Below are positions 1-64,000 of a stretch of DNA of 64,000 nt, in pieces. Made by a program: the position numbers and the translations under genes. The DNA is from an uncultured Bdellovibrionales bacterium (GTDB lineage Bacteria; Patescibacteriota; Minisyncoccia; Moranbacterales; UBA9337). Where the stretch lies: the NCBI GenBank assembly GCA_964605525.1, contig CAZSCV010000002.1, positions 5,888 to 69,887 on the forward strand, given 5' to 3'. Numbering within the stretch: the first letter of the stretch is position 1; every line of letters starts with the position of its first letter. Below the pieces are notes generated by a model. That model did not search any database, was not told the DNA's origin, and was given only the letters and a program-made list of their open reading frames with translations.

Positions 1-531
1 TTGATCTACACCAAGATAACTGGCGACAAGGAGGTTGTTGCGGTTTACTGGTATGACGAGGGAAAAAAGAATCAATGTGATTTTAGTTTGCATATTACTC
101 CAAGAGAAATATGCAGGCGGCTTGCGGCGGATCCGAAGATCTTCCGAGCAATGTTTCTGGGACAATTGAAGGATTTCCCAAGAAACAATGAATTTTTTTC
201 AAGCATTGCCAATAATTTCCATGGTGATGCAGAGAGGTGGATCCTGTTTGCGGTTGCTCCGGCCGGGATGGGCACTGAACAGGAAAATGGATTTGTCATC
301 CCGGCGAGTTTTATGTCAGAAGTTGCAATCAGCACAAAGGATGGAAAAATGATTTGCCCTGATAACTATGTGAAACTTGATGAGTGGGATTCAGCAGTGC
401 GTTCTTTGAATAGTGGTCGTTTTATTTCGGTCGCATACAATGTGGAAACAAGCATGATGAATTTGTCGCAGGGAATTCCGGATCTTATGGAGATCGAGCC
501 ATTGAGTTCAGATGAGATTGATGGCTGTTGA
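1..531 (+). CDS. hypothetical protein, 5' end outside window
   Basis: Open frame runs from the window edge to TGA at 529-531; no recognisable catalytic motif; followed by a hairpin plus T-tract. Confidence 0.4.
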   Translation: MIYTKITGDKEVVAVYWYDEGKKNQCDFSLHITPREICRRLAADPKIFRAMFLGQLKDFPRNNEFFSSIANNFHGDAERWILFAVAPAGMGTEQENGFVIPASFMSEVAISTKDGKMICPDNYVKLDEWDSAVRSLNSGRFISVAYNVETSMMNLSQGIPDLMEIEPLSSDEIDGC

Positions 532-560
532 TATTTCATTGCACGGATATTGTGCAAAGT

Positions 561-598
561 GCGGATTCTCTTTATCGAGAACCCGCTTTTTTATTTTT
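561..598 (+). terminator. rho-independent terminator-like hairpin (GCGGATTCTC..GAGAACCCGC) followed by TTTTTTATTTTT
   Basis: Near-perfect inverted repeat immediately followed by a T-tract, just downstream of the ORF 1..531 stop. Confidence 0.5.
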
Positions 599-759
599 GG
601 CAGTCTTAGATGAAAGTTGTATAATAAAAGAAAAAAAGGAGAAGATATTAAATAATAAAAAATATGTCTGAAAAAATAATTCAATTTAGCGGAGAGTGGA
701 AGGGTAAATAGTCGGATCCGACTGAATCTCGAAAAAATAAAAAAGAAACCGAGATTATA

Positions 760-999
760 TTGGATATGAAAAAGTATCTTTGGCTGATGGGTAAGTTAAG
801 CGAATTAAAAACAGAAAAACCAGGATTATTTAACGAAGAAAAAATTCGCTATGAAATGGGGGCGGTGCATGATTATGATGATTATGAATTGATAATGAAA
901 ATAAATAATTGTACCGAAAATATTATCAGAAGTAATCCTATTTTGTATATGGCAATAAATCGAGAAGCTTGGTTTAGGAATATTGCAGGGAATAAATAG
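760..999 (+). CDS. small hypothetical protein (79 aa)
   Basis: ORF only; no motif and no SD; could be non-coding. Confidence 0.25.
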   Translation: MDMKKYLWLMGKLSELKTEKPGLFNEEKIRYEMGAVHDYDDYELIMKINNCTENIIRSNPILYMAINREAWFRNIAGNK

Positions 1000-1042
1000 T
1001 TTTTTTTGAAATATTCGATGGAAAATTTCTGTAAATAATATT

Positions 1043-3034
1043 ATGAAGACTAGAAAAAGCAAAATTAAAAGAGGTTTCTTTTTTTATCTCAAACAAACAG
1101 TTTTGGGAATTTTTGATGCTGGGATGATTTTAGCAGGAGTACTTGTTGTCGTGGCAACGCTTTTCTATTTGGATACTCCTGCGATTGGAGATTTGTCAAA
1201 ACGCCAAATCGCACAAACATCAGTGATTTACGATCGAACTGGAGAGCATATTTTGTATGAACTTTTTGGAGAAGAAAATCGGGAAATTTTGAGTCATAAT
1301 GAAATTCCCGACATTGTGAGAATTGCGACTATTGCCGCTGAAGACGATGCTTTTTATTCGCACATTGGGATTGACTTAAAATCAATTTTGCGGGCGGCGA
1401 AAGTCAATGCCGAAAGTGATTCAATCGAACAAGGCGCATCAACCATCACCCAACAATTGGCGCGAAGTATTTTTCTCAATAACAAAAAAACTCTCGAACG
1501 AAAAATAAAAGAAATGATTCTGGCGATGAAAATCGAGAGAAAATATTCTAAGGATGAAATTTTGGATATGTATTTGAATGAAGTTCCATATGGATCAAAT
1601 GCCTATGGAATTGCCATGGCAGCGCAAACATTTTTTGGCAAACAGGCAAATGAATTGTCAATGGATGAGGCGGCTCTTTTGGCGGCGCTCCCAAAAGCGA
1701 CTACGCACTATTCTCCCCATGGGAAGAACAAAAAAGAATTGGAAATCCGCCGAAAAAAAATAATCAGAAGGATCGGAGAATTGAAATTGGTGAAAAATGA
1801 AGAAATTCAGAAAGCTTTGGCATGGGATACTCTTGGAAAAATCATTCCGTTGAAAAGAAAAATCAATGCCCCGCATTTTGTTTTTTATGTTTTAGATAAA
1901 CTGAAAAAAAATTATAGCCGGGATTTTTTGGAAAAAAGCGGATGGAAGATTTTAACAAGTTTGGATTGGGAAATGCAAAAAGAAGCGGAAAAAATTGTGA
2001 GGGATGGAGTGGCTGCAGATGAAAAAAGATACCGAGCGACCAACGGTTCGTTAGTGGCAATTAATCCAAAAACTGGAGAAATTTTGGCAATGGTCGGAAG
2101 CCGGAATTATTTTGACAGTGCGATTGACGGACAAGTTAATGTCACACTCCAGCTTCGCCAGCCCGGCAGCGCGTTCAAGCCGATTGTCTATGCCAGGGCA
2201 ATGGAAGAAGGTTACCAGCCGGAAACCATGCTTTATGACGAGCAAACTAATTTCGGCCCAGACGGGTCCGGTAGAAATTATACTCCTCAAAATTATGATG
2301 GAAAATTTCACGGCGCAGTTTCTGTTCGTCAGGCTTTGGCGATGTCACTTAATATTCCGGCGGTAAAGACTTTGCGATATGCGGGAATTGACGATGTATT
2401 GGAATTGGCGCGCAGAATGGGAATTACCACGCTCACTGACCGAAAAAATTACGGACTTTCCCTGGCGCTGGGAGGCGGAGCCATAAATCTTCTGGAAGGA
2501 ACTTCCGCTTTTTCGGTTTTTGCCAATGATGGAATTCGCAATGATCCTGTTTCAATAATAAAAATCAGCAATGCCAGTGGAAAAGTTGGGTATGAATTTT
2601 CTTCCAATGGAAAAAAAGTTATTGATCCGCAAATTGCCAGAAAAATAAATTCTATTCTTTCTGACAATAAAGCGCGCACTCCGATTTTCGGTCCAAATAA
2701 TATGTTGCATATTGATGGCGTCAACGTTGCTGCTAAGACCGGAACCAACCAGGATTATCGCGATGGATGGACAATCGGATATACGCCGAATTTGGCGGCT
2801 GGGGTTTGGATTGGAAATAACGACAACTCCTCAATGGCGTATGGAGCTGACGGAAGTTATGTCGCCGCGCCGATCTGGCACAGTTTCATGGTCAAATTTT
2901 TGGGCAGATTTTCCAATGATAAATTTGCCGAATATGATAAAAAAGATTTGCCAAAAAAGCTAGTCTTCGGAGAACCGCAAAAAAGAGAAATGACAAAAGA
3001 CAAAACAAAAAAGAACAAGAAAAGTAAAAAATAA
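1043..3034 (+). CDS. class A penicillin-binding protein (bifunctional transglycosylase/transpeptidase, PBP1A-type)
   Basis: N-terminal TM segment; GT51 motif EDDAFYSHIGID..QGASTITQQLAR; transpeptidase motifs SAFKP (SxxK) and KTGT; K-rich C-terminal tail. Confidence 0.9.
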   Translation: MKTRKSKIKRGFFFYLKQTVLGIFDAGMILAGVLVVVATLFYLDTPAIGDLSKRQIAQTSVIYDRTGEHILYELFGEENREILSHNEIPDIVRIATIAAEDDAFYSHIGIDLKSILRAAKVNAESDSIEQGASTITQQLARSIFLNNKKTLERKIKEMILAMKIERKYSKDEILDMYLNEVPYGSNAYGIAMAAQTFFGKQANELSMDEAALLAALPKATTHYSPHGKNKKELEIRRKKIIRRIGELKLVKNEEIQKALAWDTLGKIIPLKRKINAPHFVFYVLDKLKKNYSRDFLEKSGWKILTSLDWEMQKEAEKIVRDGVAADEKRYRATNGSLVAINPKTGEILAMVGSRNYFDSAIDGQVNVTLQLRQPGSAFKPIVYARAMEEGYQPETMLYDEQTNFGPDGSGRNYTPQNYDGKFHGAVSVRQALAMSLNIPAVKTLRYAGIDDVLELARRMGITTLTDRKNYGLSLALGGGAINLLEGTSAFSVFANDGIRNDPVSIIKISNASGKVGYEFSSNGKKVIDPQIARKINSILSDNKARTPIFGPNNMLHIDGVNVAAKTGTNQDYRDGWTIGYTPNLAAGVWIGNNDNSSMAYGADGSYVAAPIWHSFMVKFLGRFSNDKFAEYDKKDLPKKLVFGEPQKREMTKDKTKKNKKSKK

Positions 3035-3134
3035 CAGTTATTGTGCCAGGTTGATTTGTATTGTATAGTAAGCAATAGATGAGGTTTTATGCAGATCTAT
3101 TGAAACTTTCAGTTCAGATTTCTTATAAAATTTA

Positions 3135-3698
3135 ATGAATAGAAAAAGGGAAATAAAAATCAAAGATAAAAAGATTGATTATAACATTCGCAAAAGTTCA
3201 CGTATCAGCTATTTGCGCCTTACGATTTGTGATCAAGGGAAACTCACTATCACTGTTCCTTGCGGAGTGGGATTGGGAGAATTGGAAAAATTCATCTACC
3301 AAAAGGGAGATTGGATTTTGGACAAACTGGAATTTTTTCGAAGTAGGAGAAAGAATGCCAAATTTGTTTCCAGTCGGGAGGAATATTTGCAAAAAAAGTC
3401 CGAAGCGAGAAAAATTATTTCAAAAAAGGCGGATTTTTTCTGCCAAAAATTTGGTTTTACATATAATAAAATTTCCATCCGCAATCAGAGATCAAGATGG
3501 GGAAGTTGTTCGAGCCGTGGAAATTTAAGCTTTCATTATAAACTGGCGGATATGCCGGAGCGATGCGTTGATTATGTGGTGGCGCATGAACTTTGTCATT
3601 TGAAAGAAATGAACCATTCTAGAAAATTTTGGAATCTGGTATCCCGGATAACTCCTGACTACAAAAAAATAATCAAAGAAATGAAGAGTTTCAGTTGA
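3135..3698 (+). CDS. YgjP/DUF45-family zinc metallohydrolase (M48-like, HExxH)
   Basis: WGSCSSRGNLSFHYKL..VVAHELCHLKEMNHSRKFW matches the YgjP family signature. Confidence 0.7.
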   Translation: MNRKREIKIKDKKIDYNIRKSSRISYLRLTICDQGKLTITVPCGVGLGELEKFIYQKGDWILDKLEFFRSRRKNAKFVSSREEYLQKKSEARKIISKKADFFCQKFGFTYNKISIRNQRSRWGSCSSRGNLSFHYKLADMPERCVDYVVAHELCHLKEMNHSRKFWNLVSRITPDYKKIIKEMKSFS

Positions 3699-3715
3699 AT
3701 CAAGGCCCGGATATT

Positions 3716-3750
3716 TGACAAGTTTCCAAATGTTTTATACTATATACTTT
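3716..3750 (+). promoter_or_regulatory. sigma70-like promoter candidate upstream of rpsL (TTGACA-N17-TACTAT)
   Basis: Consensus -35 hexamer and a plausible -10 about 60 bp upstream of the rpsL ATG. Confidence 0.35.
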
Positions 3751-3811
3751 GCTAGGGAACTAGCGATTTTTAGTTTTGAATTTTTAAATAATTTTGATTA
3801 TTACCTAAATT

Positions 3812-4231
3812 ATGCCAACAATCAACCAGCTTAAGAGAAAAGCAAGAAAATCAATCAAGAAAAAGACAAAATCCCCTGCAATGACTTTTGTTTTCAATAC
3901 AATCAAAAATCGCCCAGTGGACTCGCAAGCTCCTTTCAAACGTGGAGTTTGTCTTAAGGTTTCAACAACTACACCGAAAAAACCAAACTCAGCTCTTCGA
4001 AAAATCGCCAGAGTGCGCCTTACGAACGGATCAGAAGTGACTGCTTATATTCCCGGAGTTGGACATAATCTTCAAGAGCATTCAATCGTGGTGATTCGCG
4101 GAGGAAGAGTAAAAGATCTTCCTGGAGTCCGCTATCATGTTGTGCGGGGAGTTATGGATACATCCGGAGTAGACGGAAGAAAAAGAGGCAGGTCGAAATA
4201 TGGAGCAAAAAGACCAAAAAGTAAAGAATAA
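3812..4231 (+). CDS. rpsL: 30S ribosomal protein S12
   Basis: [28 protein letters not shown], conserved S12 sequence; first gene of the str operon. Confidence 0.96.
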
Positions 4232-4276
4232 TCAATAGAAGTGTTTTCGTATAAGCAATTAAACTATTATAATAAG

Positions 4277-4375
4277 AATTTTCAATTTTCAATTTTCAAT
4301 TTTCAAACAATTTTCAATTTATGAATTCAATAAATTGGGATTTAATTAGAAATTAGAAATTAGAAATTAGAAATT
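4277..4375 (+). repeat. two blocks of tandem heptamers, (AATTTTC)x4 and (TAGAAAT)x4, in the rpsL-rpsG spacer
   Basis: Direct reading: aattttc repeated 4 times at 4277-4304 (plus a degenerate copy), and tagaaat repeated 4 times at 4347-4374. Confidence 0.8.
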
Positions 4376-4384
4376 GAGGTAAAT

Positions 4385-4855
4385 ATGGCAAGAAGAAAAA
4401 GAAAATTTGCAGAAACTTGGAAACCGGATCCTAAATATGGAAATATTTTGGTAGGCCGTTTTGTTGGAAGTATTTTGAGGGACGGAAAAAGAAGCGTAGC
4501 GGAAAAGGTTGTCTATGAATCTTTTGAAGCTATTCATGAAAAAACCGGAAAGGGAGGATTGAATGTTTTTGAACAAGCTATTAAAAATGTTTCTCCACTC
4601 CTTGCAATCAAATCCCGCCGAATCGGGGGAGCAAATTATCAAGTTCCTGTCCAGGTTTCCGGCGAACGGCGCCAGACATTGGCAATGCGCTGGATAAAAG
4701 ATGCTTGCCGGGCGAGAAAAGGAAAAGGTATGGCTCAAAAACTTGCTGATGAACTTATTGAAGCGGCCCAAAAAACTGGAGCAGCAATGAAAAAAAGAGA
4801 GGATACACATCGAATGGCCGAAGCAAACAAAGCTTTCGCGCACTTTGGAAACTAA
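4385..4855 (+). CDS. rpsG: 30S ribosomal protein S7
   Basis: MARRKRKF..PDPKYGN..conserved S7 core; GAGG SD-like sequence 8 nt upstream. Confidence 0.96.
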   Translation: MARRKRKFAETWKPDPKYGNILVGRFVGSILRDGKRSVAEKVVYESFEAIHEKTGKGGLNVFEQAIKNVSPLLAIKSRRIGGANYQVPVQVSGERRQTLAMRWIKDACRARKGKGMAQKLADELIEAAQKTGAAMKKREDTHRMAEANKAFAHFGN

Positions 4856-4931
4856 ATATAATATGCAAACTTCCGCCATTTGCTTGGCGGGCATAAATTT
4901 ACAAAACGTAAACTTGTTTTTATAAATATCT

Positions 4932-7016
4932 ATGGAAAATAAAATTGTTCCTATCGAAAAATTAAGAAATATCGGAATCATCGCTCATATTGACGGAGGA
5001 AAAACAACTACCACTGAGCGTATTTTGTTTTATACGGGAATCACTCATAAGATTGGAGAGGTTCACGAGGGAGAAGCGGTAATGGATTGGATGGAGCAAG
5101 AAAGAGAGCGCGGAATTACGATTACCAGCGCTGCAACTACTTGTTTTTGGAAGGAGCACCAAATTAATATTATTGATACTCCGGGACACGTGGACTTTAC
5201 TGTTGAAGTAGAGCGCTCACTTCGTGTTTTGGATGGAGCGGTTGTTGTTTTTGATGGAAAGGAAGGAGTTGAACCGCAATCTGAAACTGTTTGGCGCCAA
5301 GCTGATAAATATAACGTGCCGAGAATTTGTTTTGTGAACAAGATTGACAAAGAAGGTGCAGATTTTGACCAAGCAATGAAATCAATCTGGAACCGTCTTA
5401 CTCCGAATGCGGTTGCTATTCAAATTCCAATCGGAGAAAGAGGAGATTTTTCGGGAATTGTCGATTTGGTAAAAATGAAAGCTTATACTTTTGCCGGACA
5501 AATGGGAGAGGAAATTATTGAAAGTGAAATTCCGGCGGAACTTGCCCAAAAAGCCAAGCAAGCGCGTGAAAATATGGTGGAAAAAATTGCAGAAACTGAT
5601 GATGCGCTCACGGAAAAATTTCTTAATGGAGAAGAGATTTCCATTGATGAATTGATGAAATCATTACGAAAAGCCGTTATTGATGTGAAGCTGATTCCGG
5701 TTCTTTTAGGAACGGCTCTTCGAAACAAGGGAGTGCAATTGGTATTGGATGCGGTAGTTAATTATTTGCCAGCGCCGATTGATTTGCCTCCGGTAAAAGG
5801 AATTAATACAAAAACTGAAGAAGATATCACAATCAGTCCGAGAGATGAAAAATTTGTAGCTTTGGCGTTTAAGGTAGCTACTGATCCTTTCGTTGGACAA
5901 CTTACTTTTTTTCGAATTTATTCAGGAAAAGTAAAAGCCGGTTCATATGTCTATAATTCTATCAAAGAAGAGAAGGAAAGAATTGGAAGAATTTTGCGAA
6001 TGCATTCCAATCATCGTGAGGAAGTGGAAGAATTGGGAACCGGAGAAATTGGAGCGTTGGTAGGAATGAAAAATACAACCACCGGAGATACTTTGACGGA
6101 AATCGGAAATCCGGTAGTGCTTGAAAAAATTATTTTTCCCGAACCGGTTATTGATATCGCAGTTGAGCCAAAGACAAAAGCTGATCAAGAAAAAATGGGA
6201 ATGGCACTTAAAAAATTGTCCGAAGAAGATCCGACTTTCCGTGTACGAAGCGATGAAGAAACCGGACAGACAATTATTTCCGGAATGGGAGAACTTCACT
6301 TGGATGTGTTGGTTGACCGAATGAAAAGAGAATTCAAAGTGGAAGCGAATATCGGACAGCCGCAAGTTGCCTATCGAGAAACTATCAAGATATCAGCGGA
6401 AGCGGAAGGAAAATATATCAAACAATCTGGAGGACGTGGACAATATGGACATTGTTGGATTCGTTTGGAACCGCAAGAGCCTGGAAAAGATTTTGAATTT
6501 GTCGATGAAATCAAGGGAGGAGTTATTCCTCAAGAATATATCGCGCCGATTGGAAAAGGAATCAAGGAGGCGATGCTAAATGGAGTTATCGCCGGATATC
6601 CGATGGTGGATATCAAAGCGACTTTGTATGACGGGTCGTATCATGAGGTGGATTCATCGGAAGCAGCTTTCAAGATTGCCGGTTCAATGGCATTTCAAGC
6701 GGCAGCCAAAAGAGCTAATCCTATCCTGCTGGAGCCGGTAATGAAAGTTGTTGCAACAACGCCGGAAGGTTTTATGGGAGATGTTGTGGGAGATATCAAT
6801 TCCCGCCGAGGAATTATCAAGGAGATTAATGATCGTGGAGAGGGAAATGCGGTAGTAAAAGAAATTGAAGCGGAAGTGCCACTTGCAAATATGTTTGGAT
6901 ATGCAACTCAACTTCGCAGCATGACTCAGGGTCGTGCCAGCTACGCAATGGAATTCAATCATTACGCCGAAGTCCCAAAAAACGTTGCTGAAGAAATTAC
7001 TGGAAAAGGGAAATAA
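4932..7016 (+). CDS. fusA: elongation factor G
   Basis: G-domain motifs [18 protein letters not shown]; full-length 694-aa EF-G; follows rpsL-rpsG. Confidence 0.97.
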
Positions 7017-7051
7017 AAAATATTCTTGAAATACTTTCGATAAAAAATAGC

Positions 7052-7078
7052 TTCGCAGAAATGCGGGGCTGTTTTTTT
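7052..7078 (+). terminator. terminator-like motif TTCGCAGAAATGCGGGGCTGTTTTTTT after fusA; near-copy at 8568-8592
   Basis: Short stem cgca/tgcg followed by a G-run and T7; the same motif recurs upstream of tuf. Confidence 0.35.
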
Positions 7079-7149
7079 GGAAAACTGGTGATTACATAAA
7101 AAAAGATAAAAAATTTTACAACTAGGCGGTTTCGTGAAACAATTCAGAT

Positions 7150-8421
7150 ATGAAAAATAGTAGTAATAAAGAATATGACGTTATTGTTATTGGCGGCGGA
7201 CCGGCGGGAATGATGGCGGCGGGAAAAGCAGGGGAAACTGGCGCTCGGGTTTTGCTTGTGGAAAAAAATGAACAATTGGGCAGGAAATTGTTGCTTACCG
7301 GCAATGGACGTTGCAATATCACGCATGCGGAATTTGACAATAATGAGTTGGTGAAAAGTTTTGGAAAAAATGGCAAGTTTCTTTTTTCAGCGCTAAGTGT
7401 TTTTGGACCGGAAAAAGTGATGGAATTTTTTTCCGATTTGGGAGTGGCGACTAAAATTGAAAAAGGCGGGAAAGTTTTTCCAGTGAGCGACAATGCTCTG
7501 GATGTTTTGCAAGCGCTGGAAAAATACTTGAAAAAAAATGCAGTAGAAGTGATGACTGGCGCCAATGTTTTGGGGTTTGAAATGAAAAAAAGCAATGATA
7601 TAAAAAAAATAAAAGGAGTGCGATTAGATAGCGGAATTATTTTAGCGGATAAATTCATTCTGGCTACGGGCGGAAAATCTTATCCGGCGACTGGTTCGAC
7701 TGGCGATGGATATGTTTGGGCGCGTGAATGCGGACATGAAATAATAAATCCGCAGCCGGTATTAGCGCCGATTAAGACGCAAGAAATATGGGTCAAAGAA
7801 GCGCAGGGCGTGAGTTTGAAAAATATAAAAATCAGTTTAATGCAAAACGATAATAAGATTGGATTCCAATCGGGCGATTTGATTTTTACGCATTTTGGTG
7901 TGAGTGGTCCGGTCATCCTGAATCTCAGTCGAACACTGGCGGAATTGGAAAAAAAAGATGATCAATTTTTTCTCTCCATAGATTTGAAACCGGAAATGGA
8001 TAGAAATGAATTAGATGCGAGCATACAAAAAGATTTTGCACGTAATATTAATAAAGATATTGCTAACTATTTGCCGGAACTTGTGCCGCAAAAAATAGCG
8101 AAAATTATTTTGCATTTGGCGGGAATTCCAGCGGAGAAAAAAATAAATAACATTACTAAAAAGGAGCGTTTGGATATAGTAAGCCTGCTTAAAGATATGC
8201 GCCTTGGAGTTATTGGTAATACTGGATTTGCGCAAGCGATGGTGACCAAAGGAGGTGTGAATTTGAAAGAAGTTAATCCGAAAAATATGCAATCCAAAAT
8301 CGTGCCAAATCTTTTTCTGGCCGGTGAAATTCTTGATTTGGACGGTCCGACAGGTGGATATAATTTGCAGATATGCTGGAGTACCGGATATTCGGCCGGA
8401 ACAAGTTGCGCAAACTCTTGA
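7150..8421 (+). CDS. HI0933/BaiN-family FAD-dependent flavoprotein (NAD(P)/FAD oxidoreductase)
   Basis: N-terminal dinucleotide fold DVIVIGGGPAGMMAAGKAGE; overall HI0933-like architecture; inserted between fusA and tuf. Confidence 0.8.
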   Translation: MKNSSNKEYDVIVIGGGPAGMMAAGKAGETGARVLLVEKNEQLGRKLLLTGNGRCNITHAEFDNNELVKSFGKNGKFLFSALSVFGPEKVMEFFSDLGVATKIEKGGKVFPVSDNALDVLQALEKYLKKNAVEVMTGANVLGFEMKKSNDIKKIKGVRLDSGIILADKFILATGGKSYPATGSTGDGYVWARECGHEIINPQPVLAPIKTQEIWVKEAQGVSLKNIKISLMQNDNKIGFQSGDLIFTHFGVSGPVILNLSRTLAELEKKDDQFFLSIDLKPEMDRNELDASIQKDFARNINKDIANYLPELVPQKIAKIILHLAGIPAEKKINNITKKERLDIVSLLKDMRLGVIGNTGFAQAMVTKGGVNLKEVNPKNMQSKIVPNLFLAGEILDLDGPTGGYNLQICWSTGYSAGTSCANS

Positions 8422-8447
8422 CAGGATTTATTTTGATTGATATTATG
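8419..8447 (+). promoter_or_regulatory. sigma70-like promoter candidate for tuf (TTGACA-N17-TATTAT); a second candidate (TTGACA..TAAAAT) lies at 8486-8513
   Basis: Consensus -35 hexamer overlapping the flavoprotein stop, 17-nt spacer, near-consensus -10. Confidence 0.4.
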
Positions 8448-8637
8448 AGCAAGTTGAATTTTTTGTTTATACACATACGGAAGGGGTTGACAGTTGGTAG
8501 GATTCTGTTAAAATAGAAATACGTTAAAAAACGAAGTTAAAACATTATTATTTAAGTAATTAACAAGTTCGCAAGAATGCGGGGATTGTTTTGGCGCTTT
8601 GGTCGAAACCTCTGTAATACTTGCAAAAAATAAAACT

Positions 8638-9828
8638 ATGGCAGAGAAATTTAATCGCGACAAGACACATGTTAATGTAGGAACAATCGGACATGTTGAT
8701 CATGGAAAAACAACATTGACTGCTGCTATTCTTCATGTTTTGAGTTTGAAAGGAATGGCAAAAGAAAAAAATGTTAGTGAAATCGACAATGCTCCTGAAG
8801 AGAGAGAGCGTGGAATCACTATTGCTACTTCCCACTGTGAATATCAATCAGACAAGAGACACTATGCTCACGTTGATTGTCCGGGACATGCTGATTATAT
8901 CAAAAATATGATTACCGGAGCAGCTCAGATGGACGGAGCGGTCTTGGTTGTGAGCGCGACTGATGGTCCTATGCCACAAACACGAGAACACATTCTTTTG
9001 GCTCGTCAAGTTGGAGTGCCTGCAATCGTTGTTTTCATCAACAAAATTGATATGGTTGATGACTTGGAATTGATTGATTTGGTTGAAGCTGAAGTCCGAG
9101 AACTTTTGTCAAAATATGAATTTGACGGAGATAATGCGACTGTTGTTCGTGGAAGCGCAGTTAAAGCATTGGAAACTGCTTCCGTTGATGATGAAGCTGC
9201 AAAACCAATAATCGATTTGATTGCCGCTTTGGATGAAAAAATTCCTGATCCGATTCGAGATATTGAAAAACCTTTGCTTATGCCGATTGAAGATATTTTC
9301 TCAATCGAAGGACGCGGAACTGTTGCGACTGGAAGAATTGAAAGAGGTATTTTGAATTTGAACGACGAAGTTGAGATTATCGGAATTAAAGATACTCAAA
9401 AAACAGTTGTAACCGGAATCGAAATGTTTAACAAACAATTGGACAAAGGAATGGCTGGAGATAATGCCGGAGTTCTCTTGCGAGGAATCAAAAAAGAAGA
9501 TATTGAAAGAGGTCAAGTTATTGCAAAGCCTGGATCAATCACTCCGCACACCGAATTTGAAGGAGAAATTTATATTCTTTCCAAAGAAGAAGGTGGAAGA
9601 CACACTCCATTTTTCAAAGGATACAAACCTCAATTTTATATTCGAACAACTGATGTTACCGGAGAAGTTGAACTTCCAGAAGGAACTGAAATGGTTATGC
9701 CTGGAGATACTGTAAATTTGAAGATAAAACTGGGATCTCCTGTGGCTATGGAAGAAGGAATGAGATTTGCTATCCGCGAAGGAGGAAGAACTGTGGGAGC
9801 TGGTATTACTACTAAGATTATCAAGTAG
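8638..9828 (+). CDS. tuf: elongation factor Tu
   Basis: [42 protein letters not shown]; start taken at ATG 8638 rather than the upstream in-frame TTG at 8599. Confidence 0.97.
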
Positions 9829-9842
9829 ATTTGATGTTGCTT

Positions 9843-9867
9843 TGGGAGCGGATTGCTCCGCTCCCCG
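9843..9867 (+). promoter_or_regulatory. GC-rich hairpin (GGGAGCGG-attgct-CCGCTCCC) between tuf and rpsJ; possible attenuator or terminator
   Basis: 8-bp perfect stem directly after the tuf stop; no strong T-tract. Confidence 0.3.
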
Positions 9868-9898
9868 AGCGTTTAATTACAAAATTTGAAAACTTAAG

Positions 9899-10222
9899 AT
9901 GACGAACAAACCCGAAGAACAATCAAGAATAAGGATCAAGATCAAGGCTTATGACAACAAAGTAATTGATCAGTCTGCCAAGCAGATTGTTGAAACTGCT
10001 TTGCGAAGCGGATCTGAAATTTCCGGTCCAATACCGCTTCCGACTGAAATCCATAAGGTTACGGTAAACAAATCTACATTTGTACATAAAGATGCCAGAG
10101 ATCAATATGAAATGAGAGTTCACAAGAGATTGATTGATATCATAAACCCGAAGCCGAAAACGATTGATGATCTGACTAATCTTGATTTGCCGGCAGGAGT
10201 AGACATTGAAATTAAGATGTGA
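9899..10222 (+). CDS. rpsJ: 30S ribosomal protein S10
   Basis: [10 protein letters not shown]..conserved S10 sequence; heads the S10 cluster. Confidence 0.96.
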
Positions 10223-10425
10223 TAATATAAATCAATAGTCTTCGCTAAGTTTATTCTTAAATGTTTCCAGATGAGCTGTCGATAATTAGGAATTGAGTTA
10301 GCGAAGATTATAGATAATATCATTACTGGTTAAAGTCCCGATTTATTTTCCGGGATACTCAACTGGCCAATTCGAAAGAATAAAAACTGGCTTTGGGTAA
10401 AGCAGTTTTTTTATTGAAAAAGATT

Positions 10426-10986
10426 ATGAAATTTATTTTAGGAAAAAAAATTGGAATGACAACCATTTATGATGCGGAAAAAGGCGCATTGAATGTGACG
10501 TTGGTTGAATGCTCTCCTAATGAAGTGAGTTGTATTCGAAGCCGGGAAAAAGACGGATATTCCGCTGTTCAAGTTAAGACCGAAAAGACGCAAAATAAGT
10601 CGTTGTTTCGCGAAATTCGCATCATTGATTCTGAAGTCAAGAAAGATGACAAAATTTCCGTTGAAGTGTTTGAGATTGGAGACAATGTTAATGTGTGTGG
10701 AACGACAAAAGGAAAAGGATTTCAGGGAGTAATGAAGCGTCATGGTTTTCACGGATCTCCTGCAACGCATGGACATCGGCATGATCACCGCGCACCTGGT
10801 TCCATTGGAAGCGCTTTTCCTCAGCACGTAATCAAAGGAAAGAAAATGGCAGGAAGAATGGGAGGAAATACTTTTACAGTAAAAAATTTGGAGGTAGTTT
10901 TCATTGATAAGGATAAAAATATAATCGGGCTTCGTGGAGCAGTTCCTGGAGTGCAAGGAAGAATCGTTGAAATCTCAGGAAAATAA
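10426..10986 (+). CDS. rplC: 50S ribosomal protein L3
   Basis: MKFILGKKIGMTTIYD..; start set at ATG 10426 (the ORF track starts at TTG 10393). Confidence 0.94.
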   Translation: MKFILGKKIGMTTIYDAEKGALNVTLVECSPNEVSCIRSREKDGYSAVQVKTEKTQNKSLFREIRIIDSEVKKDDKISVEVFEIGDNVNVCGTTKGKGFQGVMKRHGFHGSPATHGHRHDHRAPGSIGSAFPQHVIKGKKMAGRMGGNTFTVKNLEVVFIDKDKNIIGLRGAVPGVQGRIVEISGK

Positions 10987-11013
10987 AGCAGGAATTTTAA
11001 AATAAGATATTTT

Positions 11014-11655
11014 ATGGCAAAAATAACCATTCAGAATTTAAAAGGTGAAAAAGTCGGAGAGCTTGAACTTTCAGATAAGGTTTTTGGGTTGCCGGCTAAT
11101 GATAAATTGGTTCATCAAGTTTTTGTTTCTATGTCAGGAAATCGCAGACAAGTAATTGCCCATGCGAAAGACCGTGGAGAAAGAACTGGATCAGGAAGAA
11201 AGCCTTGGAAACAAAAAGGAACCGGGCGAGCACGATCAGGAAGTGTAAGAAGTCCTCTTTGGCGAGGCGGAGGAGTAACTTTCGGTCCTACGAAGGATAG
11301 AAATTTCAAGACAAAGATCAACAAGAAAGTGAATCAGAAAGCGATTATGACTGTTCTTAGTGGAAAAGTTGCTGATAATTCCTTGATTGTTTTGGATGAA
11401 TTGGCATTGTCTGATAAAAAAACCAAACAAGCCGCTGCCGGATTGAAGAAGCTTGGAATGAAAGGAAATATTTTAATAGGATTTTCAGAAAAAGAACAGG
11501 ATTTCAGATTGTATTTTCGAAATATTGAAGGAGTATCAAGTCTTCCTGTAGACGGATTGAATGTATTTGATATGCTTTCTCGAAAAAATTTGATTGTAAG
11601 TAAGGATTCTGTGAAATATTTGGAGAAAAAATATTCAAAAGAAGAAATTAATTAA
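11014..11655 (+). CDS. rplD: 50S ribosomal protein L4
   Basis: KPWKQKGTGRARSGS motif; cluster position. Confidence 0.95.
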   Translation: MAKITIQNLKGEKVGELELSDKVFGLPANDKLVHQVFVSMSGNRRQVIAHAKDRGERTGSGRKPWKQKGTGRARSGSVRSPLWRGGGVTFGPTKDRNFKTKINKKVNQKAIMTVLSGKVADNSLIVLDELALSDKKTKQAAAGLKKLGMKGNILIGFSEKEQDFRLYFRNIEGVSSLPVDGLNVFDMLSRKNLIVSKDSVKYLEKKYSKEEIN

Positions 11656-11664
11656 AGAAAAATT

Positions 11665-12066
11665 ATGGTTTTATCTGAAGATATTAAAAATGATGAGAAG
11701 AAGAAAGCTGTTGCCGAAGGGAAGAAGTCTGATTTGAAGGTGAAAAGCGTAAAATTGGAAGAAGAAAGTAAAGATGGCGGATATTTGGCTTATCGTCATT
11801 TGATCCAGCCCTGGATTACAGAAAAATCCCACGCTCAAATGGCTTCGAATAAATATATTTTCAAGGTTTTAAAAGATTCAGATAAGAAAAAGGTGGCGAT
11901 GGCAGTAGAAACTTTATACGGAGTTAATGTTATTGCTGTCAATATGGTTAACATTCCAGCTAAGAACAGAAGATATGGGAAAAGTGTTGGCAAAAAAGCC
12001 GGATTCAAAAAGGCAATAGTGTCATTAAAAGAAGGCGACAGGATTGAGATTTTTGAAGGAGCATAA
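11665..12066 (+). CDS. rplW: 50S ribosomal protein L23, with a ~40-aa K/E-rich N-terminal extension
   Basis: Conserved L23 core LIQPWITEKS..KYIFKV..AVNMVN; cluster position. Confidence 0.93.
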   Translation: MVLSEDIKNDEKKKAVAEGKKSDLKVKSVKLEEESKDGGYLAYRHLIQPWITEKSHAQMASNKYIFKVLKDSDKKKVAMAVETLYGVNVIAVNMVNIPAKNRRYGKSVGKKAGFKKAIVSLKEGDRIEIFEGA

Positions 12067-12097
12067 TATTAAAAATTATTAATTTAAGAGTTAAAAT

Positions 12098-12439
12098 ATG
12101 TCACGAAGTTTAAAAAAAGGGCCTTATGTGGATGAAAGGATTCTGAAAAAGGTTTCCAATCGGCCAGCAGGGGATAATTCAAAAATAAAGACATGGTCAA
12201 GATCATGTACAGTTATCCCGGAAATGGTTGGTATTACGTTTGAAATCCATAATGGCAAGGTTTTTGTTCCCGTTTTTATCACCGAAGATATGGTGGGGCA
12301 TAAACTTGGCGAGTTTGCACCGACAAGAACGTTCTTCCGACATGGAGGAAAGATGCAGAAAGAGCAAGAGCTTGCTGCAAAGCAAAAAGAAATTGATGCA
12401 GCCAAAGCTTCAAAAGTCGACACTACTAAGAAAAAATAA
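12098..12439 (+). CDS. rpsS: 30S ribosomal protein S19
   Basis: [30 protein letters not shown] is unmistakably S19; lies directly after L23 with no L2 in between. Confidence 0.96.
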
Positions 12440-12474
12440 GACGTAAAGTATAAGAATCAATATACACAAACCCA

Positions 12475-13062
12475 ATGAAAGTTAACGTAAAATTGAAAAA
12501 TTTAAGAATATCTCCAAGAAAGGTCCGATTGACCGTTGATTTGGTAAAGGGAATGGAAGTTAATGACGCCCTGGATCAGATAAATGCCAACGTAAAACGT
12601 GCCAATGACCCGTTAGCGAAGTTGATTATGAGCGCTGTCGCCAGTGCTGAAAATGATTTCGGTCTGGATAGGGGCAATTTATATATTTCCGATATTCGAG
12701 TAGATGCAGGATTGACCTTGAAAAGATGGATGCCAAGAGCGTATGGAAGAGCTACTCAAATTTTAAAAAGAAGTTCCCAGGTGAGCCTTACTTTAGATGA
12801 AATTGTTGAAGGAAAAAATAGAAAATCCAAAGAACAAATTGAAAAAGAAAAAAAGGCGCGAGAAGATGCCCGAAAAAAGGAAGAAAAAGAGATGAAAAAG
12901 CAAATGACCGAAGGAACAAAAGAAACAAGCGAAAAAATTGATGATAAAAAGGAGGCTGTTCCAGCTGAAGCAAAAAAAGAACATCATGAGATTGAAGGAA
13001 AAAGAAAAGAAAGCCGACAATCAGGATGGACAAATAAAATATTCAGAAGAAAATCATCATAA
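12475..13062 (+). CDS. rplV: 50S ribosomal protein L22, with a ~80-aa K/E-rich C-terminal extension
   Basis: ISPRKVRLTVDLVKG..SAVASAENDFGLD..RWMPRAYGRA core. Confidence 0.94.
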   Translation: MKVNVKLKNLRISPRKVRLTVDLVKGMEVNDALDQINANVKRANDPLAKLIMSAVASAENDFGLDRGNLYISDIRVDAGLTLKRWMPRAYGRATQILKRSSQVSLTLDEIVEGKNRKSKEQIEKEKKAREDARKKEEKEMKKQMTEGTKETSEKIDDKKEAVPAEAKKEHHEIEGKRKESRQSGWTNKIFRRKSS

Positions 13063-13133
13063 GTCCCATTGGTTCTAAATATTCAAAGAAATGAAGCGAT
13101 AGAGCGAGTATAACGATTATAACAAGCATAAAT

Positions 13134-13961
13134 ATGGCAATTAAAGTCTACAAACGAAATACAGCAGGGCGAAGAAATATGTCAATCGTAAAGCCCGATA
13201 ATCTTACCGATAAAAAACCGGAAAAGTCTTTATTGGCGAAAAAAAGCAAGAAATCAGGAAGATCTCACGGAAAGATTTCTGTTCGGCATATGGGTGGAGG
13301 ACACAAGCAAAAATATCGTATTATTGATTTTAAGCAAGGCAAGATTGGAATTCCTGGACGGGTTGACGCAATTGAAAAAGATCCAAACAGAAGCGCATTG
13401 ATTGCTTTGATTGTGTATAAGGATGGAGAAAAACGTTATGTTATCGCAACTGAAAATATGAAGAAAGGGCAGGAGATAATTACTGATGAAAATGCTCCTT
13501 TGAAAGAAGGTAATCGGTTGAAATTAAAAAACATTCTTCCTGGAACGGTTATTTCCAATATTGAAATGATTCCCGGAAAGGGAAGTCAGATGGTTAGAAG
13601 TGCTGGTAGTGAAGCAACCTTGATGGGTGTTGATAATGATATGGCACAGATTAAGCTTTCTTCCGGTGAAATAAGATTGATTAATAAAGAATGTTATGCA
13701 ACAATAGGAAAGGTTAGTAATTTTGAGCATAATGCAATTAGGATAGGAAAAGCCGGAAAGAGCAGATGGTTAGGAAAAAGACCAGCAGTAAGAGGTAGCG
13801 CGATGAATCCAGTTGATCATCCTCATGGAGGAGGAGAAGGTCGACAAGGAATCGGACTCAAATATCCGAAAACTCCTTGGGGAAAACCAGCACTGGGAAA
13901 GAAAACTCGAAAACAGAAGAAGCATAGCAGTAAGTATATAATTAAACGAAGGAAGAAATAA
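13134..13961 (+). CDS. rplB: 50S ribosomal protein L2
   Basis: [36 protein letters not shown]; located after L22 rather than before S19. Confidence 0.96.
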
Positions 13962-13981
13962 ATAAGGATTTATATATTATT

Positions 13982-14623
13982 ATGGGAAAAAAAGTTAATC
14001 CAATAGCAATAAGACTGGGTATTACCACTTCTTGGAAATCAAAATGGTTTGGCGGAAGAAATTTTGCTAAAAATTTACAAGAAGATGTCCGAATTCGAGA
14101 AGCGATAATGAGCCACTGGAAATCAGCTGCGATTGCCGATGTCAGTATTGAGCGAAGATCTGGAATGACCAAGGTTATTATCCTTACTTCCCGTCCCGGA
14201 ATGTTGATTGGACGCGGAGGAACCGGAATCGAAGATATCAATCGTTTGATTAAAAATAAGTTTTTTGCCGGAAAGAAGATCGATCTTAAGGTTGAGGTGA
14301 AGGAAATTCGACAATTTGAAGAAAATGCGCAGTTGGTTGCCCAGCAAGTTGCAGAGCAATTGGAAAAAAGAATGCCATTTCGCCGAGTTTTGAAATCAAC
14401 ATTGGAGCAAGTTCAGAAAAATAATAAAATTAAAGGAGTAAAAATTGAAGTTTCAGGAAGGTTGGGAGGAGCGGAAATGTCCAGACGGGAATGGCTTGCA
14501 AAAGGGACCATACCATTGCATACTCTTCGAGCGGATATTGATTTTTCCCGGGCGACTGCCAGAACTACCTATGGAGCAATTGGAGTAAAAGTTTGGATAT
14601 ATAAAGGAGAAGTTTTTGAGTAG
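13982..14623 (+). CDS. rpsC: 30S ribosomal protein S3
   Basis: MGKKVNPIAIRLGITTSWKSKWF..conserved S3 (KH domain). Confidence 0.96.
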   Translation: MGKKVNPIAIRLGITTSWKSKWFGGRNFAKNLQEDVRIREAIMSHWKSAAIADVSIERRSGMTKVIILTSRPGMLIGRGGTGIEDINRLIKNKFFAGKKIDLKVEVKEIRQFEENAQLVAQQVAEQLEKRMPFRRVLKSTLEQVQKNNKIKGVKIEVSGRLGGAEMSRREWLAKGTIPLHTLRADIDFSRATARTTYGAIGVKVWIYKGEVFE

Positions 14624-14715
14624 TAGATGTTGTAATGTTTGAAGTCGTTTGAAATATCGATTAGAACGAGCAAAACAATATAACGCATAAAACAGTTTTT
14701 AACGTATATATTATT

Positions 14716-15129
14716 ATGTTGATGATGCCAAGAAAAGTTAAGCACCGAAAGATACACCGGGGAGGAGCAATCAAGGGATTGGCTACCCGCGGAGGCAGTG
14801 TTAGCTATGGAAAATTTGGATTGAAGGCTTTGAGCAGTGGATTGATTTCTGCCCGCCAGATTGAATCAGCCCGGCGTGCAATGACCAGATATGTTCAAAG
14901 AGGAGGAAAAATTTGGATCAGAATTTTCCCGAGCAAACCGATGACAAAAAAAGGGGATGAAACTCCTATGGGAAAAGGAAAGGGAAGTGTTGATCATTTT
15001 GTTTCCAAAGTCAGAGCGGGAAGAGTGATGTTTGAGATGGACGGAGTGGAAAAGGATATTGCAAAGAAAGCAATGAAATTGGCCGCATATAAATTGAGTA
15101 TTAAAACCAAATTTGTTGAAAGAGATTAA
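14716..15129 (+). CDS. rplP: 50S ribosomal protein L16
   Basis: MLMMPRKVKHRKIHRGG..RGGKIWIRIFP..GKGKGSVDHFV. Confidence 0.95.
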   Translation: MLMMPRKVKHRKIHRGGAIKGLATRGGSVSYGKFGLKALSSGLISARQIESARRAMTRYVQRGGKIWIRIFPSKPMTKKGDETPMGKGKGSVDHFVSKVRAGRVMFEMDGVEKDIAKKAMKLAAYKLSIKTKFVERD

Positions 15130-15151
15130 TATTTTGTAAAGCTGAAAAAAT

Positions 15152-15343
15152 ATGAAGATTAACGATATTAAAGAAAAAAATTCAAAGGAACTCGAAAAAC
15201 TTTTAGCTGAAAAGCGAAGTGAGGTTCAAAAACTGCGTTTTGATATTTTTTCCAAGCAGGCAAAAAATCACAAGAAATATTCCAATTGCAGAAGAGATAT
15301 TGCTCAGATTTTAACAGTTTTAAATAGCAGTAAATCAGAATAA
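15152..15343 (+). CDS. rpmC: 50S ribosomal protein L29
   Basis: 63 aa; ELEKLLAEKRSEVQKLRFDIFSKQ pattern; cluster position. Confidence 0.9.
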   Translation: MKINDIKEKNSKELEKLLAEKRSEVQKLRFDIFSKQAKNHKKYSNCRRDIAQILTVLNSSKSE

Positions 15344-15356
15344 CATTATAAATAAT

Positions 15357-15623
15357 ATGGCGAAAGTTATTGATAAACAAATTAATGATTCAAAGGATCC
15401 GATAAAAGGTATTATTACCGGCGTTGTTTTGAGTGATAAGATGGATAAAACGATTGTTGTTGCGGTTAATACACTGAAAACTCACCCCAAATATTTGAAA
15501 AAGTATCGATCAACGAAGAAATATAAAGTGCATGATGAAAAGAATGAGAAAAAAATTGGAGATACTGTTAAGTTTGTCGCATGCCGTCCGATGAGTGGCG
15601 GAAAAAAATTTCAAATTCTCTAA
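15357..15623 (+). CDS. rpsQ: 30S ribosomal protein S17
   Basis: GIITGVVLSDKMDKTIVVAV..KYKVHDE..GDTVKFVACRPMS. Confidence 0.94.
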   Translation: MAKVIDKQINDSKDPIKGIITGVVLSDKMDKTIVVAVNTLKTHPKYLKKYRSTKKYKVHDEKNEKKIGDTVKFVACRPMSGGKKFQIL

Positions 15624-15654
15624 GTTTATTTAGCAAGAATAAGTATAATTTATT

Positions 15655-16020
15655 ATGATACAATCAGAAACAAAATTGAAGGTAGCCGATAATTCAGGTG
15701 CGAAAGTCATCGAATGTTTTAAGGTTTTGGGCGGAAGCCGAAGGCGTTATGCTTATGTCGGAGATGTGATTGTGGCATCCGTAAAATCTTCCGAACCGAG
15801 AGGTAGTGTGAAAAAAGGAGACAAGGTCAAGGCTCTTATTGTAAGACAAAAACAGGCGTTGCGAAGAAAAGACGGATCACATATTAGATTTGATGAAAAT
15901 GCGGCGGTTATAGTTGATGGAATTGAGCCAAAGGGTACGCGTGTTTTTGGTCCGATTGCCCGGGAAGTGAAGGAAAAGGGATTTAATAAAATAGCTTCAT
16001 TAGCACCAGAAGTATTGTAA
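15655..16020 (+). CDS. rplN: 50S ribosomal protein L14
   Basis: [35 protein letters not shown]. Confidence 0.96.
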
Positions 16021-16043
16021 ATTATTGTAAGTATTAGAATATT

Positions 16044-16352
16044 ATGAAAATTAAAAAAGGCGACAAAGTTCAAATAATTTCCGGAAAGGACAAAGGAAAA
16101 AAAGGCGTTGTTTTGCGCGCTGTTCCGAGTTTGGGAAAAGTTGTTGTTGAAGGATTGAATATAGTTAAAAAACATTCCCGACCGAAAAAAGAAGGAGAAA
16201 AGGGGCAAAGAGTTGAAATTCCTGTTCCAATCCAAATTTCCAATGTTATGCTGGTTTGCCCGAAGTGCGGAAAATCAACGAGGGTTGAATATAAATTGAC
16301 AGATGATAGTAAATTGAGAATATGTAAGAAATGTAAGGAAGAAATCCAATGA
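16044..16352 (+). CDS. rplX: 50S ribosomal protein L24 (uL24) with a C-terminal C4 zinc-ribbon
   Basis: KIKKGDKVQIISGKDKGKKGVV KOW motif; C-terminus CPKCGK..x17..CKKC. Confidence 0.93.
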   Translation: MKIKKGDKVQIISGKDKGKKGVVLRAVPSLGKVVVEGLNIVKKHSRPKKEGEKGQRVEIPVPIQISNVMLVCPKCGKSTRVEYKLTDDSKLRICKKCKEEIQ

Positions 16353-16897
16353 AAATAACATCACTTAAAACTAAATATGGAGAGATAATTCCTGAATTAA
16401 AAAAAGAATTCGGACGTTCCAATATTATGGCGGTTGCGAAAATTCAGAAAGTTGTTGTTAATGTCGGAATCGGGAAGATAAATAAGGAAGCCGAGAAGAT
16501 TGAAGAATTGGTTAAGATTTTGGAAACAATAACTGGACAAAAACCAGTAAAAACCCGAGCAAAAAATTCAATCGCCAGTTTCAAGACAAGAAAAGGAATG
16601 GAAATCGGAGTTAAGGTTACTTTACGAGGAGAAAGAATGTGGAGTTTTTTAGACAGATTGGTAAATGTGGCATTTCCTAGAACGCGAGATTTTCAAGGAA
16701 TTAAGATAAGCGGCGTTGATGATCATGGAGATTTCAGTATCGGACTCAAGGAGCATCTCGTTTTTCCGGAAATTTCAGCGGAAAAAACCAAAAATTTGTT
16801 CGGAATGCAGATTAGTATTCAGACAACAGCCAAAACGAAAAAAGAAGGGGAAAGATTGTTCCAGTTGCTAAAATTTCCATTTAAAAAAGAGCAGTAA
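16349..16897 (+). CDS. rplE: 50S ribosomal protein L5
   Basis: Conserved L5 sequence; ATGA overlap with the rplX stop. Confidence 0.95.
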   Translation: MKITSLKTKYGEIIPELKKEFGRSNIMAVAKIQKVVVNVGIGKINKEAEKIEELVKILETITGQKPVKTRAKNSIASFKTRKGMEIGVKVTLRGERMWSFLDRLVNVAFPRTRDFQGIKISGVDDHGDFSIGLKEHLVFPEISAEKTKNLFGMQISIQTTAKTKKEGERLFQLLKFPFKKEQ

Positions 16898-16935
16898 TAA
16901 TTTTTTCAATAATTAAGGAAGTATAAGATAAAAAA

Positions 16936-17121
16936 ATGGCAAAAAAATCGACAGAAGCAAGAGCAAATAAGAAACCTAAATTTTCCACCAGAGAGGTGCG
17001 GCGTTGTTGGAAGTGCGGAAGAAAACATGGATATTTGAGGAAATTCGATATTTGCCGAATTTGTTTTCGGGAATTGGCAAGCAAAGGAGAGATTCCGGGA
17101 GTTACAAAGAGCAGCTGGTAA
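16936..17121 (+). CDS. rpsN: 30S ribosomal protein S14, zinc-binding type Z (61 aa)
   Basis: [24 protein letters not shown]; CxxC..CxxC short form. Confidence 0.94.
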
Positions 17122-17214
17122 TATAAAGTTATAAATGTTAAATACGTTCAAGGCGTTCAATTCGTGAGAATCGATAGAACGATTAGGACAATATAGAACG
17201 ATTAGAAAAAATTT

Positions 17215-17625
17215 ATGTTAGATCCAATTAGCGACATGTTAACAAGAATTAGAAATGCCCAGGTAGCCAAGCACCGGGTTGTAAAGATGCCTTTTTCAAA
17301 GGTTAAGCTTGCTGTTGCAAAAATATTAAGGGAAGAAGGTTTTGTTGATGCGGTTGAGAGGGTAAAAACTGAAAAGAAAATTGATTTTATCGAAATATCC
17401 CTAAAATATGATTTTGACAGAGAAAAAAATTCCAAAGTTCCTGTGATAAGCGGAATCAAGCGGGTGAGCAAGGAAGGGCAGCGGATTTATGTGAAAAAAG
17501 GAGAAATTCGAAAAGTGAAAAATGGTTTGGGAATTTCAATTGTTTCAACCTCAAAAGGTGTTGTTACGGGAGAAAATGCCAGAAAAGGAGGATTAGGCGG
17601 AGAATTAATTTGTGAAGTTTGGTAG
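17215..17625 (+). CDS. rpsH: 30S ribosomal protein S8
   Basis: MLDPISDMLTRIRNA..conserved S8. Confidence 0.96.
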   Translation: MLDPISDMLTRIRNAQVAKHRVVKMPFSKVKLAVAKILREEGFVDAVERVKTEKKIDFIEISLKYDFDREKNSKVPVISGIKRVSKEGQRIYVKKGEIRKVKNGLGISIVSTSKGVVTGENARKGGLGGELICEVW

Positions 17626-17667
17626 ATAATACGGGACAAATAAGTCCAATAAGACATATCTAAAAAT

Positions 17668-18207
17668 ATGAGCAGAATAGGCAAAAAACCAGTTGAAATA
17701 GTTTCAGGAGTCGAAGTTAAGGTCGAATCCAATATTGTTTCAGTAAAAGGTCCAAAAGGAAATTTGGAGTTTGTTTTCCGTCCGGAAGTTATTGTCAAAG
17801 TTGAAGAAAATATGGTTAAAGTTGAAAAGAAAACCAATTCGAAACTTGGGGCTTCTTTGTGGGGGACAACCAGCCGGATTATTGAAAATATGGTAAAGGG
17901 TGTTTCAGAAGGATTTGAAAAAAAACTTGAGCTGAACGGAGTTGGATATAGAATGGAAGTGCAAGGAAAGAAAATGAAATTGGCTCTTGGTTTTTCTCAT
18001 CCGGTAGAAGTTGAGATTCCCGAAGGAATTAGTGCCGTTGTTGAGAAAAATACATTGACTATTTCTGGAATTGACAAGCAGAAAGTCGGACAATTTGCGA
18101 CTGACATCCGTTTCCTCAAGCCAGTTGAACCGTATAAGGGCAAAGGATTTAAATATACCAATGAGATTGTTAGGCGCAAGGAAGGAAAGAAAGCGTCATC
18201 CAATTAA
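17668..18207 (+). CDS. rplF: 50S ribosomal protein L6
   Basis: MSRIGKKPVEI..VKGPKGNLEF..conserved L6. Confidence 0.96.
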   Translation: MSRIGKKPVEIVSGVEVKVESNIVSVKGPKGNLEFVFRPEVIVKVEENMVKVEKKTNSKLGASLWGTTSRIIENMVKGVSEGFEKKLELNGVGYRMEVQGKKMKLALGFSHPVEVEIPEGISAVVEKNTLTISGIDKQKVGQFATDIRFLKPVEPYKGKGFKYTNEIVRRKEGKKASSN

Positions 18208-18292
18208 AATTTAATAGTCGTTAGTTTGTAGTTGCACTGTCTATCAAAAACGTGATGGGTTGGTGAAACTGGCAACGATTGAAGTTGAGAAT

Positions 18293-18643
18293 ATGAACAA
18301 TAAAATAACCTTAAGATACCAAAGAGGAAAGCGAGTAAGATCGAAAATTTCCGGAACAGCTGAAAAGCCGAGGATTTCGGTTTTTCGAAGCTTGCGCGGG
18401 GTTTATGCTCAGGCAATTGATGATGTAAGTGGAAAAACCGTAGCTGCATCCAGTTGGAAAGAAGCTTTGAAAAAAACCAAGAAGAATGATATCGAGAGAG
18501 CAAAGGAAGTTGGAAAGATGCTTGCGGAAAAATGCGCGAAATTGAAAATAAAAAAAGCGGTTTTTGATCGGAACGGATATAAATATCATGGAAAAATAAA
18601 GGCAATGGCTGAAGGAGCGCGCGAAGGCGGATTAGAATTTTAA
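18293..18643 (+). CDS. rplR: 50S ribosomal protein L18
   Basis: KRVRSKISGTAEKPRISVFRSLRGVYAQAIDD; start set at ATG 18293 (the ORF track starts at GTG 18260). Confidence 0.93.
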   Translation: MNNKITLRYQRGKRVRSKISGTAEKPRISVFRSLRGVYAQAIDDVSGKTVAASSWKEALKKTKKNDIERAKEVGKMLAEKCAKLKIKKAVFDRNGYKYHGKIKAMAEGAREGGLEF

Positions 18644-18686
18644 TTTATTTTTGTATTCAATAAAGTTAAGACAATTAATTATAATT

Positions 18687-19202
18687 ATGGAGAATAATAA
18701 GGAAAAAAGAGGCAATAAATTCAGCAAAAGACCAAGAAGGGAAAAACCTGAATTCGAACAAAAACTTTTGGATTTGGCAAGAGTCACCCGCGTTGTAAAA
18801 GGAGGGCGACGTTTTCGCTTTCGCGCTACTTTGGTTATTGGCGATAGAAAAGGAAGGGTGGGTGTTGGAGTGGCAAAAGGTGCGGATGTTTCTGATGCGA
18901 TTGCTAAAGCGCTTAATGATGCTAAAAAAGAAGTTATTAATGTTCAATTGGTTGAAGGAACGCTCCCACATGATGTTTTCTTTAAACAGGGAAGTGCCAA
19001 GGTGCTTTTGAAGCCAGCCTCAAAAGGGCGCGGAGTTGTTGCCGGAGGAGCGGTACGGGCGGTTATGGAATTGGCCGGAGTGAGCGATGTGGTGTCGAAA
19101 TCATTGGGAACTTCAAATAAGTTGAATGTGGCGCGAGCTGCTATTGAAGCCTTGAAGCAATTGCGAAAGGTTCCGATGAGAAAAATATCCGCGAAGAAAT
19201 AA
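18687..19202 (+). CDS. rpsE: 30S ribosomal protein S5
   Basis: LLDLARVTRVVKGGRRFRFRATLVIGD..GVGVAKG; start set at ATG 18687. Confidence 0.94.
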   Translation: MENNKEKRGNKFSKRPRREKPEFEQKLLDLARVTRVVKGGRRFRFRATLVIGDRKGRVGVGVAKGADVSDAIAKALNDAKKEVINVQLVEGTLPHDVFFKQGSAKVLLKPASKGRGVVAGGAVRAVMELAGVSDVVSKSLGTSNKLNVARAAIEALKQLRKVPMRKISAKK

Positions 19203-19247
19203 ATTTTTATTAAATAGAATTCTTAGAATTTTGTAAAACTTAAAGCC

Positions 19248-19823
19248 ATGCAAATACACGAATTAAAAGTTAAGAGCAAGAAAAATCGAAAACGAATTGG
19301 ACGCGGAGGAAAAAGAGGAACATATTCCGGAAAAGGAAATAATGGTCAAAAAGCACGTTCAGGCGCTAAGAGAGATTATGTTTTTGAAGGAGGAAAGTCT
19401 TCTTTGGTTGACCGCTTGAAAAAAGTCCGTGGATTTAAGGCTATTTCGCCTAAGAAATTGGTTGTAAGTTTGGATATTTTGGAGAAAAGGTTCTCTGATG
19501 GGGAAACGGTTAATTTTGAAACTTTGGTAGTAAAAAAAGTTTTTCGAAAAAATGAAATTTCCAGCGGAGTAAAGATTTTGGGAACTGGAAAAATTACCAA
19601 GAAAATATCAGTAGATAAGGAAATTTTGACATCAGATTCAGCCAAAATTGCTATCGAAAAAGCCGGAGGAAAGGTTGTAGGGACCGCAAAAAGAGGAAGA
19701 GAAAGAAAAGCTGATATGATGCGAGATAAGAAGAAAGTGGAAAAAGTTGAGAAGGCTGAAGAGATTGAAAAAACTGAAAAGCCGAAAAAGAAAGAAGTGA
19801 AAAAGGCAGTTAGCAAAAAATAA
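19248..19823 (+). CDS. rplO: 50S ribosomal protein L15, with a K/E-rich C-terminal extension
   Basis: KRIGRGGKRGTYSGKGNNGQKARSG..VRGFKAIS; follows rpsE directly with no rpmD (L30) between them. Confidence 0.94.
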   Translation: MQIHELKVKSKKNRKRIGRGGKRGTYSGKGNNGQKARSGAKRDYVFEGGKSSLVDRLKKVRGFKAISPKKLVVSLDILEKRFSDGETVNFETLVVKKVFRKNEISSGVKILGTGKITKKISVDKEILTSDSAKIAIEKAGGKVVGTAKRGRERKADMMRDKKKVEKVEKAEEIEKTEKPKKKEVKKAVSKK

Positions 19824-19842
19824 ACAATATTTTTTAAATATA

Positions 19843-19877
19843 AAAAATCCAGATCATAAATCTGGATTTTTGCTTTT
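19843..19877 (+). terminator. rho-independent terminator (AAAAATCCAGAT-cataa-ATCTGGATTTTT plus GCTTTTG)
   Basis: 12-bp perfect stem followed by a T-rich tract, 20 nt after the rplO stop. Confidence 0.7.
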
Positions 19878-20076
19878 GCGCTATTGACTTTTTGCTTTTT
19901 TGGGTGTATTATTATAAAGTTGCGTTTAAAACATATGCAATTGGTTTTTTTATGTCTAAAGCGCAGTTTTTAATTATAAAAAAAGTTAGTAACACATTAG
20001 AATTTTTATTATAAATATTCGTGTATTCGTATATTTGTATCCGCCGCCTGGCGGAGATTCGTAATATTCGTAAAAT

Positions 20077-21858
20077 ATGGAAATCAGAAACATTGCAATT
20101 ATTGCCCATGTGGATCATGGAAAAACAACCATTACCGATGCTATTTTGCGCCAAACTGGAATGGTTAGCGATGAAGGTGTCACGATGGATAGCAATGCCT
20201 TGGAGAAAGAAAGAGGGATCACGATTTATTCAAAAAATACATCCATCTTTTATAAGGATACGAAAATCAATATTGTGGATACACCCGGACATGCCGACTT
20301 TGGAAGTGAAGTGGAGCGCGTTTTGAGATCGATCGACAGCGTTGTTTTGGTGGTGGATGCGCAAGAAGGACCGATGCCACAGACGCGTTTTGTGCTTAAG
20401 AAATCCCTAGAATTGGGACTCAAGCCTATTGTAGTGCTTAATAAAATCGACAAGCCAGCCGCTCAGCCGGAAATTGCCAAGGAGCAAGTTTTCGAATTGT
20501 TTTTGGATTTGGGAGCCAGTGATGAACAATTGGAATTTACAACTGTGTATGCGATTGGAAGAGAAGGAATTGCGAAAATGAATTTGGAGGACGATTCAAA
20601 GGATTTAACCCCGCTTCTAGATACGATTTTAAAAGAAGTGGCACCGGCCAAATCGGACATTTCCGTTCCATTTCGAATGCAACCTTTTTCTTTGGGATAT
20701 GATAATTTCTTGGGACGCTTGGCGATTGGAAGGGTATATGAAGGAAAGGTGAAAAGCGGAGAGGTAATAATCAAAAAACCGGATGGAGAAACTCGCAAAG
20801 GGAAAATTATCAAGATTCAAACTTTCAAAGGATTGGTAAAAGAGGATGTTTCCGAGGCGATTGCCGGTGATATTGTGATGGTGGCGGGACTTCCGGATAT
20901 TTTTATCGGAGAAACAATTTGTGAAAATGAAGACCAGCAACCGCTTCCAGCGATCAAGGTTGATGAGCCAACGATTTCTTTGAATTTTATGGTTAATGAT
21001 TCTCCTTTTGCTGGACGCGAGGGAAAATTTGTGACAAATAAGCAAATTCGCGAGAGATTAGAAAAAGAACTTGAGGTAAATGTAGGACTTCGAATTGATT
21101 TTTCCTCCGATTCATATAAAGTTTACGGAAGAGGAGAATTGCATATTGCTGTGCTTCTTGAGAATATGCGTCGGGAAGGATTTGAAATTCAAGCTTCTCA
21201 GCCACAGGTTATTATCAAGGAAGATGGTGGGCAGAAAATGGAACCATTTGAAGAGGTAACCGTGGATGTTCCCGAGGCATTGTCTGGATCGGTGATTGAA
21301 AAAATTGGAAAACGGCAAGGAATAATGACAGAAATGAAACAGCGCAATGGACAAACGAGGATGATTTTTGCCGCTCCGACGAGAGGAATTTTGGGTTATC
21401 GAAGCCAGTTTATTGTTGATACGAAAGGTGAAGGAATTTTTTCCAGCCGGTTTTTGGAATTTCGTCCTTATGTCGGAGAAATTAAGAAGCGCAATGTTGG
21501 TTCAATGATTTCAATGATTGGCGGAAAAGCATTGGGATTTTCTTTGGCAAATCTTCAAGAGCGTGGAGTTTTGTATATTGGAGCGGGAACTGAAGTGTAT
21601 GAAGGGATGGTTATTGGCAATGTTTCCAAGGGGGAGGATATGTCGGTTAATCCAATCAAGGGAAAGCAACTTACGAATATGCGCGCCAGCGGTACGGATG
21701 ATGCAATTCAGCTTGTTCCTCCGACGAAATTGGATATTGAGAAGGGAATGGAATTGATGGCGGAAGATGAGTATTTGGAAGTGACCCCGCAAAGCGTCCG
21801 CCTGAGGAAACAATATTTGACTGAAAATGACAGAATAAGAGCAAAGAGGAAGAAATAA
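20077..21858 (+). CDS. typA: translational GTPase TypA/BipA
   Basis: [44 protein letters not shown]; ~600-aa BipA architecture. Confidence 0.92.
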
Positions 21859-21950
21859 CCTTTACATTTTTTGAGATTGTTGTATTTTTATATTCAGTTG
21901 TTTTATGGTTCTTTTTTTATTTTATTCTTTTCTTAAAAGGAGGGGGAAGA

Positions 21951-22241
21951 ATGAAAATATGTATCACTAGCGAGAGCAATGAGGCAAAAAGATTAAAGGA
22001 AATTGCTGGCTCAACTGAGGGCATTGAGCTTTGTGATGTGGAAAAAATATATGAAGCAGACGTGGTCATATATTTTTCTTTAAACGATATGAAAAAATAT
22101 TTCGTCCATCCGGATGGAAGAATTATTTTTTTTGTTTATTGCGAATCTCCGATATGGTATTATACTCAGGTTTTAAAATGCGTAACCATTGAAGATTTGG
22201 AAAATAATTTTCCTAAATTCATCGCCGATTGTTGCGCGTGA
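21951..22241 (+). CDS. hypothetical protein (96 aa)
   Basis: Strong SD AAAGGAGGGGGAAG immediately upstream of the ATG; terminator follows; no known motif. Confidence 0.55.
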   Translation: MKICITSESNEAKRLKEIAGSTEGIELCDVEKIYEADVVIYFSLNDMKKYFVHPDGRIIFFVYCESPIWYYTQVLKCVTIEDLENNFPKFIADCCA

Positions 22242-22253
22242 TGATAGTTTCAG

Positions 22254-22290
22254 CAGGGAGGCGCTCACGTAGTGCCCCCTGTATTTTTTA
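22254..22290 (+). terminator. terminator-like GC-rich hairpin (CAGGGAGGCGC..GTGCCCCCTG) followed by TATTTTTTA
   Basis: Imperfect stem plus a T-tract just after the 21951..22241 stop, upstream of secY. Confidence 0.5.
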
Positions 22291-22364
22291 ACTTGAAATA
22301 ATCTTCTTTTTGGTTTATATTTATATAAGAAATGAGTGGGTAATTTTGAAATAATAATAAAAAA

Positions 22365-23636
22365 ATGATTGATAAAATAATGCAGGTTTTTCGGGTAAAA
22401 GAGCTTCGGAATAAGATTTTGTTTATTCTTGGTCTTTTGGTGGTTTTTCGTTTGGCGGCCAACATTCCGGTTCCAGGAGTGGACGTGATCCAATTGCGGA
22501 ATTTTTTTGATGCTAATCAGCTTTTTGGGCTTCTTAATATGTTTTCCGGAGGAGGTTTGGCGAATATCTCCATTGTGCTCTTGGGAGTCGGACCATATAT
22601 TACATCTTCAATTATTATGCAGCTCTTGACGATGATTATTCCTCGGATGGAGCAGCTTTACAAAGAGGAGGGAGAGGCGGGACGGCAAAAGTTCAATATG
22701 ATCACTCGTTGGATTACTGTTCCGCTGGCGGCAATGCAGACCTTTGCAATGATCAGCCTTTTGCGATCCCAGCAAGTTTTGAGTGAATTATCCCCTTTTA
22801 ATATGTTTGTGATTATTGTGGTGGCAACAGCCGGAACGGTGTTTTTGATGTGGCTTGGCGAGTTGATTACGGAAAAGGGAATCGGCAATGGAGTTTCAAT
22901 GATAATTTTCGCCGGAATTGTGGCGAGTATTCCAAGTTCATTTTCTCGCTTGATTGCAACTTTTAATTCAGCTGATTTTTTCAGTTATTTGCTTTTCTTG
23001 GTAATTGGATTGGCAACAATTGCCGGTGTTGTTTTGGTGAATGAGGGACAGCGAAATATTCCAGTTTCCTACGCCAAAAGAATACGCGGAAATCAAACGT
23101 TAGGAGGAACTTCGACGCATTTGCCGCTTCGGGTGAATCAAGCGGGCGTTATTCCGATTATTTTTGCAATTTCAATTATGCTTTTTCCAGGAGTGATTGC
23201 CAGTTTTTTTGCCAATTCTTCTCACCAAGCTGTGGCTAATGCCGCGCAATTTGTAAGTTCTCTTTTTCAAAATCAAATTTTTTACGGAGTGGCATATTTT
23301 TTGATGGTGGTTTTATTTACATATTTTTATACGGCAGTTGTTTTTGATCCGTATAAAATATCCGAGAATTTACAAAAACAAGGAGGATATATTCCGGGAA
23401 TTCGACCGGGTGAATCGACGGCCGTATATTTGAATAAGATTATTAATCGCATCACTCTTTCCGGGTCTTTGTTTTTGGGGCTAATTGCCGTGCTTCCGCT
23501 GGTAGTCCAAGGAATAACAAATATTGCGACAATGACAATTGGAGGAACTAGCATCTTGATTGCAGTTTCCGTGGTTATTGAAATGATCAAGCAAATAGAA
23601 AGCCAGATGGTAATGCGGGATTACGAGGGATTTTAA
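22365..23636 (+). CDS. secY: preprotein translocase subunit SecY
   Basis: 10-TM profile; N-terminal LRNKILFILGLLVVFRLAANIPVPGVD; conserved SecY. Confidence 0.95.
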   Translation: MIDKIMQVFRVKELRNKILFILGLLVVFRLAANIPVPGVDVIQLRNFFDANQLFGLLNMFSGGGLANISIVLLGVGPYITSSIIMQLLTMIIPRMEQLYKEEGEAGRQKFNMITRWITVPLAAMQTFAMISLLRSQQVLSELSPFNMFVIIVVATAGTVFLMWLGELITEKGIGNGVSMIIFAGIVASIPSSFSRLIATFNSADFFSYLLFLVIGLATIAGVVLVNEGQRNIPVSYAKRIRGNQTLGGTSTHLPLRVNQAGVIPIIFAISIMLFPGVIASFFANSSHQAVANAAQFVSSLFQNQIFYGVAYFLMVVLFTYFYTAVVFDPYKISENLQKQGGYIPGIRPGESTAVYLNKIINRITLSGSLFLGLIAVLPLVVQGITNIATMTIGGTSILIAVSVVIEMIKQIESQMVMRDYEGF

Positions 23637-23674
23637 TATAATTTTCAATCAATTTATAACGACCAAACTTCAAA

Positions 23675-24445
23675 ATGGCTATTTCGATTAAAAATGAAAA
23701 AGAAATTGCGCTGATGCGGGAAAGCGGACGGAGACTGGCTCAGGTTATGGTTGAATTGGGAAGGGCGGTACATCCAGGAGTATCAACGCTGGAATTAGAC
23801 AAGCTCGCCGAGGAGCTTGTTTTGCAAAAAGAAGGCATTCCCGCTTTTAAGGGTTATGGAAAAGAAACTGGAAACCCGTTTCCGGCGACTATTTGCGCAT
23901 CGATCAATGATGAAGTTGTACATGGAATTCCTTCTGAAAATGTTGTTTTGAAGGAAGGGGATATTTTGAAAATCGACATCGGGATGAAGTATCAAGGATT
24001 TTTTTCAGATATGGCACGCAGTTTTGGAGTGGGAAATATCGGTGAAAAAGAAAAAAGAATAATTGAAACGGTAAAAAATTCACTTTCTGATGGAATAAAG
24101 AAAATTAAAAAAGGAGGAAGACTGAGTGAATATTCAAAAGCGGTTCAATCTTGTGCGGAAGGTAATGGATATTCAGTGGTTCGAAATTTGGTGGGACATG
24201 GTATTGGAAGAAAATTGCATGAAGATCCTCAAATCCCCAATTATTATAATCGGAAAATGGGAGATTTGAAATTGGAAGTGGGAATGACTTTGGCATTGGA
24301 ACCGATGATAAATGAAGGAGGATATGAAACTCGCCTAGGAGATGATGGCTGGGTATTTAAAACTAAAGACGGAAAACTTAGCGCTCATTGGGAGGACACG
24401 GTTTTGGTGACAGAAAAAGGCGTGGAAATTTTGACAGCGTTATAG
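23675..24445 (+). CDS. map: type I methionine aminopeptidase
   Basis: Conserved MAP metal-binding region (..DIGMKYQGFFSDMARSF.., ..HGIG..); follows secY with no adk between them. Confidence 0.93.
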   Translation: MAISIKNEKEIALMRESGRRLAQVMVELGRAVHPGVSTLELDKLAEELVLQKEGIPAFKGYGKETGNPFPATICASINDEVVHGIPSENVVLKEGDILKIDIGMKYQGFFSDMARSFGVGNIGEKEKRIIETVKNSLSDGIKKIKKGGRLSEYSKAVQSCAEGNGYSVVRNLVGHGIGRKLHEDPQIPNYYNRKMGDLKLEVGMTLALEPMINEGGYETRLGDDGWVFKTKDGKLSAHWEDTVLVTEKGVEILTAL

Positions 24446-24520
24446 CCGTATTTCAAAAAATGCGCGGGGAAGTTTTTAATAATTGTTTGTGAAAAACCCG
24501 GGAAATAGTTGTTGAATTTT

Positions 24521-24931
24521 ATGAATGATGGGGGTAAAAAATATTTGGGAATTGATTGGGGAAGCGCTAAAATTGGATTGGCGGTTGCCGACAGTGAAAC
24601 GGCAATTTCTTTTGGATATGGAAAAATATCAAACGACAAAAATTTGCTGGATAATTTAATGAAGATAATTTCCGATGAAAAAATTGATGCGGTTGTGATT
24701 GGAATTCCTGAGCATATTGTTCGAAAAGGAGAAAATTTTGAAGGCAGAATTTTGGGAGATGAAATTGAAAAAAAAGCGAAGGTTAAAGTATGTTATCAAA
24801 ATGAAATGTTTACCACGAAAATGGCTAATATCAATTTGATTAAACAGGGAAAAAAGAAGCTCAAGGAGTTTGACGATAAAGAATCCGCCAGAATAATATT
24901 GCAAGAATGGCTGGATAATAACTTCAAATAG
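24521..24931 (+). CDS. ruvX: RuvX/YqgF putative pre-16S rRNA nuclease (Holliday junction resolvase-like)
   Basis: KYLGIDWGSAKIGLAVAD..DAVVIGIP motifs; start set at ATG 24521. Confidence 0.85.
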   Translation: MNDGGKKYLGIDWGSAKIGLAVADSETAISFGYGKISNDKNLLDNLMKIISDEKIDAVVIGIPEHIVRKGENFEGRILGDEIEKKAKVKVCYQNEMFTTKMANINLIKQGKKKLKEFDDKESARIILQEWLDNNFK

Positions 24932-24999
24932 TCTTTTATCTTATTTTGTGGTATATTATTTAAAGACAGGATAAATGTTTTAAATTTTAAAAAAAATCA

Positions 25000-25752
25000 A
25001 TGGAAAATAAACCATATTTGTCAGTTATTATTCCGGCATACCGGGAGGAAGAGAGAATTGGCAGGAATTTGATGGAGATTGAGAAATATCTCAAAGGAAA
25101 AAATTTTGATTATGAAATTTTGGTCGTTGTTGATGGTTCTCCGGATAATACTGCCGAAGTGGCAAGAAATTATTCCCAGCAGATTGATAACTTGAGAGTA
25201 ATTGACAATCCGGAAAATCATGGAAAAGGCTATGTTGTCAGACAAGGTCTTTTAGAAGCGAAAGGAAAATTCCGTCTTTTTTTGGATGCGGATGGGTCAA
25301 CTTCAATTAATCATCTGGATAAATTTTTGCCTGAAATCGAAAAAGAAGGCAATGACATTGTAATTGGATCGCGTGATATTGATGGAGCATTCATCCAAAT
25401 CCATCAGCCTAGGCATCGAGAGCTGATGGGTGATGCTGGAAATTGGTTAATTCGAATTGTTTTGGGATTGTGGTCATTTCCTGATACGCAATGCGGGTTT
25501 AAAATGCTCAGTGAAAAGGCGGCACAGGAAGTGGCAAGTCGAATGGTTGTTGATCGTTTCGGATTTGATTTTGAATTGATTATTCTGGCGAAGAAGTTGG
25601 GATTTGAGATTAAGCAATTGCCGGTGCGCTGGATGAATGAAGAGGGTTCAACAGTCGGTCTCACAGGGCCAAATGGTTTTATTCAGGTATTGATTGATTT
25701 GTTTAAAACTAAATGGAGATTGATTACGGGGAAATATAATATAAAAAAATAA
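25000..25752 (+). CDS. GT2 glycosyltransferase (dolichyl-phosphate / polyprenyl-phosphate glycosyltransferase-like)
   Basis: LSVIIPAYREEERI..VVVDGSPDNT..DADGS GT-A fold motifs. Confidence 0.85.
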   Translation: MENKPYLSVIIPAYREEERIGRNLMEIEKYLKGKNFDYEILVVVDGSPDNTAEVARNYSQQIDNLRVIDNPENHGKGYVVRQGLLEAKGKFRLFLDADGSTSINHLDKFLPEIEKEGNDIVIGSRDIDGAFIQIHQPRHRELMGDAGNWLIRIVLGLWSFPDTQCGFKMLSEKAAQEVASRMVVDRFGFDFELIILAKKLGFEIKQLPVRWMNEEGSTVGLTGPNGFIQVLIDLFKTKWRLITGKYNIKK

Positions 25753-25761
25753 TCTTTCTTT

Positions 25762-26823
25762 ATGGAGATAGAAATATCCGCTTCTGGCGGAAAAAAATCA
25801 AAAGAAAATCAAGAAGAATGTGAAAAAAACAATGACGCCTCTGAGCTGCGTCAGGATTTGGTGACCGGTGATTGGGTGGTGATTGCAACCGGGCGTGCCA
25901 AACGTCCTGAAGATTTTTCCAAAAACATTCGTCAGATTCCCGAAGACGATCTGAATAAATGTCTTTTTTGCGATCCGGAAAAAACCGGGCAGGAGAAAGA
26001 CGTTTTGATTTATCGCCAGGATGATGGAGAGTGGACGCTGCGAGTTTTTCCAAATAAATATCCAGCTTTTTCCCATTCTTGCGTTCCAAAATCTTTGTCA
26101 GAGGGGCCGTATTTTTCAATGACTGGATTTGGATATCATGAAGTTCTTGTGACACGGGATCATAGGCGGCATATGGCGCTTTTAAGTGAAATGGAAATTG
26201 CCGAGGTTTTTGATGCTTATCAAGACCGTTATCTTTCTTTAATGAAGGAAAAAAATGTGAATTATATCAGCATTTTCCATAACCACGGAAAAGAGGCCGG
26301 GGCTTCAATTGCCCATCCGCATTCGCAGTTGATGGCGATTCCGGCAATTTCTCCTTATGTGAAGTCAGAATTGGATGGAGCGGAAAATTATTTCCGTTCA
26401 AATGGAAACTTTGTTTATGGAATAATGGCGGAACATGAAAGCCAGGAAAAAACCCGGGTGGTTTTTGAAAATGACCGGTTTATTGCATTTTGCCCTTTTT
26501 CAAGTCGCGCCGCATTTGAAGTTTGGGTAATGCCGAAATACCAGCAGCCTTATTTTGAAAGAACTAACAATGAAGACAAATTGAAATTGGCGGAAGTTTT
26601 CAAAAAAGCCATGCAAGGAATATATGAAGCATTAAAAGATCCGGCTTATAATTTTTACATCCATACTGCTCCGTGCGATGGAAGAGATTACCCTTCGTAT
26701 CGCTGGCATATTGAGATTTTGCCTCATACTGCAAATTGGGCGGGATTTGAATTAGAAACCGGGATTGAAATTTCTACCATTCAACCTGAAGTAGCAGCGG
26801 AGTATATAAGAAAACAATTTTAA
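25762..26823 (+). CDS. GalT-like HIT-family nucleotidyltransferase (galactose-1-phosphate uridylyltransferase / ADP-glucose phosphorylase family)
   Basis: CLFCD zinc motif near the N-terminus and the HPHSQ histidine-triad active-site motif (FHNHGKEAGASIAHPHSQLMA). Confidence 0.6.
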   Translation: MEIEISASGGKKSKENQEECEKNNDASELRQDLVTGDWVVIATGRAKRPEDFSKNIRQIPEDDLNKCLFCDPEKTGQEKDVLIYRQDDGEWTLRVFPNKYPAFSHSCVPKSLSEGPYFSMTGFGYHEVLVTRDHRRHMALLSEMEIAEVFDAYQDRYLSLMKEKNVNYISIFHNHGKEAGASIAHPHSQLMAIPAISPYVKSELDGAENYFRSNGNFVYGIMAEHESQEKTRVVFENDRFIAFCPFSSRAAFEVWVMPKYQQPYFERTNNEDKLKLAEVFKKAMQGIYEALKDPAYNFYIHTAPCDGRDYPSYRWHIEILPHTANWAGFELETGIEISTIQPEVAAEYIRKQF

Positions 26824-26831
26824 TTTTAAAT

Positions 26832-27452
26832 ATGATTGCTGATTTAATTTCATTTTTGGCGCAGTTTATAATCTGGGGAATAGACCTGTTGGGATATGCG
26901 GGAGTGGCCTTGATGATGGCAATTGAGTCCGCTTGTATTCCGCTTCCATCTGAAATAATTATGCCTTTTTCCGGTTACCTGGTTTCTATTGGAAAATTTT
27001 CTCTGTGGGGAGTTTCTTTCGCCGGAGCGATCGGGTGCGTAATTGGAAGTGCAGTGGCTTATTGGGTGGGTTATTATGGCGGACGGCCGGCGGCGGAAAA
27101 ATATGGAAAATATATTTTGGTTACGCGCCACGATTTGGATATTGCGGATAATTTTTTCAAAAAATACGGCAATGCCGCAGTTTTTATTTCCCGGATGCTT
27201 CCTGTGGTACGAACTTTCATTTCACTTCCGGCAGGAATTGCCAAGATGAATTTTCCCAAGTTTATTGCCTACACTTTTGCCGGTTCGTTGCCATTTTGCT
27301 ATATTTTGGCATATATCGGAAAGGAATTGGGCGATAATTGGGATACGCTTGGTGTATATTTCCACAAATTTGACGCGGTAATCGGAATATTGATTTTTAT
27401 TAGCCTGATTTGGTTTGTGCGCCGGCATATAAATATAAAAAACCTCGCGTAA
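26832..27452 (+). CDS. DedA/SNARE-associated (TVP38) family membrane protein
   Basis: Conserved DedA core with multiple TM segments. Confidence 0.8.
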   Translation: MIADLISFLAQFIIWGIDLLGYAGVALMMAIESACIPLPSEIIMPFSGYLVSIGKFSLWGVSFAGAIGCVIGSAVAYWVGYYGGRPAAEKYGKYILVTRHDLDIADNFFKKYGNAAVFISRMLPVVRTFISLPAGIAKMNFPKFIAYTFAGSLPFCYILAYIGKELGDNWDTLGVYFHKFDAVIGILIFISLIWFVRRHINIKNLA

Positions 27453-27457
27453 ATAAT

Positions 27458-28234
27458 ATGAATACAAAAAAAATAATAGTTGGAAATTTGAAGATGAATC
27501 TCATAACCCTCTCCGAAAGAGATGGTTATTTGAAGTTGTTAAAAAGTGAGATAAAAAAAATGAAAAATGATGGAAGTTGGGAATTGATTTTGTGTGTTCC
27601 TTTTGTTCATTTGGATTTTTTTTCCAAAAATTTGAAAGGAAAAAATATTTATCCGGGAGTGCAGAATATTTTTTGGGATGAGCGAGGTTCGTTTACGGGA
27701 GAAATTTCTCCGGTTATGGCGAAAGAATACGGGGCGAAATATTCAATTGTCGGGCACAGCGAAAGGCGGAGATATTTCAATGAAAGCGACCAGGAAGTAA
27801 ATAAAAAAATAAAAATAGCGATTAAAAATCAAATAACTCCGATTTTATGTGTCGGAGAAACTTCGGATGAAAGGAGTAGGGGAATGACAAAGGAAATTGT
27901 TTCCCATCAATTGCTGGACGGACTTGAGGGAGTTTTACCTTTGCAATCGGAGAAAATAATTGTTGTTTATGAGCCTGCTTGGGCAGTGGGATCTGACATT
28001 GAACCTACTAGCAATGAAATAATGGAAGCGCGGATACTGGTTCGCAAGCTTTTGACTCAAAAATATGGGGAAGCTGTTGCCGGAAAAGTGAAAGTTTTGT
28101 ATGGAGGATCGGTGAAAGCGAAGTTGGTAAAAAAAGTTTGCCTTGATCCGCAAATGGACGGAGTTCTTGTCGGGAGAGAAAGTTTGGCGCCGGTTAATCT
28201 GATTGAAATAATTCAAAGTCTTGTCAAATGTTAA
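27458..28234 (+). CDS. tpiA: triosephosphate isomerase
   Basis: VGNLKMN..VGHSERR..CVGE..YEPAWAVGS catalytic motifs; start set at ATG 27458. Confidence 0.93.
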   Translation: MNTKKIIVGNLKMNLITLSERDGYLKLLKSEIKKMKNDGSWELILCVPFVHLDFFSKNLKGKNIYPGVQNIFWDERGSFTGEISPVMAKEYGAKYSIVGHSERRRYFNESDQEVNKKIKIAIKNQITPILCVGETSDERSRGMTKEIVSHQLLDGLEGVLPLQSEKIIVVYEPAWAVGSDIEPTSNEIMEARILVRKLLTQKYGEAVAGKVKVLYGGSVKAKLVKKVCLDPQMDGVLVGRESLAPVNLIEIIQSLVKC

Positions 28235-28258
28235 AAGTAAAATAAAAAAACAAAAAAT

Positions 28259-29131
28259 ATGATTGTCGGAGTAAATGAAATTTTGAGAAAAGCTAAAGAG
28301 GGGGGATATGCTGTCGGAGCTTTCAATGTCGTAAATATGGAAACTGTTCAGGCTATTTTGCAAGCCGCATCAGAATCTCGTTCTCCTGTAATACTTCAGG
28401 TAACGGAAAAAACAATGGATTACGCGGGAGGGCGGAATATTTTTCAGATTATCAAGAATACAGCCGAATTTTATCATAGCGAAGTTCCGGTAGGAATTCA
28501 CTTGGATCATGGAAAAAGTTTTGAGGTTGTTCAGCGGGCGGTAGAAATCGGATTTGATTCAGTTATGTATGACGGTTCGCGAAGGGAATATGAAGATAAT
28601 TTGGCGATGACAAAAAAGGTGGTGGATTTTTGCCAGAAAAATGCATCAGGAGGAGTGAGTGTTCAGGCTGAGCTCGGGAGCGTTCCATATCTTGGGGAAG
28701 TGGATATGAATGATATTGAATGGGAAAAGTATATGACTGATCCGGGACAGGCTGAGGAATTTGTGAGAGAAACCGGAATTTCTGCTTTGGCAGTGGCAAT
28801 TGGAAATGCTCATGGGTTTGCTAAAGAGCGCAAAGAGCCGGATTATGCGCGTTTGGAGATGATTAACAAAGCGGTGAATATTCCTTTGATTTTGCACGGA
28901 GCTTCCGATTGGGAAAATGGAAGAGTGAAGGAGGTTATTAAACGGGGAATTTGTTGTTTTAATGTGGATACTGCCACCAGAATGGCGTTTATTAATAATA
29001 TTATGTTGGCAATAAAAGATGAGGGTGGAGGTTCGTTTGATATGCGTCGGCTTTTGGGAAATGCCAGAGAGGCAATTAAAGAGGTGGTGAAGACAAAAAT
29101 GAAATATTTCGGAAGTGATGGAAAGATATAA
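28259..29131 (+). CDS. fba: class II fructose/tagatose-bisphosphate aldolase
   Basis: GGYAVGAFNV..PVILQ..IHLDHG..LHGAS class II FBA motifs. Confidence 0.9.
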   Translation: MIVGVNEILRKAKEGGYAVGAFNVVNMETVQAILQAASESRSPVILQVTEKTMDYAGGRNIFQIIKNTAEFYHSEVPVGIHLDHGKSFEVVQRAVEIGFDSVMYDGSRREYEDNLAMTKKVVDFCQKNASGGVSVQAELGSVPYLGEVDMNDIEWEKYMTDPGQAEEFVRETGISALAVAIGNAHGFAKERKEPDYARLEMINKAVNIPLILHGASDWENGRVKEVIKRGICCFNVDTATRMAFINNIMLAIKDEGGGSFDMRRLLGNAREAIKEVVKTKMKYFGSDGKI

Positions 29132-29146
29132 GTATAATTTTAATAT

Positions 29147-29353
29147 ATGTGTTTGGCATATCCTGGGAAAATTAAAAATGTAAAAGGAAAGACCGCCGAA
29201 GTGGATTTTGGCGGTATTTTAAAAGAGGTTAATATTTCTCTGATTGATGCTAAGAGGGGGGATTATGTCATTGTTCATGCCGGATTTGCGATTGAAGTTA
29301 TGAATAAAGAGGAAGGAATTGAAAGTCAGAAATTATTTAAAGGTGGCAAATAA
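29147..29353 (+). CDS. hypC: hydrogenase maturation factor HypC/HybG
   Basis: 68 aa; N-terminal MCLAYPGKI with the essential Cys2. Confidence 0.85.
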   Translation: MCLAYPGKIKNVKGKTAEVDFGGILKEVNISLIDAKRGDYVIVHAGFAIEVMNKEEGIESQKLFKGGK

Positions 29354-29389
29354 TCATCCACGTTTAAATAAAAGATGCCGTTTTTCCAA

Positions 29390-29527
29390 GAAATAATGAA
29401 TTTTTATTTTTCCAATTGTCCCCTTTGGTTAATGTATTTTTTCTTTGTCGACACTCGGTTGGCTCGTGCGTGAAGTTTTTGTTATATACGCACAAAGACA
29501 AGAGTAAAAATAAAAATTCATTATTTC
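29390..29527 (+). repeat. 138-bp element with 22-bp perfect terminal inverted repeats (GAAATAATGAATTTTTATTTTT / AAAAATAAAAATTCATTATTTC) and an internal GC hairpin, in the hypC-hypD spacer
   Basis: Arms at 29390-29411 and 29506-29527 are exact reverse complements; inner GTGCGT..ACGCAC stem. Confidence 0.8.
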
Positions 29528-29608
29528 TCGGAAAAGAATATAAAAATTATTTAAATGTGTAAATATTCTAGTTATTTGGTTAAGTCTTATATCGTAAAGG
29601 TAAAATAA

Positions 29609-30643
29609 ATGCAGCAAGAATCGATCAAAGAAATTAAAAAATTGGCCAAGGGAATCGGGCGGGAGGTGAATTTGATGGAGGTTTGTGGGACGCATACGCA
29701 GGCGATTAGTCGGAGTGGAATTCGCGGAATTTTGCCGAAAAATATCAACTTGATTACCGGACCGGGATGTCCGGTTTGTGTTACCTCGCAAAAGGATATT
29801 GATGCGATTGTGAGTTTGGCGCTGGCGGGAATTCCAGTGGCGACTTATGGCGATATGTTGAGAGTGCCGGGAAGGTTTGGAAGTTTGAATGAGGCGCGCG
29901 AAAAAGGGGCCGCGGTTTTTGATGTTTATTCGACCGAAGACGCTTTGAAATTGCAAAAAAAACATCCGGAGTTGGTTTTTTTCGGATTGGGATTTGATAC
30001 GACGGCGCCGATGACGGCGTGGGCGATTAAAAAAGGATTAACAACATATTCTACACACAAGACTTTTCTTCCGGCAATGAAAGCTTTGCTTGAGATGGGG
30101 GAAATAAGGATAGACGGATTCATCGATCCGGGACACGTGAGCGCGATAATCGGGAGCGAGCCGTATGAAGTTCTCAATGTTGCGCAGGTGATAACCGGAT
30201 TTGAGACGCAAGATATTTTGGAAGGAATTTTGATGTTGCTGCGCCAAATAAAAGATGAGCGAAAAGATGTGGAGAATCAATATTCCAGAGTGGTGAAGAA
30301 AGAAGGAAATGAAAAAGCGCGCGGTTTGATTTTGGAAGTTTTCGAAATCGGAAACGGTGATTGGCGCGGGTTCGGAATAATTCCCGGATCGGGATTGGAA
30401 ATCAAAAATGAATTTTCAAAATATGACGCGAAGAAAAAGCACAAAAATATCCTGGATAAAATCGATTTTGAAAAATCAAAAGACCCTGCCGGGTGCGCGT
30501 GCGGCGAGGTGATTCGTGGCTTGAAAACGCCAAAAAAATGCCCGATGTTCGGAAAAAGATGCACCCCGGAAAATCCAGTCGGACCGTGTATGGTATCGGT
30601 GGAAGGCGCTTGTAATAATTTTTTCAAAGAAAACAACCAATAA
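29609..30643 (+). CDS. hypD: hydrogenase maturation factor HypD
   Basis: CGTH, GPGCPVCV and the C-terminal CxxC..CxxC (CACGEV, CPMFGKRC) HypD motifs. Confidence 0.92.
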   Translation: MQQESIKEIKKLAKGIGREVNLMEVCGTHTQAISRSGIRGILPKNINLITGPGCPVCVTSQKDIDAIVSLALAGIPVATYGDMLRVPGRFGSLNEAREKGAAVFDVYSTEDALKLQKKHPELVFFGLGFDTTAPMTAWAIKKGLTTYSTHKTFLPAMKALLEMGEIRIDGFIDPGHVSAIIGSEPYEVLNVAQVITGFETQDILEGILMLLRQIKDERKDVENQYSRVVKKEGNEKARGLILEVFEIGNGDWRGFGIIPGSGLEIKNEFSKYDAKKKHKNILDKIDFEKSKDPAGCACGEVIRGLKTPKKCPMFGKRCTPENPVGPCMVSVEGACNNFFKENNQ

Positions 30644-30648
30644 AAAAT

Positions 30649-30690
30649 AAATATTACCATATTACGAAATATGGTAATATTTTAATCTGG
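30649..30690 (+). terminator. AT-rich 15-bp perfect hairpin (AAATATTACCATATT-acgaa-AATATGGTAATATTT) plus T-rich tail, 5 nt after the hypD stop
   Basis: Exact inverted repeat followed by TTAATCTGG; marks the operon boundary before the inserted island. Confidence 0.55.
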
Positions 30691-30767
30691 AACAATGAAT
30701 TTGTCCCAAAACAAGCCAAAATATTTACATTAGGGTTCAAAAAGAGTAATATGAAATCATACATAAT

Positions 30768-31343
30768 ATGAATGAAGGAATTCGGATAGACAATATTAAA
30801 TTGCATCCTATTTTTGAAGATATAGAAAGTATCTTTTGGTTTTTTATTTTAGCAAATAATACGCTAGCTAATCCAGAGACTAGGAATATTATAAAAAAGG
30901 GAAATGATCCCGTTATAATTTCAATGCTTGAGAAATATGAAAATAATGTAGGTTTAAAAACAAAAATAAATAATAGAAATAACAGATATAATTCTAAAGC
31001 TAATATAAAAAAAGAAACGATTGTTATTGGGAAAACAATGGCTATCCTTACGTATGATTATATCTTGTTATCGGAATATTTTTCAATTCTTTCTCCGTTG
31101 GAAGAATTTAAGTTTCTAAAATTTATTAGAAATGGCGCTGCTCATTGTAATAAGTTTAACCTGAAGGACGAAAAGGGGAATTGGAAGCTTAGCGAAAGAG
31201 AGTTAATTAGTTGGAATGAAAAAAATATTGATAGAGGATTACATAAGACCACGGTTTTCAATAATTTCGTGTTTTTTGGTGATATGTTTTTGTTGGCAAA
31301 TTTTTTCTCAGAAAAAATAAAAGAATTTAATGGGTCAAAATAA
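30768..31343 (+). CDS. hypothetical protein with an Rx4H (RNGAAH) motif; possible HEPN-domain RNase
   Basis: FIRNGAAHCNKF fits the HEPN R-x4-6-H signature; otherwise no similarity recognised; AT-rich codon usage. Confidence 0.4.
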   Translation: MNEGIRIDNIKLHPIFEDIESIFWFFILANNTLANPETRNIIKKGNDPVIISMLEKYENNVGLKTKINNRNNRYNSKANIKKETIVIGKTMAILTYDYILLSEYFSILSPLEEFKFLKFIRNGAAHCNKFNLKDEKGNWKLSERELISWNEKNIDRGLHKTTVFNNFVFFGDMFLLANFFSEKIKEFNGSK

Positions 31344-31474
31344 TTTATATCCTAATATAGTGAATTTTATCAAATCCAAGGGCTATAAAATTAGATAAAA
31401 TTTTATGTTACACAGAATTTTCATAAATATTAAAAAATCCCATGGAAGTGAAAGTCTATCGAAGTCAGTTTCCT

Positions 31475-31488
31475 TGTGGATATCCACA
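31475..31488 (+). promoter_or_regulatory. 14-bp perfect palindrome TGTGGATATCCACA (operator-like dyad) 59 bp upstream of the 542-aa gene
   Basis: Exact dyad symmetry in a locally GC-richer patch of the intergenic region. Confidence 0.35.
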
Positions 31489-31546
31489 CCGTCAAGAGGC
31501 GGACTAGATCAAAAATCAACCAATCAAAATTATTTTAGCACATATT

Positions 31547-33175
31547 ATGATAAAAAATAAAACAACAGATGAACAATTTAAAAAATGGCTTGAAGAGTCC
31601 GAAGGGATGAACTTGGAATTCAAAAAAGCGGAAAACAGTTTCAGTAAAACAAAAAATCTACCTGATTACTGTGCGGCAATTGCGAATGAAGGAGGAGGAA
31701 AATTAATATTGGGCGTTGATAATAACAAGAATATGTTCGGAACTAGCGCGTTTTTGGGAACATCTGACGGATTGTCGCACTATTTGTTGCAGAATCTTGG
31801 AATTAGGGTTGATGTTGAAGAAAAAATTTACCAGGAAAAAAGAGCGATTATTTTTCATATACCTGCCCGTCCGGTCGGAAGGATCGTGAGATCGACCGGG
31901 GAATATAATTATCCAATGCGAGCGGGTAGTTCTTTGGTTGAGATGAATCAAGATAAGATCAAAGAAATATTAAATGAAACAGAGCCCGATTTTTCTTGCC
32001 AGAATGTGAAAAATTTTTCATTGGCAGATATCGACGAAGAAGCGATAGATAATTTCAAGAAAATTTGGGCAAAAAAACAAAACAAGAAAGACTATCTGAC
32101 CTTTTCAATGGAGAAAACTTTAAAATCAATTGGCGCGATGGATGACGAGGGATTAAACAATGCCGCTTTGATACTTTTTGGTAAAAAGCGAAAAATTGAT
32201 CAACTGCTTCCTTGTGCTGAAATTATATTTGAGTGGAGACAGGTATCAAAAATTCGTCATGATTTTAGGAAGGATTGGAGAGAACCGTTTTTTAAGATTT
32301 ATGATGAAATTTGGGAAGTTATTAATGCAAGAAATTTAAGATTTCCATATCACGAAGGATTTATTCAGAAGGAAGTTGTTGCATTTAATGAAGAATCTAT
32401 CAGGGAAGCCATAGCGAATGCGATTGCGCATCGGGATTATAATGTTCAATCCTCTTCTATATTTATTAAGGCAACGTCGGAAAAATTTTCCATAAAGAGT
32501 CCTGGCGGGTTCGTTAACGGAGTAAATGCGGATAATATTCTCGAGAAATCGGAGTGGAGAAACCGGAGAATTGCGGAGATATTTCAGTTGGCTGGATTAG
32601 TTGAACGTTCAGGTCAGGGAATGGATATCATATTTGGTAATACTATACAGGAAGGAAAGGGTCTGCCTGATTTTTTGGGAACTGATAATTATTCTGTTAC
32701 TTTGAATATCCCAGCTACAGTAAAAGACAAGGAGTTTATAATGTTTTTGGAAAGAATAATAAATCAAAGACAAATCGCCTTATCTTTTGAAGAAATTTTG
32801 GAGTTAGAAAAAATAAGAGAAGAGAAAAAAGTTAAGGATATTGATTTTAAGGATAAATTTATAAAGCTTGGAATTGTGGAAAAAGTGGGAAAAACAAGCG
32901 GTTCTCAATATGTTTTATCTCATCGATATTATTCATTTAAAAATAAACTAGGTTTATATACTAGAATTGTTGGAATATCACGCGATGAAAAAAAACAATT
33001 AATTTTAACGCATCTCAAAAAGAACGAGAGGGGATTTGCACGAGATCTAAAAGATGCTTTTCCTGACTTGAAACCGAAAGACGTGTCAAATTTATTGCAA
33101 GAATTAAAAAAAGAGGGAAAAATTAAGCATAAAGGATCAGATAGAGGCGGTTATTGGATTTTATTAAACAAATAA
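31547..33175 (+). CDS. Schlafen-like AlbA_2 + HATPase_c_4 (RecG C-terminal-like) + wHTH protein; putative ATP-binding DNA-binding regulator/defence protein
   Basis: N-terminal EFKKAENSF..LPDYCAAIANEGGGKLILGVD matches the AlbA_2 (divergent AAA/Schlafen core) signature; AIAHRDYNVQSSSIFIK..SPGG matches HATPase_c_4; C-terminal winged-helix-like region. Confidence 0.65.
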   Translation: MIKNKTTDEQFKKWLEESEGMNLEFKKAENSFSKTKNLPDYCAAIANEGGGKLILGVDNNKNMFGTSAFLGTSDGLSHYLLQNLGIRVDVEEKIYQEKRAIIFHIPARPVGRIVRSTGEYNYPMRAGSSLVEMNQDKIKEILNETEPDFSCQNVKNFSLADIDEEAIDNFKKIWAKKQNKKDYLTFSMEKTLKSIGAMDDEGLNNAALILFGKKRKIDQLLPCAEIIFEWRQVSKIRHDFRKDWREPFFKIYDEIWEVINARNLRFPYHEGFIQKEVVAFNEESIREAIANAIAHRDYNVQSSSIFIKATSEKFSIKSPGGFVNGVNADNILEKSEWRNRRIAEIFQLAGLVERSGQGMDIIFGNTIQEGKGLPDFLGTDNYSVTLNIPATVKDKEFIMFLERIINQRQIALSFEEILELEKIREEKKVKDIDFKDKFIKLGIVEKVGKTSGSQYVLSHRYYSFKNKLGLYTRIVGISRDEKKQLILTHLKKNERGFARDLKDAFPDLKPKDVSNLLQELKKEGKIKHKGSDRGGYWILLNK

Positions 33176-33207
33176 ATTAGATGTAATTAGATGTAATTAG
33201 ATGTAAT
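33176..33207 (+). repeat. tandem 10-mer (ATTAGATGTA)x3 immediately after the 542-aa gene stop
   Basis: Direct reading of the sequence. Confidence 0.8.
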
Positions 33208-33500
33208 TTTTTTAATAAGGCTTATTTAACGCCGATATAAAACGATTGAAGTAGCAGAAAAATAGACAATTAAAAAATATAGCATTTTTTGATTCGGTTT
33301 AATAGCTCTGGTATTGATAAATTTAGATAGTAGAAGAAAGTTTATTGTTTCCGTAGGTATAAAAAAAGAAAACCCCCTGCTTTAACGAAACGCCTTACGG
33401 TATTTCAACGCAGGAGGAATTACTTCTATGTGTTAATACTACAATAAATGCAATTTTATTGCAATATCTGATATTTTTGCTAAAATAAGCCAAAATTATT

Positions 33501-34529
33501 ATGAAAAATGAAAATATTACTTTGGATGAGGGGGGTGGGGGGTATAAATCCGGGGAGTTGATTTCCGGGATTCGGAAGATTTTAGGCGTGGCGGGGAAAA
33601 ATGGAAAGTGGAAAAATTGCGAGGATGATGGGGCGGTGTTTCCGTTTGGCAGGGAAAAATTGGTATTCACGACGGATGCGTATATCGTCGATCCGATATT
33701 TTTTCCAGGCGGAGATATCGGGAAAATCGCGATGAGCGGGACGATCAATGACCTTTCGGTGATGGGCGCGCGTCCGATCGGGATTTCGCTTAGCATCGTG
33801 ATGGAAGAAGGTTTTCCCAAAAGCGATCTGGAAAAAATAATCCGATCGATTGCGGCGGTTTCCAAAGAATCGGGCGTGCCGGTAGTAACGGGCGATACGA
33901 AAGTGACGGAAAAGGGGAAAATAGACAAGATTGAAATCACCACGGCCGGAGTTGGCTTGGCGGAAAATGTTATTTCAAATAACGGGGTAAAACCCGGGGA
34001 TTTCATCATAACCAGCGGGGATTTGGGCGAGCATGCGGTGGCGCTTTTGGCGACAAGGTTTAATTATAGGACGAGAATAAAAAGCGACAGTAAACCGCTT
34101 AATAAGGAAATTGAAAAAGTCGGAAAGTGGCTCAATGCTTGCAAGGATCCGACGCGCGGAGGGTTGGCGGCGATATTGAATGAAGTGGCGGAAAAATCCC
34201 GCGTGAAAATTATTCTTGACGAGGAAACTTTGCCGTACAAAAAAGAGGTGGTGGCGGTGACGGAGCTTTTGGGCTTGGATATTTTTTCGCTGGCAAGTGA
34301 AGGAAGATTTGTAGCTAGTGTTTTGCCGGAAAATGTGGAGAAAGTTTTAAAAGTTTTAAGGATTTTTAACAAAGAAGCGAAAATTATCGGAAGGGCGGAA
34401 AATGGGAAGAAAAAAGGGAAAAATGGGGAAGAAAAAAGGGGAAAACCTGGCGTTTATTTGAAAACTAATCTCGGAAGTCTGCGTCCGATCGAAATGCCAA
34501 AAGGGAAGTTAGTGCCGAGGATTTGCTAG
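33501..34529 (+). CDS. hypE: hydrogenase maturation factor HypE
   Basis: AIR-synthase-related fold; DAYIVDPIFFPGGDIGKIAMSGTINDLSVMGARP and conserved C-terminal PRIC. Confidence 0.92.
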   Translation: MKNENITLDEGGGGYKSGELISGIRKILGVAGKNGKWKNCEDDGAVFPFGREKLVFTTDAYIVDPIFFPGGDIGKIAMSGTINDLSVMGARPIGISLSIVMEEGFPKSDLEKIIRSIAAVSKESGVPVVTGDTKVTEKGKIDKIEITTAGVGLAENVISNNGVKPGDFIITSGDLGEHAVALLATRFNYRTRIKSDSKPLNKEIEKVGKWLNACKDPTRGGLAAILNEVAEKSRVKIILDEETLPYKKEVVAVTELLGLDIFSLASEGRFVASVLPENVEKVLKVLRIFNKEAKIIGRAENGKKKGKNGEEKRGKPGVYLKTNLGSLRPIEMPKGKLVPRIC

Positions 34530-34602
34530 GTATTATTTTTAGTGCTAGTATTTTTTTAGTTGTTTCTGTGGGCTAAAAAATACAAAATAGAGGAGGTATC
34601 AA

Positions 34603-34875
34603 ATGTATTTTAATTGGGTTGATTTCGTAGCTCTTTGGTTGGGTAGGGGCATTATTTATGCGTCTTTGGCAGTTTTTATATATTTATCTCTGTATTGGGC
34701 GTATATTGATTTTTTTCGAAAAAGACCATATTGTCCGAAATGTGGTTCGCGAAAATTGGCGACGGTCTGTGGAAATTCTTCAGGAGGTTATAGGTGTGCG
34801 GATTGTAGCACGCATTATTGGTGGGTGGGTGGATTGTGGCGGAGAGGAAAAAGCACACTTCAAAAACCCAAGTAA
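34603..34875 (+). CDS. small membrane protein with a C-terminal zinc-ribbon (CPKCG..CADC)
   Basis: Strong SD GAGGAGGT 8 nt upstream; 2 predicted TM helices; C4 motif; its 3' end overlaps the hypF-like gene, which runs convergently. Confidence 0.5.
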   Translation: MYFNWVDFVALWLGRGIIYASLAVFIYLSLYWAYIDFFRKRPYCPKCGSRKLATVCGNSSGGYRCADCSTHYWWVGGLWRRGKSTLQKPK

Positions 34876-36224
34876 TAAACAATTTGCCCAAAACTTAATC
34901 CTGCGTCGCCTCGGGGGATGGCCGGTGTTTCCGAAATGGAGATGCCGGCTTTTTTATTTTGTTTGGAGAAATATTGCGAGATTATTTTGTTATTGGAAAT
35001 TCCGCCAGAGAGGATGATGGGTGGCAGTTTGGAGGATTTCTGGATTCCCGCCTCCGCGGGAATGACAAGAGAGTGTTTTTTTATGATTTCATGGAGTCCT
35101 TGCGCAATGTAAAGCTGGGCGGTGGCGGCGAGGCGTTTTTTGTCTTTGTTTATGTTTTTAATCAGGTATTCGAATAAAAAAGTTGTATTTAAAATTGAAT
35201 TGTTTTTTATAATATTGATTTTCGGTTTTAGATCCGTGTATGGCGCGGAAGAATTAATTTCCAATAGATATGTTGCCTGATGTTTTGATTTTCTTTCATT
35301 TTTGCAAAAACCCAAAAGCAATGACACGGCATCCAAAATCCTGCCAGTGCTGGAAGTTTCTATACAGTTGAAATTTTGCTCAAGTTGGTTATATAAAAGT
35401 TCAAACTGATTTCGCGAGTAATATTTTTTAACGAAGTGAAATATGAAATCTTTTTTGTTTTTAAATTTATAAATTTTGTCATTGTTTGAAAATTTAAAAT
35501 TGAAAATTGAAAATTTATCCAAAATTGATATCAGTATTCTCGCCGGTTCCCGAATCGCCAACTCCCCGCCAATCATTATTTGATTTTCAAGATGCCCGAT
35601 CCTTTCAATTCGCATTTTTTGTTTGAAAATTTTGTCATTTGAATTTGAAAATTGTTTGGAAATTGCCAGCCCTAGGCTGGTCCGCCTTGGGCGGAAAAAT
35701 TGGAAATTGGAAATTGCGAAGCATTCTCCTCCCCAAATTTTCCCATCAGTGCCATATCCCGTGCCATCGAGAGCGATGCCATAAAATAAATTTGGAATTT
35801 GAACATTGGAATTTGAAAATTGTTTGGAAATTGCCAGCCCTAGGCTGGTCCGCCTTGGGCGGAAAAATTGGAAATTGGAAATTATCATATTTTTTCCCAG
35901 CTGGGAAAAAATATGAGCTATGTGGTGCTGGACTTGGATGTGTTTCGCTTTGTATTTTTTGGAAAGCTCGATTCCCAGTCGCGTGGTTTTGAAATCCGGA
36001 TGCAGGTCGGTGAGAATGACATCCGGTTTTATTTTCTTATTTTTTAAATATTTATTTAACTCTGTTTCGTATTTAGTGAAATTCACTTCTTTCAGAAGGT
36101 CGCCGAAATTTTGGGAGAAATGAATAATCCCATTTTTGAAAATTGAAAAATTCCCTGCAGATTCTGCGCCGAGGGCGAGGATGGTTTTTTTTGATCGGAT
36201 GTTCGGAACGCTGAATGTTTGCAT
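34860..36224 (-). CDS. hypF: HypF-like carbamoyltransferase, Kae1/YgjD-like C-terminal domain only (lacks the acylphosphatase, Zn-finger and YrdC domains)
   Basis: ILALGAESAGNFSIFKNGIIHFSQNFGDL, HPDFKTT, GIALDGTGYGTDGKIWGGE, LSGGISNN and C-terminal PRGDAGLSFGQ all match the HypF C-terminal domain; no room for the N-terminal domains before the next gene. Confidence 0.7.
   Translation of the reverse strand: MQTFSVPNIRSKKTILALGAESAGNFSIFKNGIIHFSQNFGDLLKEVNFTKYETELNKYLKNKKIKPDVILTDLHPDFKTTRLGIELSKKYKAKHIQVQHHIAHIFSQLGKNMIISNFQFFRPRRTSLGLAISKQFSNSNVQIPNLFYGIALDGTGYGTDGKIWGGECFAISNFQFFRPRRTSLGLAISKQFSNSNDKIFKQKMRIERIGHLENQIMIGGELAIREPARILISILDKFSIFNFKFSNNDKIYKFKNKKDFIFHFVKKYYSRNQFELLYNQLEQNFNCIETSSTGRILDAVSLLLGFCKNERKSKHQATYLLEINSSAPYTDLKPKINIIKNNSILNTTFLFEYLIKNINKDKKRLAATAQLYIAQGLHEIIKKHSLVIPAEAGIQKSSKLPPIILSGGISNNKIISQYFSKQNKKAGISISETPAIPRGDAGLSFGQIVYYLGF
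35641..35883. repeat. two identical 75-bp GC-rich palindrome-containing repeats (35641-35715 and 35809-35883) inserted in-frame within the hypF-like CDS
   Basis: Identical 75-nt copies spaced 168 bp apart; each carries CCAGCC-cta-GGCTGG and CCGCC-ttg-GGCGG hairpins; they encode the duplicated peptide ISNFQFFRPRRTSLGLAISKQFSNS flanking the conserved DGTGYG..WGGE motif. Confidence 0.85.
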
Positions 36225-36514
36225 AAGTTTGCGGAGGTCAAATCTCCATATTTTGGATATTTTAAGTATATCAGTATTTTTTCCAATTTAAAAAGCCCTC
36301 AATTCAAGACGGCTCATGAATCCCGTTTAAGATAATATCGGAAAAAAATAAATTTTTTCCCTGGTAATCCAGGTGGGTTTCAACGTTTTTACCGCCTATC
36401 CTGAAGGCTTTGTTTTTAGTATACTGCAATTTTTGAAAAATTGCCACAAAAATTTACTTGTTGCTCGTTTTGCGTTAGAATGTAAGAGTAATTTCTGAAA
36501 AACAAAAAATAATA

Positions 36515-37249
36515 ATGAATAAGGCTAATTTGATATTTTTAGATACAGAGACGACAGGAAACGACTCGGAAGCGCGTCTTTGCCAAGTAGCATATAAATT
36601 TGGTGGTAAAGAGGTTGAAGGTTTTTTCAAGCCCCCGATTCCAATTTCCATTGAAGCGATGTCTATTTCACATATTACCAATAAAATGGTTGAAGACAAA
36701 GAATCTTTTTTCGATTCAAAAATGAAAAAAGATTTGGAAAGGATTTTTTCTGAGGGAAATATTCTAGTGGCTCACAATGCGGATTTTGATTCAAATATAC
36801 TTAAAAATGACGGGGTAATTATTGGAAAGAAAATTGATACTGTAAAAATTGCCCAGTATTTGGATGAGAAAGGGGATATTCCGCGATACAGCTTGCAATA
36901 TTTGCGGTATTATTTCGATATTGATCTTGATCCAAAAAATGCTCCGGCGCACAATGCATTGGGGGATATCCGCGTTTTGGAAAAACTTTTTGATTACCTT
37001 TTTGAAAAGATGGAGGAAAATCTCATTAGTGAAGAAGAAGTTTTGGAAAAAATGTTGGAGATTTCCGCTTTGCCGGTTTTGATGAAAAAATTTGGGTTCG
37101 GAAAATATAAAGGGGAAAAAGTGGAGGATGTTTTCCAGAGAGATCCGGGATATTTGAAGTGGCTTTGGGAGCAAAAGAAAAAAGCCCAACAGCAAGGAGA
37201 GGAAAATGATGAAAATTGGATTTATACCTTGGAATATTATTTGAGTTGA
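36515..37249 (+). CDS. DnaQ-like 3'-5' exonuclease (DEDDh family) with a C-terminal extension
   Basis: Exo I LIFLDTETTG, Exo II VAHNADFD, Exo III HNALGDIRV. Confidence 0.75.
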   Translation: MNKANLIFLDTETTGNDSEARLCQVAYKFGGKEVEGFFKPPIPISIEAMSISHITNKMVEDKESFFDSKMKKDLERIFSEGNILVAHNADFDSNILKNDGVIIGKKIDTVKIAQYLDEKGDIPRYSLQYLRYYFDIDLDPKNAPAHNALGDIRVLEKLFDYLFEKMEENLISEEEVLEKMLEISALPVLMKKFGFGKYKGEKVEDVFQRDPGYLKWLWEQKKKAQQQGEENDENWIYTLEYYLS

Positions 37250-37300
37250 TTTTTTTTGTCTCTTGTAATATGTCGTGGAATAAATAATAAAGCACTTGAA

Positions 37301-37876
37301 ATGAAAAAAACAAAAGCATTCACACTTATTGAACTTTTAATTGTTATTGCAATAATTGGAATTTTAGCAAGCGTGGTTCTGGTTAGTTTAAATAGCGCAA
37401 GGAAAAAGGCCAGGGAGGCGAAATATATCAGTTATGTTTCCCAGATGACGGGGGCGGTAAGATCTGCTATTCAGGCTGGATATTTTGACGGTATAAATAA
37501 TAATCAATCCGGGTGTTTGGGGGATTATAGCGGGGGTGGCAGTTGCTTTGGATCATTAAATAATAATGTTGTTATAAATAATGCATTGCAACAGATAGTA
37601 TCAAATATTCCTATTGGAGAGCGTCCACCTAATACACCCGACAGTTTCGGAGTTTATATGTCGGTTGTTACGAATGATGCTTTTAATCCCAATATTAATT
37701 ATGCCTGGGTTGGAGCTGTTATTGGGAATGACAGTTCCAGTGAAGATATATGTGAAAAATTCGGATGGGGGACAAAGGGAAATATGGGCAATGTCGATGA
37801 AGATGGTTTTTACGTTGTATATGAGCAATTAGGAATATCTGTTTGTATGGACTGGATTTTTATTAAAAATAAATAA
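37301..37876 (+). CDS. type IV pilin / pseudopilin-like protein
   Basis: Class III signal peptide and N-methylation motif KAFTLIELLIVIAIIGILASVVL; start set at ATG 37301. Confidence 0.85.
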   Translation: MKKTKAFTLIELLIVIAIIGILASVVLVSLNSARKKAREAKYISYVSQMTGAVRSAIQAGYFDGINNNQSGCLGDYSGGGSCFGSLNNNVVINNALQQIVSNIPIGERPPNTPDSFGVYMSVVTNDAFNPNINYAWVGAVIGNDSSSEDICEKFGWGTKGNMGNVDEDGFYVVYEQLGISVCMDWIFIKNK

Positions 37877-37932
37877 TTTTTTTGTTTTTTTTCTGAAATA
37901 TGTTAAAATGAAAATGTTATAAAAATAAAAAT

Positions 37933-38478
37933 ATGAAAAATAAAAAAGCGTTTACGTTGATTGAACTTTTGATCGTAATTGCGATCATTGGAATTTTGGC
38001 AAGTGTTGTGCTGGTGAGTTTGAATAGTGCACGACAGAAAACAAGAGATGGTGCGGTTCTAAAAATGATGCGAGGGGTTTCTGCTTCAGCTACTTTATGT
38101 TTGCAAGAAAGATCAACAACTATCACTCGAATAAATTATCCAACGAACGCGAATAGCAAGATAATCTGCAGAGATCAAGCTACGGGCGTTTATTTGCCCA
38201 CATATTCGGATTGGCCGTATAGTGGAGATCTGGATGGTAACGGAACATATGATCTTATAGATAAATATAGTTGGCGTTATTATTATTGGTGCACTCCGGG
38301 GTATTCCGGGACAACTGATCCTGGTAGTTGCGGCGGATATGCTAATGGAACTTGCGGGGGTAATTATGCCACGGGAGAGTTCTGTTACGCGGTTTATTCC
38401 GGCGGAGCGAATACTGCAGCTAATCATGCAAAGGCTGTATGGTGTACAGAAAAAGGATGTGGAAAATCTGGATTTTAG
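37933..38478 (+). CDS. type IV pilin / pseudopilin-like protein (second copy, Cys-rich C-terminus)
   Basis: KAFTLIELLIVIAIIGILASVVLVSLNSAR prepilin N-terminus; 10 Cys in the C-terminal half. Confidence 0.85.
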   Translation: MKNKKAFTLIELLIVIAIIGILASVVLVSLNSARQKTRDGAVLKMMRGVSASATLCLQERSTTITRINYPTNANSKIICRDQATGVYLPTYSDWPYSGDLDGNGTYDLIDKYSWRYYYWCTPGYSGTTDPGSCGGYANGTCGGNYATGEFCYAVYSGGANTAANHAKAVWCTEKGCGKSGF

Positions 38479-38491
38479 ACTTTATAATAAT

Positions 38492-39244
38492 ATGCAGAAA
38501 CAAAAAATTGCTATTGTCAGTCTGACTTCCTGCGAGGGTTGCCAGTTTGCTCTTTTGGATTTGGGGCAACGGTTTTTGGATTTGATGAACCAGGTGGAAA
38601 TGGTGGATTTCCGCCTTTTGGAGGATGAAGAAGATGCGGGAGGAAAATTGGATATCGGAATTGTGGAGGGAAATCCAACTACCAAAGAGAATGTTGAAAC
38701 GCTCAAAAAGCTTCGAAAACGGAGCAAGCTTTTGGTGGTTTTGGGGAATTGTGCAGCGATGGGAGGAGTGCCGGAAATTAAAAACTATCAAGAGCAAAAA
38801 AATACTATTAAGCATGTATACAAATACATTCAAGGAATCGAAAATCCGGAAATTAAAGAGGTGGATAATTTCGTGAAAGTTGATTTTGTTTTTCCCGGAT
38901 GTCCGATTAATGGAGAGGAATTTGTAAAATATTTTCCAGAGCTTTTGAACGGTGAAATTCCGACAATTCCCGATCAGCCGGTATGCGTGGAATGCAAAAA
39001 AAGAGGAAACAGATGCTTGCTTTTGGATAAGAAACCTTGTTTTGGACCAATGATTCAGGGAGGGTGCGATGCGGTTTGTCCAAGTTCGCGAATGATGTGC
39101 CAGGGTTGTCGCGGACTTCGTCCAACTGGAAACGTGAAAGCAATGCGAGCAACACTCAAAAATTTTATGACTGATGAAGAATTTGAAAATACAACGGAGA
39201 TTTTCGGACTCAGAGATGATATAGAAGATAGAGGAGGGAAATAA
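38492..39244 (+). CDS. [NiFe] hydrogenase small subunit (group 3-type, MvhG/HoxY/HydD-like) with a C-terminal Cys-rich FeS region
   Basis: IAIVSLTSCEGCQFALLD proximal-cluster motif; C-terminal CVECKK..CFGPMIQGGCDAVCPSS..CQGC; start set at ATG 38492 (TATAAT 5 nt upstream). Confidence 0.8.
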   Translation: MQKQKIAIVSLTSCEGCQFALLDLGQRFLDLMNQVEMVDFRLLEDEEDAGGKLDIGIVEGNPTTKENVETLKKLRKRSKLLVVLGNCAAMGGVPEIKNYQEQKNTIKHVYKYIQGIENPEIKEVDNFVKVDFVFPGCPINGEEFVKYFPELLNGEIPTIPDQPVCVECKKRGNRCLLLDKKPCFGPMIQGGCDAVCPSSRMMCQGCRGLRPTGNVKAMRATLKNFMTDEEFENTTEIFGLRDDIEDRGGK

Positions 39245-39286
39245 GACAAATCAGGCACATAAGACTTATTGGACATATAAAAAATT

Positions 39287-40549
39287 ATGCAAATAAAACT
39301 GAATCATATAAATAAAATTGAGGGACATGCTGGGTTTATGGCGAGTGTTCTTAATGGAGATGTGAAGTCGGCAAAGATTGAAGTAAAAGAGGGGATTCGC
39401 TTGATTGAAGGAATTTTGATTGGACGGCATTATGCCGATATGCCGGTGGTGGCGCAAAGAATTTGTGGGATATGCCCAGTAGTGCATAATCTCACCTCAA
39501 TCAAATCAATCGAGAACGCTATGGGGGTGAAAGTTTCACAGGAAACAATCAATTTGCGAAAGGCTTTGGAATGGGGGCAAATTATCCATTCTCATTCGCT
39601 CCATCTTTTCTTTTTGTCGTTGGCTGATTTTTTGGATATTGATAATGATTTGAAATTAGTGGAAAAGTATCCTGAGGAAACTCAAAAGGCGATTGCGCTT
39701 CGAGAATATGGGATGGCGATTGTGAAAATAATCGGCGGGCGCGTGGTGCATCCGCTTACCAATGAAGTTGGAGGTTTCAAAAAAGTTCCTCGATTGGAAG
39801 AAATTCAGGCTTTAATAAAACAAGGAGAGGCTACGCTTTTGACGGCATTTGAAGTGGCGGAATTTTTCAAAGGAATAAAATTGCCAAAATTTGAAAGAGA
39901 AACTGAATATGTTTGCTTGGACGCGCGTGGTGAGTATGCGATTTATGACGGAGATTTGGTTTCCAATCGCGGACTCAATGTTCCAGTTTTGGAATTTGAA
40001 AAGAATTTTCATGAAGTTCAACGTCCAAGGGAAATTATCAAAAGAGTGGAGTCGGACGGAAAAACCAGTTATATGGTCGGCGCAATTGCGAGAATAAATA
40101 ATCATCACAAAAAACTTCATTCCAAAGCCACACAATATCTTGATTCGCTCGGATTTTCTTTTCCGGATTACAACCCATTTCACAATGTTTTGTATCAAAT
40201 GGTGGAGGTTATCCATGGAATTGAAGAGTCGTTGCGGATTTTGCACATTTTAGCTAACAGTAATTTGGAAAATGCTATCACGAAAGAGTATCAGGTGCGA
40301 GAGGGGTTTGGAGTTGCCGCTGTGGAAGCGCCGCGCGGAACGCTTTATTATCATGTTGATATCGATAGTAAGGGTTATATCAAAGACGTGAATATTATCT
40401 CTCCGACAGCTCAATTTTTGAGTCATCTGGAAGATGATGTCAGGAAATATTTGCCGGAAATTTTAAATATTTCAGATAAGGATAAAGAAAAAAAAATGCG
40501 CGCTTTTATACGGGCATATGACCCGTGTATAAGTTGCGCAGTACATTAA
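39287..40549 (+). CDS. [NiFe] hydrogenase large (catalytic) subunit
   Basis: N-terminal RICGICPVVH (RxCGxCxxxH) and C-terminal DPCISCAVH (DPCxxCxxH) Ni-Fe ligand motifs. Confidence 0.9.
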   Translation: MQIKLNHINKIEGHAGFMASVLNGDVKSAKIEVKEGIRLIEGILIGRHYADMPVVAQRICGICPVVHNLTSIKSIENAMGVKVSQETINLRKALEWGQIIHSHSLHLFFLSLADFLDIDNDLKLVEKYPEETQKAIALREYGMAIVKIIGGRVVHPLTNEVGGFKKVPRLEEIQALIKQGEATLLTAFEVAEFFKGIKLPKFERETEYVCLDARGEYAIYDGDLVSNRGLNVPVLEFEKNFHEVQRPREIIKRVESDGKTSYMVGAIARINNHHKKLHSKATQYLDSLGFSFPDYNPFHNVLYQMVEVIHGIEESLRILHILANSNLENAITKEYQVREGFGVAAVEAPRGTLYYHVDIDSKGYIKDVNIISPTAQFLSHLEDDVRKYLPEILNISDKDKEKKMRAFIRAYDPCISCAVH

Positions 40550-40553
40550 ATTT

Positions 40554-40829
40554 ATGCATGATTTTTTGCTTGCTAAGGAGATAGTTGATGAGGTTTTGAA
40601 AATTGCCGAGGAAAAAAAATTGAAAAAAGTTTCTCGAGTCGATGTCGAGATTGGTCAGATTGCGATGGCGCACGACGGACACGATGAGCATATTGAAGAT
40701 ATTTCGATTGAAAATTTGAAGTTTGGATTGGAAGGAATTTCGAGAAATACCATTTTGAAGGATGCGGAATTTGGTATAAAAAAAATTGAAGGCGAACATT
40801 GGAAAATTGTTTTAATTGAAGGGGAATAG
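40554..40829 (+). CDS. hypA: HypA-like hydrogenase nickel-insertion protein lacking the zinc-finger cysteines
   Basis: Starts MHD (the Ni-binding His2 of HypA is normally MHE); N-terminal alignment to HypA is good, but the 91-aa product has no Cys. Confidence 0.5.
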   Translation: MHDFLLAKEIVDEVLKIAEEKKLKKVSRVDVEIGQIAMAHDGHDEHIEDISIENLKFGLEGISRNTILKDAEFGIKKIEGEHWKIVLIEGE

Positions 40830-40857
40830 GGTGTTTTTTTAATTGATTATTATAAAT

Positions 40858-40998
40858 AGGACTTACGCATTTAGATAATTTTCGTATGGTTTTCCGGAAA
40901 AATATTTTTTTCTCCGGTCCTTTCGAGGGACACGGACAGCTGCGAAAAAAACATTTTTCCGGGAAACCGAGAGTTTTGTTATCTAATTACGCAAGTCT
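40858..40998 (+). repeat. ~140-bp nested imperfect palindrome upstream of gap (outer arms 40858-40878 / 40979-40998; inner arms 40888-40905 / 40952-40968)
   Basis: Outer arms match at 16 of 20 positions; inner GGTTTTCCGGAAAAATA / CATTTTTCCGGGAAACC are near-exact reverse complements. Confidence 0.6.
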
Positions 40999-41010
40999 TA
41001 AATAAAAAAT

Positions 41011-42018
41011 ATGTTTGGAAAAAAGAAAGTTAAAATTGCAATTAATGGGTTTGGGAGAATTGGGCGGCCGTCGCTTAAGTTTGCTTTGGAAAAAGGAATC
41101 GAAGTTGTCGCAATCAATGATTTGACTGATATTGAAACTGTCGCGCATCTGCTCAAATATGATTCATCATATGGAGTGTATGCAAAAAATGTGGAAGTGG
41201 ACAAGGAAAAAAGCGAGCTTGTTGTTGATGGAAAAAGAATTAAATATTTTTCCGAGATGGATCCGAAAAATCTTCCCTGGGAAAAGTTGCAGGTGGACGT
41301 GGTTTTGGAGTGCACAGGAGCGTTTCTCACGAAAGAAAAGGTGCAAGCGCATCTCGATGCGGGAGCGAAGAAAGTTTTGATGTCCGCTCCTCCCAGGGAT
41401 GATGTGCCGGTATATCTTTTGGGCGTAAATGAAAAAGAATATCAAGGCGAAGCGGTGGTTTCCAATGGATCTTGCACGACCAATTGTTTGGCGCCGATGA
41501 TAAAGGTGTTGGACGGACTTTGCGGAATTGAAAAAGGGTTTATGACCACCACTCATTCATATACCAATGATCAAAGAGTGCTTGATCTTCCGCACAAAGA
41601 TTTGCGACGAGCCAGGGCGGCCGCGTTAAATATTATTCCAACTTCTACCGGAGCGGCAAAAACAGTAGGAAAGGTGATCAAGCATTTGGAAGGAAAAATT
41701 GATGGAATTTCACTCCGCGTTCCAACGCCGGTTGTTTCGATTGTTGATTTTGTTTGTACAGTGAAAAATCCGAAATCAGCTGAAGAAATTAATGCTGTTT
41801 TCCGCGAGGCATCCAAGGGGGAATTGGCAGGGATATTGGATGCGACTGATAAAGAATTGGTGTCGATGGATTACAAAATGAATCCAATGAGTGCAATTGT
41901 GGATCTTCCGCTCACGATGTCGCAGGACAATATGGTGAAAATCGTTGGATGGTATGATAATGAATGGGGATATTCCAACCGTTTAGTGGAAATGGCAGAA
42001 TATATCTCGAAATTGTAA
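41011..42018 (+). CDS. gap: glyceraldehyde-3-phosphate dehydrogenase
   Basis: INGFGRIGR NAD-binding motif; SCTTNCLAP active site. Confidence 0.95.
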   Translation: MFGKKKVKIAINGFGRIGRPSLKFALEKGIEVVAINDLTDIETVAHLLKYDSSYGVYAKNVEVDKEKSELVVDGKRIKYFSEMDPKNLPWEKLQVDVVLECTGAFLTKEKVQAHLDAGAKKVLMSAPPRDDVPVYLLGVNEKEYQGEAVVSNGSCTTNCLAPMIKVLDGLCGIEKGFMTTTHSYTNDQRVLDLPHKDLRRARAAALNIIPTSTGAAKTVGKVIKHLEGKIDGISLRVPTPVVSIVDFVCTVKNPKSAEEINAVFREASKGELAGILDATDKELVSMDYKMNPMSAIVDLPLTMSQDNMVKIVGWYDNEWGYSNRLVEMAEYISKL

Positions 42019-42154
42019 AATTATTTTTTCCAAAAAACCGCCTCGATTTTTCGAAGCGGTTTTTTATTTGCCAAAATATTGATGAGGGGGTAAAATTGAA
42101 GTAAGGAAAAAAAAGTGGCTTGTCATTTTGTGGCGAGAGAAACAAAAAACAAAA

Positions 42155-43756
42155 ATGTACGATATTATCATTAAAAATGGGACTGTTATTGACGGAACAG
42201 GGCGACCCATGGTCAAAGCGGACATCGGCATTCAGGAAGGCTTCATACAAAAGATAGGGAGCCTTCATAATGAACGCGCGAGTAAGATTATCGATGCCGA
42301 AGGGCAATACGTTGCTCCCGGGTTTATTGATGTCAATAATCATTCCGATACCTATTGGAGGATTTTCGTCGATCCTCAATTGGAAAGTTTGGTGTATCAA
42401 GGAATTACAACCATTATTGGAGGAAACTGCGGTTCATCATTGGCACCCTTGGTTGACCGGGAAATTATTCGATCCATTCAAAAATGGGTAAATGTTGATA
42501 AAGTTAATTTCAACTGGCTCAGTATGGAAGAATTTTTCCGGGAAGTGGAAGCGACAAAATTATCTGTTAATTTTGCCAGCCTTGTGGGACATAGCACATT
42601 AAGGAGAGGAATTATTCAGGACCAAATGCGAGAAATGACTCCTGATGAATTTGAGAAGATGAAAAAAATGCTCAAACGAGCAATGAAAGAAGGAGCTTTG
42701 GGATTTTCAACCGGATTGGTATATACGCATGCCAAGCAGGCAAAAATGGAAGAAATTGTGCAACTGGCTGAGATTGTCAAAAAATATGACGGAGTGTATG
42801 CTACGCATATGCGAGGAGAAGGAAAAGATCTTATTGAGTCCATTGAAGAAGCAATTGAAGTGGCGCAAAAAACCGGAGTAAAAATGCAAGTTTCCCATTT
42901 GAAAGTAATGGGTGAGGAAAATTGGAATTTGATGACTGAGGCGGTAAACTTGATTGAAACAGCCAGGGGAAATGGCATTGATGTGAATTTTGACGTATAT
43001 CCTTATACCATTACCGGATCCGTGCTGTATATTTTTCTTCCGGACTGGGTCTCTGAGGGAGGCAGAAAAATGATGCTTCACCGGCTAAAAGATCCAAGCA
43101 GAAGAAGGCAGATAATTGCAGAAATGCGAAGCAATAAATTTGATTTTTCAAAAATAACCATCTCCATTTCTCCTCTTAACAAAACCCTCACGAGAAAAAA
43201 AATTACAGAAATTGCCGCTTCGCAAGGGAAATCAGTCGAAGAAGCCATTATTGATATTTTAATTGCCAGTGAAGGTCAAGTAGTGACAATGACAGAGGCT
43301 CTCAGTGAAAAAAATGTTGCCAGAGCGATTCAACACCCATTTTCTATTATAGCCTCAAATGGATCAGGTTATTCCAGGGAATATCGAAATGCAGGAGAAT
43401 TGGTTCATCCAAGAAATTTCGGTTCTTTTCCTCGCGTACTCTCCAAATATGTCCGCCAGGATCGAATCTTGAGCTGGGAAGAGGCGATACATAAAATGAG
43501 CGGAAAACCAGCGGTTAAGTTTGGATTGAAAAAACGAGGAATATTGGAGGTTGGGAATTTTGCCGATGTAGTTGTTTTTGACCCGGAAAAAGTGGTTGAC
43601 CTGGCAACAGCCCAGGACCCATATAATTATTGCAAAGGAATTTCAACTGTCATTGTTAATGGAAAGATTTCCTTAGAGCAAGGGCGTTTCAATGGAATGA
43701 GATTCGGAGAAGTCATTCGTTCCGGCAATTTTAAAAAATACTTCAATCTTTTTTAA
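42155..43756 (+). CDS. metal-dependent amidohydrolase, D-aminoacylase (N-acyl-D-amino-acid deacylase) family
   Basis: YDIIIKNGTVIDGTG..GFIDVNNHSD..HMRGEG amidohydrolase motifs; start set at ATG 42155. Confidence 0.65.
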   Translation: MYDIIIKNGTVIDGTGRPMVKADIGIQEGFIQKIGSLHNERASKIIDAEGQYVAPGFIDVNNHSDTYWRIFVDPQLESLVYQGITTIIGGNCGSSLAPLVDREIIRSIQKWVNVDKVNFNWLSMEEFFREVEATKLSVNFASLVGHSTLRRGIIQDQMREMTPDEFEKMKKMLKRAMKEGALGFSTGLVYTHAKQAKMEEIVQLAEIVKKYDGVYATHMRGEGKDLIESIEEAIEVAQKTGVKMQVSHLKVMGEENWNLMTEAVNLIETARGNGIDVNFDVYPYTITGSVLYIFLPDWVSEGGRKMMLHRLKDPSRRRQIIAEMRSNKFDFSKITISISPLNKTLTRKKITEIAASQGKSVEEAIIDILIASEGQVVTMTEALSEKNVARAIQHPFSIIASNGSGYSREYRNAGELVHPRNFGSFPRVLSKYVRQDRILSWEEAIHKMSGKPAVKFGLKKRGILEVGNFADVVVFDPEKVVDLATAQDPYNYCKGISTVIVNGKISLEQGRFNGMRFGEVIRSGNFKKYFNLF

Positions 43757-43804
43757 TATTTTCCCGGATAAGAACAGATGGAATTTATAACCAGATAAAA
43801 ATCT

Positions 43805-45214
43805 ATGGATGTTTCGTATTTTAAAGGTAAAAAAATAACCGTATTGGGGCTGGGGCTTTTGGGCGGAGGATTGGGTGTGGTTAAATTTTTGATCAAACAT
43901 GGAGCGCGCGTGATTGTTACGGATATGAAATCCAGAGAACAACTGGAGTCTTCTTTGAAAAAATTGGAAGGAGTAAAAAACATCGAATATGTTTTGGGAC
44001 ACCATCGTCCGGAAGATTTTACGAAAGTAGATATGGTTGTTAAGAACCCGGCTGTTTCTTGGGATAATAAATATATAAAAATGGCGCTGGACAAAAAAAT
44101 TCCAGTAGAGATGGATTCAAGTTTATTTTTTCAATTATGTAAAAATCCAATTATCGGAGTTACCGGGACAAAGGGAAAAACCACCATTGCTTCAATGATT
44201 TTTGATTTGCTGAAGTTGGTAGGAAAAAATGCAATCACAGTAGGAATCGGAACGGCTTCGGTTTTGGATAAAATTGAAGAATTGAAAAAGGACAGCGTAG
44301 TGGTTTTCGAGCTTTCCAGCTGGAGGCTTTCAGCTTTGAGTAGAATTAAAAAAAGCCCGCATATTGCTGTGATGAAAAATATTCTTCCCGATCATTTGAA
44401 CTATTATAAGACAATGAAAGAATATATCGAGGATAAGAAAAACATTTTTGCTTTTCAGGGTCCAAAAGATTGTTTAATTGTCAATGATGATGATGAAAAG
44501 GTCCAGGAAATTATCAGCGATTCAAAAGCGAAAATAATTTCTTTTTCCGAAAAACCGATTAAGAAAAATTACTCTGTTTTTTTGGAAAACGGACACATAT
44601 ACTTAAACAATGGAATTGATGTCCGAAAATTGGTCGCCCTGGAAGACATAAAAATTATTGGCAGGCACAGTATCATAAATGTGATGGCGGCAATTGGGGC
44701 AGTATATGCTTTCGGGCTTAAGGTTTCGGAAATTAAAGATGCGGTAGTCAAATTGAAAGGAATTGCCCATCGCATGGAGTTTATTAGAGAGGTTTCCGAA
44801 GTGAGGTATTACAATGATACAGCGGCCACAATTCCACAGGCTGCAATTTCCGCTATCAATTCTTTCGAAAAAAAGGAAATAATTTTGATTGCAGGAGGAT
44901 CGGACAAAAATTTGGATTTTTCGGAATTTGCCAAAGAAATAGTTGCTTATTCAAAAGGGATAATTTTTCTAAAAGGAGATGCGACTGAAAAATTAATCTC
45001 TGAGATCAGAAAAAATCTTCCCAAAGAGGATAAAGATAAAAAGTTTATTGTCGTAGATTCAATGGATAAAGCGGTTGAATTTGCTTCTCGTAGTGCTGAA
45101 AAAGGGGATGTGGTTCTTTTATCTCCCGGAGCGGCGAGTTTTGGATTGTTCGCTAACGAATTTGAACGCGGAGACAGGTTTCGTAAAGCGGTGAATGAAT
45201 TAAAAATTCGATAA
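43805..45214 (+). CDS. murD: UDP-N-acetylmuramoyl-L-alanine--D-glutamate ligase
   Basis: N-terminal Rossmann motif KKITVLGLGLLG; GTKGKTT P-loop; Mur ligase architecture. Confidence 0.88.
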   Translation: MDVSYFKGKKITVLGLGLLGGGLGVVKFLIKHGARVIVTDMKSREQLESSLKKLEGVKNIEYVLGHHRPEDFTKVDMVVKNPAVSWDNKYIKMALDKKIPVEMDSSLFFQLCKNPIIGVTGTKGKTTIASMIFDLLKLVGKNAITVGIGTASVLDKIEELKKDSVVVFELSSWRLSALSRIKKSPHIAVMKNILPDHLNYYKTMKEYIEDKKNIFAFQGPKDCLIVNDDDEKVQEIISDSKAKIISFSEKPIKKNYSVFLENGHIYLNNGIDVRKLVALEDIKIIGRHSIINVMAAIGAVYAFGLKVSEIKDAVVKLKGIAHRMEFIREVSEVRYYNDTAATIPQAAISAINSFEKKEIILIAGGSDKNLDFSEFAKEIVAYSKGIIFLKGDATEKLISEIRKNLPKEDKDKKFIVVDSMDKAVEFASRSAEKGDVVLLSPGAASFGLFANEFERGDRFRKAVNELKIR

Positions 45215-45224
45215 AATTAAATAT

Positions 45225-46139
45225 ATGAAATATGATTTGGCAATTATTGGCGCCGGACCGGCTGGGCTTTCGGCGTCTGTGTACGCTTCGCGGTATGGAA
45301 TAAAAAATGTTGTCATTGGAGGAATTGCCGGCGGGTTGGTGACGGAAACCCACGAAATCGGAAATTGGTTGGGGGCGCAAAAAATATCCGGATTTGAATT
45401 TGCGCAAAAAGCAGTGGAACACGTCAAAAGTTTGGGAGTAAATATTGAGTCAGTTAATGTTGATCAAATTGAAAAGGAGAAGGATGCGTTTGAACTTTTT
45501 TTAAGTAGTGGAAAAAAGGTGCAAGCCAAGACAGTTCTGCTTACAATGGGAACAAAGCATCGGCACTTGGGAATTCCCGGGGAAAAAGAATTGGCCGGAA
45601 AAGGGGTTTCGTATTGCGCCACTTGCGACGGATTTTTTTATCGGGAAAAAATTACGGCGGTTGTCGGCGGATCTGACAGCGCTGCTTCGGCTGCGCTTCA
45701 TTTGGCGGGAATTGCGGAAAAAGTATATTTAATTTACCGCGGTGAAAAATTGCGGGCGGAAAATTTTTGGGTAGAATCTATTTTGAAAAATAAAAAAATC
45801 GAGGTTTTGTATAATACTAATATTAAAGAAATAAAAGGAGAGCAGAAAGTGGAAGAAATTGTCCTAGATAATCCATTTTGCGGTTCGGAAGTTTTGAAAA
45901 CAGATGGGATTTTTATAGAAATAGGATTGGAGCCGAATGTTAATTTGGTGGAAAATTTGAATATTGATTTGGATGAGGAGGGATATATTAAAATTGAATC
46001 CGATGGAAGAACAAGTGAAAAAGGAATTTGGGCAGCCGGAGATATTACAACCGGATCAAATAAATTCAAGCAAATAGTTACCGCCGCCGCTGAAGGAGCT
46101 ATCGCAACAGCCAGTATCCAAAAACACTTGAAAAAATAA
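45225..46139 (+). CDS. trxB: thioredoxin-disulfide reductase
   Basis: YDLAIIGAGPAG; redox-active CATC (CATCDGFFY); second NADPH-binding fold. Confidence 0.9.
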   Translation: MKYDLAIIGAGPAGLSASVYASRYGIKNVVIGGIAGGLVTETHEIGNWLGAQKISGFEFAQKAVEHVKSLGVNIESVNVDQIEKEKDAFELFLSSGKKVQAKTVLLTMGTKHRHLGIPGEKELAGKGVSYCATCDGFFYREKITAVVGGSDSAASAALHLAGIAEKVYLIYRGEKLRAENFWVESILKNKKIEVLYNTNIKEIKGEQKVEEIVLDNPFCGSEVLKTDGIFIEIGLEPNVNLVENLNIDLDEEGYIKIESDGRTSEKGIWAAGDITTGSNKFKQIVTAAAEGAIATASIQKHLKK

Positions 46140-46218
46140 TCAAGATATCTGCATAAATGCTCATACTTTCATCAATTGAGTTGTTTAAGATATTTGGCAA
46201 ATGGTGTAAAATATTAGC

Positions 46219-47340
46219 ATGAAAAGAATTGGAATTGATGCGCGTTTTTTCGGGTCTGTGGGTAAAGGACTTGGAAGATATACGCAAAAATTGATTGAGA
46301 ATTTGGAGAAAATCGATACTCAAAATGAGTATTATATTTTTTTGCGTAAAGAAAATTTCAATGAGTATCAGTCAAAAAAGGAAAATTTTCACAAAGTTTT
46401 GGCGGACTTCCGCTGGTACACTTTTTCCGAGCAAATCAACATGCCTCGATTGCTGAAAAAGTACGATTTGGATTTGATGCACTTTCCGCATTTTAATGTT
46501 CCCCTTTTGTATCGAAAGAAATTTGTCATAACTATTCATGATTTGATTTTGGTGCATTTTCCGACAATTCGCGGAACAACTCTCAATCCGTTTTTCTATT
46601 GGTTTAAATTTTTGGCGTATCGGATTGCAATAAAATCAGCAATAATAAGAGCAAAAAAAATAATCACTGTTTCAAAATTTACCAAAAACGATATCGAAAA
46701 GCATTATCCGCAAGCGCGCGGAAAAGTTTTTATTACATATGAAGCTTGCGAAGATTTTTGTTTTGTCGCTAGCGAGGAAAGCGGGAAGATTTTGCAAAAA
46801 TATGGTATAATTAAACCGTATCTGTTATATGTCGGCAATGCATATCCGCATAAGAATTTGGACGGATTAATCTCGGCATTTGCCAGATTGAAACAAAAAA
46901 TTTCTTCTCTTAATTTGGTGCTAGTCGGCAAGGAGGATTATTTTTACAAGAAGATAAAAGAAAGAGTGGAAAAAGAAGATATTTCCGGTATAAGCTTTCC
47001 TGGATTTATTCCGGACAGGGATTTGGATGCGGTTTATTGTTCTTCCAGGGCTTACGTTTTTCCTTCGCTCTATGAAGGATTTGGACTTCCCCCGCTTGAA
47101 GCAATGGCGAAGGGTATTCCGGTTGCAAGTTCTGATCAAGAGTGTATGAAGGAAATCTTGGAGGATAGTGCGTTGTTTTTTAATGGAAGGTGCCAGGCGG
47201 ATATTGAAGAGAAAATGCGGCAGATTTGCGAGGATTCAAAATTGAGAATAGAACTGGTAAAAAAAGGATACCGGCAAATTGAAAAATACAGTTGGAAAAA
47301 AATGGGAAAAGAAACCCTGGAGATATATCAAAATTCTTAG
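46219..47340 (+). CDS. GT4-family glycosyltransferase (GT-B fold)
   Basis: C-terminal E-x7-E-like region FPSLYEGFGLPPLEAMAKGIPV. Confidence 0.8.
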   Translation: MKRIGIDARFFGSVGKGLGRYTQKLIENLEKIDTQNEYYIFLRKENFNEYQSKKENFHKVLADFRWYTFSEQINMPRLLKKYDLDLMHFPHFNVPLLYRKKFVITIHDLILVHFPTIRGTTLNPFFYWFKFLAYRIAIKSAIIRAKKIITVSKFTKNDIEKHYPQARGKVFITYEACEDFCFVASEESGKILQKYGIIKPYLLYVGNAYPHKNLDGLISAFARLKQKISSLNLVLVGKEDYFYKKIKERVEKEDISGISFPGFIPDRDLDAVYCSSRAYVFPSLYEGFGLPPLEAMAKGIPVASSDQECMKEILEDSALFFNGRCQADIEEKMRQICEDSKLRIELVKKGYRQIEKYSWKKMGKETLEIYQNS

Positions 47341-47402
47341 AATTCTTGCTTTCAATGAATGTGGTTTTTATAAAATATTCTCGAAAGAAATTGTTATAAA
47401 TC

Positions 47403-49922
47403 GTGGAAAACAAAAAAAACAACATAATACCCCAGATGTTTGATGTCCGTCCGGCTTTCAAGGATGGTCGTTTGAATTGGGAAAAAATAAGAAAAGTTGA
47501 AAAAAGCTTGGAAATTTCCGGAAAAAAAAAGAAATATTTTGATTTAGGAGGTAATATCGATGCGGCTGAATTGGGAAAAAATTGGCGGGTTGAAATTGGG
47601 AAAAAAGAAAACGGAGTAAAGATAAAAAGGAGTTTGCGCAGTTTTTTGCCAGAAGGAGCAATTGACAGAAAAATTCCAGGATATGGTTTTAATAAAAGAA
47701 TATCTGTTAAAATTTCCGCTGACAAGGAGATGCAAATAAGCAGACCGCTGACCAGAGTAAATGTGCCTGCTTTAAAAAAAGAAAAAGTAGAACATTGTTT
47801 TTTTCTGGAAAAAAAGGGAATAGTTTCCAAAATTAAAAAAAATGACGGGGGTAAATTTTTCCATCAAGGAGCGGATTCTGACTGCAAGTTTTCATTGCGA
47901 GATTTGTTTTTGCCGTCGCGTTTTTCTTTTGGATTCAGTTTGAAAAAATCTTTACTGGCTTTTACTGCTTCGGGGTTTATGGCAGTTGCAGTCGTCGGCG
48001 GAGCATCTTATGCAGACAAAGGGATGGAGGTTAAAAGTGAAGTTATGAATGCCGGCGATCAAGCCTACGGGAATATGATGGAAGCAATAAATGGAATTAA
48101 AAACAGTGATTTTGAAAGTTCGCTTAAAAATTTTGAGCAAGCGCAAAAAAATTTCAATCAAGCCTCTGATGAGATGGAAGAGCTTGGAAATGCGGTTATT
48201 TCTATTTCGAAATATTTTCCATTTGCATCTAAGCTGTCGAGCGGAAAAAATTTGATTGAGGCGGGAAATCACTTGGCGGTTGCGGGAAAAAATTTGAATC
48301 TTGCGGCGGAAAAAATGTATAAATTTAAAAAAAAATCGGATGAAAACAATTTGCAAAATATTTCTTTGCTGGATATTTTTACCTCAATTCAAGAAGATTT
48401 GAAAGTGGCCGGAGGGGAATTGCAAAAAGCCAGGGAGAAAATAGATCAAGTGAAGTTGGATGATTTGCCGGAAGAAAAAAGGCAACAGTTTGCCGATATT
48501 AAATCAAAAATGATTTTCTTTTCCGGCATGGCGGATGATTTTTCGGAAAACAGCCATATTTTGGTAGATTTGCTCGGGGGAAATGGACCTCGAAAATATC
48601 TTTTTCTTTTTCAAAATAATAATGAAATGAGGGCGACCGGAGGATTTATTGGCAGTTATGGGCTTTTGGAGATTAGCAGTGGAAAGGTGCGGAATTTTTT
48701 TATTGATGGAATTTTTAATCCTGATGGGCAACTTAGGGAAAAAATAGTTCCCCCTAAGCCGATTCAAAAAATCAGCGCCGCTTGGAGCTTGCATGACAGT
48801 AACTGGTTTCCGGATTTTCCGGTGAGCGCGGAAAAAGCAATTTTGTTTTATGAAAAAACTGGCGGTCCGACAGTCGACGGAGTCATTGCAATTACTCCGG
48901 CCGTGATGGAAAAATTGCTGACCCTTGTTGGTCCGATTGAAATGCCAGAATACGGAACAACACTAACGGCAGATAATTTCACGGAAAATACTCAATATGA
49001 AGTTGAAGTTGATTATGACAAAAAAGAAAATAATCCAAAGAAAATTCTTTCGGATTTGGCTCCAATGGTTTTAAATCGATTGACTAGCTCTGGCGATCCA
49101 AAGATTATACTGGGCGCTTTGGACGTATTCTTACAATCTTTGTCAGAAAAACATATTCTCTTTTATTCTCGAAATGATCAGTTGCAAGATATGATTTCCA
49201 ATCGAGGATGGTCCGGAGAAATTTTGCAAACGCAAGGTGATTATTTGAGCGTTATTAATTCGAATATTAACGGATATAAAACGGATGGGGTAGTGGATGA
49301 AAATATCGAGCATACGGCTGAAATTCAAGCAGACGGGTCTATCATTGATACCATGGTAATAAACAGAAAGCATACCGGAGGAAATAGCCAATTTGATTGG
49401 TGGAATAAAGTAAATAGCAATTATATGCGGGTATATGTTCCGCTTGGCACGCAATTAATCGAGATTGAAGGGCAAACTGTGGAATTTGACAAATCCCCAT
49501 TGGACTATCAGGCGCTCAAATTCAATGAAGATCCTGATGTCAAAAAAGAAGAAGAAAATATGCAAATTGATCAAAATAATGGAATTCGAACGTATCAAGA
49601 TGCAGGAAAAACAGTTTTTGCTTTTTGGACATATGTGAGTCCGCAGGAAGAGATTGCTGTTAAATTGAAATACCGTCTTCCGTTTAAGTTGAATTTTGAG
49701 AATGATTATACTAATTCATATTCATTATTGGCGCAAAAACAGTCTGGAAGCAACGGCAGCGGTTTTTCGTCAACAATTAAATATCCGGATGGATATAAAA
49801 TCGAATGGAGTTATCCTGACAATATTGATAAATCAGAAGGCAAACTGAAACTTGATGAAAAATTAGACCAAGATCAATTTTTGGGAGCGGTAATGGCGGA
49901 TGACAAAATAAGCGTGAAATAA
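47403..49922 (+). CDS. DUF4012-domain membrane protein (large, secreted/anchored)
   Basis: LFLFQNNNEMRATGGFIGSYGLLEI matches the DUF4012 core; the true start may be ATG 47436. Confidence 0.55.
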   Translation: MENKKNNIIPQMFDVRPAFKDGRLNWEKIRKVEKSLEISGKKKKYFDLGGNIDAAELGKNWRVEIGKKENGVKIKRSLRSFLPEGAIDRKIPGYGFNKRISVKISADKEMQISRPLTRVNVPALKKEKVEHCFFLEKKGIVSKIKKNDGGKFFHQGADSDCKFSLRDLFLPSRFSFGFSLKKSLLAFTASGFMAVAVVGGASYADKGMEVKSEVMNAGDQAYGNMMEAINGIKNSDFESSLKNFEQAQKNFNQASDEMEELGNAVISISKYFPFASKLSSGKNLIEAGNHLAVAGKNLNLAAEKMYKFKKKSDENNLQNISLLDIFTSIQEDLKVAGGELQKAREKIDQVKLDDLPEEKRQQFADIKSKMIFFSGMADDFSENSHILVDLLGGNGPRKYLFLFQNNNEMRATGGFIGSYGLLEISSGKVRNFFIDGIFNPDGQLREKIVPPKPIQKISAAWSLHDSNWFPDFPVSAEKAILFYEKTGGPTVDGVIAITPAVMEKLLTLVGPIEMPEYGTTLTADNFTENTQYEVEVDYDKKENNPKKILSDLAPMVLNRLTSSGDPKIILGALDVFLQSLSEKHILFYSRNDQLQDMISNRGWSGEILQTQGDYLSVINSNINGYKTDGVVDENIEHTAEIQADGSIIDTMVINRKHTGGNSQFDWWNKVNSNYMRVYVPLGTQLIEIEGQTVEFDKSPLDYQALKFNEDPDVKKEEENMQIDQNNGIRTYQDAGKTVFAFWTYVSPQEEIAVKLKYRLPFKLNFENDYTNSYSLLAQKQSGSNGSGFSSTIKYPDGYKIEWSYPDNIDKSEGKLKLDEKLDQDQFLGAVMADDKISVK

Positions 49923-50003
49923 TCAACGTGCCTTTTGCTGTTGATTTGTAATGTTAATTATAGTATATTAACTAGGTATTTTTCGGATTAATTAAGGGGG
50001 AAT

Positions 50004-51644
50004 ATGATTCAAAAAATAATAAATAGCAAGCTTTTTAGCGGCTCTCCAGTCGAATCGGTGGCAGGGGCAGCTTTGGTGATTTCGGTGGCCGGAATTCTGA
50101 GCCGTATTTTGGGATTGGTGCGAGATAGAATTCTTGCTTCTCGATTTGGAGCCGGAGATGTGCTGGACGTCTATTATGCTGCTTTTCGTGTGCCTGATTT
50201 GGTATATAATCTTTTGGTTGTAGGCGCGCTCAGTGCGGCTTTTATTCCTGTTTTTACGCGCTTGATTACGAGCAAGAAAAAAGACGAAGCACGCAAGCTG
50301 TCTTCCGGAGTGATAACATTAATAGTGCTTGCCGTGTTATTAATATCATCGATGCTGGCTATTTTTGCGCCACTAGTGATGAGTTTGGTTACCCCCGGTT
50401 TTTCTCCGGAAAAAATGAGCGATGTTGTTTATTTCACTCGGATTATGTTTTTGAGCCCGATTTTTTTGGGGATTAGCGCTGTTTTCGGAGGAATGCTGGT
50501 TTCGTATAAAAGATTTTTGGTTTATTCGCTGGCGCCGATTATGTACAATATCGGAATTATTATCGGCGCCGTGTTTTTCGTCAGAATTTTCGGTCCCGTT
50601 GGATTGGCATGGGGAGTGGTTCTGGGCGCGGTATTGCATATGCTGATTCAATATCCGGCGGCAAAAAAAACCGGATTTAAATACAGCTTTTCTTTAATGA
50701 AATCCGTGTGCGATAAAAATGTGCGGAAAGTAATTGTTTTGATGATTCCTCGCAGTTTGGGAATGGCGGTTAATCAAATAAATTTGCTGGTAATTACGAT
50801 TTTTGCATCGACTTTGGCGGCGGGAAGTCTGGCGGTTTTCAATTTTGCCAATAATATTCAAAGCGTTCCATTAGGACTTTTTGGAGTATCTTTTGCGGTA
50901 GCGGCTTTTCCGCATCTAAGCGGTTTGGCAGGAGAAAAAAGCCGCAAAGAATTTGCCCGGGTATTTTCACGAACTTTTCGAAGGATAATATTTTTTGTGA
51001 TGCCGATGAGTGTGGCTATTTTTGTTTTACGCGCAGAAATTGTGCGTGCGGTTTTGGGAGCAGGTCAATTTGATTGGGAGGATACAGTGCGAACACTTCA
51101 AGTGCTGGGAATTTTGTCGCTCAGTCTTTTCGCCCAAAGCTTGATTCCTCTTTTGGCGCGCTCTTTTTATGCGATTCATGACACAAAATTTCCTTTTTAT
51201 ATTGCGCTGGTGAGCGAAGCGGTTAATATTATTTTGGTAATAACGTTGCTGGAAAAATATCAAGTGATGGGACTGGCGATTGCTTTTTCAGTTTCCAGCA
51301 TTTTGAATATGTTTTTGCTGGTTGCAATTCTCCGGAAGAGGGTGGGGTATTTGGATGATAAAAAGATTGTTTCATCTTTTGTTAAAATCGGACTGGCTTC
51401 GCTTTTTGCCGGAGGAGTTATTCAACTCGGGCGTTATTATTTGAGTAATTTTATTTCTCTGGATACTTTGGCGGAAGTGCTGGTTCAGATTGTCATTTCG
51501 GGAGGAATGGGAGTGGCAACTTTTCTTTTGGGTTGCTATTATTTCGGAATTGAAGAATTTCACGATTTCAAAAAATCCATTCTGGTAAAAATATTCGGAA
51601 TGCCGGCGGACATAATCAAAGATCCGAATTCGATGGAGCAATAA
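50004..51644 (+). CDS. murJ: lipid II flippase MurJ (MviN)
   Basis: ILGLVRDRILASRFGAGDVLDVYYAAFRVPDL and the 14-TM MOP-superfamily profile. Confidence 0.9.
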   Translation: MIQKIINSKLFSGSPVESVAGAALVISVAGILSRILGLVRDRILASRFGAGDVLDVYYAAFRVPDLVYNLLVVGALSAAFIPVFTRLITSKKKDEARKLSSGVITLIVLAVLLISSMLAIFAPLVMSLVTPGFSPEKMSDVVYFTRIMFLSPIFLGISAVFGGMLVSYKRFLVYSLAPIMYNIGIIIGAVFFVRIFGPVGLAWGVVLGAVLHMLIQYPAAKKTGFKYSFSLMKSVCDKNVRKVIVLMIPRSLGMAVNQINLLVITIFASTLAAGSLAVFNFANNIQSVPLGLFGVSFAVAAFPHLSGLAGEKSRKEFARVFSRTFRRIIFFVMPMSVAIFVLRAEIVRAVLGAGQFDWEDTVRTLQVLGILSLSLFAQSLIPLLARSFYAIHDTKFPFYIALVSEAVNIILVITLLEKYQVMGLAIAFSVSSILNMFLLVAILRKRVGYLDDKKIVSSFVKIGLASLFAGGVIQLGRYYLSNFISLDTLAEVLVQIVISGGMGVATFLLGCYYFGIEEFHDFKKSILVKIFGMPADIIKDPNSMEQ

Positions 51645-51706
51645 AGAAAAAAACAGATGCCCATCTTCTTGCCTAATCGGCAATTTTTTGAACCAAATAT
51701 AGTTAG

Positions 51707-51783
51707 TTAGCTGATGTATTAAAAAATTCTTTTCGCTTTCGTCGAATGACGAAAGATTTAATTGGGGCAAATTTATTTTTAAA
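51707..51783. repeat. left ~77-bp inverted repeat of the cassette (contains hairpin CTTTCGTC-gaat-GACGAAAG)
   Basis: Its outer 29 nt and inner 25 nt are reverse-complementary to 52675-52743 with 2 mismatches. Confidence 0.85.
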
Positions 51784-52666
51784 TATCATTTTCAATTAAC
51801 TTTTCAAATGTTATTTTTTCTAAATGCATAAAATCATCGATATCCATAAGAAAAACTCTGGAATTTCTTAGGGATAGCGCACCAGGAGAAAATCCTGAGA
51901 ATGATACCAAGAAGGCATAGTCTGCACTTTCGCTTACCAGCGTGCCAAATAATTCTCTAACAAAGTTTGGATTGATCGGTTTTGCATATTTCTTACATTG
52001 GATAATAATTTTCTTACCATTATGTTGAGCCACGACATCAACTCCCTTATCACCAGAGCCAGGAGTGGCGTATGCTTCTATCCCCATTTTATTAAGATGC
52101 GAAGCCACTTCTATCTCAAACTCTCTCCATGAAAGTAGTTTCCAATAGTCGACTTGTTTTTTCGCGTCATTTTGGATGCAAACCGCATAATCAACAAATT
52201 TTTTTATTGTAGGTGAGAAATTAAGATAAATTTTACTTAACATAGAATGTGTTATCATCATTAAAATAAATCCAGGAAAGAAAAAAGATATTACTAAGCT
52301 TGATAAAAATTCCGTAGATTTTGAGTCATTCATAAAAACAAAGACTACGTATAGACTAATCGCGTATCCAATAAGAACGCCAAATATACCCCAAAAAGCA
52401 TATGCTTTCGCAGTATTTTTTAGATTAATCAATTCAGGCTTCTCTAAATTAAATGTTTTTTGTTCAATAGTGTGATTTGAATTGTTTGATAATTGTTTTG
52501 ATTCTTCATCGATATGTCTAAAAATTTCCAAAGAACAATATTCGCTAATTTTTTTAGCTAAAAATGGATTAATATAAAACTTAGCTACATTATCGCTTGA
52601 TATATCGGAGCCAGCCAAACTTTTTGCCATCAAATATTTATCCACTGATACTTTAAATTTTTTCAT
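51779..52666 (-). CDS. membrane-anchored protein with a C-terminal Mrr-type restriction-endonuclease catalytic domain (Mrr_cat)
   Basis: 2 TM helices mid-protein; C-terminal WREFEIEVASHL..GDKGVDVVAQHNGKKIIIQCKKY..VRELFGTL matches the Mrr_cat signature (D..(D/E)xK core). Confidence 0.7.
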   Translation of the reverse strand: MKKFKVSVDKYLMAKSLAGSDISSDNVAKFYINPFLAKKISEYCSLEIFRHIDEESKQLSNNSNHTIEQKTFNLEKPELINLKNTAKAYAFWGIFGVLIGYAISLYVVFVFMNDSKSTEFLSSLVISFFFPGFILMMITHSMLSKIYLNFSPTIKKFVDYAVCIQNDAKKQVDYWKLLSWREFEIEVASHLNKMGIEAYATPGSGDKGVDVVAQHNGKKIIIQCKKYAKPINPNFVRELFGTLVSESADYAFLVSFSGFSPGALSLRNSRVFLMDIDDFMHLEKITFEKLIENDI

Positions 52667-52674
52667 CTGCCTGA

Positions 52675-52743
52675 TTTAAAAATAAATTTGCCCCAATTAG
52701 ATGCCCGTTAGGGCCGAAAAGAATTTTTTAATATTTCAGCTAA
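52675..52743. repeat. right ~69-bp inverted repeat of the cassette (contains hairpin GCCC-gtta-GGGC)
   Basis: Reverse complement of 51707-51783 apart from the central hairpin, which is replaced by a different hairpin. Confidence 0.85.
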
Positions 52744-52821
52744 CTAGTTATATGCGAACTGGTTGATTTTTTGGTTTGGATTGGCTATAATTTGAATATA
52801 AAATTCTAATCATAACGCCTT

Positions 52822-53029
52822 ATGAATGGAAATTATAAATTTCCAAGCAAGGATCCTATATACCAACTAAAACAAGAAATGAAGTTGCGGAAATTTAGTC
52901 CAAAAACTATCAAATCATATCTTTATTATATCACGGATCCGTTGAAATATTCAAACTGTACAGGAATTGCTGGGGCATGCTAATATTAGAACGACTCAGA
53001 TTTATGCGAAAGTGACCAATCCACGTTAA
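52822..53029 (+). pseudogene. decayed tyrosine site-specific recombinase (XerC/D / phage-integrase family) remnant
   Basis: Frame 1 encodes the SAM-like N-terminus ..KLRKFSPKTIKSYLYYI..; a shifted frame encodes the C-terminal box ELLGHANIRTTQIYAKVTN (the catalytic Tyr region); ~250 aa of core are missing. Confidence 0.6.
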
Positions 53030-53059
53030 GAAATATTAAAAGCCCATTGGAATGAAATT

Positions 53060-54910
53060 ATGAACAATATTCGAAATTTTTGCATAATCGCTCATATTGA
53101 CCATGGAAAATCGACTTTATCCGATCGGCTTTTGGAATTTACCGGAACCGTGGAAAAGCGAAAGATGAAAGAACAGCTTCTGGATCAGATGGATTTGGAA
53201 CGCGAGCGGGGAATAACCATCAAACTTCAGCCCGTTAGAATGAATTATAAAGAATATGTTTTGAATTTGATTGACACTCCGGGGCATGTGGATTTCGGAT
53301 ATGAAGTTTCGCGTTCGCTGGCGGCGGTGGAAGGGGCGATTTTGTTAGTGGATGCCACCAAGGGAGTGCAAGCGCAAACCCTTTCCAACTTGTATTTGGC
53401 GATTGAACAAGGTCTGGAAATAATTCCAGTAATAAATAAAATTGACCTGCCTAATGCCGAAGTGGAAAAAACCAAAAAAGAAATTGTGCATATTTTGGGA
53501 TGCGATGAAAGTGAAATTCTTTCAGCTTCAGGCAAAACCGGAATAGGCGTGGAGGAGATAATCCGACGAGTGATAGAAAAAGTTCCTTCTCCGAAAGGAA
53601 GCCTTGAAAAACCGTTGCGCGCGCTTATTTTCGATTCAAAATACGATATTTACAAAGGCGTTTTGGCTTACGTTCGAATCGTGGACGGGCAAGTAAAAAG
53701 AGATGACAAAATTTTTATGATGGCGACAGAGCGCGGAACTTCCGTGGTGGAGGTGGGAAGTTTCCGCCCGGCTCTCAAAAGTGAAGAGAATTTGAAAGCG
53801 GGGGATATCGGATATGTGGCAACCGGATTTAAGAGCGTGGAATATTGCCGGGTGGGCGATACGATAACCGCTCAGGGTATTCAAATTGTTAAAAATATCG
53901 AAAACGTTCAAAGTGAAAAAGACCAGTTAAACAGATTGGAACAATTAAAACAGCCTGGCGCAGTGATGGCGCTACCCGGGTACAAGGAAGTGCGTCCGAT
54001 GGTATATGCCAGTTTTTATCCGGTTGAAGGAGATGAATATACCTTAATGCGCGACGCTTTGGAAAAATTGCGCCTTAATGATGCAGCTTTTGTTTTCGAA
54101 CCGGAAAGCAATCCGGCGTTGGGAAAAGGCTTTCGCTGCGGATTTTTGGGAATGCTTCATTTGGAGATTATTCAGGCGCGGCTTGAACGTGAATTTGAAA
54201 TTTCACCCACCATCACAACTCCTAGTGTTGTGTATCGGGTAAAAATCAAAGATCAAGAAACAGAAAAAATAATTTATTCCGCTTCTGATATGCCGGACGC
54301 TTCAATGATTGAATCAATTTCTGAACCGCATGCAAAGCTGGATATCATTACTCCTTCCGGATATCTTGGCGCGGTAATGGATTTGATGACTTCCATAAGA
54401 GCGGAATATAGAAATACGGAATATATTGATCAAGAAAGAGTTTTGCTTAGTTACGAAGCGCCACTTACGGATATTATTGTTAATTTCCATGATGAACTTA
54501 AAAGTGCTTCCTCGGGTTTTGCTTCAATGAATTATGAAGTGATTGGATATCGGCAATCAGACTTGGTAAAAATGGATATTTTAGTGGCGGAAGAAAAAGT
54601 GGAGGCGCTTTCTCGAATTGTTCCAAGAGAAAAAGCTCTTTCGCAAGGAAAATCGGCCGTTTCCAAACTCAAAGATTCTATTCCGCGCCAGAATTTTGTT
54701 ATTGCGATTCAGGCGGCAATTGGCGGAAAAATTATTGCCAGAGAAACAATCCGTCCTTTCCGCAAAGATGTTATTTCGAAATTATATGGCGGAGATGTTA
54801 CGCGAAAGAGAAAATTGTTGGAAAAACAAAAGAAGGGAAAGAAAAAGATGAGGAATATTGGAAAAGTTTCCATTCCGCCGGAGGCGTTTTTATCGGTGCT
54901 GAAGAAATAG
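53060..54910 (+). CDS. lepA: elongation factor 4 (LepA)
   Basis: [34 protein letters not shown]; conserved LepA C-terminal domain. Confidence 0.93.
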   Translation: MNNIRNFCIIAHIDHGKSTLSDRLLEFTGTVEKRKMKEQLLDQMDLERERGITIKLQPVRMNYKEYVLNLIDTPGHVDFGYEVSRSLAAVEGAILLVDATKGVQAQTLSNLYLAIEQGLEIIPVINKIDLPNAEVEKTKKEIVHILGCDESEILSASGKTGIGVEEIIRRVIEKVPSPKGSLEKPLRALIFDSKYDIYKGVLAYVRIVDGQVKRDDKIFMMATERGTSVVEVGSFRPALKSEENLKAGDIGYVATGFKSVEYCRVGDTITAQGIQIVKNIENVQSEKDQLNRLEQLKQPGAVMALPGYKEVRPMVYASFYPVEGDEYTLMRDALEKLRLNDAAFVFEPESNPALGKGFRCGFLGMLHLEIIQARLEREFEISPTITTPSVVYRVKIKDQETEKIIYSASDMPDASMIESISEPHAKLDIITPSGYLGAVMDLMTSIRAEYRNTEYIDQERVLLSYEAPLTDIIVNFHDELKSASSGFASMNYEVIGYRQSDLVKMDILVAEEKVEALSRIVPREKALSQGKSAVSKLKDSIPRQNFVIAIQAAIGGKIIARETIRPFRKDVISKLYGGDVTRKRKLLEKQKKGKKKMRNIGKVSIPPEAFLSVLKK

Positions 54911-54977
54911 TTGACTTTTTTGGCGATAAGGCGTAAGATATCTTTTGTATAACTCGCATTTAATTTATTTGAAAAAT

Positions 54978-55286
54978 ATGTTGGCAATTATTAAAACAGG
55001 CGGAAAACAGTACAAAATTGAAGAAGGGGATAAAATTAAAATTGAAAAGATTGAAGGAAAAGAAGGGGATGTGATCTCTTTTGATGAAGTCCTGTTCGTT
55101 GGGGATGAAAAAGATGTAAAAATTGGAAATCCAATGGTTGCCGGTGCAAAAGTTGAAGGAAAGATTGTCCAGCAAACACGAGATGAAAAAGTTTGGGGAA
55201 TCAAGCACAAGGCCAAAAAGCGATACAAAATGAAATTCGGACACAAACAATTTCGAACTGAAGTGGAAATTACAAAAATAGCCTAA
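54978..55286 (+). CDS. rplU: 50S ribosomal protein L21
   Basis: MLAIIKTGGKQYKIEEGD..; start set at ATG 54978; no rpmA follows. Confidence 0.9.
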   Translation: MLAIIKTGGKQYKIEEGDKIKIEKIEGKEGDVISFDEVLFVGDEKDVKIGNPMVAGAKVEGKIVQQTRDEKVWGIKHKAKKRYKMKFGHKQFRTEVEITKIA

Positions 55287-55306
55287 TAAAAAAACTTTCA
55301 GAATAA

Positions 55307-55340
55307 AAAATACCTTGCAATTTGCGCAAGGTATTTTTGT
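55307..55340. terminator. bidirectional terminator hairpin (ATACCTTGC..GCAAGGTAT) flanked by A- and T-runs, between rplU (+) and recR (-)
   Basis: 9-bp stem; AAAAAAT 5' and TTTTTGTT 3'. Confidence 0.6.
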
Positions 55341-55930
55341 TATAATTCTTTTCTATTAGAAAGGGCACTGCAGAGCGTGGTTTCGTCGGCATATTCAATG
55401 TCGCCCCCGGTAGACATTCCGCGACCAAGCCGGGTGATTTTTATTTGAGCGGGTTGAAGTTTTCTTTTTAAGTAAAGGGCGGTAAGGTCGCCTTCGGTTG
55501 TTGGGTTGGTTGCCAGGATAACTTCTTTAATTTTTTCAGTGGCAACCCGCGTTAGAAGCTGGGGAATTTTCAGTTCATTCTTTTCCGATTTTCCGGATGA
55601 TTGCATCGTCCCTCCCAATACATGGTAAAGTCCGCGATAAATTCCCGTGCGTTCAATCGAGATAATATCCAGAGAATCTTCAACAACACAAATAACATCC
55701 TGAACTCTTTGTTTGTCGCGGCAAATGTGGCAATGGGCATTTTCAGAAATGTTGAAACATTTTTGGCAAACTGTCAGATTTTTCAAGGCGAGCAAGCTCT
55801 TTGAAAAGTCGTCCAGGTTTTCTCTGTCTTTTTTGAACAAAAACAAAACCAGCCTTTCGGCCATTTTTGGACCGACAGAGGGAAGGGAAGCAAAATGTTC
55901 AATTAAATCTTTGAATACTTTCGGGTACAT
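55340..55930 (-). CDS. recR: recombination protein RecR
   Basis: HhH motif LPSVGPKMAERL; C4 zinc finger CQKCFNISENAHCHIC; Toprim domain. Confidence 0.92.
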   Translation of the reverse strand: MYPKVFKDLIEHFASLPSVGPKMAERLVLFLFKKDRENLDDFSKSLLALKNLTVCQKCFNISENAHCHICRDKQRVQDVICVVEDSLDIISIERTGIYRGLYHVLGGTMQSSGKSEKNELKIPQLLTRVATEKIKEVILATNPTTEGDLTALYLKRKLQPAQIKITRLGRGMSTGGDIEYADETTLCSALSNRKEL

Positions 55931-55975
55931 AATTTTTTAGAATAAGCCTCATAGGTCTTATGTGTCGTATGTTTT

Positions 55976-57337
55976 TTACGTGTGGATTTTTTCCAGGTTT
56001 TTGAACGTGGTGGATTCTTCTTTGAAATACAATTGCGCTTTTCCGAGCGGTCCGTTTCTGTGTTTTGAGATAATCACCTCCACGATATTTTTATTTGGCG
56101 TATCCGGTTTTTCCCGGTCTTCCCGATAAAGAAAGAGCACCACGTCGGCATCTTGCTCGATGGATCCGGATTCACGCAAGTCGGAAAGTTTTGGAATTTG
56201 GGGACTGCGTGATTCAACTGCGCGAGAAAGCTGGGAAAGTGCCAGCACGGGAACGTTGAGTTCGCGCGCCAATTGTTTGAGAGCGCGAGAAATTTCTGAA
56301 ATTTCTTGAACACGACTGTCTCCCTGCGTTTTTCTTCCTTCCATTAATTGCAAATAATCGATAATAATCAAGCCGACACCATGTTCTGATTGCAATCGTC
56401 GCGCCATGGTGCGAATTTCCATAATATTGGCGCTTCCGGCATCGTCAATGTATATCGGTGCTTCACTGAGTGACCCCATCGCATTTCCAATCCGCTGGAA
56501 ATCATCGTTGCCCGCATCACTGCGAAGCCTTCCAGTGCGGAGACGCCAAAGATCAACATCCGCTTCAGCAGCAATCATCCTATCAATTAATTGGTCTGAT
56601 GACATTTCCAGTGAAAAAATTCCTACCGGAGTTTTTGTTTTGGTTCCGATTTGGCGGGCGATATCCAATGCGAATGTTGTTTTTCCAATAGAAGGCCTGG
56701 CAGCTAAAATAATCAAATCTGATTTTTGAAGGCCGGAAAGAATATTATCTAAATCCGTGAATCCGGTAGGAATTCCGCGAAAATCATGTTCTCCTTTGTG
56801 AAGTTCGTCAATGCGATTAAAAGCGCTTTCAAGAATTGATTTGATCGGAGTAAAATCTTTTTTGGCATATTTTTGAGAAACGCTGAAAAGTCTTTGCTCT
56901 GCCATGTCGAGAGTCTTTTCCACATCTTCAGATTCTTGGTAGCCGATTTCAGAAATATCATTAGCGACATTTATGAGGCGACGCAGAATTGCTTTTTTTT
57001 GGACTACCTTTGCGTAATGAGCGATATTGGCAGCCGAAGGAACAGTATTTACCAAAGAAGCCAGATAGCTGGAACCGCCGATGAGTTCAAGTTTTTTGCT
57101 TTCTTCCAGTTTGTTGGAAAGGCTCAAAACATCTATTGGTTCCTTGTATTCATAAAGCTTCAACATTAATTCATAAATAATGTTGTGAGTTTCTTTGTAA
57201 AAATCTCCGACAGCCAAAAAATCCGCCACTTTGATAATGGCGTCTTTGTCCAGCATTAGTGATCCAAGGACTGACTGTTCCGCTTCAATATTATGAGGAG
57301 GAACGCGTAAATTTTCGCTTGATTTTTTTCCAGCCAT
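55976..57337 (-). CDS. dnaB: replicative DNA helicase DnaB
   Basis: PHNIEAEQSVLGSLML N-terminus; Walker A ARPSIGKTTFAL; RecA-like H1-H4 motifs. Confidence 0.93.
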   Translation of the reverse strand: MAGKKSSENLRVPPHNIEAEQSVLGSLMLDKDAIIKVADFLAVGDFYKETHNIIYELMLKLYEYKEPIDVLSLSNKLEESKKLELIGGSSYLASLVNTVPSAANIAHYAKVVQKKAILRRLINVANDISEIGYQESEDVEKTLDMAEQRLFSVSQKYAKKDFTPIKSILESAFNRIDELHKGEHDFRGIPTGFTDLDNILSGLQKSDLIILAARPSIGKTTFALDIARQIGTKTKTPVGIFSLEMSSDQLIDRMIAAEADVDLWRLRTGRLRSDAGNDDFQRIGNAMGSLSEAPIYIDDAGSANIMEIRTMARRLQSEHGVGLIIIDYLQLMEGRKTQGDSRVQEISEISRALKQLARELNVPVLALSQLSRAVESRSPQIPKLSDLRESGSIEQDADVVLFLYREDREKPDTPNKNIVEVIISKHRNGPLGKAQLYFKEESTTFKNLEKIHT

Positions 57338-57544
57338 AAAAAATATTGAATTTGAAGTTAATAAGTGGAAAAATCGATCATCTGTTTGCTTATTATATCA
57401 AGCTGAAATTTAAAATCAATCTCTTGACAATTAAGGGCGATATGTGTTATTCTAGTTTGACAACAAATATTAGAAATCAGCCTGCTTAAGGGCTGTTTGA
57501 AAGAGTTGTGAATTTTAAACAATTTTTTATTTTTAGTTAAAAAT

Positions 57545-58588
57545 ATGAATAAATCAAAAAGCGTAAAAATATCTGAAAAAAATGAACCTTTGGCAATCAA
57601 GTCCATGAAGGTTGTTTTGGATTTTCTTCCAGAAAGAGCGGAAAAAATCTTGAAAATGAGATTCGGAGTTATTAATGGTCATCCAGCAACACTGGAGGAA
57701 ATAGGAAAAAAATATGGAATAACCAGGGAAAGAGTTCGCCAGATTATAAAAGAGGCATTAAATAAGGTAAAAAGAAAAAAAGTCAAAAGCGGAGCTTCCA
57801 TTGAACAGGAGATTAAATTTGCAATCAATAAAAGTAATGGTATAATCAGAGAAGAAAAGTTATTGAACCAAGTAAGTGATAATGTCAAAGCTCAAGGAGC
57901 CGTCAAGTTTTTTTTGAAAGTTATTGACGGGGTGAATTCCAGGTCTGCCAGCGCGGAGATGGAAAAAGTTTTTTATGTGAAAGATTTTGATTTTTCAAAA
58001 TGGAAAGATTGCAAGGATATTGCAAAAAAGATATTGGAAAAGAAAAATGTTTCAATTCCGTCTGATGAAATCGTAAAAGAGATTTCCGCCGCAGATGCAA
58101 ATATTGAAAAATCCGCAATTTTGGATTATTTGGATGTTTGCAAGGAGGTAAAAATCAATAATTTTGGAAAATGGGGAATGATTCAATGGAGCGATATTAC
58201 TCCAAAAGGAACAAGAGAAAAAGCTTTTCTCGTAATGAAAGAACATGGAGAACCTCTTCATTTTACTAATGTAGCGGAGTTTATTGACAAATACGGGTTA
58301 AGCAAAAGAAAATCTCATCCGCAAACAGTGCATAATGAATTGATTAAGGACACTCGGTTTGTTTTGGTTGGCAGGGGCGTTTACGCTTTGGCAGAGTGGG
58401 GATACAAGAGAGGGACGGTTAAGGATGTGCTCGAGGAAATTTTTCGAGAAAGCGGACAGCCGATGAGCCGGGATGAAATTCTGAACAAGGTTCTGTCCAG
58501 TCGAAAAGTCAAGAAATCCACTATTATGATAAATCTGAACAATTTTTTTGTTCGAGTTGATAAAGATAGATATGCAATAAAAAAATAA
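57545..58588 (+). CDS. sigma-70 region-4-like HTH protein with a C-terminal winged-helix-like domain (putative transcription regulator)
   Basis: LPERAEKILKMRFG..TLEEIGKKYGITRERVRQIIKEALNKV is a textbook sigma-70 region 4.2 HTH; no regions 2 or 3 are present. Confidence 0.55.
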   Translation: MNKSKSVKISEKNEPLAIKSMKVVLDFLPERAEKILKMRFGVINGHPATLEEIGKKYGITRERVRQIIKEALNKVKRKKVKSGASIEQEIKFAINKSNGIIREEKLLNQVSDNVKAQGAVKFFLKVIDGVNSRSASAEMEKVFYVKDFDFSKWKDCKDIAKKILEKKNVSIPSDEIVKEISAADANIEKSAILDYLDVCKEVKINNFGKWGMIQWSDITPKGTREKAFLVMKEHGEPLHFTNVAEFIDKYGLSKRKSHPQTVHNELIKDTRFVLVGRGVYALAEWGYKRGTVKDVLEEIFRESGQPMSRDEILNKVLSSRKVKKSTIMINLNNFFVRVDKDRYAIKK

Positions 58589-58629
58589 AGCAGTCTAGCG
58601 GTTTATTTTTTATACCAAAAACAAAATAA

Positions 58630-59910
58630 ATGTTTGAAATAATCAGGGAATCTTTTCTGAATTTAGGCGAAAGCATTTCAGGTGGGTGGCAAATATTGTC
58701 CCATATCTGGTTTATTGTGCTTCCGCCTGTTTTGTATTATTTGTTTAAATTGATTTGGATGGATTTTGTCCAAAATAAATTTCTCGGATCATTGCAATGG
58801 GTGATGCTGGAAATTATTCCTCCGCGGGAAATTGAAAGAAGCCCCCAGCCGATGGAATCAATTTTTAACGGATTGACCGGGGTGTACAAAGGTCTTAATG
58901 CGAAAGACTTGTATGTTGACGGCGCGCTCACATTGAGTTTCAGTCTAGAATTGGTAAGTGACGCCGGACAAGTGCATTTCTATATCCGCACCACAAAACA
59001 AAACAGGGGGCTTGTCGAATCCCACATATACGCGCAATATCCGGATGCAGAAATTCTGGAAGTTCCCGATTATACAAATGATGTTCCGAAAATTATTCCA
59101 AACAAGACTTGGGAGCTTTGGGGAACTGATTTTATGCTTATTAAACCGGATGCTTATCCGATCAGGAGTTATAGCTGGTTTGAAGAAAGTGTAACCGGAA
59201 AAATGATTGATCCTTTGTCCTCATTGGTTGAAGCGATGGGAACAGCTGGTCCTGGACAACAACTCTGGTTTCAAATTATTATTATCCCCGAAGAGTTGAA
59301 TTATTATAATTCCGGAAGAGTATTGATAGATAAGCTGGCAGGAAGAGTGAAAAAAGAAAATCCAGGAATTTTGAGCGGTGTTGGAAAAGATTTCGTTGAT
59401 GTTATAAAAGGAGTTTTTCAGGGAATTTTTTCTCCGGTAGAATTTTCTCCAGCAAAGGAAAATAAAAAAGAGGAGGTTCCATTGGAATTCCGCCTTACTC
59501 CAGGAGAGAAAGACGCAATGAAAGCAATTGAAGAATCAATGGGGAAGGCTGTTTTCCTGACAAAAATTCGTTTCCTTGTGGTTGGAAAAAGACAAGGATT
59601 CGACCGTTCGATAATCGGTGCTTTTATGGGAGGCGTCCGTCAGTTTTCTGATTCCAATTTGAATGGATTCAAGCATGATAATACTTCGAAAACTTACGGA
59701 ATTCATTGGGGCGGAAAAATGCGCACACTTTATCGTCAAAGAAAAATATTTCAGCGTTACAAGGATCGTGATCCTACCGGAACGAAATTTTTTCTCAATA
59801 CTGAAGAGTTGGCGACAATTTTTCATTTTCCGGATATGGCCGTGGTTGCGCCTTCAGTGAGAAAAGTTGAATCCAAACGTGGAGGAGCTCCATCAAATCT
59901 GCCAATTTAA
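58630..59910 (+). CDS. hypothetical membrane protein (N-terminal TM hairpin, large soluble domain)
   Basis: TM segments IWFIVLPPVLYYLFKLIWMDF; no known motif; 44-bp gap to the downstream ATPase, same strand. Confidence 0.55.
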   Translation: MFEIIRESFLNLGESISGGWQILSHIWFIVLPPVLYYLFKLIWMDFVQNKFLGSLQWVMLEIIPPREIERSPQPMESIFNGLTGVYKGLNAKDLYVDGALTLSFSLELVSDAGQVHFYIRTTKQNRGLVESHIYAQYPDAEILEVPDYTNDVPKIIPNKTWELWGTDFMLIKPDAYPIRSYSWFEESVTGKMIDPLSSLVEAMGTAGPGQQLWFQIIIIPEELNYYNSGRVLIDKLAGRVKKENPGILSGVGKDFVDVIKGVFQGIFSPVEFSPAKENKKEEVPLEFRLTPGEKDAMKAIEESMGKAVFLTKIRFLVVGKRQGFDRSIIGAFMGGVRQFSDSNLNGFKHDNTSKTYGIHWGGKMRTLYRQRKIFQRYKDRDPTGTKFFLNTEELATIFHFPDMAVVAPSVRKVESKRGGAPSNLPI

Positions 59911-59954
59911 TGGTGAAGTTTATTGATTTGATTTAATGTTTTAATAAAAATAAT

Positions 59955-61772
59955 ATGTCTGATATAACATTTTTTGCCAAAACAAATTTTCGCAATAAAG
60001 AAACTGAATTTGGGATAAAAACCGATGATCGACGGAGGCATATTTATGTGATTGGAAAAACCGGTATGGGAAAAACCAATTTGCTTGAGCATTTGGTTAT
60101 TCAGGATATTCGTAATGGACATGGAGTGGCATATATTGATCCGCATGGTGATACGGCGGAAAAAATTCTCAAAGCTGTTCCATCGGAAAGAATTAATGAT
60201 GTGATTTATCTCAATCCGTCAGACGCGGAATTTCCAATTGCTTTTAATATCTTGGAGGCAGTCGACGAGGATAAGAAAAATTTGGTGGCATCCGGAATGA
60301 TGGGAGTATTTAAAAAGATTTGGCCGGATGTGTGGAGTCCTCGAATGGAGTATATTTTGAACAATACAATTTTGGCGCTTTTGGATTATCCAGGGTCAAC
60401 AATGCTTGGAGTGAGCCGGATGATGTCAGATAAGGATTATCGGAAGCGGGTTTATGTAAAAATCAAAGATCCGGTGGTAAAATCTTTCTGGATTAATGAG
60501 TTTGACAAATGGGAAGATCGTTTTCGAAAAGAGGCAGTGGCGGCGATTCAAAATAAGGTTGGACAGTTTCTTTCTTCATCCGTAATCCGGCACATTGTAG
60601 GACAGCCGAAATCGACGATTGATATGCGCGATATTATGGATAATAAGAAAATTTTAATTGTCAATCTTTCCAAAGGGAGAATCGGAGAAGATGCAATGCG
60701 CCTTTTGGGAGGAATGATTGTGACAAAAATTCAGCTGGGAGTAATGGGGCGCGTGGATATTCCGGAGGAGGAAAGAAAAGATTTTTACTTGCATGTGGAT
60801 GAATTTCAAAATTTTGCCACTGAATCGTTTGCCAGCATTCTTTCCGAGGCGCGAAAATACCGCTTAAGCTTGACCTTGGCGCATCAATATATCAGCCAGC
60901 TTGTTATTGATGGAAACGCGACAGTTCGCGATGCGATTTTCGGAAATGTTGGAACGCTGATCGCTTTTCGTGTTGGAGCTGAAGATGCTGAACAATTGGA
61001 AAAAGAATTTGAGCCGATTTTTACTGCTAATGATATTATTAATTTGCCGAAATATCACGTTTATTTGAAACTGATGATTGATGGTGTGGCGGGAGATGCT
61101 TTTTCTGCGACTACTTTGCCTCCGGTTGAAATAAAATCAACAGAAAAGAATTTTGAAAAGATTATTCGAAATTCCCGCGAAAGATATGGAAGCAATAAAA
61201 AAGAGGTGGAAGATCGGATTGCAAGATGGAGCGGAATGGTTATTGACAGCGGAGTGACTTTCGACGGCGGAGAAAATATGTATGAAGATAGGAACACAAA
61301 TCCACAAAGAAATTATCCGAAAGAACAAAGACCTGAAAAACAGCCATCCGTTCAGGCGGTAAAAGATCTTCCGGAAAAAGTAGTTGCGCCTCAAAAATCT
61401 GAAACTGAAGAAGTTGAGCGCGTTTTGTATGATGCCAAATGCGCCACTTGTGAAACCACCATCAAAGTTCCTTTTCGTCCGGATGGAAAACGTCCAACTT
61501 TTTGCAAGGATTGCCTCAAAGACTATCAACGGACGGTGGCGAAATCTAAACAGCAAATGGAAGAAAAGGAGAATTTCAAAAAAGAATCAAAAAAAGAGGT
61601 TGAGGATCCGCGGATAATTGAACGGGTAGCATACAAGGCGCCTGAAAATCCGGTCAAGCTCTCCCAATTGAAAAATGTCGCTCCGAAAAAATTCAAGAAT
61701 CTTCGCAAGAAACCTAATGTTGATTTGAAAGGAATACGCGACTTAATCAGTAAAAATCAAGAAAAAAAATAA
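59955..61772 (+). CDS. TraD/TraG/VirD4-like (TrwB-type) P-loop ATPase lacking TM segments, with a C-terminal C4 zinc ribbon
   Basis: Walker A RHIYVIGKTGMGKT, DPHGD, Walker B HVDEFQNF, and ARKYRLSLTLAHQYISQL (TraG-D_C-like); C-terminal CATC-x17-CKDC. Confidence 0.5.
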   Translation: MSDITFFAKTNFRNKETEFGIKTDDRRRHIYVIGKTGMGKTNLLEHLVIQDIRNGHGVAYIDPHGDTAEKILKAVPSERINDVIYLNPSDAEFPIAFNILEAVDEDKKNLVASGMMGVFKKIWPDVWSPRMEYILNNTILALLDYPGSTMLGVSRMMSDKDYRKRVYVKIKDPVVKSFWINEFDKWEDRFRKEAVAAIQNKVGQFLSSSVIRHIVGQPKSTIDMRDIMDNKKILIVNLSKGRIGEDAMRLLGGMIVTKIQLGVMGRVDIPEEERKDFYLHVDEFQNFATESFASILSEARKYRLSLTLAHQYISQLVIDGNATVRDAIFGNVGTLIAFRVGAEDAEQLEKEFEPIFTANDIINLPKYHVYLKLMIDGVAGDAFSATTLPPVEIKSTEKNFEKIIRNSRERYGSNKKEVEDRIARWSGMVIDSGVTFDGGENMYEDRNTNPQRNYPKEQRPEKQPSVQAVKDLPEKVVAPQKSETEEVERVLYDAKCATCETTIKVPFRPDGKRPTFCKDCLKDYQRTVAKSKQQMEEKENFKKESKKEVEDPRIIERVAYKAPENPVKLSQLKNVAPKKFKNLRKKPNVDLKGIRDLISKNQEKK

Positions 61773-61805
61773 AATAAAAAATTAATATAATTTTTTTAAA
61801 ATAAA

Positions 61806-62435
61806 ATGGATAAAAAATCAAAGGTACTGATAGCAGTTTTTGTTGCGTTAATTTTTATTTCCGTCGGAGCGACATATTGGAGAATAGTGATTAAAAAGGA
61901 CTATATCATTGAATCGCAAGTTGATTGTGATCCATATGAAGAAGAGTGTTTTGTTTGGGAATGTGATCCGCAGTCTTCTGTTGAGGGAGAAGCGTGCACC
62001 GGAAAACCCGAAGAAGATGTTTGGTATTTCAAAGTTGTCAGAAGAAATGCCGGCAACATTCCTCTTTGCGATCCGGATGCGGATGAAGAATGTGAGCCGT
62101 TTTTGTGCTCTGAGGATGAGAAAGATTGCGAGGAGGAATTCTGCGCCGAGGAAAATATGGAAAATTATTCCGCGGCAAGTTGCAATGATCCTGCTATTTT
62201 TTCCGCTCAAAATCCGATTGAAGAAACCGACGAATGCCTCGAGGAGGAAGATGATTGCGTAAAAGATGCGGAAGTTTTGGAAGAAATTGATAATGAAAAG
62301 GAGATTGATGTGCTGGAAAATCAGGAGGGGATTTTGGATGCCGAAAGTGATACTTTAAAAGATGATGATGCAGAGGAGAATATGCCAATGGAAAATGCTG
62401 ATCAAGCCGTGCCAATAGAAATAATTCCTTTGTAA
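61806..62435 (+). CDS. acidic, cysteine-rich secreted/anchored protein (hypothetical)
   Basis: N-terminal TM/signal anchor; 18 Cys and more than 35% D+E in the mature part. Confidence 0.5.
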   Translation: MDKKSKVLIAVFVALIFISVGATYWRIVIKKDYIIESQVDCDPYEEECFVWECDPQSSVEGEACTGKPEEDVWYFKVVRRNAGNIPLCDPDADEECEPFLCSEDEKDCEEEFCAEENMENYSAASCNDPAIFSAQNPIEETDECLEEEDDCVKDAEVLEEIDNEKEIDVLENQEGILDAESDTLKDDDAEENMPMENADQAVPIEIIPL

Positions 62436-62579
62436 ATATTTATAAAAGTTAGAGAATCTAAATAAATATAAAAAGGAGGTATGTGATTAGGAATAAACAA
62501 TATTATCCTTGTTTTGTTTGACTTTTGCCTTGCTTAATGATACTTTGAATAAAGTTAAATGGAGTATAATTTTAAATTT

Positions 62580-63212
62580 ATGAACAAGAAAAATATCATT
62601 ATTTTAGCAGTTGTTCTGACAATCATCATTGTCGGAGGTTTTTTGGTCTGGAAAGGTGATCAGAAGGTTGAAGTTATTGAGGAACAGGGTCAAGATCAGA
62701 ATCAACAGCAAGGAGAAGATCAGCAGACGGTGGTTGATACAAGTGATTGGAAGACTTACAGAAATGAAGAATATGGGTTTGAGATTGAATTGCCTGGGAA
62801 TATGAACAAATGGAATATAGAAAAAAAAGTTTTCCCTAAGAGCGATATATATAGTGCGGAAACAGTAGCCTTGTATTTAAATTATGATTTAGATACGAGT
62901 ATTCAGCGCGCAGAGAATGATTCAGCATTAGGAATGATAAATGAGATGGGTTTGTATTATATAAGTATTATACCTATAGAGATATGGAGACAAGATATTT
63001 GTGATTCTGTGAAGGATGGTCCATGCTATCAGGGAGAAGTGTTGGGAAAAAATAATTTGTACGTTTTTGAGTCAGGGTTTACAAGTATCGAAGGTGCTGG
63101 CTATTTGTGTTTAGAGAAAGGCAATATGCAAAAAGAATTTTGTGCCGTAGATAAAAATTTTGGCAGAGATGATATTATAAGTCGGTTAAATTTTAGATTA
63201 ATAAAGGAGTGA
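62580..63212 (+). CDS. hypothetical secreted protein (signal anchor, Q/D/E-rich linker)
   Basis: ORF with an N-terminal hydrophobic segment; start ambiguous (62559 or 62580). Confidence 0.45.
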   Translation: MNKKNIIILAVVLTIIIVGGFLVWKGDQKVEVIEEQGQDQNQQQGEDQQTVVDTSDWKTYRNEEYGFEIELPGNMNKWNIEKKVFPKSDIYSAETVALYLNYDLDTSIQRAENDSALGMINEMGLYYISIIPIEIWRQDICDSVKDGPCYQGEVLGKNNLYVFESGFTSIEGAGYLCLEKGNMQKEFCAVDKNFGRDDIISRLNFRLIKE

Positions 63213-63275
63213 GTAAATAGATATAGTAGTATCTTGAAAATTTAATAAAATCAGGGAGGTGCTTATTGAGATTGA

Positions 63276-63743
63276 AAGGACGTTGCCATTTTTGATTCAA
63301 CCTCCACAAATCCATACGGTCATGTTGCTGTTATTGATAGTATCAATGGGGATCAAATAACTATCAGTGAGTGGAATTATGGATCGCTGTCTTCTGATTC
63401 AGCAAAACGTGCCTGTGGTGTGACTAATGAATTTGGTGTGTTGCATAATCCTGTTCGCACAATATCCAAAAGTAGTGTGTCCAAATTTTGGAGGCCAAAT
63501 TTTTCTAGTGATTCTATCTCTATGGAAGCTCAAATGCGCGTTGTCGGTCAAATCGGCTGGTATCCGGCTAATAAAACCTGCATTAACGCGGATTACTGGG
63601 CGCGAATAGTAGATAATAAAGCTGTTCAATCTCTTGGAGACTATTCCGCTTGTTATGAGGTTGGGTTGGGATATATAACCAATCCTGAATACGCGGATAT
63701 TCTTTTTGGAACTGGCGATTTGCCGGAAATTTGCATTCAATAA
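63276..63743 (+). pseudogene. truncated CHAP-domain (peptidoglycan amidase/peptidase) fragment lacking the N-terminal Cys half
   Basis: Frame opens after a stop at 63273; translation ..FDSTSTNPYGHVAVIDSINGDQITISEWNYG matches the His-containing CHAP C-terminal half; first ATG only at 63420. Confidence 0.45.
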
Positions 63744-63760
63744 AACGAGGAGGATTACCA

Positions 63761-64000
63761 ATGAAAGTAAAAATAATTTTACTGATGATACTTTTTGTAT
63801 TATCAATCCCTCTGTTCATATTTGCAGCGGAGTGTGGAAATATGGAAATAGTTCAGTTAGGTTCGGAAAATTCCGATAACGACAGTATTTCTATCCCCAC
63901 CAAAAATTCCTCAGTCAAAGTCCGCGAGATCCAAATCTCTGACGATGACGACAAGATGATTTCTCATTCCCTCATCAAAGAGCCGGATCAGAAATATCAC
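63761..64000 (+). CDS. hypothetical secreted protein, 3' end outside window
   Basis: MKVKIILLMILFVLSIPLFIFAA signal peptide; ORF continues past the window end. Confidence 0.4.
   Translation, partial: MKVKIILLMILFVLSIPLFIFAAECGNMEIVQLGSENSDNDSISIPTKNSSVKVREIQISDDDDKMISHSLIKEPDQKYH

Follow-up and report, generated by a model that had tools for sequence, protein, structure and literature searches.

A conserved gene pair of Patescibacteria probably encodes a split type IV coupling protein-like ATPase

Two adjacent genes, here called A and B, in a 64-kb stretch of DNA (hereafter the window) probably encode a split form of the "long" type IV coupling protein-like ATPase. A provides a membrane-anchored DUF8128 domain and B a P-loop NTPase of the TrwB/VirD4/TraD type. 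An initial annotation of the window had proposed a split coupling protein with an anchor from the upstream gene, which is well supported by phrog_5156, hhalign profile comparisons, the alignment with a fused protein from Embleya and the near-constant co-occurrence of both genes. It had also called the system undescribed, but an earlier survey had already recorded VirD4-type homologues at a distance from virB4 in 2,918 of 3,035 Patescibacteria genomes (PMC12102498). The pair is part of the core gene set of the phylum and, together with upstream gene S, forms a chromosomal module that is conserved in Patescibacteria and lies among housekeeping genes.

Gene organization and conservation

The two reading frames were found as first described regarding coordinates, strand and spacing. 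Both lie on the forward strand and end with TAA, and B as a whole spans 59955-61772 and encodes 605 aa. The layout is as follows.

57424..57453, + strand: promoter-like site, TTGACA, 18-nt spacer, TG-TATTCT, ~90 nt upstream of S
57545..58588, + strand: gene S, 347 aa, with sigma-70 region 4 HTH (residues 25-76) and HARE-HTH/RNAP-delta-like winged helix (residues 225-285)
58630..59910, + strand: gene A, 426 aa, DUF8128 (PF26449) protein
59911..59954, no strand: A/B spacer, 44 nt, AT-rich
59955..61229, + strand: gene B, ATPase core, residues 1-425, TrwB/VirD4/TraD-type P-loop NTPase, TM-less
61230..61772, + strand: gene B, C-terminal tail, 180 aa, charged, low complexity, stop codon at 61770-61772

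Synteny was determined using 80 metagenomic loci, in which ratios count only loci with room for the neighbour concerned. B is found directly downstream of A in 65/69 loci, hence the pair co-occurs almost always, and S directly upstream of A in 60/62. S also directly precedes the DUF8128 gene in L004, L005, L012, L013 and L014. The conserved third gene is S, which had been left out of the initial annotation. The pair is split in all 77 related loci, with a median spacer of ~34 nt. S scores 62.2 bits with Pfam Sigma70_r4, 60.9 bits with HARE-HTH and 43.2 with TIGR04567 (RNAP delta, cut-off 42). The promoter-like site, only a pattern match from a consensus scan, shows 10/12 consensus matches and an extended -10 TG. 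No convincing terminator was found between S, A and B, and the site is a candidate start of a single S+A+B transcript.

Housekeeping genes flank the metagenomic pair loci and make up the large ORFs of the window, which contains neither VirB4 nor relaxase, as initially noted. T4SS genes and relaxases are absent from the flanks of the metagenomic loci, from the window and from six other contexts, and in the nearest long relative none occurs over 6 kb on the downstream side. This absence weighs against the explanation favoured here, as do published counts, in which only 148 of 5,713 Patescibacteria T4CP homologues are near virB4 and VirB4 is found in fewer genomes (2,417) than are T4CP homologues (PMC12102498).

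The suggestion that the downstream genes for an acidic protein, a second secreted protein and a CHAP fragment belong to the same multi-gene system is unsupported by the distribution of the secreted proteins. The acidic protein, which has 12 rather than the reported 18 cysteines, is present in two near-identical relatives only and in 0 of ~90 other loci, and the second secreted protein gave a single partial match. The acidic and CHAP genes lie outside the module. Likewise without support is a function alongside the type IV pilins or in effector delivery, as first suggested. The decayed CHAP hydrolase fragment is located 1.5 kb downstream of the pair. DnaB and RecR are encoded just upstream in the window and a gene for an Mrr-type nuclease lies 6 kb upstream.

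Gene A encodes an anchored DUF8128 protein

58687..58770, + strand: TM segment of A, residues 20-47, WQILSHIWFIVLPPVLYYLFKLIWMDFV, sole Kyte-Doolittle window >1.2
59803..59907, + strand: C-terminal peptide of A, EELATIFHFPDMAVVAPSVRKVESKRGGAPSNLPI, counterpart of the linker that leads into the ATPase domain of fused homologues

A had been described as a protein with an N-terminal TM hairpin and no recognisable domain. Neither holds, since precomputed Pfam annotation of an identical protein assigns PF26449 (DUF8128) and there is one hydrophobic segment. A single TM is seen in 100 of 103 DUF8128 family members. The mean number of K+R in the 103 members is 0.58 before and 2.05 after the TM, hence, following the positive-inside rule, A is oriented N-out/C-in. 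A has one N-out TM helix, beyond which lies a cytoplasmic alpha/beta domain of ~370 aa.

Residues 2-54 form a helix in the AlphaFold model of A (pLDDT 81.9, pTM 0.76). The predicted fold is similar to that of VirB4/TrwK: TrwK/VirB4 chains take the first 13 places among the PDB matches (probability 0.99-1.00), at low TM-scores of 0.31-0.36 and with the aligned TrwK region unspecified. Sequence comparison of A with VirB4 gave no signal, which places the likeness at the fold level only. In a viral structure library the model matched two phage G proteins, gp156 at E 4.5e-17 and the VirB4-like gp155 at E 9.5e-7.

The C-terminal peptide shows no variation at residues E393, A395, H399, P401, P421 and P425 and hardly any at E392, L394, T396, V405, P408, K416 and L424, although pLDDT drops to low values at 405-419. 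Its ELA..H.P motif is shared, in the alignments, by the homologues from Embleya, phage G and Haladaptatus.

Gene B encodes a coupling protein-like ATPase with a charged tail

B residues 28-41: motif RHIYVIGKTGMGKT
60054-60077, + strand: Walker A, GKTGMGKT
B residues 62-66: motif DPHGD
60792-60815, + strand: Walker B, HVDEFQNF, residues 280-287
B residues 299-316: motif ARKYRLSLTLAHQYISQL
61440..61514, + strand: zinc ribbon CATC-x17-CKDC, residues 496-520, Pfam zf_Tbcl_2, NCBIfam TIGR04272
61653-61694, + strand: degenerate short motif VKLSQLKNVAPKKF in the tail, picked by eye
61719-61754, + strand: degenerate short motif VDLKGIRDLISK in the tail, picked by eye

All motifs that the initial annotation quoted are present in B, and the absence of a TM anchor was confirmed, since B has no hydrophobic segment. 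The concern that the ATPase might belong to an unrelated P-loop family is not borne out: Pfam coupling-protein models score above gathering threshold, i.e. TrwB_AAD_bind (42.6 bits, gathering 20.5), T4SS-DNA_transf (33.8, gathering 20.1) and TraG-D_C (27.6, gathering 22). DUF87, the HerA central domain, is matched at 27.2 bits (gathering 23.2). The Pfam and NCBIfam matches and the motif set are far beyond chance. The best NCBIfam TraD model reaches only 62 bits at a cut-off of 366, which counts against a coupling protein-like assignment. Among solved structures, B is nearest in sequence to the coupling proteins DotL and TrwB; its similarity to VirB4 paralogues is restricted to the P-loop level. 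Across loci, the B core is 59-70% identical where A is only 32-50% identical.

The tail is charged, as first stated (40 K+R, 30 D+E), but with 180 aa shorter than the ~190 aa given. The C4 ribbon described in it is confirmed as CxxC-x17-CxxC by zf_Tbcl_2 (39.3 bits, gathering 27) and TIGR04272 (42, cut-off 36). Zinc binding by a zf_Tbcl_2-type domain has been measured in small proteins of Methanosarcina (PMC12704099). Since only part of the B homologues carry the ribbon (31/54 in one count, 34/57 in another) it is an accessory feature. Two strict patterns, [ILV]SLxxAL..P..F and V[DN]IxxL[RK]xxLxxSL, occur in the tails of 16/58 and 17/58 B homologues, respectively. Both miss the window's own B tail, which is why VKLSQLKNVAPKKF and VDLKGIRDLISK were picked by eye.

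Fused and archaeal relatives

Single proteins of 812-921 aa match A with their N-terminal and B with their C-terminal half. On phrog_5156 (824 positions) A covers positions 29-358 and B 404-805, and B residues 2-389 align to residues 397-781 of the Embleya coupling protein (32% identity, E 7.5e-68): B starts exactly where the fused proteins continue past their A-like half. Comparison of the DUF8128 profile by hhalign gave 97.6% probability (E 2.8e-12) with phage G gp156 residues 15-322, 92% with Embleya coupling protein residues 77-394 and 95.4% with a 350-aa gene directly upstream of a haloarchaeal coupling protein-like gene. The DUF8128 domain and the N-terminal domain found in the fused 812-825 aa proteins are homologous.

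The fused ATPases Embleya WP_331738717 (812 aa), Bacillus phage G gp156 (825 aa) and Bacillus phage SPO1 gp27.4 (906 aa) share the DUF8128-like plus VirD4-type layout. Homology to A/B extends across both halves in the first two; gp27.4 is clearly homologous in the ATPase half (E 3.8e-20) but only weakly matched in the N-terminal half (57%). No TM was found between the N-terminal domain and the ATPase of the Embleya protein. These single polypeptides are encoded in mobile elements and adjoin a VirB4-like ATPase and/or a Replic_Relax protein: the order is PrgI, VirB4, fused protein, Replic_Relax and NlpC/P60 on the actinobacterial plasmid of Embleya, and VirB4-like gp155 followed by gp156 in phage G. 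On the haloarchaeal plasmid of Haladaptatus a VirB4-like gene is followed by the DUF8128 homologue and the coupling protein-like gene, thus the pair is split here too. The Patescibacteria form, unlike the fused ATPases, consists of two genes that are chromosomal and lie among housekeeping genes.

Southlakia epibionticum ML1, a different organism from that of the window, has a sigma70-r4/HARE-HTH gene, SEML1_0294, directly upstream of coupling protein-like ATPase gene SEML1_0293 on the same strand. SEML1_0293 encodes 921 aa with the ATPase domain from ~residue 400, like the Embleya fusion, and because of this length and domain position it is apparently fused. Tn-seq classed this apparent counterpart as non-essential, whereas SEML1_0294, the T4SS and a separate FtsK-like protein, SEML1_0142, were classed as essential (PMC10633639, Wang et al. 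2023).

Comparison with other known systems

The canonical coupling proteins TrwB (R388), VirD4, TraD and DotL/IcmO have the P-loop motor with Walker A and B in common with B, and like A/B they are membrane-tethered and have a C-terminal extension, which in TraD and DotL recruits relaxosome or adaptor proteins. Unlike TrwB and VirD4, B does not carry a two-TM domain at its own N-terminus, the anchor being one TM helix on a separate protein that carries the ~370-aa domain absent from TrwB/VirD4. B further differs in having a zinc ribbon and no adjacent relaxase or mating-pore genes, and it falls far below the NCBIfam equivalog cut-offs. Among solved structures, TrwK/VirB4 chains are the only ones that the AlphaFold model of A matches. 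Stand-alone TrsD of monoderm and Patescibacteria T4SSs has a VirB4-like N-terminal domain and in Patescibacteria is likewise encoded by a gene of its own beside its ATPase (PMC12102498). A, however, pairs with a VirD4-type and not a VirB4-type motor.

CedD/TedD of the crenarchaeal Ced DNA import system is a chromosomal VirD4-like ATPase of a relaxase-free T4SS-derived system. cedD lies apart from the other ced genes, TedD inside its locus, and some orthologues are TM-less (PMC11823120). B shows a weak local match with the NCBIfam CedD model (E 2.2e-8, P-loop region only), and no DUF8128 partner of CedD is reported. MADS mad8 (PADLOC PDLC04140), like B, has a TrwB-like ATPase core without a TM, and its profile matches B residues 19-348 (E 7.8e-20), but the other MADS genes are not present beside B, and neither conservation nor context resembles that of a defence island.

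Alternative explanations

The main alternative, to which we assign a distinctly lower though still real probability, is an exapted motor that is independent of any T4SS and acts alone or with another channel such as ComEC, as a membrane-tethered nucleic-acid translocase or processing ATPase tied to S. The housekeeping context, the tight three-gene synteny with S over deep divergence and the conservation of the B core, unusual for a coupling protein, speak in its favour, as does the non-essential SEML1_0293 next to an essential T4SS, and the authors of PMC12102498 deem exaptation possible. They report T4CP homologues in 96% and VirB4 in 80% of genomes, although this gap could stem from incomplete genomes and about two T4CP copies per genome. 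Against this alternative, all examined homologues outside Patescibacteria with an intact DUF8128 part adjoin a VirB4-like ATPase and no alternative channel is encoded nearby. Moreover, S is essential and the ATPase is not, therefore S has a role beyond the pair.

We consider it improbable that B serves chromosome segregation or DNA repair as a housekeeping enzyme of the HerA/FtsK type and resembles coupling proteins only superficially. DUF87 does exceed its gathering threshold and the gene is near-universal and chromosomal with DnaB and RecR close by, but that neighbourhood is lineage-specific, absent from the other contexts examined. The coupling-protein models give higher scores and extend over the entire core (residues 23-347), the nearest relatives over the full length are coupling protein-like genes in T4SS clusters, there is no NurA partner and S. 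epibionticum has its separate FtsK-like protein. Even less probable is a part in anti-phage defence, for instance related to MADS. Defence operons do include TrwB-like ATPases without a TM, B matches mad8 and an Mrr-type gene lies upstream; L005, however, lacks the Mrr-type gene at the corresponding position, neither A nor the two downstream proteins gave a PADLOC match and no other mad gene was found among the examined neighbours. The module is also near-universal, syntenic and highly conserved, whereas defence islands are patchy and fast-evolving. The least probable of all is that the pair is left over from an integrated conjugative element or prophage and has no host function, an idea prompted by the fused homologues in plasmids and Bacillus phages and the nearby CHAP fragment. 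It is contradicted by the phylum-wide synteny, with the position between housekeeping genes kept in many lineages, and by strong purifying selection on the ATPase. No integrase, relaxase, VirB4 or repeat boundary was found nearby, nor a break in GC content or GC skew across the pair, and 2.9 million viral contigs contained only one partial match.

Proposed function

In the split coupling protein-like ATPase that we favour, A would tether a ring of B, probably a hexamer, to the membrane, with the conserved C-terminal peptide of A docking onto B. B would use NTP hydrolysis to move a substrate, most probably nucleic acid, or to pass it on. The charged tail with its zinc ribbon and short motifs may recruit this substrate or an adaptor, by analogy with the tails of TraD and DotL. 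CedD, genetically needed for DNA import, forms a precedent for a VirD4-like ATPase that works with a chromosomal relaxase-free T4SS-like system while being encoded apart (PMC11823120). With a slight preference over its acting alone, A/B may be an accessory, non-essential substrate motor of the phylum's chromosomal T4SS, which is encoded elsewhere.

Gene layout and motifs

The genes of the module are listed here by window position, together with the motifs found in the ATPase.

Genes of the module and motifs of protein B
57545-58588, +, gene S, sigma70-r4/HARE-HTH protein
58630-59910, +, gene A, DUF8128 protein, 426 aa, stop TAA
59955-61772, +, gene B, VirD4/TrwB-type ATPase, 605 aa, stop TAA
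B residues 34-41, Walker A (GKTGMGKT), within RHIYVIGKTGMGKT at residues 28-41
B residues 62-66, motif DPHGD
B residues 280-287, Walker B (HVDEFQNF)
B residues 299-316, motif ARKYRLSLTLAHQYISQL
B residues 496-520, ribbon CATC-x17-CKDC

Reading of the sequence reproduced the two ORFs A and B of the initial annotation, including coordinates, lengths and the 44-bp gap, and every motif it had quoted was found in B. The spacer of 44 nt is AT-rich. A promoter-like site lies 5' of S, no good terminator was found between S, A and B, and Rfam identified no RNA families in 50000-64000. B has no hydrophobic window above 1.2 and hence lacks an N-terminal TM anchor in its own polypeptide. Its tail is charged, as described before, with 40 K+R and 30 D+E, and spans the last 180 residues rather than about 190. 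In assembly GCA_007376775.1 (L095) contig VMGV01000001.1 stops directly after A and B is a partial protein on another contig of 3.8 kb; since A and B are on separate contigs, their adjacency is invisible there.

Family assignment of the ATPase

B scores above gathering for three Pfam coupling-protein models: PF10412 TrwB_AAD_bind (42.6 bits, gathering 20.5), PF02534 T4SS-DNA_transf (33.8 bits, gathering 20.1) and PF12696 TraG-D_C (27.6 bits, gathering 22). Among solved structures, the coupling proteins DotL and TrwB are closest to it in sequence and, with both Walker A and Walker B present, it has the make-up of a TrwB/VirD4-type P-loop NTPase. It falls far below all TraD/VirD4 equivalog cut-offs of NCBIfam, the best being TIGR03743 SXT_TraD (62.4 bits vs. 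366); NF045973 gave 41.9 bits against a cut-off of 250. The VirB4 model TIGR00929 gave 22.5 bits (cut-off 643). In elements that encode both paralogues, the coupling-protein one is much nearer to B than the VirB4 one, with which B shares only the P-loop.

The ribbon of B matches PF23477 zf_Tbcl_2 (39.3 bits vs. 27) and TIGR04272 (42 bits vs. 36) and, with four Cys at 17-residue spacing, is a putative zinc ribbon; zinc binding by a CxxC-x17-CxxC domain is known from small proteins of Methanosarcina (PMC12704099). It occurs in about 57-60% of B homologues. Two short motifs recur in the tails of B homologues (L012-L094; window 61653-61754), many of which have one or both: [ILV]SLxxAL..P..F and, few residues before the C-terminus, V[DN]IxxL[RK]xxLxxSL. 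The tails that carry them are otherwise unalignable and may or may not have the ribbon, and the motifs look like docking peptides. The sole other CxxC-x17-CxxC pattern in the window (CPKCGSRKLATVCGNSSGGYRCADC, 34732-34806, +) adjoins hyp/hydrogenase genes and lacks the VPF.P...RP signature seen in the ribbon of B.

The closest B relative outside Patescibacteria (40% identity) is encoded on a Sulfitobacter plasmid (L009, 6983-8170). It is a stand-alone, TM-less ATPase of 395 aa with recombinase, transposase and DUF3768 genes as neighbours and no DUF8128 gene beside it, and represents a different use of the motor found in B.

Topology and predicted structure of the partner protein

A, described initially as having no recognisable domain, is assigned to PF26449 DUF8128 by precomputed Pfam on the identical protein P0001, as are all homologues listed; NCBIfam and PADLOC gave no match. 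P0001 is 100% identical to A and assigns the window to 'Parcubacteria group bacterium Athens0714_25', which is related to Moranbacteria. With 1,797 clusters (50% identity) at E <= 1e-3 the family is large, and each of the 150 listed is a stand-alone protein, between about 220 and 690 aa in length. In place of the N-terminal TM hairpin claimed earlier, A has a single hydrophobic segment at residues 20-47, and a single TM is present in 100 of 103 family members. Basic residues are enriched after the TM (K/R mean 2.05 vs. 0.58 before), which points to an N-out, C-in orientation. A fused relative encoded on an Embleya plasmid has one TM followed by RTRLRRRR and none between its N-terminal domain and its ATPase; together with the topology of the family this places the DUF8128 domain in the cytoplasm, where B also is. 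A crosses the membrane once and has its domain on the cytoplasmic face.

The structure of A was modelled with AlphaFold using a 60-sequence alignment (pLDDT 81.9, pTM 0.76); a single-sequence run with pLDDT 33 was discarded. In the model, residues 2-54 form a long N-terminal helix and alpha/beta domains come after it, with low confidence at loop 244-283 and tail 405-426. When compared with solved structures by Foldseek, the 13 best matches were all TrwK/VirB4 of the R388 T4SS (probability 0.99-1.00, E 4.5e-5 to 9.5e-4, TM-scores 0.31-0.36), and the probability of subsequent matches was low. Among viral structure models the best match was gp156 of Bacillus phage G (E 4.5e-17), followed by a further two proteins of Bacillus phages; VirB4-like gp155 was also matched (E 9.5e-7). 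At sequence level, models of the VirB4 N-terminal domain did not match A. The hhalign comparison of gp155 with the DUF8128 profile was empty, as was a profile search of PDB sequences, and no match recurred among 47 family members scanned leniently with Pfam. Since these sequence and profile searches were empty, it is by fold comparison that A is linked to VirB4, and the pair was not classed with the VirB4 ATPases.

At its C-terminus A has a nearly invariant peptide (ELAT..HFP...P..LP), though one predicted to be disordered. This peptide lines up with the linker in fused forms, and we infer docking on B. An apparently amphipathic helix at residues 248-268 (window 59371-59433) lies in the low-confidence loop of A. 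The equivalent region is strongly hydrophobic in gp156 (residues 180-208), which has no N-terminal TM, and in a Pontibacillus homologue (residues 225-252), and may be a second membrane-contact element.

Split and fused forms

The family phrog_5156 (824 positions) matches A with profile positions 29-358 (7.2e-10) and B with 404-805 (6.5e-65). A and B, two polypeptides, are thus homologous over both parts to fused ATPases of this type and, because the halves align consecutively, the A/B breakpoint is the exact domain junction of the fused proteins. In each of the 77 related loci the two genes are separate; the spacer has a median length of about 34 nt. Three fused examples were examined, gp156 of phage G, gp27.4 of phage SPO1 and the Embleya protein. 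By hhalign, DUF8128 aligned with gp156 residues 15-322 (probability 97.6%, E 2.8e-12), with the Embleya fusion residues 77-394 (92%) and weakly with SPO1 gp27.4 (57%); by blastp, B residues 2-389 aligned to Embleya residues 397-781 (32% identity, E 7.5e-68). The phage link of A was seen solely by profile and structure searches, and tblastn of A against the phage records found nothing at 1e-3.

The fused proteins lie among genes of conjugative type. In phage G (L007, 2196-6338) the VirB4-like gp155 is followed by gp156 (825 aa), and in SPO1 (L008, 1774-7284) gp27.4 (906 aa) adjoins the Replic_Relax gp27.3 and the actin-like gp27.9; both large Bacillus phages have conjugation-like gene sets. The Embleya fusion (812 aa, annotated 'conjugative DNA transfer family protein') stands in the order PrgI (VirB3-like), XF1762, VirB4 (TraC_F_IV, P-loop_TraG, AAA_10), fusion, Replic_Relax, NlpC/P60. 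A haloarchaeal plasmid likewise has the split form, with a VirB4-like gene of 1,072 aa, a 350-aa DUF8128 homologue (95.4%, E 2e-8 against DUF8128) and a 930-aa coupling-protein-like ATPase in this order.

A Pontibacillus megaplasmid (L010, 6956-10595) encodes a 426-aa DUF8128 homologue whose final 36 residues can be aligned with the N-terminal end of B (36% identity, E 8e-4). The next 2.3 kb or so carry little annotation, and the locus resembles a fused gene that has been disrupted. Close by are a pilin-like conjugal transfer gene and a sigma-like gene of HTH type. The presence of an HTH/sigma-like gene alongside the pair outside Patescibacteria (Pontibacillus, Haladaptatus, Embleya) was considered and set aside as too loose to serve as evidence.

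Conservation of the three-gene module

The order sigma70-r4/HARE-HTH gene, DUF8128, ATPase was found in five independent contigs with varying housekeeping flanks (SecA, SecDF, MnmA, AlaRS, ribosomal proteins, MurJ). Upon comparison of 80 metagenomic loci, in which A is 32-50% identical to the window copy, B lies on the same strand and at most 600 nt downstream of A in 65 of the 69 loci with room for it, and 679 and 1,019 nt downstream in two further loci. S is directly upstream of A in 60 of 62. The core of B is 59-70% identical across these loci; A and S drift to about 30-50%. The initial annotation had staked its reading on co-occurrence of the pair in other genomes, and A-B is indeed an obligate neighbour pair. 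A scan of genome contigs with a single-protein query returned only three near-identical relatives, and 2.9 million viral contigs gave one partial match only.

The large ORFs of the window encode PBP1, EF-G, BipA, MurD, DUF4012, MurJ, HypF and a hydrogenase and, in agreement with the initial annotation, include no relaxase, VirB4 or other T4SS gene. Relaxase and mating-pore genes were absent from the 64-kb window, from six other contexts and downstream in L002. This closest long relative (83% identical) stood in for the sequence beyond the window end, where T4SS genes had been suggested as a target; the 6 kb past B hold housekeeping genes only.

S also passes the RNAP delta model TIGR04567 (43.2 bits, cut-off 42). 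In locus L005 (4339-9928) the order is DUF4012, MurJ, S, A, B. Relative to it, the window has about 5.8 kb inserted between MurJ and S (51779-57337), with a two-TM, Mrr_cat restriction-endonuclease-like gene (51779-52666, -), LepA, ribosomal protein L21, RecR and DnaB, which is a lineage-specific rearrangement.

Downstream genes

The gene at 61806-62435 (+) encodes a 209-aa protein with an N-terminal hydrophobic segment, 62 D+E and 12 Cys, not the 18 counted before. It has no family match, and the two closest relatives (L001 and L002) are the only other loci that have it. A second secreted protein and, at about 63290-63745 (+, frame of 63213), a CHAP fragment follow; the latter does appear decayed when read by eye. 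What remains is a C-terminal half (..YGHVAVIDSINGDQITISEWNY..) with in-frame stops just upstream, the N-terminal catalytic Cys region being absent. With the acidic protein limited to close relatives, these three were rejected as parts of the system. The multi-gene system proposed to include them was wrongly drawn, its conserved third member being the upstream gene S.

Discussion

The core idea of a split coupling protein gains support from the homology to fused proteins and from the strong co-occurrence of the pair. A and B are the two halves of a long coupling-protein-like ATPase, with B as an intact, strongly conserved VirD4-type motor without anchor. A would tether a ring of B to the membrane via its C-terminal peptide, NTP hydrolysis by B would drive the movement or hand-over of a substrate, nucleic acid being the likeliest, and the tail of B may recruit that substrate or an adaptor.

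That B might instead be a housekeeping translocase of the HerA/FtsK type, an outcome foreseen in the initial annotation, is unlikely: DUF87 is above gathering, at 27.2 bits, but under all three coupling-protein models, B has no match to FtsK_SpoIIIE, and no NurA-like gene is a neighbour. A part in anti-phage defence is similarly hard to credit. B matches mad8 in PADLOC, but MADS is an 8-gene operon (bioRxiv 10.1101/2023.03.30.534895), and no counterpart to the full operon was found, A and the downstream neighbours having no PADLOC match. Nor is it likely that the genes are the remnant of a mobile element.

The ATPase family of this phylum has been catalogued previously. Quinonero-Coronel and collaborators (2025, PMC12102498) surveyed 3,035 Patescibacteria genomes and reported 5,713 VirD4-type homologues, spread over 2,918 of these genomes, and VirB4 in 2,417; only 148 of the homologues were close to virB4. 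They left the role of the scattered homologues unassigned and allowed for exaptation. They also described TrsD, a stand-alone protein that resembles the VirB4 N-terminal domain and adjoins VirB4. Southlakia epibionticum has an essential T4SS without recognisable coupling or relaxase proteins (Wang et al. 2023, PMC10633639). Its SEML1_0294 (349 aa, Sigma70_r4 27-72, HARE-HTH 225-283), an apparent counterpart of S, lies directly upstream of SEML1_0293 on the same strand; the latter, an apparent counterpart of B, has 921 aa with TrwB_AAD_bind at 402-719 (PMC10633639), and we infer that its residues 1-400 are DUF8128-like. According to Tn-seq, SEML1_0294 is essential and SEML1_0293 is not, though reads of the latter dropped from 5817 to 1372 during the time course, a hint that its loss is costly, and a second FtsK-like protein, SEML1_0142, is essential (PMC10633639). 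The S counterpart is thus essential and the adjacent ATPase not, despite locked S-ATPase synteny.

Whether the pair works with a T4SS is finely balanced. We consider docking on a T4SS somewhat the better bet, because all examined relatives outside the phylum with an intact N-terminal domain adjoin VirB4. An exapted motor that works independently of a T4SS is nearly as probable, and would suit the housekeeping location of the pair, coupling-protein homologues more widespread than VirB4 and a non-essential ATPase counterpart; the VirB4 neighbours of the relatives outside the phylum speak against it.

VirD4 homologues of Patescibacteria form half of a two-gene unit. DUF8128, which makes up the rest of the unit, is found as the N-terminal domain in coupling proteins of monoderm and archaeal T4SS clusters, and its predicted fold is VirB4-like. 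The unit travels with a sigma/delta-like gene, essential in S. epibionticum. As far as we searched, what is new is the split partner of the ATPase with its predicted VirB4-like fold, the split-versus-fused relationship across Patescibacteria, Actinobacteria, Bacillus phages and haloarchaea, and the S-A-B synteny; the literature search found no paper on DUF8128 or the A/B split. DUF8128 thereby obtains a structural context and a protein complex to test is now defined, with SEML1_0293 and SEML1_0294 as concrete mutants in genetically tractable S. epibionticum. For T4SS evolution, and whatever its function, the A-B clade would be a candidate intermediate between the VirB4 and VirD4 ATPases, because of its modelled VirB4-like N-terminal fold and its tandem position after VirB4 in Actinobacteria, phages and haloarchaea.

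Patescibacteria rely on host cells for nucleotides. It is conceivable, if rather improbable, that S-A-B imports nucleic acid throughout the phylum, as a motor descended from a conjugative coupling protein. Rings of B tethered to the membrane would then pull host-derived DNA or RNA inward, via a T4SS or another channel, and the zinc-ribbon tail would bind nucleic acid. This would resemble archaeal DNA import, which is served by CedD, a VirD4-like ATPase whose chromosomal gene lies apart from the rest of its system (PMC11823120). A 2026 preprint reports that a cultivated Patescibacterium takes up host RNA by a route the authors left open (bioRxiv 10.64898/2026.06.21.733656), for which such import, if true, would supply the missing mechanism. 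A motor that proves to handle nucleic acids of the host would be directly relevant to the nutrition of these ultrasmall parasites.
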